Positions 1 to 64,000 of a stretch of DNA of 64,000 bases are shown here, in pieces. How positions within the stretch are numbered: the first letter of the stretch is position 1; each line of letters starts with the position of its first letter. The notes beneath the pieces are model-generated. The model worked only from the letters and a program-made list of their open reading frames with translations, was not told where the DNA came from and searched no databases. This stretch comes from Macrostomum lignano (taxonomy: Eukaryota). The position numbers and the translations under genes are program-made. The stretch spans positions 1-64,000 of the forward strand of contig NIVC01002460.1 in NCBI GenBank assembly GCA_002269645.1, in the 5' to 3' direction.

Positions 1-123
1 AACAACAGTCATCATTGCAAAAAGATAAAATACAAAATAAGAAAAGTGCACGAGTTGAGAAGAAAGAAACCAGAGCATTTGAGTCCAAGCCAGAGAAAAA
101 GAAAGCAGACAGCACACCAGCTT

Positions 124-1200
124 CTACCCAGAGCAGGCAAACGAAAAATTATAGGCATTGAGACAGTTTGCGAACAGCCGCCAGCTGGAGGTCGAAGCCT
201 TTCTCCAGCCCCAGGTACACCTCAACCGCCGAGCTCCGCCAGTCGCCCAGGGCCTTGACGACCGGCAGCGCGCACACCGGCGGAACGCCAGCGAGGCGCC
301 GCCGCGTCGAAGGCTGTGAGGGGACAGAGACCGGTCTGCCAGGCCGGCACGGTGGACGACGTGCTGAAACAGGCGACAGAACGGGTGCCGGTCAGAGGCG
401 TCAGGCCGCCGCTGCTTCGGTAGGCGAAGAGGTGGGCAGCAGCGGCGCGATCGGGGCTGGTTGATGCGCAGGTGGTGAAGCAGCGCTGCCACCGGGCAGA
501 GCGGGTGCTGCGCCGCGTGCCGGAGGCGCGGCAGGACAACGCGGTGCACTCGCTGGCGGAACTGGTTCGTCTTGGAGCGCCGAATGTGCAGGATGGCCAG
601 ATCCGGTGATACTTGCAGGTCGCCGCAGGTGACCGCCTCGCCGGCTGGTGGGAACGGTTTCGGAGCGGCAGCACAGATTGGCGCGGCGCAGAGGCGCCAG
701 AATCCGACCAGGGCCGCCGCCCAGAAGGCTGCATCTTGAGGCTGCTGCAGGCGCAGGGTTCCTCGCAGTTTGAGGAGGTCACCCAGAGTGATGGGCGCCT
801 TGCGCACGGCGGCTTGGCGAGTTTGCGCTGCACACCGCGGAGGAGCAGGTCGAGGCGGGGTCGCCAGGAAGGCCGCGGCGCGGTCTGGAGCTTGCAGTGC
901 AGGTGCGGCGTTAATGTACGCACCGACGCTGGCATGCGAGGAGAGGCGGTCGGACAGCGCGATGATGTCGTGCGCGACCTGCTGCAGAGACGGTCTGGTG
1001 CTGTCGATGCGCATCTGCTTGCAGAACCGCTTCCAGGAGTCGATCTGGCAGCGGTAAGAGCGCGCGGTTGTCTCAGCGAAGGCCAGGTGGCAGAGCTCGC
1101 GTAGCGCTTGCTGAAGTTCGCGCTCGGACTTGAGGCGGGCGATTTGTAGGGCGAGAAATTCGCAGGTGGCTGGCGAGAGGGTGTGCTCTCTAAGGTTGCT
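124..1200 (-). pseudogene. Tyrosine recombinase ORF of the retrotransposon, split over several frames
   Basis: Motifs LHIRRSKTNQF, HPLCPVAALL and HSLRRGGAS (H-x-x-R), plus GDWRS..VEVY in another frame. Confidence 0.82.
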
Positions 1201-1214
1201 AAGGTCAACGTGAA

Positions 1215-2760
1215 CAGAGCCAAAGAGCCGGAGCAGGAAGTTTGTCAGCTCGCTGATGTCATCGGCTCGCTGCCACTATCAGCGAAGATCTGGAATGTCC
1301 CAGGGACGTGGAAGGCCTGGACGGAGAGGTCGCGGTGCGCAGCGAGGAGCATCAGCTGTTGCAGAGCCGAGTTGACGACCCGATTTGGCGACGAGCCCTT
1401 GTTGATGGCGCCGACTGCGGCGGTGCTGTTAGAGTAGATCACAAGCTGGCTGCCCAGTTGCAGCTGCTGCTGGAAATGCAGGGCCGTAAGCACTGGCGCG
1501 AGACTTTCCTTGAAGTTGATGTGGTTGAGTCGCGGTGCCAGTCCATGATGAGCCAACTGGTGGTGTCTGGGCCGCGGATGATGCGCAGCCGCCCCAGTTG
1601 GACGCGTCGGACTCGATGGCCCAGCTGGGCCCGTGGGAACGCCAGATTTTGCAGCTGGGGGAGGCGGCCAGGCAGGCGTCCCACCAGCTGGATCTCGCGG
1701 AGATCATTGTGCACGCGCAGTTTGTGCCGCTGCTGCTTCAGGTCGCTGAGCTCGAGCAGGAGTGGTCTCAGGAAGCACCTCCCAATGCGGACCACCTGGC
1801 AGACCCAGTTGATGCGGCCACAAAGCGATTGGAGTTGGCGCTTGGTGATGCGCTTGCGAGAGAGCGCGGACTGCAGCTGAGACTTGGTGCGTCGAGCTTG
1901 TCCTTCGGAAGCTCCAGCAGCCGCTGACGGTGTCGATGAGGACGCCCAGGTAACCAGTCTGGTGCACGCGCGCGCACCACCTTGCTCCAGTTGATGGAGA
2001 AGCCAAGCTTCCGCAGCAGATTGAGCAGGGTGTCGAGAGCGAGCTGGCAGTCGTCCTTGCTGGAGGCTGCTATGGCGAAGTCGTCGAGATAGCTGCCGAT
2101 ATCGTTGAAGCCCCGTCTCTGCATCATGCGCTTGACGGCCTGGCTCAGGCGGTGAAAAACTTCCACGGAGGCAGCAGCGCCAAAGGGGAGCCGCGTGTCG
2201 CCAGATGTACGAATCGCTGCGCTGGTCGCTGAATTTCCACTTCAAGCCGGTGAGCCGAAAATCGTGCGGGCTGATGCCGACACTCCGGTAGGCATTGGCG
2301 AGGTCGACTTTGGCCATGAACCAACCGGGCTGCAGCTTGGCGGTGAAGTAACTGACGGTCTCGAACTTGATTCGGTAGTCGGAAGAAAATCGGCTGTTTA
2401 GGGAGAGAGACCCGGCAGGGTTGGAGCAGTCGTGGGTGAGTCGAATCTTGTGTTGCCCTTCGGAATGGCGCCAAGGGCGCTGATGACCTCCGGTTTGTCA
2501 CTGACTTGAACGTAGTGGCCATCAAGGATTTCCTCTCGCACACTGCTGCTCGACCAGCTGCCGGTAACTGTTGACTTATAGGTAGTTCTGGATTTCTGAC
2601 ATAGTTGAGGCTCTTTCTGACGGGTCAGGGCAGGTGAGTTGGAAGCCGTTGCGGATGCCATTCAGCAGGAATTCGCGGTCAGGATCGTCAGCCAGCTCAG
2701 CTTCCCAGGCGGCTGTGGCGAGGTCGGATGAGAAAACAACGGACTCGAGGGGCTTGGGAC
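1215..2760 (-). pseudogene. Reverse transcriptase / RNase H ORF, frameshifted
   Basis: RT motifs WEAELADDPDREFLLNGIRNGF, MAKVDLANAYRSV, SYLDDF, LGFSINWSK and YLGVLIDT; RNase H motifs ESDASNWG, HINFKE and HVPGTFQIFAD. Confidence 0.87.
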
Positions 2761-3523
2761 AGGGCCAGCCGGGGGCAGCGGGGTTCGACTTTGGCTTCCG
2801 CCGGGGCAGCTGCGCTGCCAGTTGAGCCCCCGGCCGGCAGAGATCGCGTTGCCGCCCTGACTTGACTTTGGTGCCAGAATGTGCCTTGGATAGCAGCTGC
2901 AGCGACTCCCGCTCCCAGCTGCCGCTCGACTGATGTTGCAGGATCCTGAAGTCTTCATCGTAACAGTTGAGGGTGGCCTGACTGAAACCCTGGTGCATAA
3001 ACTCGCCGAACTGCACACAGTAGCGAACGTAGGCCTTCAGCTGTTCAAGATCCACCGCGCCATCCTTAACCGGTGACCAGGGAACCTCGTCGAGGAGTTT
3101 CAGCAGGATTCGGTTGCTGCCTGCTACCCACTGACCGCCGAGATCTGCTCAGTCCAGACTCTGGACTTCTCGCCGGAGCAGGCTCCTCGCCATCACGGTT
3201 GATAAAGTCCTTTACCAGAAGGGCTTTGACGGTCCCGACGGCCTGGCAGAAGTGCTGTAGAGGCCTTGAAGGCCCAGGTCTGGCAGTCCCAGCTCCGGCT
3301 CATAGGCAGCAGGGGACCGGTCAATCGGCAAGGGGCTCCGCAACTTACGGCTCTGTTGGCAAGGCTTGTTCTTCAGCTCAGCCTCGATCTCAGCGGTCTG
3401 GCGTTGGAGAGTCGTTGGAGAGACTTGCAACTCTCGCTTGCGACCGCCACTGGGGAGTCCCAGTTGGCGTAGACGGTCTCTAAGCTGCCTTGCAGTCATT
3501 TGGTCAATTAAAATTTCGGCCAT
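2760..3523 (-). pseudogene. gag-like ORF1 with an N-terminal SAP-like motif, frameshifted
   Basis: N-terminus DQMTARQLRDRLRQLGLPSGGRKRELQ matches the SAP pattern. YVRYCVQFGEF..YDEDFRILQHQ..SWE resembles DIRS/Ngaro gag. It lies upstream of RT on the same strand. Confidence 0.6.
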
Positions 3524-3790
3524 TGCAATTGCAGCCTAGGCAGCACTCACGGCACTCCGTACGATTAAAAAAAATTTCATGCAGCGCGAGAAAGGTGAGG
3601 CAGGCTGAGTAAAAGCTAGGTGATATAAACCTCACGGCGGAGGGGTGCAGTGCAGAGGGGGTGGACTTGGGTGGGTGTTTACAACCAATCAGCAAACGCC
3701 GATTGGACACATCATTGTTTATTTCTTACAATATCGCTTACAATAGTCGTTTTTAATCACTGCCTTCAACTTTCCACTTTAACTTTCCAG

Positions 3791-5780
3791 CGAATTCAAC
3801 AGCAGCAGCTGGGTCTTCGAGGACAACCAGGAGTCTTGCGCCAATCTCGCCGTTGTCGAAGAGTTCGTTGGAAAGTGCGGCTGCCTGCCGTATCCGCTGC
3901 CAATTCCGACAAAGTACATCAACATTCCCGACTGCTTTACTTTGGAGAACTCCAGTTCGGCCGGCATCGACCAGCTGTTGACAACCGAGGCCTGCGCCAT
4001 CAACTTGTTCAACCAGTTTGAGACGCTCACTGAAACCTTCTGGGCGAAGTGCAGGCCGAACTGCGGAAAGCCAAAATACTTGACGCAGCTGGTGAGTCAG
4101 GCTTAGTCCAGTTGCCCAAAGTGTATAGGTTTGTTTAGGTAATTATTTTTACTATCGTGCTTTTCAAAAATTTGATATGACTTGGCCTTTTCTTAGTAAC
4201 CCTGTTGATATTCGTAGAGCCTTTGTTTAAAAACTCAGGGTTCTCTGTCAATTTAAAATTCCACATGCATGTCCGGTGCCTAATAATCATAAAAATGGCA
4301 TACGATCGTATATTAGCCTTTTGTTCTGAACGAAAAGCTCTACGAATATCGATAGAGCTACAAGAAAGGCAAATCATGTCAAAAGATGAACTTCGGGTCT
4401 GCTTCCAATATAAAGCAATTACAATTTTTTGTGCTGAAAAAATTAAATCCTCCATTCTCCGTAATGTATTTTTTCGGTAAAACCTGCCTCTTGAGCATCT
4501 CCTTCTTCTCAATCTCGTCCTTCTCCTTGAGAATTTACACTTATAACTAGATGATTGATGAATGCTTCGTGTTAAGACTGATCAAAGTAAGAAAGAAATT
4601 TTCAGTCAAGAATCGCTTGAGAAGTTTGTTTAACGTCACGAACATCATACAATACGTGTTCGACATTCATTTCAGTGCAAAAGTGCATTCTTGATTTGAC
4701 TTGGCACCAGGGGGGGAATCCGAATCCGGATAGAGCGGGGAGGCGTTGTCGCCCATTCCGCTAACCTCTGGCGACCACGGGCAGCTGGTGCTGCGGTGTC
4801 GCGCAGGGAGACCGGTGGTGCCGGTGTTCGCAGCGCGGTCCCCCTCCCGGTCTCCCTCGCTCGCCCGGCTGCCCTTGGGTAGCGGATGAGCTGGCAGAGA
4901 TTCTCGGGCCTGAAAACGGGTCGAGGTAGATGAGCCTGTCCTGAGTAGAGGCAGGGCATTCTCAGATGAAGTGCTCCGCATTTTCAACAACGGAAAGGCG
5001 CTAGGAGGGCGCTAGCACACCTCTCCCTGTGCTTGGTTGTCACCCACTGGTTAAATCCAAGTGGTGACAATTACAAAATGTCTATAAGAAGCTTGTTGCG
5101 ACAACAGAACCAAAATTCGAGTATTTCCAGTTGAGAACAACTAGTGCTTTTGGTGTCAAAAAAATCCCTTTTCTATATATTTTCCTATGCTAAAATCTGG
5201 TGGGGATCCAAGCATTAATCACAAAGTTATTCACGAAACAAGTTGTAAAGTTACTTATGGGACACCCTGTATTTCCAATTGAGAACACCTAGTTATGTTT
5301 CCAACCTTCCAGACGACTCAGCCGTGGCCCGACGCGTCCCACGCCGCTTACAACGCGACGCTGCAGTCGCTCACTTCGCTGATCGGCTTCCCGAAGCAGG
5401 TGAGCCCCGACCAGGGCCTGACCATGCTCTACTACTCCTACCTGCAGGGTGAGCAGCTGATCCAGCCCAGCTCCGTGCAGCGCTTCGGCCAGTCGCTGGC
5501 CATGCGAGAGGCGGCCCGCAGCAACCTGGCCTGGATCCGGGTCGAGGCCGAGTACCCGATCGGGTCCGGCAGCGCCCAGGCCGACGGATATCCGGTGGAG
5601 AATCTGCTGGCCGAGATGGGCGGCATTCTGGGTCTGTACTGCGGCGTCTCGGTGCTGACCATCTGCGAGCTGATGGACCTGGTGGGCCGCCTGCTGCACC
5701 GTGCCGCACTGCGGTGGATGCGCCGCAGTCAGGTTGGCAGCTCCAACGCCAAGCTGAAGGAGCCGTCAACGAATTTATAG
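3791..5780 (+). CDS. DEG/ENaC sodium channel paralog A, last two exons (3791-4091 and 5313-5780); upstream exons lie outside the window
   Basis: AG/GT-bounded 301-nt Cys-rich exon, the same length as exon 6 of paralog B. The final exon carries TM2 LLAEMGGILGLYCGVSVLTICE with the GxS filter. Confidence 0.85.
4680..5020 (-). mobile_element. Interspersed repeat copy 1 (possibly a non-LTR retrotransposon 5' region)
   Basis: Shares gagctggcagagattctc..gcctgaaaacggg, gagcctgtcctgagta and cagatgaag.gctccgcatt with the copies at 9.7 kb and 12.9 kb. Class and strand are inferred. Confidence 0.55.
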
Positions 5781-6668
5781 TTATCAGATGCTATCGAAAC
5801 TCGGTAACATCAGCTATGAAGACTAAAGATGCGTGTATATTTTTTCATTGTAATCCCTATTTTATTCTCACTCCCACGTTCAGGTATAACATTTTTACCA
5901 ACGTGAATCCAGCACTTTTAAGCTGACTATCTGATTTCACAAGCATATGATCATGTATCTCGTCTATAACATCTTCACCGGTACTCGTCCCGGATCACCA
6001 TCTAGAAGTCACCTTTGTATCAGGTTTTAATATTCGCATTCCACATTAAGTTATTTGAATGCTTATAATTTTGCGTAAGGCGATGTGCCTGTTTCCGAGG
6101 GGGCTTCATGAGTTTGTGGACTTCTGACTTTGCGTGGATGCGCGCTATGCATGTTTGTGCTTTGTCACCTTTGCTGTATCCTTATAAAGAAACTTGATTT
6201 TTCTGCCTGAAGCCGCACTTGTCAGTCATTGATTGCGATAAAACTTCTTCTTTGCCTGTATGATTGCACTATTCAGCTAGGAAAAATACGTAAAATAAAG
6301 GAACAAACATGCTCTTTGAATTAAATTATCGTTTGGTGTATTAGCTACTGAGCACCGATCTCAAGATATGCTGCAAATGCTTATCCAGCTATTCTAAAGC
6401 TACTATAGAGCTTTGCATAGATTTAGTGGGATGGAAGAAGTTCTTGGGGGGGCATTGGGAAAGCAAAGGCCAATGAAAAAGGAAACCAGCTCTTGTGTTT
6501 TCTTCCCTCAGCATCTCTGTGGGACTTATAAGCGGCTACACTATTCTGTAGTCAATAGCAACCAGCCGCCTACTCAACTTTGGCTCCTAAATAAAGGATA
6601 AATTTAATAGTTAGCCCCCGCCAACGAAAGGCCCCTCACCCAAAAAATAAAGCAATAAAAGCATCGAA

Positions 6669-9600
6669 ATGAGAGAAGATAAAATGCTAGACACTCCTCA
6701 AGTTGAGAATAGCGGCAAACAACAAAGCGATTCCTCAGAAGCCGACAAGACAGACGAACGCGACGCGTCGGTCTCGGTGTCGCTGCTGAGCTTCGCAGAC
6801 TCCACCACTGCTCACGGGTTCTCTCGGCTGGCGGGCTCCTCAGGTCGAACTGGCAGCGGCCTGTGGCTGCTGTTTCTGCTGGCGGCCTACGCCGGCCTCT
6901 GCTACCACACCGCCACGCTGGTCCTCAAGTTCCAGAGCCACCCGGTGTCCACCAGCCTGATTGCGGAGGTTCCATTCCAGTACCCGGATATCTACCTGTG
7001 CAGTGCCAATCCTGTAGGCTACAGCCGCATCACCAAGTCCATCCAGAAGACGGCCGACTACGCCTACCTGTACGAGACCAACGTGACGGCTTACAACTTG
7101 AAGCTGCAATTCGATGTGGAAAACAATTCAGCTGCTGAAGTAAGCCGGGGAATATATACTGGTTGGTTGAACTGGCAGTCAGTGATATTGTCCAGCAAGA
7201 TTGACTTGGCTCGAGGTAAGGGTACAGAATTTGTGTCTTTTTATATGTAGTGCACATGACATATCATTTTGCAGTCAGTTTGAGCTTGGTTCGCCGCCAA
7301 GTGTAACCTTTTTTATACAACAATGTTCCCCGAAATACATGAAAAACATTATTTTTCACATTTATCGTCATTACTATATTGCAGACCTTCTGAACAGCTG
7401 TCGAATCTCTCTGCATGGCCAGGAGTTCGTAGGAAATTACACCACAGCGCTCACCTACAACCAGAGCTTGCAGCCGGTCCGAGTGCCCTGCCTCACCTGG
7501 TCAGAGGCCCGATCGCTCGTTAGCAATATCTCATCCGCCATTGGCAATCTGATGCCCAACCTGAACCACTCTTCGTGCGTCTACAACTCCAGTCTAAACG
7601 TCTCACTAATCAAGGATGTGTTAGGTTAGTTCCGTTTCTCTGGAAATGCTATCATGAAAGGTTTACCGAATGACTTGACGCAACTTGGGAAGATGACTTG
7701 AGTTCAAAGTAGGAAGAGAGCTTGTTTTTGTTTGAAGCCTTAATCTGGTGCAATCCAGAAACTGTTCTCCAAGAACACGGGGCGGCTTCCACAGAAGCAG
7801 TCAACATTGCTTTGTTGGTTTGCTCAAAGGCTTTAAACAACTGATTTCCTATCACTTCAACGTCCCGCTCTTCTGATGCTAATTATCGGCAGTGGCAACA
7901 GGCTAATTAATATTTGATTTTGTTTCATATACTCACCTTCTTGTCATTTGGCAATCTCTTTTTCAACCCGTCTCGCTTCTCCACTGCATCGCTTTGTCAC
8001 ACAACTCAAAAACTTCTGCGCTCTCATTCACAGTAAGAAAACGTTTACATTCTCAGATTCCAGCATCTCAGACAACAGCTACATCATTGGCAGCGTGCTG
8101 CAAGGCCCGCTCTGCTTCCACAGATCTGCCAGCAGCGGCAGCGGACTGGACATCAACTACTGCGGCGTTCCGTATTGCAGTGAGTGAAAAAGATGTCTGT
8201 TGCTGAGGTTCAGTTTGACTATTTTTAGGCGGCAGCTAGCAAAGAGACAGCAAAAAGTATAGCATTTTGCAAGCTAGTAGAGACTACGAGCAAGCAATTT
8301 AATCCAAGATAGCAAAACACATGAATTTTGAGCCTCACTATGTGACACTGTGTGTTAAAGTGTGTCAAATCGGCAGGCATTTTAATCCTTGGAGCACTAT
8401 ATTGCTCGGCCTTTTCATTAACTTCATGCATGCCTCCAACCAAACCAACCAGGAAGCTCCATATGAAAAAGTTACGACGTAGAGCAAGGTTCAGCAAAAA
8501 AATTCACTTAACGAAACCTGCATTGGTATAGTCTCTACTAGCTTGCAAAATGCTATTGTTGGCCAAGCTTACTTTTAAGCACACTTAAGTACAGACTTGC
8601 ATAAAAATGCCCTGATGCATGCACCACCCTCTGTGCTCTGTACCAAAGACAATTAAGTCAACTAGACCATACACTATCTAAAGTCAACTTGACCATAGAG
8701 AATAAAGTCAACTAGACCATAGAGAATAAAGTCAACTAGACCATAGACAATTAAGTCAACTCGACATAGACAATATAAAGTCAACTAGACCATAGAGAAT
8801 AAAGTCAACTTGACCATAGAGAATAAAGTCAACTTGACCATAGAGAATAAAGTCAACTAGACCATAGACAATTAAGTCAACTCGACCATAGACAAGAAAA
8901 TCAACTCGACATAGACAATATAAAGTCAACTAGACCATAGAGAATAAATTCAACTAGACCATGGACAATAAAGTCAACTTGACCGTAGACAATAATCGTC
9001 GGGCACCTTCCGAGCTTCATGTATTAGAAAATGAATTTGCTTTTAACTAAATCTAAAGGACTAATAGTGCGGTTCAGAATGAAGGTTAATAAGTAAAAAT
9101 CTTTCATAAGCGAAATAAAAACAAATCGATTTAACTTTTTGTTAATCAAGCCTCGCTTATAGAAACCACAAAAAGCTTGAGGCGCATTTTTTTGCAGGCA
9201 CTATTTTAATGCAGCTGGTTATAAATTATTTATGAACTGTAGGAATGCTTTAGGCTGACTAACAAAAGAAAAAGAAGACTTGTTCAAGTGTATGAGGGGC
9301 CTACTTTACCATGTGCAAGATTTCTCATGCCACTAGCATGAGTTGAGTCCTACTATGAACTTTCCACGCATATGCAGCAACTAACTAAGGAAAGAGTTCT
9401 GTGATAAAAACTAGTACTCGAACAAGTACCATGTCGTTTTTCTGCTTCTGAAGGCAAGAGATATAAAGATGGTTCAACGCAGAGAACTACTATTGTAGTT
9501 AAAATTTTTGATAGCATTGCATTATATGTATTCTATTGTTCAAGTGAATTAAAGCAAAATGTCATCTTCTGTTTACATTTTTTTCATAATTTAAGCAAAT

Positions 9601-12600
9601 GAGTTAGTTGCTAAAGTGGCATTGTGTCACTAAAATATGTAGGAAATTAGCTTGACTTATTTGACTCAGCTGCAGGGGCTCCGGGCATCCGGCTACAGTG
9701 GGGAGACGTCGCCTGCCGACCCCTGGCAACCAACAGGCAGCTGTGGTGCTGTGGTGTCGCGCAGGGAGATCCGGTAGTGCCGGTGTCCGAAACGTGGTCC
9801 CTCTCCCGGTCCCCCTCGCTCGCCCGGTGGCTCTTAGGTAGCGGACGAGCTGGCAGAGATTCTCTGGCCTGAAAACGGGCTGAGGTAGGTGAGCCAAGGA
9901 CTACTTATATGCTAGTGGTCCTTGAGGTGAGCCTGTCCTGAGTAAAGGCGGGCAAGTCACAGATGAAGCGCTCCGCATTCTCAACAAAAGAGATGCAAAA
10001 TGGGCACTCATCACTACGGATTTTTCCCTGGAGGTAGCAATGCATGGCCTGAGAGAGCCATGGTCACCGCCCTGATGTCCCTGGGCGTTCCGCTATATTT
10101 AGGAGCAAGTTAAAGATTTTACAAATCAATTTAAAAATGGTCTGAACCAACTGTACATTAATGTGAATCGGCTTTCAAAGAAGCCGTCAAGACTCAACAC
10201 GCGCTAAAAACGTCCCTACGAGTAAATACCACGGTTTGCATTACCGCCAGTTAATCCTTGATTTTAAAATTTATTCGAACAATCTATGGTCTGCTGAACT
10301 ACTGCTAGTAATACGAGCTGGTCTTTTTATCCTCTGTTGTTGTATAGAAAACTAAATCAGGCAAATAAATATTGAAAATGAGCATTTGATCATACATATC
10401 TGCTTCCTATTAAAACTATTGGCTACTAATGTGTTGAAAAATTAATATGTGCTATATTTTAGTAGTTTATTTTGCAAATATATAGCCAGCCTTTTGCTAA
10501 AGAGTTTGTAGAAAACAGCGTTTAACTTAGCTTAAATCGCCCTTACAATTCGCGCGCAGGGAAAAGCGCCAACGCCCTGTCAAACTGCTCATCACTGAGC
10601 CAGAGGGTCGCGATTAACACGGCCTACATGGGCCCAGTGCGCGAGTCGCGATCTGGAAAGCCGTGTCTGTCCTGGCAAGCCCTGGCTAATGGCAGTCTGA
10701 GCCGCCGGTTCCGCAACTTGAATCCGGCCTACGAGTTCCGAGTGTTCCTGCCCGACAGCGAATCTGTCGCTAGCGTTGGCAGCGGCTGCCGCAGCGCCGC
10801 AGTGATGTTCAAGGACAACAGCAGCAGCCTGGGCTGGCAGTCCCTTACCAAGCTCGTCATAGACAGCGAAATCGGACTGGGTCCGTGGTGTCTGGTTGAG
10901 AAGCAGGGCTACAGAAATCTCACGATGGAGAGCTGCAGCGTGCCGGAATGCTGTGAGTTTAGGACGGTAGTTTGTCCACAACGTGAGATCACAGGTAGTT
11001 TTTGGGACTTAATAAATTCGACGAGTTGAGAGAATAGCTGGGATGCTGATGGTTTTGGTATGATTCGTTGAAGATTTAAGTGAAGCAGGACAATTATTTC
11101 AGTAGGTTTTGTATATTTATGATGGTTCAATGTGGTTCATTGTAGTATTTTTAGGAAAAAATTAACACACGAAGTACAAATTATCCCGGGTTATTTCTCA
11201 GAAAATAAATCATTTGTTTCTAATTGAGCATGCCCGTCTGTTGTTACACGTGTGATGCGTTGAAAAAGTAAAAAGTAGCTTCTAGGAAACCCCACGTGCT
11301 GCATGAATATCGATGCGACACTATTTTCTATTTTTCAGCAACCTCGCTGAAGTGCATCTCAGGCCTGCTGCACCAGAAGTACGGACCTCACGTGCTCTCC
11401 AAGCTGGTCGGCCCGAGCTTGGACGTCACCCTGCTCGACTGCAGCTTCGGTAGCATGAAGTGCACACCGGCTGACTTCACTGCGCTGCACCATCCCTACT
11501 ACGGCGCCTGCTACAAGTTCAACAGCGCTCCGTTCCTTCGAGACTTGACGCCGATGCAGCACGGCTTGCGTCCACTCAGTCTGAAGCTGTTCGCCGATGA
11601 TCACGACTACCTGGGGAACCGGCGTCCAGACACCTTCACGGCCGTCCGAGCAGTCATGGGCGGCCCGTACAATCTCGGAGAGGCGAGTGACCCGGCCGGT
11701 TTCAACCTGATCCTGATGCCGCCGGGAGCTTATCCAGGCACCTCACATGCCATTCCAATTTACACGGGGGCTCGGTCCACTGTTCGTATGCGCTACATCC
11801 TGGACATGGACAACACAACGAGGGGCCTTTGCAACAGTAACGAGTCAAGCATTGACTACAACATCTACAGCTGGAGCCCGACTGTACTTCGGCCGAAAAC
11901 TGAGCAGAGCTTTAAGTCGCCTGATCCCTACTATTTGTAAGTGCTTTAGCGTGTTGAAAAAGTTTGGTTGAGTGTGCGCTTGCGTGTAGATCTTAGGTCT
12001 AAGTCGAGCAGTAACAAGTACCTTCTTCCATGGTACGTTCTCGATCAGGGGCGTCGCCACTGGGGGGGACAGGGGGGACATGTCCCCCCCCAGTAAGAGC
12101 TTTGGGGGGACATTCCAATGCTTTGTCCCCCCTCCCTAATCCACCTTGTGACCCGTTGTGGGAAGCAATGATTTTGTTTCAGGGCGCTTAAATGTAGCAC
12201 ATGCAGCGCTAAAGTAGTGCCTGCGGCGCCAAAATAATCGCTGCCAGCACCACTCTGAAAATAATGTACACATGTGTCAAAATTTAGTCATGTACATGTA
12301 TAATTTGCAGAATTCTTTGCTTTGCCCCCCACCATAAAATCCATGGCGACATCCCTGTTCTCGATGAGTAGTCTGAATGAATGAGTAGTCCTGATAAGTA
12401 ATTCGACCTTGTTTCTCCGCGCAGCCAATTCAACAGAAGCTTTTTGGCTTTTACGAGCAACCAGGAGTCCTGCGCCAATCTAGCCGTCATTGACGAGTTT
12501 GTCCGCAAATGCAACTGCCTGCCCTACTCGCTGCCGATCCCTGTAAAGTACAAAAACGTAATCGACTGCTTTCATCTGAACAAATCCGAGCCCGACGCTG

Positions 12601-13719
12601 TTCTTCGCCTAATCGCGAGGGAGGACTGCGCCGTGAAACTGTTCTCGCAACTGGAGACACTCACCGAGACTTTCTGGGCCGGCTGCAGGGCCAACTGTAA
12701 GATGCCCAAGTACGCCACGCAGCTTGTGAGTTGGACAAGAAATCAGCCAAGCATTGCTTTTGAGTAGTTTGACAGAAACCAGTTGTACAGCGAGCTAGAA
12801 AACTCTTGTGACTTAATGATTTATGGATTGTGTCAGGTGTTAGACGTTCAGTTTAGTACAAAAGTGTCGAAAAAGAGCTTTTTGCGACAATAGCTAGTGC
12901 TGCCGGTGTCCAGCGGAGTCCAGGAGGTGGATGGTCGCTCGCCTCGGTAGCCCTTAGGGGTACAGGACGAGCTGAAAAAAATTCTCGGGCACAAAAGCGT
13001 CGGAAAGGTCTGGGTTTGGGTCGACCGCATTTTCAACACCAGAAACACAGAATGGGCATTCCTCACTGCGGATTTCCCCTGGAGGTAGCGATACCTGGAA
13101 AATAGCCATGGACCTGAGTGGGTCATGGTTACCACTCTGATGTCCCTGCGGTTGAGTCCAAGCGGGCTCTGCTTTGAATAGCCAAACTTTGAATACTTCC
13201 AGTTGAGAACAACTAGTTATGTTTCCAACCCTTCAGACAACTCAGCCGTGGCCCGACGCGTCCCACGCCGCTTACAACGCGACGCTACGGTCGCTCACTT
13301 CGCTGATCGGCTTCCCGAAGCAGGTGAGCCCCGACCAGGGCCTGACCATGCTCTACTACTCCTACCTGCAGGGTGAGCAGCTGATCCAGCCCAGCTCCGT
13401 GCAGCGCTTCGGCCAGTCGCTGGCCATGCGAGAGGCGGCCCGCAGCAACCTGGCCTGGATCCGGGTCGAGGCCGAGTACCCGATCGGGTCCGGCAGCGCC
13501 CAGGCCGACGGATATCCGGTGGAGAATCTGCTGGCCGAGATGGGCGGCATTCTGGGTCTGTACTGCGGCGTCTCGGTGCTGACCATCTGCGAGCTGATGG
13601 ACCTGGTGGGCCGCCTGCTGCACCGTGCCGCGCTGCGGTGGATGCGCCGCAGTCTGGTTGGCAGCTCCAACGCCAAGGACGACAAGGTAGTGGAGGTGCA
13701 GCCAGCTAGAAAGCTGTAA
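6669..13719 (+). CDS. DEG/ENaC (amiloride-sensitive sodium channel family) paralog B, complete 7-exon model: 6669-7215, 7385-7624, 8057-8179, 10560-10952, 11339-11936, 12425-12725, 13237-13719
   Basis: Pre-TM1 STTAHG motif, TM1, HPVST, YPDIYLCSAN, HPYYGACYKFNS, Cys-rich thumb region and TM2 with GVS. All six introns are GT-AG and phase-compatible when traced by hand. Confidence 0.9.
8259..8556. mobile_element. Small inverted-repeat (MITE-like) element in ENaC intron 3
   Basis: Perfect 28-bp inverted repeat atagcattttgcaagctagtagagacta at 8259-8286 and 8529-8556. No clear TSD. Confidence 0.5.
8650..8995. repeat. ~24-bp tandem repeat (aaagtcaactagaccatagagaat)
   Basis: About 14 degenerate copies visible. 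Confidence 0.9.
9680..10095 (-). mobile_element. Interspersed repeat copy 2 (same family as 4680-5020)
   Basis: Same shared motifs, plus ccctggaggtagc..ccatggt..ctgatgtccct, which it shares with copy 3. Confidence 0.55.
12046..12357. mobile_element. hAT-type MITE in ENaC paralog B intron 5
   Basis: TIRs caggggcgtcgcca / tggcgacatccctg with an exact 8-bp TSD ttctcgat (12038-12045 and 12358-12365). Confidence 0.87.
12895..13170 (-). mobile_element. Interspersed repeat copy 3 (more diverged)
   Basis: gacgagctg..attctcgggc, cgcattttcaaca, ccctggaggtagc and ctgatgtccct motifs. Confidence 0.45.
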
Positions 13720-13827
13720 CATGACTGGCATTGCAAAACAAATAAAAATCTAGTAAGAGAGCATCGGTAAGAAGAAAGTTAATGAGGAACTCCCTGGTCT
13801 GTTAGTGTTGTGTTTTACTTCTCCATT

Positions 13828-14050
13828 GTGTCGGCGACTCCAGCTGGCGGGCCACATCATCCGCGCCGAGTCGTACTGCCCAGAGCCGGTGCAGGAGGTG
13901 CTGCTGCTGACGCTGCAGGCACCCTACCGGCAGGGGCAGGCGCGCACTCGGCGTTTCGTCGACTGCCTGCTGGCTGACGCCGGCGCCCCGGATTCGGCCG
14001 GCGGCGTGGCGTTCATCCGTGGCGCTAACCCTGCGTAGTCTGTTGTTGTT
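13828..14050 (+). mobile_element. 5'-truncated non-LTR retrotransposon (RTE-like) 3' fragment
   Basis: RRLQLAGHIIR..EPVQEVLL..RQGQARTRRFVDCLLAD resembles the post-RT C-terminus of RTE-clade ORFs. It is followed by a short (tgt)n tail. Confidence 0.55.
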
Positions 14051-14523
14051 TTCATGTTTACTTTTGCATTATAACATATTTTGCCCAACATTTCTTAATC
14101 AATTTAACGATCTGAAATCTTACGCAATCAATTTTTAGTTTAACTTAGATTGGAAAAAATCTATATTTTTAATTTTCCTTTTAATCTCCTACTCGTAATT
14201 GCTTGTTGGCATCTCTAGTTAAAGACACGGATTGTTTTGTTAGGATCCTTTCTTGCTTCTGACATTAATCGCGTACGTCTACGAGTTAAGACATTTGTTT
14301 CCATGCAAAATATACCTATTTTCATGAGTTCAAGCGTATGAAATCAAATTATTGTATTTTATGGTAAAGTTACGAGTACTTTAAAGTCGCGAGCTCTATG
14401 GAATAATTTATAGGAAACAGCAGATTAATGGCGGAAAATTACAATCTTATTAATTATTAGTCGTCTGTACACAAGAAACTAATGTACTTGTTACACTACT
14501 CTATACTAAGCGTGTTTCTCATG

Positions 14524-15765
14524 TCACAAAGATGTCAGCGGCTGGCATTGCTTTGTTCTCAACCGAGCAGCACCGCCTTCTGGTAGCTCCTGAAATGAAG
14601 AAGCATTGAAATATGATTATTTAACTAGGAATGAGTAGTTATTCCGCATCAGATAGATTTCTCACTCAACTTGTCCTCCTAAACCTGTCCTACTAGACCT
14701 GTCCTACTCATATGTCCTACTCAACCTGTCCCACTTAACCTGTCCTACACAACCTGTCCTCCTAAACCTGTCCCACTCAACCTGTCCTACTTAACCTGTC
14801 CTACTCAACCTGTTCTACTCAACCTGTCCTACTTAACCTGTCCTACTCAACCTGTTCTACTCAACCTGTCCTACTCAACCTGTCCTACTCAACCTGTCCT
14901 ACTTAACCTGTCCTACTCAACCTGTTCTACTCAACCTGTCCTACTTAACCTGTCCTACTCAACCTGTTCTACTCAACCTGTCCTACTCAACCTGTCCTAC
15001 TCAACCTGTCCTACTCAACCTGTCCTACTCAACTTGTCCTACTTAACCTGTCCTACTCAACCTGTCCTACTAGACCTGTCCTACTAGACCTGTCCTACTA
15101 GACCTGTCCTACCTAACCTGTCCTACTCAACCTGTTCTACTCAACCTGTCCTACTCAACCTGTCCTACTCAACCTGTCCTACTCAACCTGTCCTACTCAA
15201 CCTGTCCTACTTAACCTGTCCTACTTAACCTGTCCTACTCAACCTGTCCTACTAGACCTGTCCTACCTAACCTGTCCTACTCAACCTGTCCTACTAGACC
15301 TGTCCTACTAGACCTGTCCTACTAGACCTGTCCTACTAGACCTGTCCTACTAGACCTGTCCTACTAGACCTGTCCTACTAGACCTGTCCTACTCAACCTG
15401 TCCTACTCAACCTGTCCTACTAGACCTGTCCTACCTAACCTGTCCTACTCAACCTGTCCTACTAGACCTGTCCTACTTAACCTGTCCTACTTAAACAGTC
15501 CTACTCAACCTGCCCTACTCAACCTGTTCTCCTCAACCTGCCTTCCTCAACCTTCTTTCTTTCCCAGGCCCTCACCAGCCGCCGATAAACGAGTACAAAG
15601 GTCCTGCCAGCGTGGCTCTGTGCTGTTGCTGCTGTGTCGGATAAGCCGCAGCTGCAGCGCTGCCGCCCGATCTGGCCAATCCAGAGCCTGTCGGTGCAGT
15701 GCAACAGCCGCCGCGGCTTCGTTGACCAGCGCTGCTCGGATGCCGCCTCATGGCTGACAGGGAGG
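14524..15765 (-). other. Two putative terminal exons (15765-15576 and 14589-14524) of an unidentified gene
   Basis: Acceptors cttgtttccag and ttcatttcag, donor gtgag, phase-compatible open frame ending in TGA. No recognisable homology. Confidence 0.3.
14665..15545. repeat. 14-bp tandem repeat (aacctgtcctactc)
   Basis: About 60 copies, filling the intron between the two putative exons. Confidence 0.95.
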
Positions 15766-16197
15766 CTGGAAACAAGGGAGTGGAGTTTGTCGCATTTAAA
15801 GTGAGACAGATCGTGCTTGATTAAATTGTTATTTGTTTCCACTTAAAATAATATTAAAATTAATTTTAGTGATTTTAGCTCACTTTCCTGCTTACAGTAG
15901 GACAAAAGGCGCGTAATAGTCTCAAGTATTTTGTTAGGGAGCAAAAAAACAAAGGCAAAACTATTAGCAAAAAATGGTTTCAGTTAAACATTAGCTTAAG
16001 GTTGTAGCACCGTTCTTTAGTTAAATATGTCATTAGCTATGTATTAGCCACAGTTTTTGCTTGCTAAGTTATTAATAAAACGTTATAGCAGAAGATGTAC
16101 CACCGTTAGCTTGAAATGTTCATTACAATACCTGGTCCACTGAAATGATTTAAAAGTGGTACTTGGTGTACTTTCTGTAAAAACTAAAAGATACATG

Positions 16198-16243
16198 TAG
16201 ATAGATAGATAGATAGACAGATAGATAGACAGATAGATAGATG

Positions 16244-16274
<31 letters not shown>

Positions 16275-16307
16275 GGATAGATAGATAGATAGACAGATAG
16301 ATAGATG

Positions 16308-16338
<31 letters not shown>

Positions 16339-16339
16339 G

Positions 16340-16404
<65 letters not shown>

Positions 16405-16408
16405 GATG

Positions 16409-16462
<54 letters not shown>

Positions 16463-16467
16463 CAGAC

Positions 16468-16514
<47 letters not shown>

Positions 16515-16515
16515 C

Positions 16516-16566
<51 letters not shown>

Positions 16567-16567
16567 C

Positions 16568-16598
<31 letters not shown>

Positions 16599-16668
16599 CA
16601 GATAGATAGATAGATAGATAGTAGATAGATAGATATTGAATAGATAGATAGATAGATAGATAGATAGA
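16198..16668. repeat. (GATA)n microsatellite
   Basis: Directly visible. Confidence 0.98.
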
Positions 16669-17639
16669 TTTTTGACAATTTCGGACATTTATGACAGCCA
16701 ACGCAGTTATGAAGTATGATTTATGACAGTTATGAAACTGCTATTTTTAGCCATAATAGACTGAGCCGTATGCTCGATCCACGCAGCCTTCTAGAGAACT
16801 TTCTACTCGTACATTTTAGAACAAGTTTTGTTTGCACACGAATCCCACCAACCTCGCGCCGTGCAACCCACCCCACTCCCCCAATTAACCAGTAAAATTT
16901 ACAAATACTAAATACTCAATAACTACAAAGGCCTCATACTGCAGCAAGCGGATGCTGGAAGCCGAATGCCTATCTCTACCCAACACACCGAAGCTACATT
17001 AATACCCCAACTCAACTCGACAGGTACTCGATCCCTATGGATGAGCAGATTTGAACGCTAATATCAGCAGCTATGGCTACCCCAACTCAGACATTCTGAC
17101 ATTCAGGCATCGAGCGATCACGGCAGTACGTAGTGATCTCAAAAAATGCCTGTTGCAATTCAACCTTACAAAAGAAGCCCAGAAGTTCTACGTTACTTTT
17201 CGAGACTTTTTATACGTTTTATCCATGTACATGTACGCGATTTTCACCTGGTCCGGCACACTGAATTCTTTAATTTTCAAGTCAAATAATTCGTACGAAA
17301 TTAAACTCGCAGTTTTCTACTCTAAGTGGACTGGGAATTTTTTGTTTTATTTGTATTGAAAAAAGCAGCAGTTAAAGTGAACACAAATGCTCATCCTCAT
17401 TTCGTCAGCATACTTGTACAGTTATGTCTTCTAAAAAGGATTTTCCTGATATATTATTCTTTGAGCCAGAACACGTGGACCTGGTTCGATTCCGTGAGCG
17501 CGGCCACTCTAATTTAAGGCTTACGCTCGTATGGACGAAAATTTGCCGAGTGGTTGTCGTGCGATTCACCCATCAGGGCCACTCCAAAATGCACAGAGTG
17601 TACATGCAACCATGGACGATTAGAAAGTATTATTGACTG

Positions 17640-18410
17640 CGGAGAGCTGCACGATAGCATCACGTGATTAAGGTTCAAGGCTGCTGCTAGGGCAATCATC
17701 TGATTGGTCGTAGAGACCTGCCCGATTAGCATCACGTGATTAAGGTTCCAGGCTGCTGCTAGGGCAATCATCTGATTGGTCGTAGAGACCTGCACGATTA
17801 GCATCACGTGATTAAGGTTCAAGGCTGCTGCTAGGGCAATCATCTGATTGGTCGTAGAGACCTGCACGATTAGCATCACGTGATTAAGGTTCCAGGCTGC
17901 TGCTAGGGCAATCATCTGATTGGTCGTAGAGACCTGCACGATTAGCATCACGTGATTAAGGTTCCAGGCTGCTGCTAGGGCAATCATCTGATTGGTCGTA
18001 GAGACCTGCACGATTAGCATCACGTGATTAAGGTTCCAGGCTGCTGCTAGGGCAATCATCTGATTGGTCGTAGAGACCTGCACGATTAGCATCACGTGAT
18101 TAAGGTTCCAGGCTGCTGCTAGGGCAATCATCTGATTGGTCGTAGAGACCTGCACGATTAGCATCACGTGATTAAGGTTCCAGGCTGCTGCTAGGGCAAT
18201 CATCTGATTGGTCGTAGAGACCTGCACGATTAGCATCACGTGATCTAAGTTCAAGGCCGCCGCTAGGGCAATCATCTGATTGGTCGTAGAGACCTGCACG
18301 ATTAGCATCACGTGATCTAAGTTCAAGGCCGCCGCTAGGGCAATCATCTGATTGGTCGTAGAGACCTGCACGATTAGCATCACGTGATTAAGGTTCCAGG
18401 CTGCTGCTAG
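17640..18410. repeat. 72-bp tandem minisatellite, about 10.7 copies
   Basis: Unit gcatcacgtgattaaggttccaggctgctgctagggcaatcatctgattggtcgtagagacctgcacgatta, near-identical copies. Confidence 0.95.
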
Positions 18411-18719
18411 GGGAAAACATCTGACTTGGTGTTAATAACACGTAGTTGTCTCCGTCGAAAAGTTATTTGTCTTCAGTTTAAAAACAATTTTTCTGTCACT
18501 GTAACTCCTATAATTCTGTAACTGTTTAATCACTAAACTTTGAAGTGTTGAGCTGTTAGTAAATCGAGATTCCTTGAAAGAAATTGTTTCCGCGAAATGA
18601 GTATTCTAGGTAAGCTGTAAATTCACTACAATTTTTAATAGCTCACTCAGACTGATATATGTAACTCGATTTTAAGTGCGCGTATACCTATAGTATTCGA
18701 ATATGTACAAGTACAGACG

Positions 18720-19448
18720 CAACTAACTAACTCCGGCGCCTCAGCCATTGAACAGGCTCTTACGCCCTAAGAATGAATTGGGTTACTAATGTACACTAGG
18801 TTTCTAAGCTAGGCTAAAAGAGACTGTGACCATCAAGCCGAGCAAGCGACACCAGTCGGGCTGAGGGAGGGCCCTACCCCCAGCTGTCGGGGCGTCACAC
18901 CTACTCCAAGCACAAAACTAAACCTCCCCGAGGCTAGCAGGGGTTGAGTGAACCAATCAGGGAAGCCCGTGCCTTCTCCTGGGATAGTGTACCTCCATAA
19001 TAATGGTCCTAAGACCTCCCCACGGCCGTGGCAACCCGAAGGAGCCTCCCCACCTACTAAACACCGGGTACTCTTTGCCAAGACAGTCACTTATCTTTTA
19101 AGCGGCAGGAGGGCTATTCGCGGGACTATTTCACCCTTTGCTTCGCCAACCCGCCATTTAAATTAGGGGCCGTGCCAACGGCCTCGTCCGGGTCAGATTC
19201 AGTCCTGGTTTTGGCACAATCCAGCTTAAACCTAGTCGTTCACCAGCAGACACTCCGAGGGAGACCGTCAGAGCATCAACTGGAACGAGTATAGGCCTGC
19301 CTTCCCATACAGCTACCCACAGCCCTTCCTGATCGGCTATTACCCTCCAACCCAGCCTACTAACTCATTACAATTCTTTCAGCCAGGCAGAGACAGGTGT
19401 CACAGGGGTACTGCGGTTTGGAGTCTCTATGCGAGACAAAACCAGACG
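18720..19448 (-). mobile_element. 729-bp non-coding retroposon-like insertion
   Basis: Exact 12-bp direct repeat caagtacagacg at 18708-18719 and 19449-19460. A short (TTAG)n tail sits at the minus-strand 3' end. No coding remnant recognised. Confidence 0.7.
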
Positions 19449-20803
19449 CAAGTACAGACGAAATGCGACAGAGACTCAATGTCTCTGTGAATTGAAAAAT
19501 GTGTTCTGTGAATTAAACACCACGAGGTAGTTTTCATCAACATGCATTTGTTTTCAAAAAGGTCTACTGTCAGTAGAGCGTGTAACAAATGAAGCATTTC
19601 TCGCTTTAAGGCTTCGAGTTCTCTGGCGCAAACTAAGTATTGTAAAAAAACGAATGCGAAAACGAAAACAAAGACCACTTATAAAGAAATTTTTAGAAAA
19701 AACGAACGTAGCAAACAAAAGAAGAAACTGTAGATTTTTTTATTGCATTCAAGCAATTTTTTATTAACGATTTAACAAATAGAAACAGTAAAAGCTAATA
19801 AAAATATGTATAAAGACTAACGACTATTTTTAATCTAAAAATGGTTTATATCCTACTAACAATGCGAAAAGCCGCACAAATTGTATTGTGCGGCACAATA
19901 AAAGAGATAAACAAAATAAACAAAAATGCACAACAATTTGACTTAACACAACAGAAAAGCAAAAACAAAAAACAGAAACAATATTGCTACAAATAGTATA
20001 ATTGAAGCTTGTTTTGCTGCTTTATACCTGTTGTAAAATATTGGCAAAAAACTACAAAAAGATGGAAACCACAAATACAAATACTATAATATTAGTAAGG
20101 CTGATTTATAACTAAAAATGCATGTATACTACTGACAATGCGAAAAAGTCGCGCAATACAAAAAGATGGACAGAAAATGCATAAAAACACGTTTAAAAAC
20201 ACGCATTTGAAATGAACCAAAGAAAACAAAAAACACAATGCAAGATTAGAGATTAGCAACGAAATAACTATTTAGCTACACCTTAATTACCAACTTGGCT
20301 ACGCCATTAATCATAAAAACTTACAAGTTACATTTACTTTCGATACATATCGGTACAAATAGAACAAAGACTCAAATGCTTCACTTCTGAACCTAATGCT
20401 ATACAAAAGCCGAATAGGCTGCAGATAGATATCCTATTTTAACTTAATTAGAAATAAGTTAGCCTGAAAAATCGTAGAGATCAACGGATTTCCATAAGAA
20501 TTATACATCGATATAAGAGTAATGCAAACTCCACCATGTACTATTGTGCCTTGCTTAGTCGCCGTGTTGCTTGACTTCTAACGGGAAGGTCGGGGGTTCA
20601 AATATTAACTGCTCGACCAAACTGTTTTTTTTCTTTTTAATTTGTTTACTAGAAGAGAGTAATTTCTCCTCTTTTGTAGTTTGTAATTTTTTCAATCATA
20701 ATTTTTGTCTTTAATAAACTTTCATGTTTACAATTAATTTCCGATATGTATCGAAATGATTTAAAACTCTGGATTAGGGAATGTTCATTGATTGGACAAG
20801 TTT

Positions 20804-22390
20804 TTATTGCCGCTTGTTGTTATGCACGGTGCGGATGTGATACTTGAGATGGCTGTTCACACTGAAAGCCTTGCCACAGTAGCTGCAACTGTATGGCTTC
20901 TCGCCTGTGTGGATGCGCATGTGAGTCTTGAGACTGCCGTCTTGACTGAAAGCCTTGCCACAGTAGCTGCAACTGAATGGCTTCTCGCCTGTGTGGATGC
21001 GCATGTGAGTCTTGAGACTGTCGTCTCGACTGAAAGCCTTGCCACAGTAGCTGCAACTGAATGGCTTCTCGCCTGTGTGGATGCGCATGTGAGTCTTGAG
21101 ACTGTCGTCTCGACTGAAAGCCTTGCCACAGTAGCTGCAACTGAATGGCTTCTCGCCTGTGTGGATGCGCATGTGATTCTTGAGATGGCCGTCTTGACTG
21201 AAAGCCTTGCCACAGTAGCTGCAACTGAATGGCTTCTCGCCTGTATGAGCTCGCATATGAACAGTCAGATTTACTTCCAGCTGAAACCTAGCCTTACACA
21301 CAGAACAGACGTATCGCCTCTCCAACAGATGCACCAATCTCACGTGAGCAATTTTACTCGATTTACTCTTGAAAACTTTCTCACAAAATCCGCAAATTAA
21401 ATCGCCTCCCGAGTTTAAAATGTCGGCCTCTTCATACAGCGGCCTGTCGCTAGCGCTGTCGCCGTCTTCAGCTACAATGTTGTACAGTTTGGCCATCTCG
21501 TCGCCATAGTAGACTAGAAGCTCGTGATCCGGACTGATGTCCCGGATAGCAATGTAATAGACGTTATTATCCCACTGGAAGGCTATCATGTTCTGCTCGC
21601 AGAGGTTCCTACTACAATTAACGTAGCGCATCCAATTGGAGAAGCGCATGTCGGCGGCGTCAACCCATTCGCAAGACTTGTCGCGTCGAATCTCCCAGGC
21701 GTAGGACGACGCCTCGGCGGTGGCTTTGTCGGTGATTCGCTGGCCAAGATAGGGTCCGAAGATGGAGCCCCTAGCGATAGGAGCTTCGGCCCACACGCCA
21801 TTGCCAGCGTGTCGGCCAACAGCGGAGCGGCAGATCCTCATGCCGTCAGGCAGTGTGAGATCACAGAAATTCTCAGCAGTGCCAAATCCATCCGGCATTT
21901 TATTGCTCACCCAGCGTTGATGCAGCTGGCAGCAATCGCCAAACACCTCTTTGCCGCAGTCATAGCAGTACAAGCTGCGCTCATCCGTCTCCTTGTAGAC
22001 GCAGGCAGTTTTACCGCGCCTTGGCGGCAGTTGGCGCGGCTCTGTCGGTAGAAAAGCCGCGATGACAGCAGAGCTAGAACTCTTGAACTTGCTGGAACAG
22101 GCAGAAGCAGTTTTGATCTTCTTCTTTGAGTTGGCCACTGGCTGATAGTCAGGGTCGCTGTCACTATCATTCCGGTTGCGCTTCTTTTGCACAGTACAGG
22201 CTCGTTTCGGCTGCTTTTGCCTAGCAACTGTTGCCTTGCCAACAGCAGCTGTTGACGCTGCTCGCTGCTGCTCCACTGGTTGTTGCAGATCTGGGACACC
22301 TTCAGCACCAAATAATTCTTTAATGAGGCGCTCATTTTCTGCCTTCCTGTTCAACCGCAGCAGCTCATAACTGCTAATGGTTGCTGACAT
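20804..22390 (-). CDS. PRDM9-like: PRDM9-like histone-lysine methyltransferase: zinc knuckle, PR/SET domain and 7 C2H2 fingers, single 528-aa ORF
   Basis: Zinc knuckle [18 protein letters not shown]; PR/SET motifs [28 protein letters not shown] and ELLVYYGDE; two unique fingers followed by five tandem 28-aa fingers with TGEKP linkers. Confidence 0.88.
20826..21245 (-). repeat. 84-bp coding minisatellite (zinc-finger array of the PRDM9-like gene)
   Basis: Five units, near-identical at the DNA level outside the recognition-helix codons. Confidence 0.95.
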
Positions 22391-23250
22391 CTAGAAGTTG
22401 TAAACAAATCAAATATCACATTAAAGCTAGTCAAATTTTCTGAATAAAAATTGTAGCAATACTTCTTAGGCCTATCTTAAGGAAGTTAATATGTAAATCC
22501 TTAAAGAAAAAATGGACACTAAACAAAATTTATCCAATAAAAAAGTATTCAGCCAATCAAGTTGAGTCATGACCTACTCTAATTGCTTTCATAAGCATTA
22601 AGAAAACAACTTTTCAAGTTCTTTTAGCATAGAAAAGTCTCTTAGCCAGAAAAAAGAGCCACAGACAGATTCAATAAAATCAATAAAATTCAAAAAAAAT
22701 AAAAAACCAACAATGCAACCAACCTTGCTACCTTGGGATTGGACATGATCACAATCAATCATGATTTGATTAAACTAGTTCATGAGGTCATTAATTTTTC
22801 CTTACTTTTCTCTCTTTTTAACTCTTTTTTGCCTTTGCATTCAACTTTTAATTTTAATTTTTCATCTTAATTGTAACTTTTTTATTTATTTAATTTACAA
22901 ATAATTTAATACAAATATGTAAAATACTAGATTTATATATAAAAGCTATTCCATTCTAAGTAATTATCATGAATAGATAATGGTCTTTTCCTGCTTGTCA
23001 ATTTCATTTTTGATCTTATACATCTATTGCAAGCTGCATTAATAGTTATAGATAATGACTAACTAAGCAATATTGAATAGGATATTAGAGAATATCTTAA
23101 TGGCCAGTTTTGGCAACTTAAATCAAATTTCTTTAAGAGTAGATACTTAACCTAAAGAAAGACAAAGAAGTTATATAGGGCCAAGTCAAAGCTATAATGA
23201 AGTGGATATTATAATAACTACACTCATAAATTCAACTCAATTCTATGAAC

Positions 23251-23605
23251 TAAATATACTTTTTTGCGATTGAATTTGTCCAAACTGCAAAACCTTTCAT
23301 CCACAAATGCTTTCTTAATGGGAGCTAAATTTAGATCATACCATAGACATAGACAACTAACATTCTAACAAGAGACACTGTTTTTGCTTTGTTCAATACC
23401 TTGTGATATCAAATAAAGTTGCTCCGTTTAGCTGTTAGCTGTTTGGACGAAGGGTTTAGACGAAATGTTTTACAAACTGGATGAACCGTTTTGCGTGAAC
23501 ACAGTTGTCTATGGTACAATCTAAATTTAGCTCCCATTAAGAAAGTGTTAGTGGACAAAAGGTTTTGCAGTTTGGACGAATTCAATTGCAAAAAAGTATA
23601 GTTTA
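23251..23605. mobile_element. MITE-like element with ~98-bp inverted arms
   Basis: Arm 23251-23348 aligns to the reverse complement of 23507-23605 with 9 substitutions and 1 indel. Confidence 0.85.
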
Positions 23606-24319
23606 CTACACTGGCCAAAACCAATAGCCTAAAACTTAAATTACTATTATTTGAATAAAATGCATAGCACTTTAATATTTAAACCCATGTTTAAGGTATT
23701 TGCACAACTTAAACTTTTTTATGTCAGGCTTTTTAGGGATTTTATTTTTAGGGTCTTTCTATATTATTCTAACAAATAAAATATATAGACTAACTAGCAT
23801 ATATACAGTTTTATAAATTAAATTAAAATTTGCACAAATAACATTAAGATATCTATAGTTGTTAGCAAGTTGTCAATGGCAAAAACTGATGCTAGGTGAA
23901 AACAAGAGAGTCACAGACAAATCAGACTAAGGCAATAAACTTAGAGTAATAAAGTTGATAAAACTCAACTACAAAGATCTGTCTTAATACATATAGTCCT
24001 ATAAAAGTTTTTATAATGCTATCTAATACCTAGTTTAATTGTTTTGCAACTTCTCATATTAGGTGGCCTACTATTACCTGCTGATAATAGATCTAATTTA
24101 TGGTCACAGTTCTTTAGATTTGTTCATACATGCCCAACACCTGTCCGACCCGTCCAAACTGGACGGGTGAAATGGCCACCAGCCGAGGTAAGTTGCAAGA
24201 TAGAAAATGGGAAAAATGGAAAATTTGGGGAAGAAAGAAAGGAAAGGACGAGAAAAGGAAAAGAAAGTAAGAAGAGAGAGAGGGAAAGGGGACAGAGAAA
24301 GAGAAAGAGAAAAAAAGAG

Positions 24320-24540
24320 AACAGAGGAACTAAGTCCCAATTAGGAAGAACTAAGTTGCAATCAAGAGGAACTAATATGTCACAATTTGGAGGAACTAAG
24401 TTGCAATTGGGAGGAACTAAGTTGCAATCGAGAGGAACTAAGTTGCAATCGAGAGGAACTAAGTCGCAATTGGGAGAAACTAAGTCGCAATTGAGAGGAA
24501 CTAAGTTGCAATCGAGAGGAACTAAGTTGCAATCAAGAGT
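24320..24540. repeat. 21-bp tandem repeat (gaggaactaagttgcaatcga), probably the subterminal region of a DNA element
   Basis: About 10 copies. A related actaagttgca/ctggacgggtgaaat motif recurs near 26580-26630. Confidence 0.8.
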
Positions 24541-24678
24541 AGAGCTGTCAAAATTAAAGATTTTATTTGAGACAAGATTCGAGACAAGAAAGGCTTATAA
24601 GTCGAGAATTTTGAGACGAGACAAGACAAAGTAAATCTAAAAGAATATATTTCAGAATTGCATCTTCAGTATTCAGTA

Positions 24679-26264
24679 AACAAGGGCTGAGCAAAAGTTT
24701 CTGGGTGTGCATAGTTGAGAGGTGGCTGACAAAATCTGACACCATAGGTGTCAAGTACATTATATAAGTACAATGTTTATACAGTTTTAAACACACTGGT
24801 CATATAGTCAGAGCAGCACCCAAACCAAGCTAGCATAGCCACCCTATCTATCAAATTCACAATGGAGCTCAATAGGAGTCATTTTAAAGCAATGTTTTAT
24901 TACGATTTTAAAAGTGGTTTGCAGCAGCAAGAAAGTCTGGAGCAATTGCGAGGAGCTTTTGTGGATGAAGAACCTTCTAAATCCACTGTTTTTGACTGGT
25001 TTGCTGAATTTCAATGCGGCAGGCAAGCTAGAGTCTGGATGATGAGGAGCGCAGCAGCCAGTCTGTCTCTGCAACAACTGAGAATAATGTTGCTGCTATC
25101 TGGGCCATAGTTGAGGATGATGCCTGAGTGACTATGGCCCAGATAGAGGCAGAAGTGGGCATCTCATCAAGATCCACCAGGACAATTCTGCATTCACAGC
25201 TCAACCTGAGCAAGATTTTTGCACGCTAGGTGCATACATGCGCAACCCCCCTGATTTACACTGGCCATGCGACTTACTTTTTGACCGAAAATGCGACTTA
25301 CCTGTGAAAGAAACCCTAGAGCAACATTAACGCAATTTTGGGTAAACAGCAAGAGTAACTTTGACTGTCTTATAAGGGCTAAATGCCTCATTATCTAATT
25401 AGTATTACATCTATATTCCAGGGGTAGACCCTGGTCCACCACAATTTACGGTGGCCAGATCGGCCAGGTTGGCCAGCAGTTGCGCATGTATGGCTAGGTG
25501 CCTCATCAGCTGACTCCAGAGCAGGAGGCTCGGGTAACCTGGTGCTGCACTATGCTCGACAGATTCAATGGAGGCAGCTCAAACTTGGTCTAGGATATTG
25601 ACAGTGGTGACGAGTCCGGGATCTATAGTTTTGACCCAGAGACTAAGCAGCAGTCGGCCCAGTGGACTCCAGTTGGCAGCACCCCACCATCCAAGCTTCG
25701 GCAAGAGTGCAGTGTGGCGAAGTAGATGGTGGCCATTTTTGTGGTGAAAACTGGTCATCTGGCCACAGTTCCACTCGTGCAGCAGTGCACAGTCACCGGT
25801 GACTAGTACGCCAATGTTTGCCTGCCAGAAGTGCCGAGCATTCTCTCTAGGCGTCGCCCAAGGACTCAAGCTTGGGGCATCTTTCTCCATCACGACAACA
25901 CCTCGGCCCATAAGGCTTGACAGGTGGGCAGAGTTCCTGGCCAAAGAGCACATTCAAGAGCATCGTCATCCACCCTATAGCCCCAACCTGGCCCCTATGA
26001 CTTTGTGTTTCTACAAATCAAGTACAGGATGCGTGGGCAGCGTGGAATCCGCTATGGATCACCAGAAGCTGCAGTGGAGGCCTTCATCTAGCATGTAGAG
26101 GAGATGCCTGCTTCAGATTGCTCCAGCTGCTTCAGCAAATGGTTAAGCGCATGAAAATTTGCATCGAATCTGCTGAAGAGTACTTTGAAAAGATGTAACT
26201 GTTTTTTTTCTCTTTAACTATTTCTGTCTGGGCATGTCCGGAAACTTATTGCTCAGCCCTCATA
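24679..26264 (+). mobile_element. Degenerate mariner transposon
   Basis: TIRs agggctgagcaa.aagtttc.gg at 24683 and inverted at 26238-26264. Remnant peptides MELNRSHFKAMFYYDF..PSKSTVFDWFAEF, the motif-1 region GDESGIYSFDPE and HPPYSPNLAP, with stops and frameshifts. Confidence 0.85.
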
Positions 26265-27869
26265 TAGTCAGGTGCAGGTGTCAGGTGCAAGTGAAATATA
26301 TAATGACTCAAAGAATATACACCTATACATATATGAGTGCACTAGTATACATCCACAAGTTAGTTTGCCAGACATATACAGTACAGTATATAGAGTGTAG
26401 CCTACAGGGTACAGTGAAATTTAGTACTGCAGTCTGCAATGCTGCATAAGTGAATGATAAATCAATTGGTAAAGAACGTGGAGGCAGGAGAAAGGGAAGA
26501 GAAATGAGGTACTTCCATTTTTCAATAAGCAGAGGCGTGCTACCCCCCCCCCGGTCCTTAAGTGTGGTGGTGCATAGGTAAGTTGCAAATCTGGACAAAA
26601 CTAAGTTGCACTGGACGGGTGAAATTTTGAGGTTAGGCATGTATGGATTTGTTTCTAACTTCTTAGACTTCTTGTTTCTTGTTAACCATTAATATTACTT
26701 ACAAACATTTAAATTAGGCCTAAACAAATCTTCTTCTAATATACTAAATCTAAGCTGTCTCTGTCTGTCTGTCTGTCTATTATTTTTCTCAAATTGATTT
26801 CCACCAAACTTGCACTATTTGATTAGAAATTTTTCTACAGTATGACAATACATGGGTCGTGGCTAAGAAATTGCTCAATGTTAAAGGGATTAAATATTCG
26901 AAAAACTGTATTCTCCCTATCTAATTAATGTATTTTTCTTGCATTGAGAGCTCAATATGTTTATGGCCATAGACTGAACTTCAATTCTTGAGCTGATGCT
27001 ATGAGTTATAAATAGCTATACCTAGCTTATTAAATTGTAAAATTTATGAATATCTGTCTTCAACTTGAATTGTTTGAATCCAGAACTGATTGTTTGAATA
27101 TTTGTTGAGATGTCAAGGCTTACTAGGAGCATTGCTAAGATGCTATTGTCAAAGCGTATAGCTGGGGGAATTGCTGAGATTCCAGGGCTTACTGGAAACA
27201 TTGGTCTATTCATTAATATATTAGCAATATTTTCATTTTCCCTTTTGCACTCCCCAAATAGGCTGGATTTCTAGTAAAACTCTATTTATCAATTTATGCT
27301 TCCTAACTTATAATAACAATAGACATGCAATTTTTTCTTTCATGGCCTAATTTTCAACTTAATTTCAAATTTTCTAGTTTTAATTTTAGGGATTTTTTAG
27401 TTTTTAAAACATTTTAGGTTGTAGACACAGCATATTTTAAAATAAATTTTATACGTTTTTGAATTGAAAATTAATCATAATTAATTTATTGAAATTAAAT
27501 AAACAAAAATTATAATTAAATTGTAGTTTGTGCTATTGTTGTAACATTATTCCAATGTCCCTGTGAGGGCTATCAGAAAATTTTTGCTTATTAGTCAATA
27601 AAATTAAAACTAAGCCATATTAAAAGATAAAACTTATCAAAAAACTCTATCAGCATCTCATCACTCAAAATATTTGCCACTAGCCTCAAGGCATTTTTCC
27701 TACTGCCACACAAGTCCATCAATGCTGGCACTAATGCTGCTCTTTGTTGTGGCTGCCAATCCTGCCCTTCCTTTGCAATAAGCCTCATTGACTTCTTCCT
27801 TGCTGCTAAAATATTGGCCTCATATTGCCTCCTTGATCCTAGGGAAGAGGAAAAAATCATATGGGCTAA

Positions 27870-28380
27870 GATCCAGCGAATAAGGCCAATACAGAAGAAT
27901 TTCCTAGCCCCATGAGAAGATGGCTTGAATCACAATTTTTTTGCAATGTAGAGCAGCTTGTCTTGCAGCAGGATTGGGCCCTGGGCATGCAAGCTTGGCC
28001 TTTTGTTGCAACTGGCTCTTTGTACCTTGCACAACACTTTCAAAAAATAGTCACCATTGATTGTCTGGCTGGCAAGAATAGCCTGATTGAAGATGATGCC
28101 TTTATGATAAAAAAAGTCACATGCATAATTTTCAGTTAAGCAATGCTCTTTGCAACCTTCACTGGCCTTGGAGAGCCAGGCTAGCACCAACATGCACTTT
28201 GCCACAAGCCACAATTCTTTAAAGAAACTGAAGTCCCTTGCACCTGTATCTTTGCAGATGAGCTACACTGAGAGTTGTGTGATAGACTTTGTTTCCCTGA
28301 CAGGATTTGAGATACCCACTTTGCACAAATCTTCCTGACTCTAAGATCTTCAGTTAGAACTTGTCAAAAATGGAGGTGTT
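27870..28380 (-). mobile_element. Second mariner transposase relic
   Basis: FFYHKGIIFNQAILASQTINGDYFLKVLCKVQRASCNKRPSLHAQGPILLQD matches the mariner catalytic region. Broken frames. Confidence 0.7.
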
Positions 28381-30251
28381 TATAATAAGACTTATAAATT
28401 TTCTACTGTGAAGCTAGGTTTCAAGATTTTAAGCCAATTTTTTTGTAATAGGCACATTATAGGCCTATACCAGGCAATAGCCTGGGCTTAGCTATATTTT
28501 GTTATGTGAATTATTAAAAAAGATTGGCCAATAAGCAAAACTTTTCTAATAGCCCTTGTAATTTCTAGAAACTTTTATTATCTTTGCATATCCCATATAA
28601 GTAAAATGTCTACATTAAGTCAAAGAAATTTATTCATTTTTTTGCAAATTTCTATAGGCCCCCTAGGCTGAACTAAATATTTTTTTGCTTAAAATTAATA
28701 TACTTATGGTTTAATTATTAGCTATATTATTATTAAAGGCATTTACTTTTAATAGTTCCAAATATATTATAAAACAATATCTTTGTTCTAATCCTAGAGA
28801 ACTTTCTAAAACATTGTTGATTTCTCTATAAATATATACTAGGCAATTAGGCAAACCCAGCTAGTAATCAAGTTTTTTTACTCCTCAATATTTAATAACA
28901 AAGCAAACAAATGAACTAGGCGTACCCTCTTTAAATCTTACTTATTTTGCCAATTTGCCATACTGTATATTAAGTTCTACCTATTCAATCTTTTGCTACT
29001 AGGTGGATGTGGATCCTAAGTAAATGTCGTTTTATTGCCAATATTGGCACTGCATTGATTTTTACAAATTTTGTAAAAAAAGTATAAAAATTTTGTGTAT
29101 GAACTGATATTAAATTTTGGGTAGACCTTTATCTTTAAGCCTAAGCCCTAAGTATCTGTATAGGGCCTTAGTATTAAATAAATACATTTATTTAAAGTAG
29201 AGAATAGGTAGGCCTTGGCCTATGCTATGACAATGACTAGGTAATAGTAGGGCCTATAAAATTGATAAGGGGGGGGGGCTAATGATGACTAAATTTACTA
29301 TGAAATTAAATAGGAGGGCCTGAACATGATAACAAATGCAAGATTTTATAAATTTACAGGGGTCTAGTCAAGCCTCCAGGTGTTCAACCTAGGGGCCTAG
29401 TCTTCTAATAATACTAATCCTCCTATACCTTTCTTTTTGATTTTAAACTCAGCTTAGCTTTTCCTGTCGCTAAATACATAGCACAATAAGCAAGTACACA
29501 GAAACTTTGATAAAGAAAGATAAAGAAACTTTGATCCAATTTCTTTCAAACCAATGTCAATTTTGCCTATATCTTTGCATATTATGACTGCTGCGAGTGT
29601 CACGGTTTGAGCAACTTATCAACGTCAGCAAAACAAAAGTAGGCCTACGACTTCGTCACAGCGAGTGCCGATTCCTGAACAGGACGCGTATTTTTTCAGT
29701 CACGGGAGATCGACTTATCGACTACTGACCTACTCCTATCGGCAGGTGCCCTGACCATAGAGAGAATTGCTTATAATAATGCGTACACAGTTTGTATTAT
29801 CCAAAGCGTTACGTGTATTAACAAAAAACGTATATAACAACGAGTTAAACTTGACATTTGAATGCTTCTCCGAAGATTTTTGAAATAGTATTTTTATATT
29901 TTTTGACCCTCTGCTCTGTGGAGGACGTCTGTGCTCATTTATTCATATGAAAATGATAATAACCTTTCACAACAGAATAACAACGCTCTAGATCAGTGGT
30001 GGATCCTGCAGGATTTTTACAGTAGGGGGAGTGCATGCGGACCAGCCAAAATTTTTGTGTTAGCCCAATATACATGTACATGTAAGCCCCAAATCAGACC
30101 AAAAGTTACAATACCCCGGCAAAAGAGGGAGGAAAAAGAGGGGAATTTATTCCTATTGAAACTATGGATTGTTGGTCAGGCTAGTATTCACTGATCATAA
30201 AATATAGTATTAGATCATCGTGCTACTTTGTTGCGCTACATGTAGATCTAG

Positions 30252-30631
<380 letters not shown>

Positions 30632-30639
30632 CCGCTCAC

Positions 30640-33278
30640 CATTCGCCCTGGTGCTCGGTCAGCCGCCGCACCTGAAAGCCGGACTCGGCCAGGACTCTCT
30701 TGTTGTGGTCCCTTGCTGACACTTCCTGCCCGGCCGCCTCTCCCGACGACGACTCCATGGCAGGAAGCGCGAAGTTTCTGGTGTGTCTGTAGACAGCAGG
30801 AAAATTCCATGCCTCAACTCTCAAAACAAGTTGCTAATTGTTGGCTGAACTCAGCAGAAATCGGACACTTGACTTTTCTGCCTACAGCTACACTAAAAGT
30901 GCAATGCGAAACACTCACCCCTGGTTGGTGCCACCTGCTCTAGAGTAGCAGCCCTCGATAGAAGTAGCTGAAAATTATTTGAATAATCGTAATTATAAAG
31001 CCCAACAATAATTTCCAGATTGCAGAAACCTTTTTTGAACTCCCTCACGGCATGCTTCATCCCTCACGCCATGCTTCATCCCTCACGCATGCTTCATCCT
31101 TCACGTCATGCTTCCTCCTTCACGTCTTGCTTCCTCCCTCACTTCATGCTTCCTCCCTCACGACATGCTTCCTCCCTCACGCCATGCTTCATCCCTCACG
31201 CCATGCTTCATCCCTCACGCCATGCTTCATCCCTCACTTCATGCTTCATCCCTCACGCCATGCTTCATCCCTCACGCCATGCTTCATCCCTCACGCCATG
31301 CTTCATCCCTCACGCCATGCTTCATCCCTCACGCCATGCTTCATCCCTCACGCCATGCTTCATCCCTCACGTCATGCTTTCTTTCCTATCCCTGATCCTC
31401 CCCTATCTTTCCTCTTTGAACATCCTTCTAGCTTCTAGGAAATATCTTCACGTCATCAAGCCAGCTCCATCAAGAATTATCCCCCCCCAATCTGCTACAT
31501 CCTGTCAACTTCAACAGCTTGCCAACCTTGATCGGCAGTCTGCTCTATCCAGCTTCCTTGGTCGCCGTTATCGGCATCAGCTTCATCGGCAGGGACAGGG
31601 GCGGCCAGCTGCCGATAAGCCGGCGGCAAGTCTTCGGGCCGCAGGTGGCCCCGCTGGAGGCCCATCTTGTAGAAATCCTCGGGCCGGCCCAGAAGGCTGT
31701 GCGGCACCACGTTGCCTCGACTGTCCAGCCGGGGTCCCGGCGCCGCCTGCTGGATTCGCGGCTGCAGCCAAACATCGTCAACGTCTTCCGCTTCTTCCGT
31801 CGTTACTGCCTCGTCGTCGACGGCTTCGTCGTCTTCGGGCGCGGCGCGTCGCAACAGCGCAAAACGACGCAGCGGTGGGCGGCGCAACGCCGTAGGGATC
31901 TCCCTGCGGACCGCCACGCGACGGGACGACGATGGCGCGACGTCGGCGATTCGAGTCGACATGGCGGCCCCAGAGGCAGCGGCCTCCATGCGGACCTCCT
32001 GGGTGATCTGCGGGTTTTGGGTCGGCTCGTTCGACTGCTCAGGGAGTAGAGGCAGATTCTCAAGCACTGATGGAGAGCGGAGAGGCAGATTCTCAAGCAC
32101 TGATGGAGAGCGGAGAGGCAGATTCTCAAGCACTGATGGAGAGCGGAGAGGCAGATTCTCAAGCACTGATGGGGAGCGGAGAGGCCTGTGAGAAGCTTCC
32201 CGGACTTTAGCAGATACAACGGCATAGGGCATGAAAAGTACCCTGTTTAAGTCCTCGTCTCGAATACGCAGCCTCGCGATCTCCTCATTGTAGATGGCAT
32301 TCTTCGGCCGGTTTGGGTAGCCGCCGGCATCCTCGTCGAGGTCTGCGAGGCCGCTCGGGTCGCGTTTTTGCCTCCGGAGCCGGTCTGGGGAAGGTTTCGT
32401 GAAACTTATTAAATTAATGGAAAATAGAGATGAAGGCAGGGGAGAGTAGAAGTGAGAGAGCAGAGATAGTAGAGGGGAGAGTGCAGAAGAATTAGATGTT
32501 AGAGGGCAGAGCGATTAGAGTTGAGAGGGCATGAAGAGTAGAGGTGAGAGGGCAGGTAGATTGGAGGTGAGTGGGCAGAGAGAGCAGAGGGGAGAGTGCA
32601 GAAGAAGTATATGTGAGAGGGCAGAGAGAGTAGAGGGGAGAGTGCAGAGTAGAGGAGGGAGTGCTGGGAGAGTAGAGGTGAGAGGGCAGGGAGAGTAGAG
32701 GTGAGAGGGCAGGGAGAGTAGAGGTGAGAGGGCAGGGAGAGTAGAGGGAAAAGTGCGGGAGAGTAGAGGTGAGATGGCAGATAGAATAGAGGGGAGAACC
32801 GAGAAGGTAGAGAAAGTAGAGGGGAGAGGGCAGATAAAGTAGAGGTGAGATGGCAGATAGAGTAGAGGGGAGAGGGCTGAGGGAATAGAGATGAGAGGGC
32901 AGGGAGAGTAGTGAAGTCAGAGAGCAACAGAATGGGATTTTTGTCTCTATAAATCAATTTTGTCTCTAGGAACTTTGAGCGGCAGAATCAGTTAATTGTC
33001 ATTAGAGCAGCCTCATCACAGCAGCATAAAAGTGCATGGGAGCCGCAACCACAGCTGCTGTTGAGCAGTTTAGGCTTGTCCTTTGTTAATACCAGCGCAC
33101 ACAGAAATGCGCAAGAGATAAGACGAGAATAAGTGAGAGCTATAATTAATTTTCACATGTTTATCTACAGCAAATACGGTAATTTAAGAGTTGAGTAAAC
33201 TGTAGGACAAGGGCAGACGGCAGAGTAGTACTCACTTGGTGCCATAGACACCCTCCTTCCTACCAGCCTGCTCGCCAT
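30640..33278 (-). CDS. MYCBPAP-like: MYCBP-associated protein-like gene, 5' exons only (approx. 33278-33235, 32408-32246, 32037-31527, 30968-30920, 30791-30640)
   Basis: AIYNEEIARLRIRDEDLN and GPRLDSRGNVVPHSLLGRPEDF recall the N-terminal motifs of MYCBPAP (recognised from memory). GT-AG junctions trace in phase except at the first junction, which needs a 1-nt indel. Confidence 0.55.
31040..31380. repeat. 19-bp tandem repeat (atgcttcatccctcacgcc), intronic
   Basis: About 17 copies. Confidence 0.93.
32045..32190. repeat. 33-bp tandem repeat, probably intronic
   Basis: Four copies of agaggcagattctcaagcactgatggagagcgg between a gtactt donor and a gagcag acceptor. Confidence 0.85.
32425..32925. 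repeat. AG-rich degenerate repeat (gagagtagaggtgagagggcagg)
   Basis: Directly visible. Confidence 0.85.
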
Positions 33279-34299
33279 GCTGAGAGCGGTTCGGTCAGAC
33301 CAAGACAAAGTGCTTTACAACTTTCAGCCAACTTCTACACTAATTGTTGGGTAGATCGAGCCTATTTTAATTAGGTCTCTTCTGTAGTCTAGATATTGGT
33401 TTCAACTATCTGTCTGTTGTTGTTTTTGTCTTATTTAAATTCTCTCTTGAGCGAGAGGGAGAAGAGGTCCACAGCGCACTGTAAGCGCATATTGCAAAGC
33501 TGAGACAGACAGACGGGCATGTAGGAAAGAAAATAACGAAAACTCTGGTGCCTATGACAACCAATGCGGTGGAAGCAGAGACCCCCTTTTGGCACTCCTA
33601 TAGTCGCCCCCACCCCCTGCCCGGGCCCACCCCCCACCCCCTGTAAGCAGTTGCTGCCGCTGTCGCCTGCCTCATTGTCTTTGCTTGAGCAGTTTTGCAG
33701 TCACAGCTCTGCATTCCAGACGAGCACAGCGGGCTAGTGTGTTACCCAAACATCTGTAATATTTTTAGAAATTATCAAATCTTGCATCAATATTTTATTG
33801 TATATAGAATTTTATCACTATTTATTGTGACAGTTTGCACTCGCCCGAAAAGACAGATTATGGCAAGTCAGGAAATTTCAGCTTGTCAACACTGTTTAGC
33901 CTTATCAGTAGCTCAGGTAAAATTATCGTATGGATTTCAGTTTACTTGGCCAGAGCAAATTTACTGCGAATTTTATCAGGCTGTGTGCTTAAACTCGAAG
34001 CGTAATTAAAATCTAGACAATTTTTTATAAAGACTGACACTTCTCGCTAAGCCTGAAAATCCTAAAAGTACATCTTTTTGAGTTACATAAATATCAGGTT
34101 TAAAACTAATTTCAAAAATAGTCCAGCAGATTTTTATAACATTTAAGATTTCCCATGCAATTCATGATTCGCACTCTCTGTCTTAGCTGCTGTTGCTGCA
34201 ACTGTAAGACATTCTTTCTACAGACAGCGTTTCCCCATGCACCGCTCCATCTCTGCCCATTAATCTCGGAAGACTTTAGAGGGATTCACATCCCTCTAA

Positions 34300-35105
34300 A
34301 GTCTCTCTCCCATCTCTCTCATCCCTCTACCATCTCTCTCCCATCCCTCTCCCATCCCTCTACCATCTCTCTCCCATCCCTCTCCCATCCCTCTCCCATC
34401 TCTCCCATCCCTCTCCCATCACTCTACCATCTCTCTCCCATCCCTCTCCCATCCCTCTCCCATCTCTCCCATCCCTCTACCATCTCTCTCCCATCCCTCT
34501 CCTATCCCTCTCCCATCCCTCTCCCATCTCTCTCCCATCCCTCTCCCATCCCTCTCCTATCCCTCTACCATCTCTCTCCCATCCCTCTCCTATCCCTCTC
34601 CCATCTCTCTCCCATCTCTCCCATCCCTCTCCTATCCCTCTACCATCTCCCTCCCTCCCTCTCCCATCCCTCTCCCATCTCTCTCCCATCCCTCTCCCAT
34701 CCCTCTACCATCTCTCTCCCATCCCTCTCCTATCCCTCTCCCATCCCTCTCCCATCTCTCTCCCATCCCTCTCCCATCCCTCTACCATCTCTCTCCCATC
34801 CCTCTCCTATCCCTCTCCCATCCCTCTCCCATCTCTCCCATCCCTCTCCCATCACTCTACCATCTCTCTCCCATCCCTCTCCTATCCCTCTCCCATCCCT
34901 CTCCCATCTCTCCCATCCCTCTCCCATCACTCTACCATCTCTCTCCCATCCCTCTCCTATCCCTCTCCCATCCCTCTCCCATCTCTCCCATCCCTCTCCC
35001 ATCACTCTACCATCTCCCTCCCTCCCTCTCCCATCCCTCTCCCATCACTCTACCATCTCTCTCCCATCACTCTACCATCTCTCTCCCCTCCCTCTCCCAT
35101 CCCAG
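34300..35105. repeat. CT-rich repeat (ccatccctctc)n
   Basis: Directly visible. Confidence 0.95.
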
Positions 35106-35117
35106 TCAAAACCTCAC

Positions 35118-35485
35118 CCAAAGTGCTGGACCGTCTTCCAAAGCCCGACGATCCACCGGCGCTCGACAAGGCAACCGTCGATGCCGATCTTTGACGTCCG
35201 CTGAGGCCTGACGCGTGCAGCTTGGCGAAGCGCAGCGCCGAGACAACTCCGACGCTCAGCCGGCTGAAGCGTCCTCTGACGTCGCTGCCGCGGTTGCCGC
35301 CGTCCGGGCCATCACGAGACGGCAGCTTCAGCCCGGGACCCAGCGCGAAGCTCACTCGCTTGGCTTCCACATTGGAACTGCTGTTGCTGCTGCGCCTGGC
35401 CGGAACATGGTCGGCTGTCTCCATGGAAACTGACGCCCGCTGCTTGCGCTGACCATTCGCTGCCGATTTTTTGAGCGACGACATT
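35118..35485 (-). CDS. Putative coding exon, 122 aa, Ser/Arg-rich (MSSLKKSAANG...RRSSTL); parent gene uncertain
   Basis: GC-rich open frame bounded by a ccctgcag acceptor and a gtgagg donor, flanked by satellites like the other exons here. Confidence 0.5.
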
Positions 35486-36666
35486 CTGCAGGGCCGAGGG
35501 ACTGGGTGAGGGAAATCAAGGGAAATTATCCTCTGTGTGCATGGGTTAAACTGTTCCTTTGTTTTATCGGCAAAATGGTGTATTGGATGATAATGTAAAT
35601 GAACTTGTCTAACAGGAATCACTCTTGTCTAACAGGAATCGCTGTTATCTAACTGAAATCGCTAATGTCGAACCGAAATCGTTCCTGTCTAACAGGAATC
35701 CCTTATAACAGGAATCACTCCTTTCTAACAGGAATCACTCCTGTCTAACAGGAATCACTCCTGTCTAACAGGAATCGCTCCTGTCTAACCGGAATAACTC
35801 CTGTCTAACAGGAATTGCTCCTGTCTAACAGGAATCACTCCTGTCTAACAGGAATCACTCCTGTCTAACCGGAATAACTCCTGTCTAACAGGAATTGCTC
35901 CTGTCTAACTGGAATCACTTCTAACAGAAATCACTCATGTCTAACAGAAATCGCTAATGTCTAATAGGAATCGCTAATGTCTAATAGGAATCGCTAATGT
36001 CTAATAGGAATCGCTAATGTCTAATAGGAATCGCTAATGTCTAATAGGAATCGCTAATGTCTAATAGGAATCGCTAATGTCTAACAGGAATCGCTAATGT
36101 CTAACAGGAATTGCTCCTGTCTAACAGGTATCACTCATGTCCAATAGGAAATGTCCTCTTCAAACAGGAATCTCTCTAAGGGTGGTATCCTAAATGTCTA
36201 ACATGAACGAATCTTCATCTAACATGATAATTTTAACAGTCTCTGCAACAATAAGTCATCCTCAAGCCCTGCTTGCACTTTAGTTTCTAATCAAGCATAA
36301 TTTCTTCTCCAGTCGGTGGAATAAAAAAGGCCAATTTAAACTATACAGAAACTCAGCCAATCGATTAGCAAAACATTGCTAAAGGAATCTAGTGCTGCTT
36401 CTCAGCTTCAGTCAAATTGCTGTGAGACAAGGAGAGAATGTCGGAGAGAGAGAGAAAGGACTTCGCGTCGCTTATATCTGATGCATTTCTCTGAGCGCGC
36501 GTGACCACTGCTTTGCCCCAATGCTATATATCTACGCTCGTAGTTTAAAAGTACAAAGCCGAGAGAACAATGTACCCATTTTCCCATTCACTTAATAGTT
36601 TTTTGGTTCCACCTAAATGACTTCTGCTTTTTTGGCGAAAGTCATATCTGAATTGGTGCCTGGATT

Positions 36667-37255
36667 TTAGAATTTTTTGTTACAATTGTTACTTTTCTCA
36701 GTAATCCCTAAGCATTCTCCATCGATTGATGAGGCTAGAGGCAGCTGGGCATGCAGGTGGAATTGAAAACCAGCTGCAGATAATAAGTCTGGGGAGTTAA
36801 AACGACGTATTGGGGAGTCAAAAATCTCGTGAGCAAACAGAGAAACAGAGTGTTGGAGCTTATTTTTTGCAGTTGCATTCCAGCTTGTCAAGTCTTTGAT
36901 GTATTTTGCTAGAATTTCTATAATGTCCCGGCCTATCTTGATCAAGTAATCAGGTAAAGTACTTAACTCTGGGCTGCAGGTCCCATTCTTGCAAGGGATC
37001 CTTGGTCTCGCAGTCCTTATTGTTTCGCAGGCCTGTGTTAATTGCTTGCCAATCTAAACTGTGATAGGGGTGCGCTTTTAATTCTGGATTGGAAATTTCT
37101 AGGAAATACATATCGGTTAAGTACCGTTTGAGCTGACTTAGCTTTAAAGAGTTCTCTAGTCTTTGTCTCCAGTGTCTCGTAAATTCTAGTTTAAAGGCGA
37201 CAACTTTTAATGCCCGCATTGAAACAATTCCGTGTTCAAGTACTTGTCTTCTGTA
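36667..37255 (-). CDS. Putative coding segment of unknown function (two adjacent ORFs)
   Basis: Acceptor ctgactttcgctcttctacag at about 37256. The two ORFs join in frame if 36967-36937 is a 31-nt intron. Confidence 0.3.
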
Positions 37256-37828
37256 GAAGAGCGAAAGTCAGGTAATTGTGCGTCGAATCACAGCTGTCTA
37301 ACAGGAATTACAGCTATCTACCAGGAATCGCTCCTGTCTAATAGGAATCGCTCCTGTCTAACAGGAATCGCTCCTGTCTAACTGGAATCGCTCCTGCATA
37401 ACAGGAATCGCTCCTGTCTAACAGGAATCACTCCTGCATAACAGGAATCGCTCCTGTCTAACGGGAATCTCTCATTTTTATCCGGAATCGCAGCTGTCTG
37501 ACAGGAATCGCTGTTGTCTATCAGGATCGCAGCTGCCTAACAGGAATCACAGCTGTCTAACAGGAATCGCAGCTGTCTAACAGGAATCCTCCTGTCTAAC
37601 AGGGATCGCTGTTGTCTAACAGGAACCGCTCCTGCACAACAGGAATCGCTTCTGTCTAACAGGAATCGCAGCTGCTAACAGGAATTGCAGCTGTCTAACA
37701 GGAATCCTCTTGTCTAACAGGAATTGCTCTTGTCTAACAGGAATCGCTCCTGTCTAACAGGAACCGCTCCTGTATAACAGGAATCACAGCTGTCTAACAA
37801 GAATCCTCTTGTCTAACAGGAATTGCTC

Positions 37829-38478
37829 GGGAGTACGACGTTTGCTTGAGGGAAGTTTGCTTGCCGAACTTTGCTTGCAGGAACTTTGCCTGCCGAACTT
37901 TGCTTGCGAAATTTTGATGTCTGCTTTCTAAAAATTTGCAATCACACAATCGCAAGATTTTAACTTGCAGAATTATTTTCTTGTTTGCTTGCTTGTTTTG
38001 ATTGCTTGTAAAGTTGGTCAGTCAATTATTACTTACTACAGATGCTTTGCAAGTGGATTCTTATCATGGTCGACGTAAACTGACTTGACACTAAGTTTTC
38101 AAACTAGGCTTATAGAGTTTCATTCTAAGAATGTAGTATATAGAATGCTTAGAGATTTAGTATAGGTAGATAGGGATTGGTAACAGTATAAATATTTGTA
38201 GTTCCTGATTTCAGCACGATTGAGCAGGTATGATAATTGCAGTGATGCAGTGTTGCAGTGATCTTAGAAAATGAAAATTAGAAATACAAGAGCTCAAAAA
38301 TAGGTTTCTTTAAGGTCCCGCAAAACTTTGGCTGGCAAACCTCGCAAGAAAATTTCCTGCAAGCAAACTTCGGCAAGCAAAGTTCGGCAAGCAAAGTTCG
38401 GCAAGCAAAGTTCGGCAAGCAAAGCTCGGCAAGCAAACTTCGGCAAGCAAACTTCTCGCAAGCAAATTTCATAGACCC
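37829..38478. mobile_element. MITE with tandem-subunit inverted ends (Merlin/Mutator-type)
   Basis: ggg...ccc termini, inverted arrays of ttgcttgccgaactt / aagttcggcaagcaa and an exact 8-bp TSD aattgctc (37821-37828 and 38479-38486). Confidence 0.82.
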
Positions 38479-39614
38479 AATTGCTCCTGTCTAACAGGAA
38501 TCGCTCCTGCATAACAGGAATCACGTCTGTCTAACAGAAATCGCTGTTTTCTAAAAGAAATCGATCCTGTCTAACAAGATCAACATCTGTCCTCTCTCTA
38601 ACAAAAATGACCATTGTCTAGCAGTAATGGTTTTATTAACAATAATCTACCTGCATACCTGACACACGAGCTTTCCTTTTTAACGGTTGTTAACCCTTTT
38701 CTAGTGGGAATAAATTCCTCCTTGTAATATTCCTACTATTAAAGTTTGAATACATTCGTGTATATAGTACCATCAGATTTCACCACGTATTTTCGCTAGA
38801 ACCTCAGTTTTCTTGATAAATCCGCTTTTTTACAGCAAATCTGAATAATACAGACTTTTAATTACAGCTGCAGTTGCACTTCTGAAGACAATTAATAGGC
38901 AGGGCCTCAACCTTTGCTGTCAAGCAAAAAAATTTTGCTCCAGGCCCGCGTAGGTAATTGGGCATTTTTATTGGCCTCTGTCAGTAGCATCTGAATGAAA
39001 CAATTAATTTTAATTCCGTCTAGGTCTCATTAGGAGCTTTGCTGATGAATTAATTTATCACACAGATTATGAAAAAAATATTAGTCACAATAGTTGGCAC
39101 GTTACCACTGTACAGTGTAGTTATCCACGATGAATTATGTTTCAAGAGTTATTTACTACATGTATTGGCTCCAATTAGACATGTAGTATCGGCCCTGATA
39201 GCACAAAAACAATTTTATAGCTTATTGATGTAAATCTTCTGCAAATCTGGGACATCCAAATAATCAATGTCTTACATGTAAAACTATAATTTATATTAGT
39301 ATATAAAGTAATTAAAACGTAGGACATATTCGATATAAATTAGTATACCTTGCATCCTTGTATAAATATTACATGTAGCAGTAAGTATCTGTTAAACAGT
39401 TGGCGTATTTGGTCAGTTTTTATCAGTTTTCTCATCTTATCATCTCATTTCAGGTCAGTTCAGTGGTGTCTTACATTATTGCAATCGACTTTCAATTACT
39501 CGTATATAGACGCAGTTTCGTTTTTTACGTTAAATTGTTGCACTTATTACCGCGAAGACAACTTAAGCTAGACTAAGTCGTCCTTGTTTATTACATGTAC
39601 ATGTATTCTACGCA

Positions 39615-39838
39615 GGGAACCGATCAAAAGGGCGACAGATCAAAAGGGCGACAGTCAAAAGGGCGACAGTCGAAAGGGCGACAGTCAAAACGGCGACAGT
39701 CAAAAGGGCGACAGGGTATTATAAGACTTGCATTTGTTTATACGATAGTACGATAGTTTAATGTATTAGAGTTGTACTTTTGACTGTCGCCGTTTTGACT
39801 GTCGCCCTTTTGATCTGTCGCCCTTTTGACCTGTAGCC
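39615..39838. mobile_element. MITE with tandem-subunit inverted ends (Mutator/Merlin-type)
   Basis: Inverted (caaaagggcgacag) arrays, GG/CC termini and an exact 9-bp TSD ttctacgca (39606-39614 and 39839-39847). Confidence 0.85.
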
Positions 39839-41199
39839 TTCTACGCACACGCAACACAGTTTGGCAAAGTGCAAAGTTTACATATCTTACCTGAAATATG
39901 CGAGACAAATAGCTGTGACAAAAGCTTACAGTAACAACCGTGCTTTTCAATTCAAATAAAATAAACGTAGAGACGTTCACGATTTAGCAAGGGGCGTCAA
40001 ACAAGATGCATGCAGCATTGCAGACTGGTCGGACTGATCGACCTGGTCTTACGAATGGATTTAAATTTATGCGCACTTTTTTACCACGAGAGTACTTTAA
40101 CAAAAAATGCAGTTTATGCTTTGTTGATGATTTTTTATTAGTAGGTTAATATGATTAAAGCATTTTATTTCCAAAATTTATATCTAGTTGGTCAGATATA
40201 CATGACAGTGTAAGTACACTAAACACCGATTCAAAACAAGAAAGGATATCACCAATTCTTGCATGACCGAAGCCAAGACTCAACAGTTCATTGTCAGTCA
40301 AGTGCAGTGGTGGGCCTATAGAATTCTGTATAAGTCTAGCGTATCAAATATCAGGCTTAAGATAAATCGATTAATGCAAAAATTCATTGAATGGATTTAC
40401 AATTTAGCACAAACTCTGACTTAAGTAAATTCAACTATCAAGACTAAATCATTTAACTAGTAATATTAAGCATCTATAACTTGAACTTGAAGTAACTATT
40501 ACAAATTACAGCTAGGCCCAATTATAAATTATTATAAATTAAATTATAACTTTAAAGACAATATTTAGTTTTTATACTGTCTGACTATAGTGCCAAAAAC
40601 CAGCAATATTATAACTTAGGCTAGTCTGGTAGCATTGCTTATTTAATAGGCAGTTGTTATTGTTACCGTGAATGTATAAATAGCAAAACAGTTTTTTTAC
40701 AGTTAACGCATAAGACACTATGCGGGCCTATGGTCTTTACTTAATGTAACTGTATAAATAGCCAAACTGTTATTTTTATGGTCACTGTAGATAGGAAGCA
40801 AAATGGCTATTTTTACAGTTATGTGGAAGAAATTTCTGTTAAATTACAAGGTAATAGTTAAAAATTACCTAAAGTAAGCTACCATGACAAGAACCACTAG
40901 AAGTTACCATCATATTTATTAATAAAGTGTTTTTTTATTTTTTAAATTTAACCATCATAGGACATAGTATTTGCATAGGCCTAGCAAGTTTGTCACTTCA
41001 TTTAGATGGTATTTTAGTATATTATGGATTTGTTTTAAGTATTAACTGTAAAAATAACCGTCTTGCTATTTATATGGTAACTATAACAATAACAACTGCC
41101 TATTTAATATTTTATAAATTTATATACATTGACTAAAATAGTAATATAAGTACTCAAAGTAGTTTACTAGTAGTAAATTTTTATTCATATATAATTTAT

Positions 41200-43417
41200 G
41201 GTAACCAGTTGTTTTGCCCATAAACCATTTTGGCCATGGACATGTTGCCCCTAGACCATTTTGCCCATAGACTGTTTTGCCCATATAGACCATTTTGCTT
41301 CCAAGTGCCCCTGTTTGGCCAAGGTAGTGCAATGAATGCATAAACTTGAAGAAAAGTAACTTAAAATAAAAATAAAAGAGAATAGTAGCATATTGAATTA
41401 TTGACTGACTAAGAAATATGTATATTGTAGGCCTAACTTTAATTCAATTTATTCATTTTAGACCAAACCTTTTTTCATTATTTGATTGTTCAAATGGGCT
41501 TTAATTGTCATACTTTTAAATGGAATGACTTTAAAAAACTCATAATAATTTATAATAGGGGCCTAGTAATAAACAATATTGCAATAATGCAATAACATTT
41601 GTTATACTTATAGCAACAATTTAGATCATATTTGGTTATACATTAAAACAAAAAATTAGCATTGAAAAATGAAAATAAAGATATATATGTTTATATCCCC
41701 TATTGGAATAAGTTGACAAAATGCAGATGACCATCTATCGCATTTTCAGATTTTCCTGGTGTTGCGTTGCACGACAGTGGTATCAAGTGGTGTGTCGCAT
41801 TGTGCGACAGTGCTGTCTAGCACTATTGCGGGACAGTCATGTTTCAGTCATGTTTGTTTTATACTTTTATTTATGATGTCAGACAGATAAAAAATAAAAA
41901 TCTAAATGAAATGTGAAGACATGTGGGTCATGCGGTCTCCCCCCTTAGGACTAGGATGACTAGTCTAAGTGCATGATTGATTAGGTGGGCAATGTGCAAC
42001 GTGGCTGCTGTGGCATCCCCATCCCCCCCTGGTCATTTGGTCAATAGACATCGGTGTTATGTCACATGTTGCCACCCTCCAGTCAACAAAATTTGGTGTC
42101 ACATTGCACTTTTGAAAGTACAATTTTGGCACCTATGTTGCATGTCTGCGGGTTTTTGAAACTTATTCCAATAGGGGTTGTATCTCTAAATTATATAATC
42201 ATAATTTTGGCCAAAATGCCTATAGCTAGGGATGCTAAAATACTGGACTTGCCCAAAACTGGGATTCCAGTATTCAATATAGGAATTTTGCCAATACCAG
42301 TTTTAAATACCGGTATTCAATAGCTTTTTTCATATTTTGGCTCCCAAATTTCAAAAAAGTCAAATTTTATTGCATTTTACCTGTCATTTTTGTATTGGCT
42401 ATCTTTTGAATGCATTATAAATCTATATAAATTTATAAATTACTGAACCATCCTGACTTTTAAATCCAATCAATTTGTGAAGTAGTAGTAATTGTTTGTA
42501 CAATAGTTATCATTTTAGTAGCATTCTTACTAGCCTTACCTTATTGTTTTATTGATTGCCTTATCATATTCGCCTTAATACAGCTATATTGTTCATTAAA
42601 TAGATCACAAAAAATCATGTGTCTTCTAATTAGTTTCAATTCTATTTTTCCTTATTACGTGGTTAAATGTATTACCTTGCTTTATTATGCTTAATATATA
42701 TGTACTATTGCTTAAATTTTGTTATAATTGTCTGCTATATTTGGTAAAATTACTATAAATACGAGCAAATATATGGTGATATTTAGCTAATGGGTAACTA
42801 ACAATTGCTATTAGGCCTCAGTGCCGATTCATTAGGCATTTTGCCTTCCTACCTCCCCACTCCCTATAAGCATCCCACTCTATGCTGGCATTCCCCATTA
42901 ACTGTTAGAATTCCCCATTAGCTATTCAAATACCCCATTGGTACCCATTTCCTAGGCAACTCCGATCCTTTCTCCTCTCTCCCCCTAGGACTGATTAGAT
43001 ATATAGTGTATTGCTGCTTGGACACTTATGCCACTAGAAGTATCCCCAGGCTTACTCCTTATAGTAGCATAAATTGAACATTTTCCCCAATTATAAGAAA
43101 TCCCCAAATTCTGAGTATATTTAAAGCTAAAAAGCCAAAGCAAAAGCATTTTTTAATTTCTAGGAAAATGCAATTTAAACAAAATTGCAAATTTGTAAAA
43201 ATACAGACATAATTTTAGATCAATACTGGACCAATACCATACCCTAATACCAGTATTGGTAATGCCAAAAATGGTCCAAATCTGGTATTTTTCAAAACTG
43301 GGATCCCAGTATTAGCATCTCTACCTATAGCCAAATTGGTTTAGCTATGGGTGAAATGGTCTCAAGGCAAAATGTCCATGGCCAAAATGGTTTAGCTGGG
43401 CAAAACAACCAAAATTT
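41200..43417. mobile_element. Decayed Mutator-like inverted-repeat element carrying nested insertions
   Basis: Inverted arms gttgttttgccca..aaaccattttggccatggacat at about 41208 and about 43410, with a 9-bp TSD ataatttat (41191-41199 and 43418-43426). Confidence 0.75.
42227..43323. mobile_element. hAT-type MITE nested in the previous element
   Basis: TIRs tagggatgctaa..tactgg / ccagtattagcatctcta with an exact 8-bp TSD cctatagc. Confidence 0.85.
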
Positions 43418-45331
43418 ATAATTTATCATTTTTATATATAGAGATTAGCTAAAAGTTGGATGGGATCTTGATCTGGCTAAAGTCTTGATCTCTTAAAAAA
43501 TTTGATTCTTTAATTCCTATAGGATTAGGATTTTAACTCTAAAAAAAATTAAGTATAGTATAACCATAGGTATAAGCCTAGGTTTTTTATTCAAAATTTA
43601 TAAATATTAATGATTACTTCAATGCCTTTTTTTAAATAGTAATAGTCCACTTTGGTAATAGCTCACATCCTCAAATCTGTTACATAGTAAGCCCATCCAG
43701 AAAAAATGACCCCCAATACCATAAATTCAAATGCATAAATTTTTTGCATTGTGGCAATATAAGGCCTTTTTTACATTATGACATTTGGTCTTTTATATGC
43801 CAATAGCTATGCTATATGCTAGCTCTATGGCCCAATTTTCTGGCAGATTGTGCCATATACTAGATACTTTATGCCAACCATTTTTTGGGTCCATTGTATG
43901 CCAGAATTTTTTAGCATATTCTATGTAAGTTTTAGGAGTGGGAATAGGCCTAATAGCCACTTTAGTAATAGGCAAATAGCCACTTTGGTAACAAATGATA
44001 ACCAATTTAATAATAGCCATTTTGGTAAAAGCCACTTTGTCTTTAGTAATGAGTATAGGGAAAATAAATAAATAAATAAATATTTAATAAAATTAAATAT
44101 ATTAATTGATATATTTCAAAAGAATACACAAACAAACTTAAAAGGAAGAACAATATAAATAATTAAGATATTTTTTTGCATACTTTGAGAGCTTTAAATT
44201 GATGCAAAAAACTATATATATCTATTTATATGTATAATGCACATATGTTTATCCTCTTTATCTAACTTGTTTAAAAGTTTTTTAACCAATCTATATATAT
44301 TTTACTTTCTAGGTATGCAAGATATGCATAGGGGGCTTACATCAGAGACAACTTGTAATTGACCAAATATTGTATATATTAGAATCTCTAAGTTAGCAAC
44401 TTGAAATTATAGCAGATCTACTTTTTTCAATGTTAAGCTTTTTGCCCAAATTTCTTTGCCTTCAATTTTTTTCCACAAAAGTAATATGCAAGTTTTAACA
44501 AATTATAACATAGTTTAACTTTAGAATTAACTTTAGAATTGAATCATACCTAGCACTAAAATATTTGACATGTTAATTATCAAACTAATCCTTGAAATAG
44601 TTGTTAAAGTTAATTATCATAAATATATTATGTTATATTGACAGTCATGAATCTCCTTTGTAAGACTCAAAAGCATTACTTTTAGAATTTAGAAAGGATA
44701 ATAAAGATTTTTTGAGATACAACATTAAGCCTAATAAGCATCTAGGAGGATTAGGCCTATTTACACTATTCTATCTATCAATGCCAATATTGTTATTTGT
44801 ATATTGTGTCCAATAAAAATAATAAAAAGAAAAACTAATTAAATAATATTGAGATTTTTAATAACGTAATATATATATCAAATACAAATATGATATTGAT
44901 AATATCATAGTCATAAAAAGTCAGTTACAAATCTTGACTTTTTTCTTGAGATCTTAAAACTGAAATAGAAAAAAGTGTTGAGATTGAGACTGAAATCTTG
45001 TCCTACCCCTATTTATGTTTAGGCATAACCTAGGATAGGGATTTACCCAGCCATTTCTATTTGCAACATATATAAGTTGCTATTGGATAGAATAATAGTC
45101 TGCTCTTAGCCAACTATAACTGCTATATCTATAATTATAACTTTGGCTATTTGACTATTAGACTATTGATTGCTCTCTGCCAATTGTGACATATATAGGC
45201 CTATGTGTTGCTAATAGAAATAGCCAAGTGATTCCCAAGGTTGTGCATATAGACCCCTTTTATTATATCATAACTTTGTTAGTTAAAATACTTTGTATCT
45301 ATTATGTTTTACCTTTTAATCATTGATCTGA

Positions 45332-45628
45332 CATACATGCGCAACAGTCGGCCGAGTCGGCCGATCCGGCCGACCGATTTGGCGGCCAATCAAGGAAGTC
45401 GCAAAAATGCCCACCCAAAAATAACCTAAAGAGTAGTACTAAGTAGCTGACGAGGCATTTTAGCTTAATAAAACAGTCATAGTTACTCCTGCCGTTTACC
45501 CAAAGTTGCGTTAATTTTGCTTTCGGGTTTTTTTAAATGTAAGTCGCATTTTTGGCCAAAAACTACGTCGCATTTTTGTTAAAACTAAGTCGCACGGCTG
45601 ACCGAATTTTGGAGGTTGCACATGTATG
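45332..45628. mobile_element. CpG-rich young MITE
   Basis: TIR catacatg(c/t)gcaac at both ends. The 8-mer attgatct lies on both flanks, offset by 2 nt on the left. Confidence 0.7.
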
Positions 45629-47304
45629 ATTGATCTTTGATTTTGATCTTAATTTTGTCAACCTTGACCTATGGGTACTAGGTGGGTTTTTGTCCTGATA
45701 TTACATGTGATTTCACACCTATGGTCCAATTTAAAAATGCAAATTTTAAAAGCAAAGTGCAGCACTACTACAATAGAAAAAAAACAAAAAAATTAAATTT
45801 AAGAAACATTTTTTTGCCAAATCTAGCTTCCTAGTATCATTGTAAACAAACTGATATATTATTTGTATAAATAGGTTACTTGGATTCCACTTTATGAACT
45901 TAAGTTGATAGGCCCTTTTGAGTAATATCTTACATTAAAATATCACAAAAAGTTGTCATAGATATTTTTTCTTGATATAACATGTTTATGTACTTCTAAT
46001 AGTATGCTATATACTGTATTTGTGGTATATCATGTAATATTAGTAGTATATCCTGTATTATTGCTTGAGTTATCTTATGGCACTATATATTGTATCCTAC
46101 TTCATATATTCTTATATTTAAAATTTTCTTTTATTAGGGTTTCTCTTATTCTAAATATTTCTAGAATCAAAAGTATCATAGTTTACTCTGGATTGTACAT
46201 TTTTTCTGTCTAATGCAATTTATTAGATTCTAAATCTAATGTTCTTATTTTTTTAATAGCAATGGATTTTCTTGATGTCTAGGTTTTAATGCCAGAAAAG
46301 AAAGAAGTAGAAATGCATATGTATATTGTTATATTTCTATTAGCTAATGTTATTCATTTTATATGCTTATAAATACAACTTTTAACAAAATCATTTATAA
46401 AGCTTTAACTCTGTTAACATCAATAAATATGCAAAAAGACAACATCTCTGTTCTTATGTAGCAATAGAGATTATAGTTTTTGATATATATCTGGAAATGT
46501 ATTGGATTCATTTTGTTTTTTGCAGAGTTTTTGAATTTTTACATTCATTAGACTACTTTAAGTAGGCCAGTCCTTTGTGTCTTCATTTTAATTGTAGTTT
46601 AAGTTAACAGAAAAGCAGAAATTGTGGCATGCAGTTGTGTTTGTATTTTTAGGCATTCTATATAAGCAGCTTACATTATATATTGACAGTGGCAGTGCTC
46701 TCATTTTTGTGCATTATTGTCATATTTGCCCACACATTAGTTTTAGAGTTGCTTTCAACTATTTTTTATAGCTTCTACTCTCTTAGCTCTCCAGTCAGGG
46801 CTACCTGTTTGCAATAAATCTCTATCTGCCTTCATGCATCACTTTGCTGGCTTCCTCCCGTTTCTATCCTGCCATTGTTTTCTCCAGGGACCATGCGAGA
46901 GTGCCAGCTATTGCCTTTCTTTCCCTCCAGCTGTGTACACGTTTGATTGTACATTCGGAATTTGATGACTGGATTCCTATTGGGTAGCCTGAGAACAAAG
47001 GATGCTGAAGCTGAGGGTAGCTCAGATGGGGGATGAAAATTCTGGGAAGAGGATCTTTGCTACTGGCTATTGTTCTTTAGGGTGACAGCCGTACCTGGCT
47101 CCGTGTGTATATATTTGGGTAGGAGAGTGAGGCTTGTTCCTACGCTCAGCTCAGCCTACCCTGTTTCTTTGTTTCCTTTTTTAGCTTGCGTTTATAATTA
47201 TTCGTATAATATTCTGATGATCATTCTTTGATAATTGCAGCCAGTTAAAGTTATGCAATCTCGCCTTAATATATTAGATAAATAAATAAATAGTAATAAA
47301 AAGA

Positions 47305-52697
<5,393 letters not shown>

Positions 52698-52894
52698 CGT
52701 GACATACAGTTTAGAGATAGGTGTATTGCTGGCACAAACTTAACTTATTAGCTACAGCGCTGGCCCCACGGATTTCAAATACCCGATTTCGTCATTCGTT
52801 GCTTTCTTATATTATTAAGGAGCTAAATATGAGTACTCCCGTCTCTGCTGGGCTCGTGTGGGACACAGCGAGATTTTCTTAATTGGGAATTAGA

Positions 52895-52943
52895 GACAGA
52901 CAGACTGACTGACTGACTGACTGACACTAAGACATTAAGATAG

Positions 52944-53006
<63 letters not shown>

Positions 53007-53253
53007 CTAAGACAGACAGACAAACAGACACTAAGACAGACAGACAAACAGACACTAAGACAGACGGACAGACAGACAGACAGACACTAAGACAGACACA
53101 CAGACGGACACTAAGACAGACAGACAAACAGACACTAAGACAGACAGGCAAACAGACACTAAGACAGACACACAGACAGACACTAAGCCATTAAGATAGA
53201 CAGACGGACAGACAGACAAACAGAAACTAAGACAGACAGACAGACAGACACTA

Positions 53254-53286
<33 letters not shown>

Positions 53287-53910
53287 CTAAGACAGACAGG
53301 CAAACAGACACTAAGACAGACAGACAAACAGGCACTAAGACAGACAGACAAACAGACACTAAGACAGACAGACAAACAGACACTAAGACAGACAGACAGA
53401 CACTAAGACAGACACACAGACGGACACTAAGACAGACAGACAAACAGACACTAAGACAGACAGGCAAACAGACACTAAGACAGACACACAGACAGACACT
53501 AAGCCATTAAGATAGACAGACGGACAGACAGACAAACAGACACTAAGCAGACAGACAAACAGACACTAAGACAGACAGGCAAACAGACACTAAGACAGAC
53601 AGACAAACAGACACTAAGACAGACAGACAAACAGACACTAAGACAGACAGACAAATAGACACTAAGACAGACAGACAAACAGACACTAAGACAGACAGAC
53701 AAACAGACACTAAGACAGACAGACAGACAGACACACACACTAAGACAGACAGACAAACAGACACTAAGACAGACAGACAAACAGACACTAAGACAGACAG
53801 ACAAACAGACACTAAGACAGACAGGCAAACAGACACTAAGACAGACAGACAAACAGACACTAAGACAGACAGACAAACAGACACTAAGACAGACAGACAA
53901 ATAGACACTA

Positions 53911-53943
<33 letters not shown>

Positions 53944-54054
53944 CTAAGACAGACAGACAAACAGACACTAAGACAGACAGACAAACAGACACTAAGACAG
54001 ACAGACAAACAGACACTAAGACAGACAGACAGACACACAGACAGACAGACACTA

Positions 54055-54091
<37 letters not shown>

Positions 54092-54214
54092 CTAAGACAG
54101 ACAGACAAACAGACACTAAGACAGACAGACAAACATACACTAAGACAGACAGACAAACAGACACTAAGACAGACAGACAGACACTAAGACAGACACACAG
54201 ACAGACAGACACTA

Positions 54215-54255
<41 letters not shown>

Positions 54256-54504
54256 CTAAGACAGACAGACAAACAGACACTAAGACAGACAGACAAACAG
54301 ACACTAAGACAGACAGACAGACAGACACACACACTAAGACAGACAGACAAACAGACACTAAGACAGACAGACAAACAGACACTAAGACAGACAGACAAAC
54401 AGACACTAAGACAGACAGGCAAACAGACACTAAGACAGACAGACAAACAGACACTAAGACAGACAGACAAACAGACACTAAGACAGACAGACAAATAGAC
54501 ACTA

Positions 54505-54537
<33 letters not shown>

Positions 54538-54648
54538 CTAAGACAGACAGACAAACAGACACTAAGACAGACAGACAAACAGACACTAAGACAGACAGAC
54601 AAACAGACACTAAGACAGACAGACAGACACACAGACAGACAGACACTA

Positions 54649-54685
<37 letters not shown>

Positions 54686-54808
54686 CTAAGACAGACAGAC
54701 AAACAGACACTAAGACAGACAGACAAACATACACTAAGACAGACAGACAAACAGACACTAAGACAGACAGACAGACACTAAGACAGACACACAGACAGAC
54801 AGACACTA

Positions 54809-54849
<41 letters not shown>

Positions 54850-54937
54850 CTAAGACAGACAGACAAACAGACACTAAGACAGACAGACAAACAGACACTA
54901 AGACAGACAGACAGACAGACACACAGACAGACAGACA
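52895..54937. repeat. (GACA)n-derived compound satellite with cactaa interruptions
   Basis: Directly visible. Confidence 0.97.
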
Positions 54938-55679
54938 TGCCCTTAAGCGTGCTCTGAAGGCTAACTTATACATTGTACAAGTTTATATTTCAGATAGAAA
55001 GTAAAGTACTTCATTCTTTTATGGATTTCTTGTATCCATGTTATGTATTTCTATATTTGCGCACTATTAGCCTCCCTGCAAGCTTAGTGTACAGTCAGAC
55101 AGGGAACGCGAGTGGCTGATTCTGTTTTCTCTTTTTTTAACTGTCACTTTGTTGTTTACCTCTCTTTGCTTTTAGGCTATTTCTTGTTGTATACATTTTA
55201 CAGATTATTTCCATTCCACGTAGTTGCTTGCGTCTTGAATATTTTCACTATTCTCAGCTCGTCACGGAGTAAATGGTGTGTCTTTCCTATCCACGAAAAA
55301 ATATTGTCTTGTTAATTATACACTCTGATCTTTGTTGAACTATTGTCAAATGTAGTCTTTGTCTTGTTTTATTCTAGTCTTTGTGATATTTGACTTGGCT
55401 TGAATCGAGGACTTTACTGTTTTCAAGTGCCTTTAAAGTTAATATATATTTTTTTAAACTTCAATTGGCTTCACGCTTTTGGCTCTTTTTCTGTATTCTA
55501 TACTACGAGTACACTTACAATAAATACATTCGTTAATATTAAAATCATATTTATTGCCTTTAGATTTTTCCTTATTATTATATTTTAGCCCGCATAGCCT
55601 GCATCTGTCATCGGGTCCTTTAACACTTACAATGGCATGGCAATCCGGCCCGCTCAAGGTTTATTCTCAGTTCTCTTAC

Positions 55680-55995
55680 CTCATCTCTCCTATATTCTCT
55701 TCTCTCTCTCTTTCTCTCCTGTCCCCACTTCTCTCTTCTCTCTCCCCCATCTCTCTTCTCCCTCCCCCTTCTCTCCCCTCCTCTCTGCCCCTTTCTCTTT
55801 TCTCTCTCCCCTTTTCTCCTCTCTCCCTTTTTCTCTTCTCTCCCCACTTCTCTCCTCTTCTCTATCCCCTCCCCTTCCCTCTTCTCTCTTATCTCTCCTC
55901 TCTTCTCTCCCCCTTCTCGCTTCTCTCCTGTCACCCCTTCTCTATCTCTCTTCTCTCCTTTCTCCCATCCTCTCTTCTCTCCCCTATTCCCTAAC
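55680..55995. repeat. CT-rich low-complexity tract
   Basis: Directly visible. Confidence 0.9.
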
Positions 55996-56244
55996 CTTTC
56001 CACTCTTAGTTGTCCCGCAGTCATTAGCTGGGTTGTTTATCTGAACCTTGATGTATATATACAACTTGCTCGCTGTTTTTTCAGTCGGTCTTTTAGAAGC
56101 AATTGGTATTAACATATTTTTCTGCTTTTTTCAATGCATTTCAGCAGTAATCAATTATCCTAATACAAACGTGCTAGGCTTGAATTTTTAATGCTAAACT
56201 AGAATTGAAAGAGATTTTTTTCTGGCTGGACTAGCGGAAGCAAA

Positions 56245-57102
56245 ATGACATCTAAATTGGCCCCGATATTCAGCAGCAGCAGCAATAAAAGCGAAGAAAA
56301 CAAAGAGAATTCCGCACTAGCGGCCAATCCGCGAACAAAGCGCCGAGTCACCCTGACAGCCAAAGAATTTCAAGAGCTCAAAGCCGTTGCTGAGCAGCCA
56401 AAAACAAGCGATCCTAAGCAGCAGCAAAAACTGATGAAGCCGAAGCAGCAAAGACTGCGCTCGTCTTCCCTACTGAGCGGTATCGACCCCGCCAACATCA
56501 TTGTCACTGAGCAGCAGCAGCAGCAGCAGCGCCAGTGTTCGGCCGTCGCCAGCGGCGGTCGGACGCCTTCACCAACGTCGCCAGCCGAGTCGCAGATCCA
56601 ACGAGCCAACGCTGTCAGCGCCGAGCTTGATCGAATATTCGATAAATCGGCCGCACCGAGTCTCAGGCGCAGTCTTCGACGCAAATCGTTTTCAATTAGT
56701 TTAGCTACTACTAGTAGTAGTGCTGCAAAGACTACTAATAGTAGTGATAAGTCTTTGGCTAAGCAACAGCAGCTATTGACAGCTTCCGATGTAGTTATAG
56801 ACGATAGCCTGGTGCAGCTGTACTGTCAGCAGGGTACTTACAAGCCTCCGCAGTCTAAAGGCCTCAGCACCATACCGGAAGTGGCTAACAGCGCCCGTCC
56901 GCTGCCGTCCACCACTCGGCGCAGATTTATTGACTTCGATTCGCCAGCTCGGCTGGGCATGAAAGATCGCAGCCGATGTAAAAAGGCGCAGAAACTCTCC
57001 GCCGGTTCTAAATTGAAAACCAACGCATTGAAGAAGAGTGAGCGGCAGATGGATATGGAAGAGTTTAAAGCCTATGTTGATGGACTGAACTTGATGGACT
57101 GA
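56245..57102 (+). CDS. 285-aa low-complexity basic protein with a possible C-terminal Tantalus/PRR14-like motif
   Basis: Uninterrupted ORF with aaaATG context. LYCQQGTYKPPQSKGLSTIPEV..RRRFIDF..RCKKAQKL resembles the Tantalus-like pattern (recognised from memory). Confidence 0.65.
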   Translation: MTSKLAPIFSSSSNKSEENKENSALAANPRTKRRVTLTAKEFQELKAVAEQPKTSDPKQQQKLMKPKQQRLRSSSLLSGIDPANIIVTEQQQQQQRQCSAVASGGRTPSPTSPAESQIQRANAVSAELDRIFDKSAAPSLRRSLRRKSFSISLATTSSSAAKTTNSSDKSLAKQQQLLTASDVVIDDSLVQLYCQQGTYKPPQSKGLSTIPEVANSARPLPSTTRRRFIDFDSPARLGMKDRSRCKKAQKLSAGSKLKTNALKKSERQMDMEEFKAYVDGLNLMD

Positions 57103-57121
57103 ATGAAAGTTTTTGTACTCA

Positions 57122-57460
57122 TACGAGGGCTGTCCCAAAAGTACAGTGTTACTTTTTATTATATCCCTCGTTCTAAAATGACTGCGCTAAACACACGAGG
57201 CGATGAAAGCTGCGCATGAATCTGGGCTGTACTTCGCCCCGTCCTCTAAAGGATTTAAATCACACTTGTCTGAGCTACACTTGAATGCACATCCATGATT
57301 TTTGGTGCAGCAAAAGGAAGGAACAAAAAGGCAATGAAGCTGAAGCCTAGTGGGAAATATTCTTCTACTGCTTTAAAAGTTTTTGACTCTCCAATTTTTT
57401 CCATAGAAGTCTCTCTGTCACAGCAGTCTAGCAAAGAAGACTTTTGGGACAGCCGTCGTA
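57122..57460. mobile_element. Mariner-type MITE just downstream of the ORF stop
   Basis: 21-bp TIRs tacga(g/c)ggctgtcccaaaagt with terminal TA dinucleotides. Confidence 0.88.
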
Positions 57461-58187
57461 GTTTTTCTTACTGACTGAAGGAATATTCTGTACTCAGATT
57501 TTAGATTTGTAAGCCTTCTTTACTTTTTTGTCTTTATGACATCGTGCTTCATATTGTAGCTCTATTTAGTTTCTATAAATTACGAGCGTAGTTATTCCAA
57601 TATCCTGTCTGGTGACTAGTATGTATTTTTTTATTGTTGTGTCTTCTATTATACAAAAAATTAGTAAAGCTTGATTGGATTTTTTAACTCATTGAATTGC
57701 CTCAGTAGCCTTGGTAACCCGGATAAAAATCTACTACTATTTGCATTTCAACTGCCAGTATGCCAATAATAAAAAACCTGCGTGAAAACGAATTTCTAAC
57801 TGGATTTTTTATCATTTAAGCAAGCCTTCTAATCTTCCATCCGGTGCATTCATTCACTATTGTCTGGCATTTGCTTTTTTAATTTCCATTTTCCAATGCT
57901 ATATATCTCCTCACACCAATGTCTGTATTCCCAATGCATAGCTGACAAAAGCAATCAGCAGCTTTGATTAATTAGTATAAAAGTACAAATTCAGCGCATG
58001 AGATCGCTTGCCTACAGCAGCGAACTGCTTCTTCTTATTTGTTTTCAAATTGCCTTTTTTCAGTGTGTCCGATTCTTTGCGTTAAAGCTGTGTAGGTAAC
58101 GTCTGGGATCAGGAAGAGCAGCTTGCCGTAACAAGTCCTGGCTTCGATTCCGTGTGCCGCTACGTTAATTTTGGGCTGTGGAAACTA

Positions 58188-58192
58188 ACTAG

Positions 58193-58247
<55 letters not shown>

Positions 58248-58251
58248 GCTT

Positions 58252-58331
<80 letters not shown>

Positions 58332-58335
58332 GCTT

Positions 58336-58391
<56 letters not shown>

Positions 58392-58423
58392 GCTTACTAA
58401 CTAACTAACTAACTAACTAACTG

Positions 58424-58455
<32 letters not shown>

Positions 58456-58597
58456 GCTAACTAACTAACTAGCTAACTAACTAACTAACTAACTAACTAG
58501 CTAACTAAGTAACTAACTAACTAACTAACTAACTAATTAGCTAACTAGCTAACTAACTAGCTAACTAACTAACTAACTAACTTAACTAGCTAGCTAG

Positions 58598-58649
<52 letters not shown>

Positions 58650-58700
58650 TTAGCTGACTAACTGGCTATCTAAACAACGGACTACTTAACCAACTATGTA
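58188..58700. repeat. (CTAA)n microsatellite
   Basis: Directly visible. Confidence 0.97.
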
Positions 58701-59004
58701 ACTAAGTAACTACCTAGTTGGACTTAAACCGGGGTCTTGACAGTTACTGTGTCTCAATAGTATGATGATACTTTTTTTTACGACAGAGCCTCTTCTTTTA
58801 GTTGATAGCAGTTTTTATCACTTAATTTGTTACTTAGAGAACTTAGTTAATGAGAAGCCTTAATCGGAAAATTTCAGCTCTAAAACAAACAAGCCTATTT
58901 TTATACTCTACTATCTTCGCCAGCGAGACGCAGCTGAAGGTTTCTTATTCGGAGGTTTCTTATACGCAAATCAGCTGTCTTCACAACAGAATACAGAATA
59001 AAAC

Positions 59005-59529
59005 ATGTCTGGCGACAGCAGCGCAGCACCAATCCCGCCGGCTGTAATGTGGGCCCAGCGCAAGGACAAACTGTACGTCACCATCTGTCTGGAGGATGTG
59101 CAGAATAAAAAGCTGGAGCTCACCGACAAGCAGCTAATATTTAGCGGCGTCGGCGGTACAGACAGGAAGCCGCACGCTGTCACTATCGACTTTCACAAGG
59201 AGGTGAACCCTGACGACAGCAAGCAGCTGGTCACCGACAGGGAGATTGTCATGTGCATCAAGAAGAAAGAGTCCGGGCCTTATTGGCCTCGGCTGCTGTC
59301 CGATTCCACTAAGCGGCACTGGCTGAAAACCGACTTCAATCGCTGGCTGGACGAAGACGATTCAGATGACGACATGGCTGCCAGGGAGAACAACCTGGAG
59401 GAGATGATGGCCAGAATGGGCTCGGGATTCGGCGGAGGGGACGACGGACTGCCGTTGCCAGGCGACGATATAGGCGCGGACGAGCCGGATCAGGATAGCG
59501 ACGATGAGGACCTGCCGGATCTGGAGTGA
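59005..59529 (+). CDS. PTGES3: Hsp90 co-chaperone p23 (CS domain plus acidic tail), intronless
   Basis: PPAVMWAQRKDKLYVTICLED, KKKESGPYWPRLL, WLKTDFNRWLDEDDSD. Confidence 0.95.
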   Translation: MSGDSSAAPIPPAVMWAQRKDKLYVTICLEDVQNKKLELTDKQLIFSGVGGTDRKPHAVTIDFHKEVNPDDSKQLVTDREIVMCIKKKESGPYWPRLLSDSTKRHWLKTDFNRWLDEDDSDDDMAARENNLEEMMARMGSGFGGGDDGLPLPGDDIGADEPDQDSDDEDLPDLE

Positions 59530-60502
59530 TTCTCTCCAATAGAAGTCTTGGCGCCTGACAAAAGAGAGGAGAGATTGGGGGGGGAACTGAAATTCAGTTA
59601 AATATTAAAAGGTCTTAATGAGCAACAGATTGAAAGTGAACTTCTTATTTAATGGATCAACACTTGTTCATAAATAGTTGAACCCCTAATCTCTTTAACC
59701 GCGGGAATTGCTAACTCCTGGTGAATTTAACTGTGTTTTCATATTCCAACCAGCAGCATTGTTTGAACAAAAATACGTGTTTTAAATTGCTAAATGACCC
59801 ATTCATAGTGCTTTTTGTAAGCTTTTAAATTTCTCTTATAATAATATCAATAGAAATGACTTGCTCACCGCCTATACGACGCACCAGACCTTAACAGTGT
59901 TGGCCTTTTCCTGCGTTTTGAATGTTTATAACCGACAACTTAATGTTTTGCTGCGGCAATTTAGTTAGAAAATAATAACTCTACATTTATTTGGTTAGCT
60001 GCCATGGTCTCCAACTCTCCTTATGTCAGGCGTCTCCAGTGCTGTCTCTAATTACTTCTTTAGAATACGTTTTTTGTACCATTTTTCTGTTTCATTTTCT
60101 CACAGTGTCCATCTTAAAGTTGAGCAGGTCCAGAAAAAGATCAGTTTGTTCTAGGTTAAACGGAATTCCATGTGTTAAACTTGAGCGCTAGTGTAAGTTC
60201 CGCCTGATGCCTCTCCGTTTAAGTTATATTTACCTTCTATATTGTCAGTACGGATGAATCACCTTCATAATAATATTCACCTTGACTACAATGCTAACAT
60301 CTAGTGTCATGTATACTCCAGCATAAGATTATTTAGTGAATATCCAGCCACATTGGTTTACATTAAGCCATAGTTTAAAATGGGAGTTTAAAAAAAGAAA
60401 AAACTGAAAGCTTTGATTTCCTTGCTGTTGGATAAAGATTCTCTTCGTTGTTTATTAATTTGTTTTTTTGTTTAAATCGTAGCTTTAACTGTAGTCAGCA
60501 AA

Positions 60503-61911
60503 TCAGAGCTCTTGCTCATCCCAGGGCCATCCCGTCCGCTTGGATATTTGAGCACCAACTGCTGCTGGTTGAAACTTCTTTGGCTGCAATGCCGCATACC
60601 GCCAATTGTCAGTCTGCATCTCCGGCAAAGGTTGCTGCTTTTGAAGCTCACCAGCTCTAGCCGTGTTGTCTTGTTTGCCTGATGCTAATCTTGGCTGCCA
60701 ATGATTTACACCGTCGAGTTTCTGGTCCTTGCTAGCTGATGCTTGAATTCCAGCTGGTAGTTGGTCAGGTGTTGCTTGTCGCTGATACAGAGGTGACTGT
60801 ACTGGTTCTGGCTGACTCCAGTGATGCAACCTGTGGATGCAGTGGTTTGGGTGTCTTGTTTACTCTTGAAATGGCTCATCATTCCTTCTTTGCATCTAAC
60901 TTTCACTTTAACCATTTTTCACGCAAATGATGTTAAAAAATTAAATATTAACGACCTTGCTGCATTCTTGCGTCTTTAAAACATCCTGTATGTGGATATT
61001 ACAAACGTATAGTGAGGAAATCGTTTGAAAAGATAGTAACTTTGAGTTCCTACTTTAAACACGTTTGAATTTTAAAGCTGTGGAAGCGACTGTTTGGCAT
61101 CAAGCAAATAAATAAAGCAATGATCTTCCTATGTAGGAGTCCCTCGTTCCAACCTTGATTATAAAACTTCTGCATAGAAATACAATCTTATATACAAAGC
61201 CTGCCAGCATACTTTGATGATGACTCCTGTTGCAATTTGAGTTGTTCAAGTTGCTCGCCCAGACGACGAACGCTGTCCTCCATACGTTTGAGACTTCTCG
61301 ATACTGCGCGCTCTTTTGTTCTCCAGCTTTCGTCATCAGTTAGTTGATCTAAGTTGACGCGCTGAGTAGAGTGGTCGATTGGCACAAGTGACACCGTAGC
61401 CCGGTGATGTTGCGTCTGATACTGGTAGCCATTTCCTTCGTACGTGTAGCCTCCGCCTGTTTGAGCTAGCCTCTTGAGTCGATTGGCTAGATTGATCTGA
61501 GCACAGCAACGACAGCCAGAGCTGCTCATAGTGTAGCTTGTCTTTTGATGTCGCTTCTGCTGCTTATTCTTCTGCGGCTGAAGATATTCGGATATCAGTT
61601 TGTTAACTCGATCGTTTTCCATTACTGCTGAATTGGATCTGTGGCTATGCTCCGGTGTCAGGCGTTCCGTAGTACTGATTGGCTGAAAGATAGGGGTCAT
61701 GCATCGTACATAGTTGCGCACAAGTCGTAGCATGATTTCCAAATATTCTTACCTTTGTTAATTCGCCCTTGTTTTCACTTGTATCGGTAACGATTTGGCT
61801 TATACTATCTAGCCTTTCGATCGTCTCTTCCAAGCTTTTGGCTTTATCTATCGCTCGTCGCTCCGACTCCTTTAAGCCTATTTCAAACTTGACTGTCTTT
61901 TGCATGTCCAT
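60503..61911 (-). CDS. Uncharacterised spliced gene with coiled-coil segments; exons 61911-61753 and 61682-approx. 61213, downstream exons uncertain
   Basis: aaaATG start (MDMQKTVKFE), a 70-nt GT-AG intron in phase 0 and a long open second exon. A further ORF lies at 60829-60503. Confidence 0.5.
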
Positions 61912-62268
61912 TTTTAACTGGAAAGAGATTGCTATCGAAGATAAGGTCGATTGCTCTATTAAAAGTTTGCTCCAAGCAGTTTTTGTCACGGCTAACTAGA
62001 GCGCGTTCGTCTCTGCTTTGCTGCTTTGCAAAACTGCTTTGCTGCTTTGCACAACTGCTTTGCTGCTTTGCAAAACTGCTTTGCTGCGTTCGTTGCCTTG
62101 TCACTTCTTGCTGTTTATAGCTGTACTGGAAAGTGTCCTTTGTACTTTTCCTTCCTCTGAGCCATTCATCCATCCAGTTCCATGCTTTACAGGGAACAAC
62201 CAAAGTGCAGTGCAGTACTTCCATCGCTGCACGTGTTTGTATTGACTAACTTTTTAACACGGAAATTG

Positions 62269-62276
62269 ACTTCCGG
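62269..62276. promoter_or_regulatory. ETS-type motif ACTTCCGG in a candidate bidirectional promoter
   Basis: Lies between the divergent starts at 61911 (-) and 62660 (+). Confidence 0.35.
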
Positions 62277-62659
62277 TTTTACTCTTCTAGAAAGGCTTGT
62301 CTATATCCCCATATGTACCTTCTCTGCACATGCATTTAGCCCATATTTGCTCTTATTGTGCAAACTAGAAATATGGGTAACTAGCTTGAAAACTAGCACG
62401 ACTTGCAGAGTCAGGTTCGTGTTTATTGTTGGAAGTAAATAGGACTGCGATTCTGGGTATTTTGTTTAAAATGTTTGCACTAGGTTTAGCATTTTCCACT
62501 CACCCATTTTCCCCATAGTAGCTACGCAGTTTACTTGTGTCTAGACAAAACTTTTCGTCATTTTCACATGAATTCATGCTATAAATTCTTTGAGGCCTAC
62601 TGTGAGTAGCCAGGTTTAGAAATAAAACAAGTTTTTATACAAAATAAAATCAATAAAAC

Positions 62660-63127
62660 ATGTCGCAGCCAAGTTCAGCGGTCATTGTGGAAGGCGAGGC
62701 GCCAGAATCGGACGATGAAGAGCAGCAGCTGACTGACTCGCCATCCTCCGATGTCAGTTCAAAGAAATCGACTGCTCCAACTGTTGCAAAAGACGCCGTA
62801 GCAACAGAGCACGGGGCGCAGTCTCGGCTGCAGCAGCAGCAGCAAAAGACTAGCCAGCAGGAGCAGCAGCGTCGCTACGCTAGCAGCGCGTTGCACGCCA
62901 GATTTTTTCAAGACGCCGGCAAACTGCAATCCGCGCTGGTTGCTAGGCGAGCGTCAACCTACGAGGCGGCTACTAAAGAGCTGCGCGGAGTTGCTAGCCA
63001 ATTAGCTAAGACGCACGCGTGCATTCAGGACGCCTCGCATGCACTGCGGCTGACTACTAATGATCTATACAAGCTTGACGACCGGCTGCAAGCCCTGACT
63101 AAGACTGACTGGCTGGCTGGCTTGTGA
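62660..63127 (+). CDS. BLOC1S3: BLOC-1 complex subunit 3-like, intronless
   Basis: N-terminal IVEGEAPESDDEE and C-terminal ASHALRLTTNDLYKLDDRL match the BLOC1S3 pattern. Confidence 0.75.
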   Translation: MSQPSSAVIVEGEAPESDDEEQQLTDSPSSDVSSKKSTAPTVAKDAVATEHGAQSRLQQQQQKTSQQEQQRRYASSALHARFFQDAGKLQSALVARRASTYEAATKELRGVASQLAKTHACIQDASHALRLTTNDLYKLDDRLQALTKTDWLAGL

Positions 63128-63469
63128 ACGGCTATATTAAACTGATAGTTTTCACAATTTGCTACAAATTACTGGCAAAACTTTCACTAACTCACTCGTT
63201 AGATCATACATTGTTCAGTCGGTTTTTTAGTGCTTTCCAATACTATATGTGTACTATATGTAAACTTTATGGTTTTTGATAGATTGTCTGTCTCGTTAAA
63301 GTATATGATTATTTTTTGTATATAATTCAACCTATTTATGATTTTCAATATTTAAAAACTGAAATTAGAAAGTGTTCGATTTGATTTTAAGAAAATTTCA
63401 GGTGGATCCTATAATTCATGGAGGCTATATTTAATCCCAGCAATAATTAGACTGAGGAATAGATCAGCA

Positions 63470-64000
63470 ACCCAACAACAGACTAGGGGATAGAGCGACT
63501 CCCTAGCAATAGACTGAGGGATAGAGAGGCCCCCTCTACAACAGACTGAGGGATAGAGAGGCCCCCTCTACAACAGACTGGGGGTAGAGAGGCCCCTCTA
63601 CAACAGACTGGGGGTAGAGAGGCCTCTCTACAACTGACTGGGGGGGTAGAGAGGCCCCTCTACAACAGGCTGGGGGGTAGAGAGGCCCCTCTACAACAGA
63701 CTGGGGGGTAGAGAGGCCCCTCTACAACAGACTGGGGGGTAGAGAGGCCCCTCTACAACAGACTGGGGGGTAGAGAGGCCCCTCAACAACAGGCTAGGGG
63801 TAGAGAGGCCCCTCTACAACAGACTGGGGGGTAGAGAGGCCCCTCAACAACAGGCTAGGGGTAGAGAGGCCCCCTCTAGAACAGACTGTGGGATAGAGAG
63901 GCCCCCTCTAGACCAGACTGGGGATAGAGAGGCCCCCTCTATAATGGATAGAGAGGCCCCCTCTATAATGGATAGAGAGGCCCCCTCTACAACAGACTGG
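63470..64000. repeat. ~30-bp tandem repeat (ggggtagagaggcccctctacaacagactg)
   Basis: About 17 copies, each containing the inverted repeat tagagaggcccctcta. It continues past the window end. Confidence 0.93.

Follow-up and report, generated by a model that had tools for sequence, protein, structure and literature searches.

An intronless Prdm7/9 gene with an incomplete KRAB domain in the flatworm Macrostomum lignano

PRDM9 homologs that designate meiotic recombination hotspots have been defined by a combination of features (Baker et al., 2017; Rudler et al., 2026). The protein contains a KRAB domain, an SSXRD segment, a PR/SET domain and zinc fingers (ZnF), keeps three tyrosines, and carries a fast-evolving finger array. 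Further criteria are H3K4me3/H3K36me3 activity, meiotic expression, breaks or crossovers at the bound motifs, and co-occurrence with ZCWPW1, ZCWPW2, TEX15, FBXO47, and HELLS (Baker et al., 2017; Rudler et al., 2026). Truncated homologs, including the kXSZ and XSZ types of cnidarians and the N-terminally truncated PRDM9s of teleosts, are also under constraint and generally keep the tyrosines (Baker et al., 2017; Rudler et al., 2026).

PRDM9 is not restricted to vertebrates. Orthologs with concerted, positively selected fingers were found in Nematostella, Lottia and Capitella (Oliver et al., 2009), and orthologs have been described in 28 cnidarians (Rudler et al., 2026). For the platyhelminths a loss was inferred, as Prdm7/9 was reported absent from the two flatworms sampled, Schmidtea and Schistosoma (PMC4760075). 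The related PRDM11 was described as vertebrate-specific and fingerless (PMC4760075). It arose by PRDM9 duplication. A KRAB-related N-terminal domain is unique to PRDM7/9 among the PRDMs. Here, a gene of this subfamily in the flatworm Macrostomum lignano is described and compared with these systems.

Gene, domains and family placement

The gene is located on contig NIVC01002460.1 of the M. lignano assembly GCA_002269645.1, within a stretch of 64 kb that was analysed as a whole and is here called the window. A single, intact and intronless ORF runs from ATG to stop at 20804..22390 on the minus strand, the strand having been omitted from the earlier note on this DNA, and encodes 528 aa. An identical protein product is already recorded for this contig and assembly, and a 99%-identical copy in UniRef carries the name PRDM9. 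The product consists, in order, of a KRAB tail, a diverged SSXRD-like segment, a zinc knuckle, a PR/SET domain, one isolated finger, and a six-finger array. The features are as follows:

22391..22396, minus strand: TTCTAG acceptor-like motif abutting the ATG and holding an in-frame stop TAG; candidate trans-splice or cis acceptor
20804..22390, minus strand: PRDM9-family ORF, 528 aa, stop codon included (ORF call, Pfam, record match)
22286..22390, minus strand: KRAB-domain tail, aa 1-35 (KRAB-overlapping matches against shuffles; predicted helix)
22070..22285, minus strand: Ser/Lys-rich low-complexity linker, aa 36-107, predicted disordered (pLDDT)
21977..22069, minus strand: diverged, shortened SSXRD-like segment, aa 108-138 (matches against shuffles)
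21911..21976, minus strand: pre-SET zinc knuckle, aa 139-160, with C142, C145, C154 and H157 (alignment, predicted structure)
21476..21862, minus strand: PR/SET methyltransferase domain, aa 177-305 (Pfam, HMMER, fold)
21749-21751, 21554-21556 and 21506-21508, minus strand: codons of the PR/SET tyrosines Y214, Y279 and Y295
21323..21400, minus strand: isolated post-SET C2H2 finger (finger 1, H-x4-H; pLDDT about 84)
20822..21313, minus strand: tandem C2H2 array, fingers 2-7 (Pfam)
20861..21244, no strand assigned: minisatellite-like repeat, 84 bp, 4.6 copies, 97% identity, coding for fingers 3-6 (repeat analysis)
20803..20808, minus strand: AATAAA candidate poly(A) signal overlapping the stop codon (motif)

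The description in the earlier note of a single ORF with a zinc knuckle, a PR/SET domain and seven C2H2 fingers is borne out by the ORF call, by Pfam, which returned PRDM2_PR (1.4e-34, aa 192-304), SET (6e-12) and seven C2H2 fingers for the 528-aa protein, and by the conservation of the knuckle. Over the knuckle and PR/SET, the protein matches PRDM9 structures at E = 1e-31, so the domain matches are no chance result. Catalytic and zinc-binding residues are retained. HMMER alignment to solved mouse and human PRDM9 paired Y214, Y279, and Y295 with FGPY, (Q/K)IFY, and LLVWY, i.e., with Y276, Y341, and Y357, as had been proposed by eye; in the M. lignano protein FGPY ends at Y214, NVYY ends at Y279, and Y295 lies within VYYG. 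The knuckle has the pattern C-x2-C-x7/8-C-x2-H and aligns to that of PRDM9, and its ligands C142, C145, C154, and H157 occupy columns whose conservation among 50 family members is at least 90%. Of 51 highly conserved columns, 44 are kept, among them those of the three tyrosines and the four zinc ligands, and the PR/SET fold is predicted with pLDDT >90.

The PR/SET domain is closest to PRDM9, not to PRDM11, PRDM2 or MECOM, in sequence, distance tree and predicted fold, and the gene is a member of the Prdm7/9 subfamily; the earlier proposal of a PRDM9-type gene in an invertebrate holds. Ranking against PDB sequences gave PRDM9 (113/110 bits), followed by PRDM11 (77), PRDM2 (71), PRDM14 (66), PRDM12 (62), PRDM4 and MECOM (61 each), PRDM5 (57), PRDM1 (55), and PRDM10 (47). 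The SET-core distance is 0.82-0.97 to PRDM9s bearing KRAB and SSXRD, compared with 1.30 to PRDM11, 1.34 to PRDM2, and 1.49 to MECOM. In a neighbor-joining tree with these three families only as outgroups and with low deep support (ingroup 66%), the SET domain nests among the KRAB-bearing PRDM9s. The best Foldseek match of the predicted PR/SET is PRDM9 4c1q (TM 0.87-0.89, rmsd 2.1 A). PRDM11 has the pre-SET knuckle and the PR fold in common with the M. lignano protein (Foldseek rank 7), but it is the more distant of the two and has no fingers.

Among the named relatives, PRDM9 or PRDM7_9 proteins of a priapulid, mussel, clam, urchins, starfish, and amphioxus come closest. The nearest of the unnamed relatives, P0012 from an environmental contig, is fragmentary and carries no N-terminal information. 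The invertebrate PRDM9s annotated at NCBI as PRDM9-like or PRDM7_9 (Mytilus, Mactra, Lytechinus, Diadema, Asterias, Branchiostoma, Priapulus) belong to the same subfamily, and their KRAB tail and SSXRD regions align with the M. lignano protein, but in those orthologs that bear KRAB the domain is complete and the gene has several exons. With human and mouse PRDM9 (4c1q, 4ijd, 6nm4) the flatworm protein shares the knuckle, the PR/SET fold at 38-39% identity, and the equivalents of the three tyrosines.

N-terminal truncation and the single exon

The ORF starts at about position 15 in KRAB; the first ~14 residues, the F.D..YFS.EEW head, are missing, and the C-terminal two-thirds are retained. KRAB-overlapping matches of the ORF N-terminus number 7 against a shuffle mean of 0.04 (0 of 500 shuffles reach 7), and a helix is predicted at aa 7-27 (pLDDT 75-87). 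For aa 108-138, 6 matches to the SSXRD region that precedes the knuckle in urchin and vertebrate PRDM9s were obtained against a shuffle mean of 0.21 (1 of 400 shuffles reaches 6), the knuckle position being located by regex in this test. The individual KRAB-tail and SSXRD matches are each weak (<=4 bits), and their support comes from consistency and the shuffle controls. As judged from the sequence, the tail marks descent from a KRAB-bearing PRDM9, and the domain is incomplete. The SSXRD-like segment is ~4 acidic residues shorter than in vertebrate PRDM9 and is detected neither by Pfam nor by a vertebrate-weighted profile, a profile that also misses every named invertebrate PRDM9. The linker between the two segments has pLDDT <50 at aa 36-38, and again from aa 49 to 136, with a low-confidence helix at aa 39-47 in the predicted structure.

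The KRAB head was sought in several ways. Pfam, run at E <= 10, assigned no family to the first 190 aa of the protein. Nor was a Pfam KRAB found over 6 kb upstream, where the three frames of the minus strand were cut into stop-free segments. No head was detected in the six frames of the window with a family KRAB profile, a head-only profile and motif regexes, nor across the 41 kb upstream on the strand of the gene. A tblastn search of the window with the human PRDM9 N-terminus, a query validated by strong matches in relatives, matched neither KRAB nor SSXRD. The best minus-strand match to the KRAB head, GQYFSSKEEV, lies inside a transposase-like remnant and was dismissed as noise. The locus has no assembly gaps. 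A KRAB-head exon might have escaped detection if it were very short, very diverged or beyond the window; a hidden upstream exon is unlikely because, in the exon maps of the orthologs, the KRAB head and centre are on one exon. The "possibly complete hotspot-specifying architecture" of the earlier note is not upheld, the KRAB head being missing and the SSXRD diverged and shortened.

The gene has one exon, compared with 7-10 in the mussel and urchin orthologs and about 10 in vertebrate PRDM9; M. lignano genes have about 5 introns on average. Being intronless against this multi-exon background, the gene is therefore described as a truncated homolog of "kXSZ" type. As in the truncated PRDM9s of cnidarians and teleosts, in which KRAB is lost partly or wholly and SSXRD, SET and ZnF are kept, part of KRAB is missing and SET and ZnF are retained, with the SSXRD-like segment as a probable counterpart of the SSXRD. 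The cnidarian kXSZ forms, in contrast, lost the whole first KRAB exon, whereas the break in M. lignano falls within a single mussel/urchin exon and all other introns are gone. Coincidence of the ORF start with a conserved KRAB intron was considered and rejected, as this intron lies 28 residues further on in Mytilus and Diadema.

Two features of a processed gene were seen, the intronless copy and the 5' truncation in mid-exon; the flanks are AT-rich and showed neither a clear poly(A) tract nor duplications of a target site. No closer M. lignano paralog is present among the matches listed (38 of 150 named; 1.84 billion representatives searched). The gene may descend from a processed copy truncated at its 5' end, or may have lost its introns wholesale; either event would predate the recent genome duplication. 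With regard to the transcript, the spliced leader (SL) of M. lignano uses the acceptor motif [T/C]TNCAG and ends in ATG (PMC8629364). TTCTAG|ATG is one base off this motif, it is the sole such motif within 300 nt upstream of the ATG, and the terminal ATG of the SL would be in frame. The annotation is RNA-seq-derived, and the recorded product sits within a longer same-strand unit. The 5' end of the mRNA could be generated by SL trans-splicing at TTCTAG|ATG out of this longer transcriptional unit.

Tandem repeats and transposon remnants dominate both the window and the M. lignano genome. Transposon remnants adjoin the gene, and the surrounding DNA is repeat-rich. A mariner-type remnant read by eye upstream was not confirmed by Pfam, and Rfam gave no match over the whole 64 kb.

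The zinc-finger array

The C2H2 fingers are positioned at aa 333, 362, 390, 418, 446, 474, and 502. The PRDM9-like character that had been ascribed to the fingers is supported by the array, with the refinement that finger 1 stands apart and that the tandem array consists of six fingers. An equivalent of this isolated post-SET finger is present in human PRDM9. The array resembles that of vertebrate PRDM9 in being C-terminal, minisatellite-encoded and variable at helix positions -1, +2, +3, and +6; it differs in comprising only six fingers and in following the post-SET finger without a long linker.

Variation in the array is confined to the DNA-contact positions, and the array is fast-changing, as in PRDM9. 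The repeat has 5 variable nucleotide sites, each of them non-synonymous and each within a codon for one of the four helix positions (P = 2.6e-5), and the core fingers 3-6 (n = 4) differ at DNA-contact codons only, with no synonymous differences. PoD is 1.0 for these four core fingers and 0.43 for the five canonical fingers. In a comparison of the two genomic copies, limited to fingers 2 and 7 of a small array as the only array fingers comparable between them, these fingers diverge by 14% against 0.6% elsewhere, about 25-fold (p = 3e-6). Outside the array, the two copies differ at 2 of 352 residues. The PoD of the core fingers is higher than in typical truncated PRDM9 forms. Since rapid finger evolution in vertebrates is reported to be typical of complete PRDM9s, the pattern speaks to some extent against the gene being a truncated, "demoted" form.

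Chromatin marking, hotspot designation and other readings

Compared with the definition of hotspot-designating PRDM9, the M. lignano gene has the tyrosines and the array and lacks a complete KRAB. The reading that we consider reasonably probable is that of an N-terminally truncated, intronless kXSZ-type Prdm7/9 member acting as a sequence-specific chromatin marker, probably in the germline, and not as the sole hotspot designator. Fingers 2-7 would bind specific DNA motifs, and the PR/SET domain would deposit H3K4me3, and probably H3K36me3, on neighboring nucleosomes, as PRDM9 does. Hotspot-setting PRDM9 of vertebrates requires the KRAB domain. Within the module through which PRDM9 is connected with the break machinery in mouse, the KRAB head is conserved most strongly, and chromatin marking without sole hotspot designation is favored because this head is missing.

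The hotspot reading stays in play because of the fast-evolving array. The gene would then be a fully functional hotspot-designating PRDM9, either because a KRAB-head exon escaped detection or because the KRAB tail and diverged SSXRD suffice in flatworms; sites bound by the array would receive H3K4me3/H3K36me3 and become sites of meiotic double-strand breaks, and hotspot erosion would drive finger turnover. Besides the conserved PR/SET with its tyrosines, further arguments come from the minisatellite array, with its contact-only variation devoid of synonymous differences and the accelerated divergence of the compared fingers between copies. Both PoD values are inside the range of full-length homologs (0.29-1.0), but 0.43 is also within that of truncated homologs (0.16-0.78), among which the kXSZ variant of Xenia has the highest PoD in cnidarians. 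In favor of this reading, the start codon sits at an acceptor-like AG; against it, the orthologs have no intron at this position and the head was found neither upstream nor elsewhere in the window. Hotspot function has moreover been tied to all four domains (Rudler et al., 2026). "PRDM" is absent from the supplementary tables of two M. lignano germline and neoblast papers, which goes against this reading yet is weak evidence either way. The balance leans against a hotspot role, and we regard the fully functional designator as unlikely. That the flatworm positions meiotic recombination with a PRDM9 devoid of the KRAB head appears quite doubtful; if it did, M. lignano would be the first protostome with PRDM9-directed hotspots, and the KRAB head would be dispensable, or replaced, where the marks set by PRDM9 are passed on to the break machinery.

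That the protein regulates chromatin sequence-specifically but has no part in recombination, for example by targeting transposons or satellites, with fingers in an arms race with repeats like those of KRAB zinc-finger proteins, seems rather improbable. In teleosts and cnidarians, purifying selection conserves truncated PRDM9 homologs for functions other than hotspot designation, potential targets abound in the window and genome, and the array shows rapid change. However, the missing KRAB head is the very part that would mediate co-repressor-type interactions, variation at contact residues only is the classic PRDM9 signature, and repeat targeting is hypothetical. The single exon, the start in mid-exon relative to the orthologs and the repeat-rich setting beside transposon remnants could also suggest a dead, 5'-truncated retrocopy whose ORF is open by chance. 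This processed pseudogene is very improbable: the 528-codon ORF is intact and its conserved positions are kept, including all catalytic residues and zinc ligands; non-array residues hardly differ between the copies, while the array has changed non-synonymously and in a targeted way; the gene is included in a transcript-derived annotation; and the flanks yielded neither poly(A) tract nor target-site duplications.

Invertebrate PRDM9 orthologs with evolving fingers have been known since 2009, and a copy of this gene already bears the name in UniRef, so that the novelty claimed in the earlier note was overstated. Such arrays have already been described for PRDM9s of cnidarians, molluscs, and annelids; what is new here is a Prdm7/9 gene in a flatworm, the first platyhelminth case examined, and a literature search on PRDM9 in flatworms returned nothing specific. 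On present evidence, the gene is an extra member of a family known from several invertebrate phyla and not a new kind of system. As an early-branching flatworm lineage kept Prdm7/9, the loss was not phylum-wide. The combination of a conserved catalytic domain, an array variable at contacts only and a broken KRAB makes the gene an informative intermediate as to which domains PRDM9-driven hotspot turnover needs. Transgenesis is established in the laboratory model M. lignano, its gonads are accessible, and a PRDM9 role outside vertebrates is therefore directly testable in it. Among other flatworms, Clonorchis has GenBank entries that were automatically named "PRDM9".

Gene content and family placement

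The PRDM9-type gene is a single ATG-to-stop ORF of 528 aa in the ORF listing, and its elements are as follows.

20804-22390, minus strand: PRDM9-type ORF
20803-20808, minus strand: AATAAA poly(A) signal, overlapping the TAA stop codon
20715 and 20641: two ATTAAA signals after the AATAAA

The product matches PRDM2_PR (1.4e-34, aa 192-304), SET (6e-12) and seven C2H2 fingers in Pfam, and its zinc knuckle is the PRDM9-type pre-SET knuckle, with C142, C145, C154 and H157 in columns whose conservation is 90% or more among 50 aligned family sequences. When HMMER aligned the PR/SET domain to solved mouse and human PRDM9, Y214 (in FGPY), Y279 (NVYY) and Y295 (VYYG) matched the tyrosines of FGPY, (Q/K)IFY and LLVWY, which are Y276, Y341 and Y357 in human PRDM9. 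The identical protein is already on record, encoded on NIVC01002460.1 of GCA_002269645.1, a contig whose first 64 kb make up the window, and a fragment of a second copy (P0001, UniRef A0A1I8ILI9), 99% identical, is named [quoted passage not shown]. The genome therefore belongs to a free-living flatworm, in which automatic annotation already calls the gene PRDM9.

Against all solved PR domains, the knuckle and PR/SET region scored 113/110 bits with PRDM9, 77 with PRDM11, 71 with PRDM2, and from 66 to 38 with PRDM14, 12, 4, MECOM, 5, 1, 10 and 16 (HMMER). HMMER, run exhaustively over 1.84 billion representatives, returned 1,997 matches, the top named ones being PRDM9-like or PRDM7_9 proteins of Priapulus, Mytilus, Mactra, Lytechinus, Diadema, Asterias, Branchiostoma, fishes and a frog. 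By Kimura distance (129 SET-core columns, 156 sequences), the SET core is nearest to PRDM9s bearing KRAB and SSXRD (0.82-0.97; mouse PRDM9 ranks eighth) and distant from PRDM11 (1.30), PRDM2 (1.34) and MECOM (1.49). In the neighbor-joining tree the domain lies inside the PRDM9-like set, with an environmental sequence as sister (56% bootstrap) and Priapulus next; the split from PRDM2 plus MECOM has 66% support, and deeper nodes lack resolution. The AlphaFold2 model (pLDDT >90 across aa 170-300) has as its top Foldseek match 4c1q, the PRDM9 SET domain with H3K4me2 and AdoHcy (TM 0.87-0.89, rmsd 2.1 A); human PRDM9, PRDM11 and PRDM1 come next. Among highly conserved family positions 44 of 51 are kept, the seven deviations being conservative or outside the catalytic core.

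From these scores, named relatives, distances, tree, structural matches and conserved positions, membership in the Prdm7/9 subfamily is well supported, the tree being a distance tree with PRDM11, PRDM2 and MECOM as outgroups; the gene is a genuine PRDM9-family member and probably competent in catalysis. The earlier note had read here one ORF with a knuckle, a PR/SET domain and seven fingers, had aligned the three tyrosines by eye and had supposed a PRDM9-type gene in an invertebrate; all of this held, and in a PR/SET tree with PRDM11, PRDM2 and MECOM, the kind of check that it proposed, the domain fell with PRDM9.

The N-terminal region and the 5' end

No Pfam family matched aa 1-190 even at E <= 10. 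Profiles built from relatives (54 with KRAB, 40 with SSXRD) gave no significant match to the protein or to a six-frame translation of the full 64-kb window, where the top KRAB-profile match (E = 1.3) was on the wrong strand. The first ~35 ORF residues were aligned by phmmer to the KRAB segment S.YEKLRLKNIKENYEMM..G...P.F of three KRAB-bearing invertebrate PRDM9s. With aa 1-40 alone as the query, the top seven matches all overlapped KRAB domains (shuffled queries: mean 0.04, 0/500 reaching seven), and the register was constant, KRAB position ~15 corresponding to ORF residue 1. The alignments, the shuffle control and this register show descent from a KRAB-bearing PRDM9; the gene has no counterpart of the opening ~14 residues of KRAB, to which the conserved F.D..YFS.EEW head belongs. 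One helix is predicted at aa 7-27 (AlphaFold2, pLDDT 75-87).

A vertebrate-weighted SSXRD profile made contact only at CVYKETDE (aa 130-137), with a negative score; it also misses all named invertebrate PRDM9s, so its failure is uninformative. The top matches of aa 108-138 were pre-knuckle segments of urchin and vertebrate PRDM9s, e.g., SPRQSRYPRRSVTRKCYKEEDVPDDD, and six matches ended just before a knuckle (shuffles 0.21; 1/400 reaching six). We call this segment a putative diverged SSXRD, shorter by some four acidic residues. Under the naming scheme of Rudler et al. (2026) the gene is kXSZ (partial KRAB, SSXRD, SET and ZnF), and judged from the sequence its architecture is truncated and intronless.

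A KRAB head hidden on an upstream exon was weighed against 5' truncation. An in-frame stop lies immediately 5' of the ATG, within the acceptor-like sequence ...ttctag/ATG. A head-only KRAB profile and motif regexes found none over 41 kb of same-strand sequence upstream of the gene, Pfam gave no match in the proximal 6 kb, and the window has no assembly gaps. In the Mytilus and Diadema orthologues, exon mapping puts KRAB head and centre on one exon, so a head on an upstream exon would require a newly gained intron; their KRAB intron follows ...EMM.EVG/L..., a site equivalent to G28/A29 in Macrostomum, at which the ORF runs on without a break. A 5'-truncated gene is the simpler reading.

The orthologues have 7-10 coding exons versus one here, and M. 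lignano genes have about five introns on average, which suggests that the gene arose as a 5'-truncated processed copy or by wholesale intron loss. No poly(A) tract or target-site duplications marking a retrocopy were found at the gene. As for its 5' end, TTCTAG/ATG is one base from the M. lignano spliced leader (SL) acceptor motif [T/C]TNCAG (PMC8629364), and if the SL supplied the ATG, the reading frame would be kept. Another called gene (372-aa product, no Pfam match), on the minus strand from 14524 to beyond 32390, spans the ORF. One possible reading is a long precursor "transcriptional unit" that yields the PRDM gene through trans-splicing, the other a dubious gene model joined up over tandem repeats; the former fits the RNA-seq-derived annotation of M. 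lignano, in which transcriptional units were divided into genes at SL sites. Given the near-motif, the in-frame SL ATG and the spanning same-strand unit, putative SL trans-splicing at the ATG would best account for the 5' end.

Finger array and hotspot designation

Fingers 3-6 are encoded by an 84-bp tandem repeat (4.6 copies, 97% identity). Their five variable nucleotide sites are all non-synonymous and all in codons for helix positions -1, +2, +3 and +6 (chance of such placement 2.6e-5), with zero synonymous differences. For fingers 3-6 the proportion of array diversity at contact residues is 1.0; over the five canonical 28-residue fingers it is 0.43, a value that does not discriminate, since it falls inside the published ranges of both full-length (0.29-1.0) and truncated (0.16-0.78) homologues (Rudler et al., 2026). 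Between the two Macrostomum copies, fingers 2 and 7 show 8 differences in 57 residues versus 2 in 352 outside the array (Fisher p = 3e-6); four of those in the fingers fall at -1, -1, +3 and +6. P0001 lacks an initial Met, begins at residue Y8 of the window protein and has fewer fingers, three intact and one fused or broken (.../EKPYSCSYC...), which may reflect real copy-number variation or repeat collapse in an older assembly. Because variation sits at contact codons, synonymous change is absent and fingers 2 and 7 change fast between copies, the array appears to behave in a PRDM9-like manner, with concerted evolution and contact-residue turnover across the four fingers and two copies compared.

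In mouse, the KRAB domain is required for the meiotic function of PRDM9 via partners such as CXXC1 and EWSR1, and the missing head was therefore weighted heavily; a role of the Macrostomum gene in hotspot designation seems unlikely. Of the earlier note's overall interpretation, the PRDM9-family gene and the PRDM9-like array stand, and the possibly complete hotspot-specifying architecture does not, the KRAB head being absent and the SSXRD diverged and shortened.

Hotspot-designating PRDM9s are recognized by four domains, three tyrosines and a fast-evolving array (Rudler et al., 2026). N-terminally truncated PRDM9s under purifying selection occur in several vertebrate lineages (Baker et al., 2017) and cnidarians (Rudler et al., 2026). 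Oliver et al. (2009) had shown that Prdm9 fingers evolve in concert in Nematostella, the snail Lottia and the annelid Capitella, and full-length orthologues were described in 28 cnidarians (Rudler et al., 2026). No Prdm7/9 member was found in Schmidtea or Schistosoma, and loss in platyhelminths was inferred (Vervoort et al., PMC4760075). Our literature search found no paper on PRDM9 in Macrostomum; the new element is the phylum, the gene's kind being already known in other invertebrates.

Relatives and neighboring features

The nearest non-Macrostomum relative (P0012, 46-48% identity) lies at 712-1428 of L004, a 2.4-kb contig of JGI metagenome 3300040801, flanked by simple repeats. It shares with the Macrostomum gene the layout of SET, isolated H-x4-H finger and array. 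All three tyrosines are retained, and its source may be another small flatworm-like animal in the environmental sample. Proteins of Priapulus (P0004), Physella (P0005) and decapod crustaceans (P0007, P0008, P0013) are among PRDM9-like models with 2-4 PR/SET copies each. Such protostome models have no detectable KRAB, and some carry 18-24 fingers, others none; tandem duplication, fused gene models or birth-and-death turnover as reported in cnidarians may account for this.

Other features of the window are as follows.

1439-2317, minus strand: weak reverse-transcriptase thumb (E = 8e-4, below the Pfam cut-off)
6669-7250, 11296-11940 and 13219-13719, plus strand: ASC/DEG-ENaC (PF00858) ORFs, profile positions 1-114, 146-295 and 400-454
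27594-28363, minus strand: frameshifted ORF pieces (...PYSLDLSPYDFFLFPRIKEAI / GQYFSSKEEV...)
47305-48072, plus strand: zinc-ribbon ORF (7e-5, below the Pfam cut-off)
59005-59529, plus strand: CS-domain ORF (8e-6)

The pieces at 27594-28363 resemble, by eye, the C-terminal part of a mariner/Tc1-type transposase; Pfam did not confirm this likeness. The three ASC/DEG-ENaC ORFs are probably exons of one amiloride-sensitive sodium channel gene downstream of the PRDM gene. Tandem repeats occur throughout (14664-15553, 16198-16669, 17642-18430, 30249-30631, 34305-35103, 49121-50282, 52930-54937 and others), with units such as 72-bp x10.9, 14-bp x63, (TAGA)n and 48-bp x42. They account for the strong local GC/AT skews, and long "ORFs" outside the PRDM gene are mostly translated tandem repeats.

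Follow-up and report, generated by a model that had tools for sequence, protein, structure and literature searches.

In mammals, PRDM9 combines a zinc knuckle, a PR/SET domain, a post-SET finger and a C-terminal C2H2 zinc-finger array, in that order, with the array encoded by an 84-bp minisatellite. Its fingers are nearly identical except at helix positions -1, +2, +3 and +6, and some of the repeat units share one and the same nucleotide sequence (PMC2779102). Summaries of the mammalian literature state that both the KRAB and the SSXRD domains are required for hotspot specification. Concerted evolution of PRDM9 fingers has been reported in Nematostella, Lottia, and Capitella (Oliver et al., 2009; PMC2779102), and all of the hallmarks have been reported in 28 cnidarians (Rudler et al., 2026). 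Teleost PRDM9-beta and similar partial orthologues retain the PR/SET domain and fingers with no convincing KRAB or SSXRD, and vertebrate orthologues lacking these domains are described by Baker et al. (2017; PMC5519329) as having fingers that are not fast-evolving. Schmidtea and Schistosoma yielded no Prdm7/9 member, and loss in flatworms was suggested (Vervoort et al., 2015); a search for literature mentioning PRDM9 with either Macrostomum or flatworms returned nothing on flatworm PRDM9, as judged by title and abstract. At stake is the question of whether PRDM9 directs recombination outside vertebrates.

The DNA analyzed here, referred to as the window, is the first 64 kb (64,000 nucleotides) of the Macrostomum lignano contig NIVC01002460.1 (assembly GCA_002269645.1). 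Its minus strand carries an intronless open reading frame of 528 aa (stop included; 20804..22390), recovered from the list of open reading frames and matching Pfam PRDM2_PR (1.4e-34) and C2H2 families. An identical protein is annotated on this contig at the same coordinates and thus sits in public databases already, under an automatic PRDM9 name. Both the enzymatic core and the hallmark diversity of contact residues among the fingers have been retained at this flatworm locus. The 528 codons run uninterrupted from the ATG to the stop, and none of the structural Cys and His residues, catalytic tyrosines or linkers has been lost. Directly 5' of the ATG lies the splice-acceptor-like sequence ttctag (22391..22396, minus strand), which may be used in trans-splicing to a spliced leader (SL) or in cis-splicing. 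The trans-splice acceptor motif of M. lignano is YTNCAG, its spliced leader ends in ATG, and approximately 30% of its genes are trans-spliced (PMC8629364). Given that ttctag abuts the ATG and that the leader itself ends in ATG, the 528-aa frame may therefore constitute the whole coding sequence by way of this putative trans-splice site. At the opposite end, a hexamer resembling a polyadenylation signal, AATAAA (20803..20808, minus strand), overlaps the TAA stop and could function in 3' end formation.

The window is very rich in repeats; it contains at least 20 tandem arrays and what may be the remnant of a transposase. Searches of the 64 kb with tblastn detected no second copy of the gene, and there were no other C2H2 genes within it; the remaining long open reading frames fall inside simple repeats and match no Pfam family. 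A tRNA-like sequence 3' of the gene was rejected, as ARAGORN finds 0 tRNA in the window.

Sequence comparison places the protein almost certainly within the PRDM9 family (PRDM7/9 subfamily). The PR/SET methyltransferase domain occupies aa 192-304 (21479..21817, minus strand; Pfam PRDM2_PR), and in a search of solved structures the best matches were to PRDM9 (4c1q, 1.6e-31, 112.9 bits over 165 residues; also 6nm4, and 4ijd at 2.5e-30), with other PRDM structures scoring lower (PRDM11, 2.2e-20, 76.4 bits; PRDM2, 1.5e-18, 70.4 bits; the rest weaker). BLASTP against mouse PRDM9 (NP_659058.3) aligned aa 131-305 with mouse residues 194-368, and in this alignment the catalytic mouse tyrosines Y276, Y341, and Y357 correspond to Y214, Y279, and Y295, in columns that are at least 90% conserved among 150 homologues. 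With all three tyrosines intact, a catalytically active methyltransferase is plausible. An apparent replacement of Y357 by tryptophan (in AFQW) was considered and rejected; this tryptophan aligns with mouse Y335, which is non-catalytic, and Y357 is conserved. Upstream of the domain, a pre-SET zinc knuckle (C142, C145, C154, and H157; 21920..21967, minus strand) aligns with mouse PRDM9 residues 194-215, its three cysteines being at least 90% conserved across the same 150 homologues. Of 1.84 billion representative proteins searched in full with HMMER, 716 matched at E <= 1e-10, and the best matches that were identified are annotated as PRDM9, PRDM9-like or PRDM7_9, in Priapulus (46% identity), Mytilus, Mactra, Pecten, Lytechinus, Lineus, Liolophura, amphibians, lamprey, and mouse. 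Neither of the two protein collections searched contained an orthologue from a sister species or from any other flatworm; the closest relative is a metagenome fragment (P0010, locus L002) that encodes three fingers followed by a stop.

Seven C2H2 fingers can be read in the translated frame, comprising a post-SET finger (ZF0) and six tandem fingers (ZF1-ZF6) at 28-aa spacing, with canonical TGEKP linkers after each of ZF1-ZF5. A preliminary description of this DNA had recognized a zinc-finger minisatellite at 20826-21245, and the repeat is indeed real and coding, at the 3' end of the minus-strand frame; its extent by Tandem Repeats Finder is 20861-21244, with a period of 84, 4.6 copies and 97% matches. 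The coding strand of the array is fixed as minus by continuity with the PR/SET domain, and a plus-strand frame of 202 aa that runs across the repeat is thus an antisense artefact. ZF0 (aa 332-359; 21314..21397, minus strand) is diverged and lies outside the repeat. ZF1 (aa 360-387; 21230..21313, minus strand) departs from the repeat units at 41 of its 84 nucleotides, yet its last 15 nucleotides, which encode the TGEKP linker, are identical to them. Four 84-bp units, ZF2-ZF5 (aa 388-499; 20894..21229, minus strand), make up a homogenized core. These are followed by the terminal finger ZF6, which begins at aa 500 and with the C-terminal tail occupies 20807..20893 (minus strand); 32 of its first 33 nucleotides match the repeat units and the remainder is diverged. 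Homogenization hence reaches into both of the flanking fingers, ZF1 and ZF6.

Nucleotide differences within the core are confined to codons for contact residues. The residues at helix positions -1, +2, +3 and +6 are QGHN in ZF2, RDST in ZF3 and ZF4, QGST in ZF5 and VSHY in ZF6, exactly as had been listed in the preliminary description. If that account is taken to number the post-SET finger as 1, its fingers 3, 4, and 5 are ZF2, ZF3, and ZF4 here, and its more specific observations hold under this correspondence. Its identical pair, fingers 4 and 5, is ZF3 and ZF4, which match across all 84 nucleotides, and its pair differing at 5 nucleotides, fingers 3 and 4, is ZF2 and ZF3, the differences being all non-synonymous and spread over the four contact codons. 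Between ZF5 and ZF3 there are 2 nucleotide differences, and between ZF5 and ZF2 there are 3. Its contention that the first four repeat fingers vary only at contact positions is likewise borne out for ZF2-ZF5, at the level of nucleotides: the core contains 5 variable nucleotides in total, all non-synonymous and all in the codons for -1, +2, +3 and +6, and synonymous differences number 0. The probability that 5 variable nucleotides should all fall within the 12 contact-codon nucleotides of an 84-nucleotide unit is 2.6e-5, and that 4 variable codons should coincide exactly with the 4 contact codons among 28 is 4.9e-5; the contrast of 5 non-synonymous with 0 synonymous differences is not significant alone in a core of 4 units and 3 distinct types. 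The near-identity of the units fits unequal exchange or gene conversion. ZF5 joins the 5' variants of ZF2 (Q and G) to the 3' variants of ZF3 and ZF4 (S and T), and for this reason looks like a recombinant unit, as either of these processes would predict.

The degree of this bias can be compared with that of other arrays using a statistic taken from Baker et al. (2017; PMC5519329), namely the share of amino-acid heterozygosity at DNA-binding positions, for which placental PRDM9 values of 0.41-0.68 are tabulated there. In the M. lignano protein the value varies with the fingers included, from 1.0 for ZF2-ZF5 to 0.45 for ZF2-ZF6, 0.43 for ZF1-ZF5, and 0.35 for ZF1-ZF6. As background we used 82 generic zinc-finger proteins, none of them from M. 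lignano and most from vertebrates. This set is biased, its members having been retrieved with the flatworm array as query; over whole arrays these proteins had a median of 0.24 and a 95th percentile of 0.455. Whole-array values of 0.35-0.45 are thus only near the upper tail of this biased generic background. To correct for post-hoc choice of the core, the best run of four consecutive fingers was taken for each protein. By this measure the flatworm array scores 1.0, while all 82 generic proteins stay below 0.8 (maximum 0.79). Of the 42 array-bearing PR/SET homologues, 1.0 was attained by four (Lytechinus, mouse PRDM9, frog, and newt) and at least 0.8 by eight, including Mactra (0.86), Lineus (0.84), and Priapulus (0.80). 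The best-four measure groups the flatworm array with those of the PRDM9 family, above every generic array. The signature proposed in the preliminary description, homogenization combined with diversity restricted to contact residues, is verified, and the array that bears it is part of a PRDM9-family gene.

A second M. lignano sequence allows a limited comparison within the species. A0A1I8ILI9 (P0001; UniProt, 423 aa), derived from an older assembly and carrying the source name "Histone-lysine N-methyltransferase PRDM9," has the same architecture as the window protein and may represent an allele, a homeologue or a paralogue of the window gene. Upstream of the array the two proteins differ at 2 of 352 residues (99% identical), but in the two fingers that can be compared, ZF1 and the last, 8 of 57 residues differ, most of them at contact positions (Fisher P = 3e-6 versus upstream). 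The differences in ZF1 lie at -2 and -1, plus a K/R change in the linker; those in the last finger lie at -1, +3, +5, and +6, plus one residue of the tail. The middle of the array is missing from the A0A1I8ILI9 model, and the resulting junction (AFS/EKP) is consistent with the exact removal of unit nucleotides 32-73 (+84n) as a predicted GT..AG intron. An exact look-up of this protein in the contig collection matched no contig. As a single sequence that could stand in any of three relationships to the window gene, A0A1I8ILI9 supports diversification of the contact residues.

In contrast to the PR/SET domain and the fingers, the N-terminal modules of mammalian PRDM9 are faint. No Pfam match to KRAB or SSXRD was found in aa 1-160, even at E = 10; Pfam is equally blind to the KRAB-like box in mollusc and urchin PRDM9 proteins. 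Twenty PRDM9 homologues share a box of the form I..YF.KEEW..M...EK.RYRNMK.NYE.M...G, and hhalign against a profile of these 20 KRAB-like domains aligned 24 columns (E = 0.0032, probability 9.8%), placing a weak candidate remnant, corresponding to the second half of the box only, at aa 3-26 (22313..22384, minus strand). When all six frames of the 64-kb window were scanned with a PSSM, no exon emerged for the box's first half; the sole match was low-complexity and on the wrong strand, and was rejected. Similarly, a weak SSXRD-like stretch at aa 117-136 (21983..22042, minus strand) lies where the motif would be expected when the protein is aligned by MAFFT with 19 PRDM9 homologues; hhalign gave P = 0.033 and a probability of 1.5%. 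It takes the place of the homologues' rYP.R...Y.E.EVPDDD, without the conserved first tyrosine and the DDD run. From these comparisons the KRAB and SSXRD of the flatworm protein appear at best degenerate, and its unusual feature is a fast-finger signature without a clear KRAB or SSXRD.

These observations can be brought together in a model drawn from the family. ZF1-ZF6 would bind a specific DNA motif and the PR/SET domain would methylate nearby nucleosomes at H3K4 and H3K36, with the specificity of binding placed under diversifying pressure. The likeliest such pressure would be that known for vertebrate PRDM9, in which the protein marks the sites of meiotic double-strand breaks, biased gene conversion erodes the sites so marked, and alleles with new fingers are then favored. 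The account as a whole, namely that the array is the DNA-binding part of an intact PRDM9-family gene with hotspot erosion as the likeliest cause of its diversity, can be held with moderate confidence. Its components differ in strength. On the sequence comparisons above, the contact residues probably do evolve under diversification. Positive selection on binding specificity, which the preliminary description had proposed, is suggested by a small number of sites together with a single further sequence. An actual role in positioning recombination, argued by analogy with vertebrates, is put forward tentatively and with some doubt, and is weakened both by the degenerate KRAB and SSXRD and by the vertebrate partial orthologues, whose fingers are not fast-evolving according to Baker et al. 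It is somewhat unlikely that M. lignano positions meiotic recombination by a compact, single-exon PRDM9 in which KRAB and SSXRD have degenerated. The string "PRDM" is absent from the searched supplements of two studies of the M. lignano germline transcriptome and genome (Grudniewska 2016 and Wudarski 2017, respectively).

An alternative is that the gene encodes a PRDM9-derived, sequence-specific regulator of chromatin or transcription that plays no part in recombination, akin to teleost PRDM9-beta or to the truncated paralogues of cnidarians. The finger differences would then be old specificities held by purifying selection, with the framework homogenized by gene conversion. The degenerate or absent KRAB and SSXRD would agree with such a function, as would the three-finger metagenome relative, the occurrence of conserved truncated paralogues in cnidarians and the moderate whole-array statistic. 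One sequence cannot distinguish diversifying selection from framework gene conversion with purifying retention, and A0A1I8ILI9 alone speaks against the latter, since it differs precisely at the contact residues of equivalent fingers and is 99% identical elsewhere. The identity of ZF3 and ZF4 in nucleotides and the complete lack of synonymous differences in the core also point to very recent turnover, and the partial orthologues of vertebrates, according to the same study, do not have such a signature. A regulator of this kind is, on balance, unlikely.

The preliminary description had left two causes for the diversification side by side, hotspot turnover and an arms race with transposable elements. 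The former persists as the conditional proposal set out above; the latter, in which the array would track changing repeats in the manner of vertebrate KRAB zinc-finger proteins, is improbable. The abundance of tandem arrays in the window and the possible transposase remnant would suit an arms race, and some KRAB zinc-finger proteins likewise show contact-residue diversification. However, the flatworm protein has no recognizable KRAB repressor domain by Pfam and, unlike a KRAB zinc-finger protein, has an enzymatic PR/SET domain attached. This domain is of the PRDM9 type with its tyrosines intact, and the known products of such enzymes, H3K4me3 and H3K36me3, are non-silencing marks; together, the missing repressor domain and the non-silencing nature of these marks make an arms race less likely. 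The ancestral PRDM9/SSX-type KRAB is not known to recruit TRIM28, which again counts against it. Next to no credence can be given to an artefact or a dead gene, be it identical units created by long-read mis-assembly or a decaying retrocopy: although the gene is intronless, the hidden-polyploid genome is described as hard to assemble (PMC10468722), the copy number of identical units is prone to assembly error and in the older model A0A1I8ILI9 a portion of the array seems to be spliced out, all 528 codons form an open frame with its structural Cys and His, tyrosines and linkers intact, an independent assembly gives an upstream protein that is 99% identical, and mis-assembly may alter the number of units but would not put all of their differences in contact codons.

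Set against the reference systems, the flatworm gene resembles mammalian PRDM9 in the order of its domains from zinc knuckle to array, in its 84-bp repeat period, and in fingers that are near-identical except at the four contact positions, with some units identical in nucleotides. It differs in having six tandem fingers, versus 12 C-terminal fingers in Mus musculus (PMC2779102), a coding sequence in a single exon, faint KRAB and SSXRD and only moderate PR/SET identity. The partial orthologues typified by teleost PRDM9-beta share with it the combination of PR/SET and fingers in the absence of convincing N-terminal modules, but the fast-evolving finger signature that they lack according to Baker et al. 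(2017; PMC5519329) is present in the flatworm, at least in the four-unit core. The locus thus bears on whether the link seen in vertebrates between KRAB/SSXRD and fast-evolving fingers holds more widely. Were recombination hotspots in M. lignano indeed specified by a compact PRDM9, it would follow that the canonical vertebrate N-terminal module is dispensable both for specifying hotspots and for Red-Queen turnover of the fingers, and the flatworm could offer a transgenic, RNAi-amenable experimental invertebrate model for PRDM9. The species is amenable to transgenesis and RNAi, and ancestral PRDM9 function could therefore be tested directly there.

The PRDM9 and PRDM9-like proteins of other invertebrates (Priapulus, Lytechinus, Mactra, Mytilus, Pecten, Lineus, and Liolophura) provided the best database matches. 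These have a clear KRAB-like box and the tyrosine-containing SSXRD-region motif given above, whereas the flatworm protein has weak traces of both. Many of them also show a bias of diversity toward contact residues, and in the PRDM9-like proteins of sea urchin, bivalves, nemertean, and priapulid this bias is similar to that of the flatworm.

Tandem repetition pervades the window, which contains at least 20 separate tandem arrays with periods of 4 to 145 bp and strong strand-composition skews (examples lie at 14664-15553, 16198-16669, 30249-30631, 34305-35103, 49121-50282, and 52930-54937). A minisatellite per se is therefore ordinary in the M. lignano genome, and what sets that of the PRDM9-like gene apart is that its 84-bp units are coding. 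Besides this gene, the longest ORFs in the window (48629-50688, 53499-54938, and 34155-35204) are all situated inside tandem repeats, and a Pfam search with these three yielded no matches. Beyond the 3' end of the PRDM9-like gene, at a distance of approximately 2.4 kb, there is a 72-bp tandem repeat (17642-18430; 10.9 copies, 97% identity) whose unit includes the palindrome CACGTG; the 289-aa ORF that extends across it is likewise without a Pfam match.

The PRDM9-like coding sequence is closely bounded on both sides. An AATAAA hexamer (20803-20808) overlaps its TAA stop codon and an acceptor-like ttctag (22391-22396) directly adjoins its ATG, so that hardly any untranslated sequence fits between these marks. 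In the NCBI annotation, the ORF is enclosed by a gene model on the same (minus) strand that runs from >32390 down to 14524 and has a 372-aa product; this model may represent a gene that hosts the ORF, a precursor transcript that is polycistronic, or an annotation chimera. Within the window, two minus-strand features may stem from mobile elements. A stop-interrupted frame at about 27720-28250, reading ...LLYWPYSLDLSPYDFFLFPRIKEAI..., is reminiscent of the C-terminal region of mariner/Tc1 transposases, a likeness for which Pfam gave no confirmation at E ≤ 0.01. The other is a 292-aa ORF (1439-2317) in a GC-rich stretch (57-63% GC) that may be a retroelement remnant; it scores 19.6 bits with the reverse-transcriptase thumb domain (E = 8e-4), which is below the cut-off of 27.6.

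Several of the top-scoring homologues of the PRDM9-like protein contain two to four PR/SET domains per gene model, namely P0005 from Priapulus, P0006 from Physella, P0007 from Tachysurus, P0011 from Vanessa, and the proteins P0012 and P0013. In P0005 and P0006 the PR/SET domains alternate with finger arrays. Their appearance suggests either that tandem duplicates of a PRDM9-like gene have fused or that the annotation has joined the members of a genuine tandem cluster. The closest relative outside M. lignano (P0010; 47% identity) is encoded at positions 688-1428 of contig Ga0450804_2990646 in JGI metagenome 3300040801 (locus L002), and shares with the M. lignano protein both AFQW and the motif EASAYSWEIRRDGQSEWIDAGD. 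Its fingers comprise only the post-SET finger and two more, followed by a stop codon, and simple repeats are present on the flanks of the locus.
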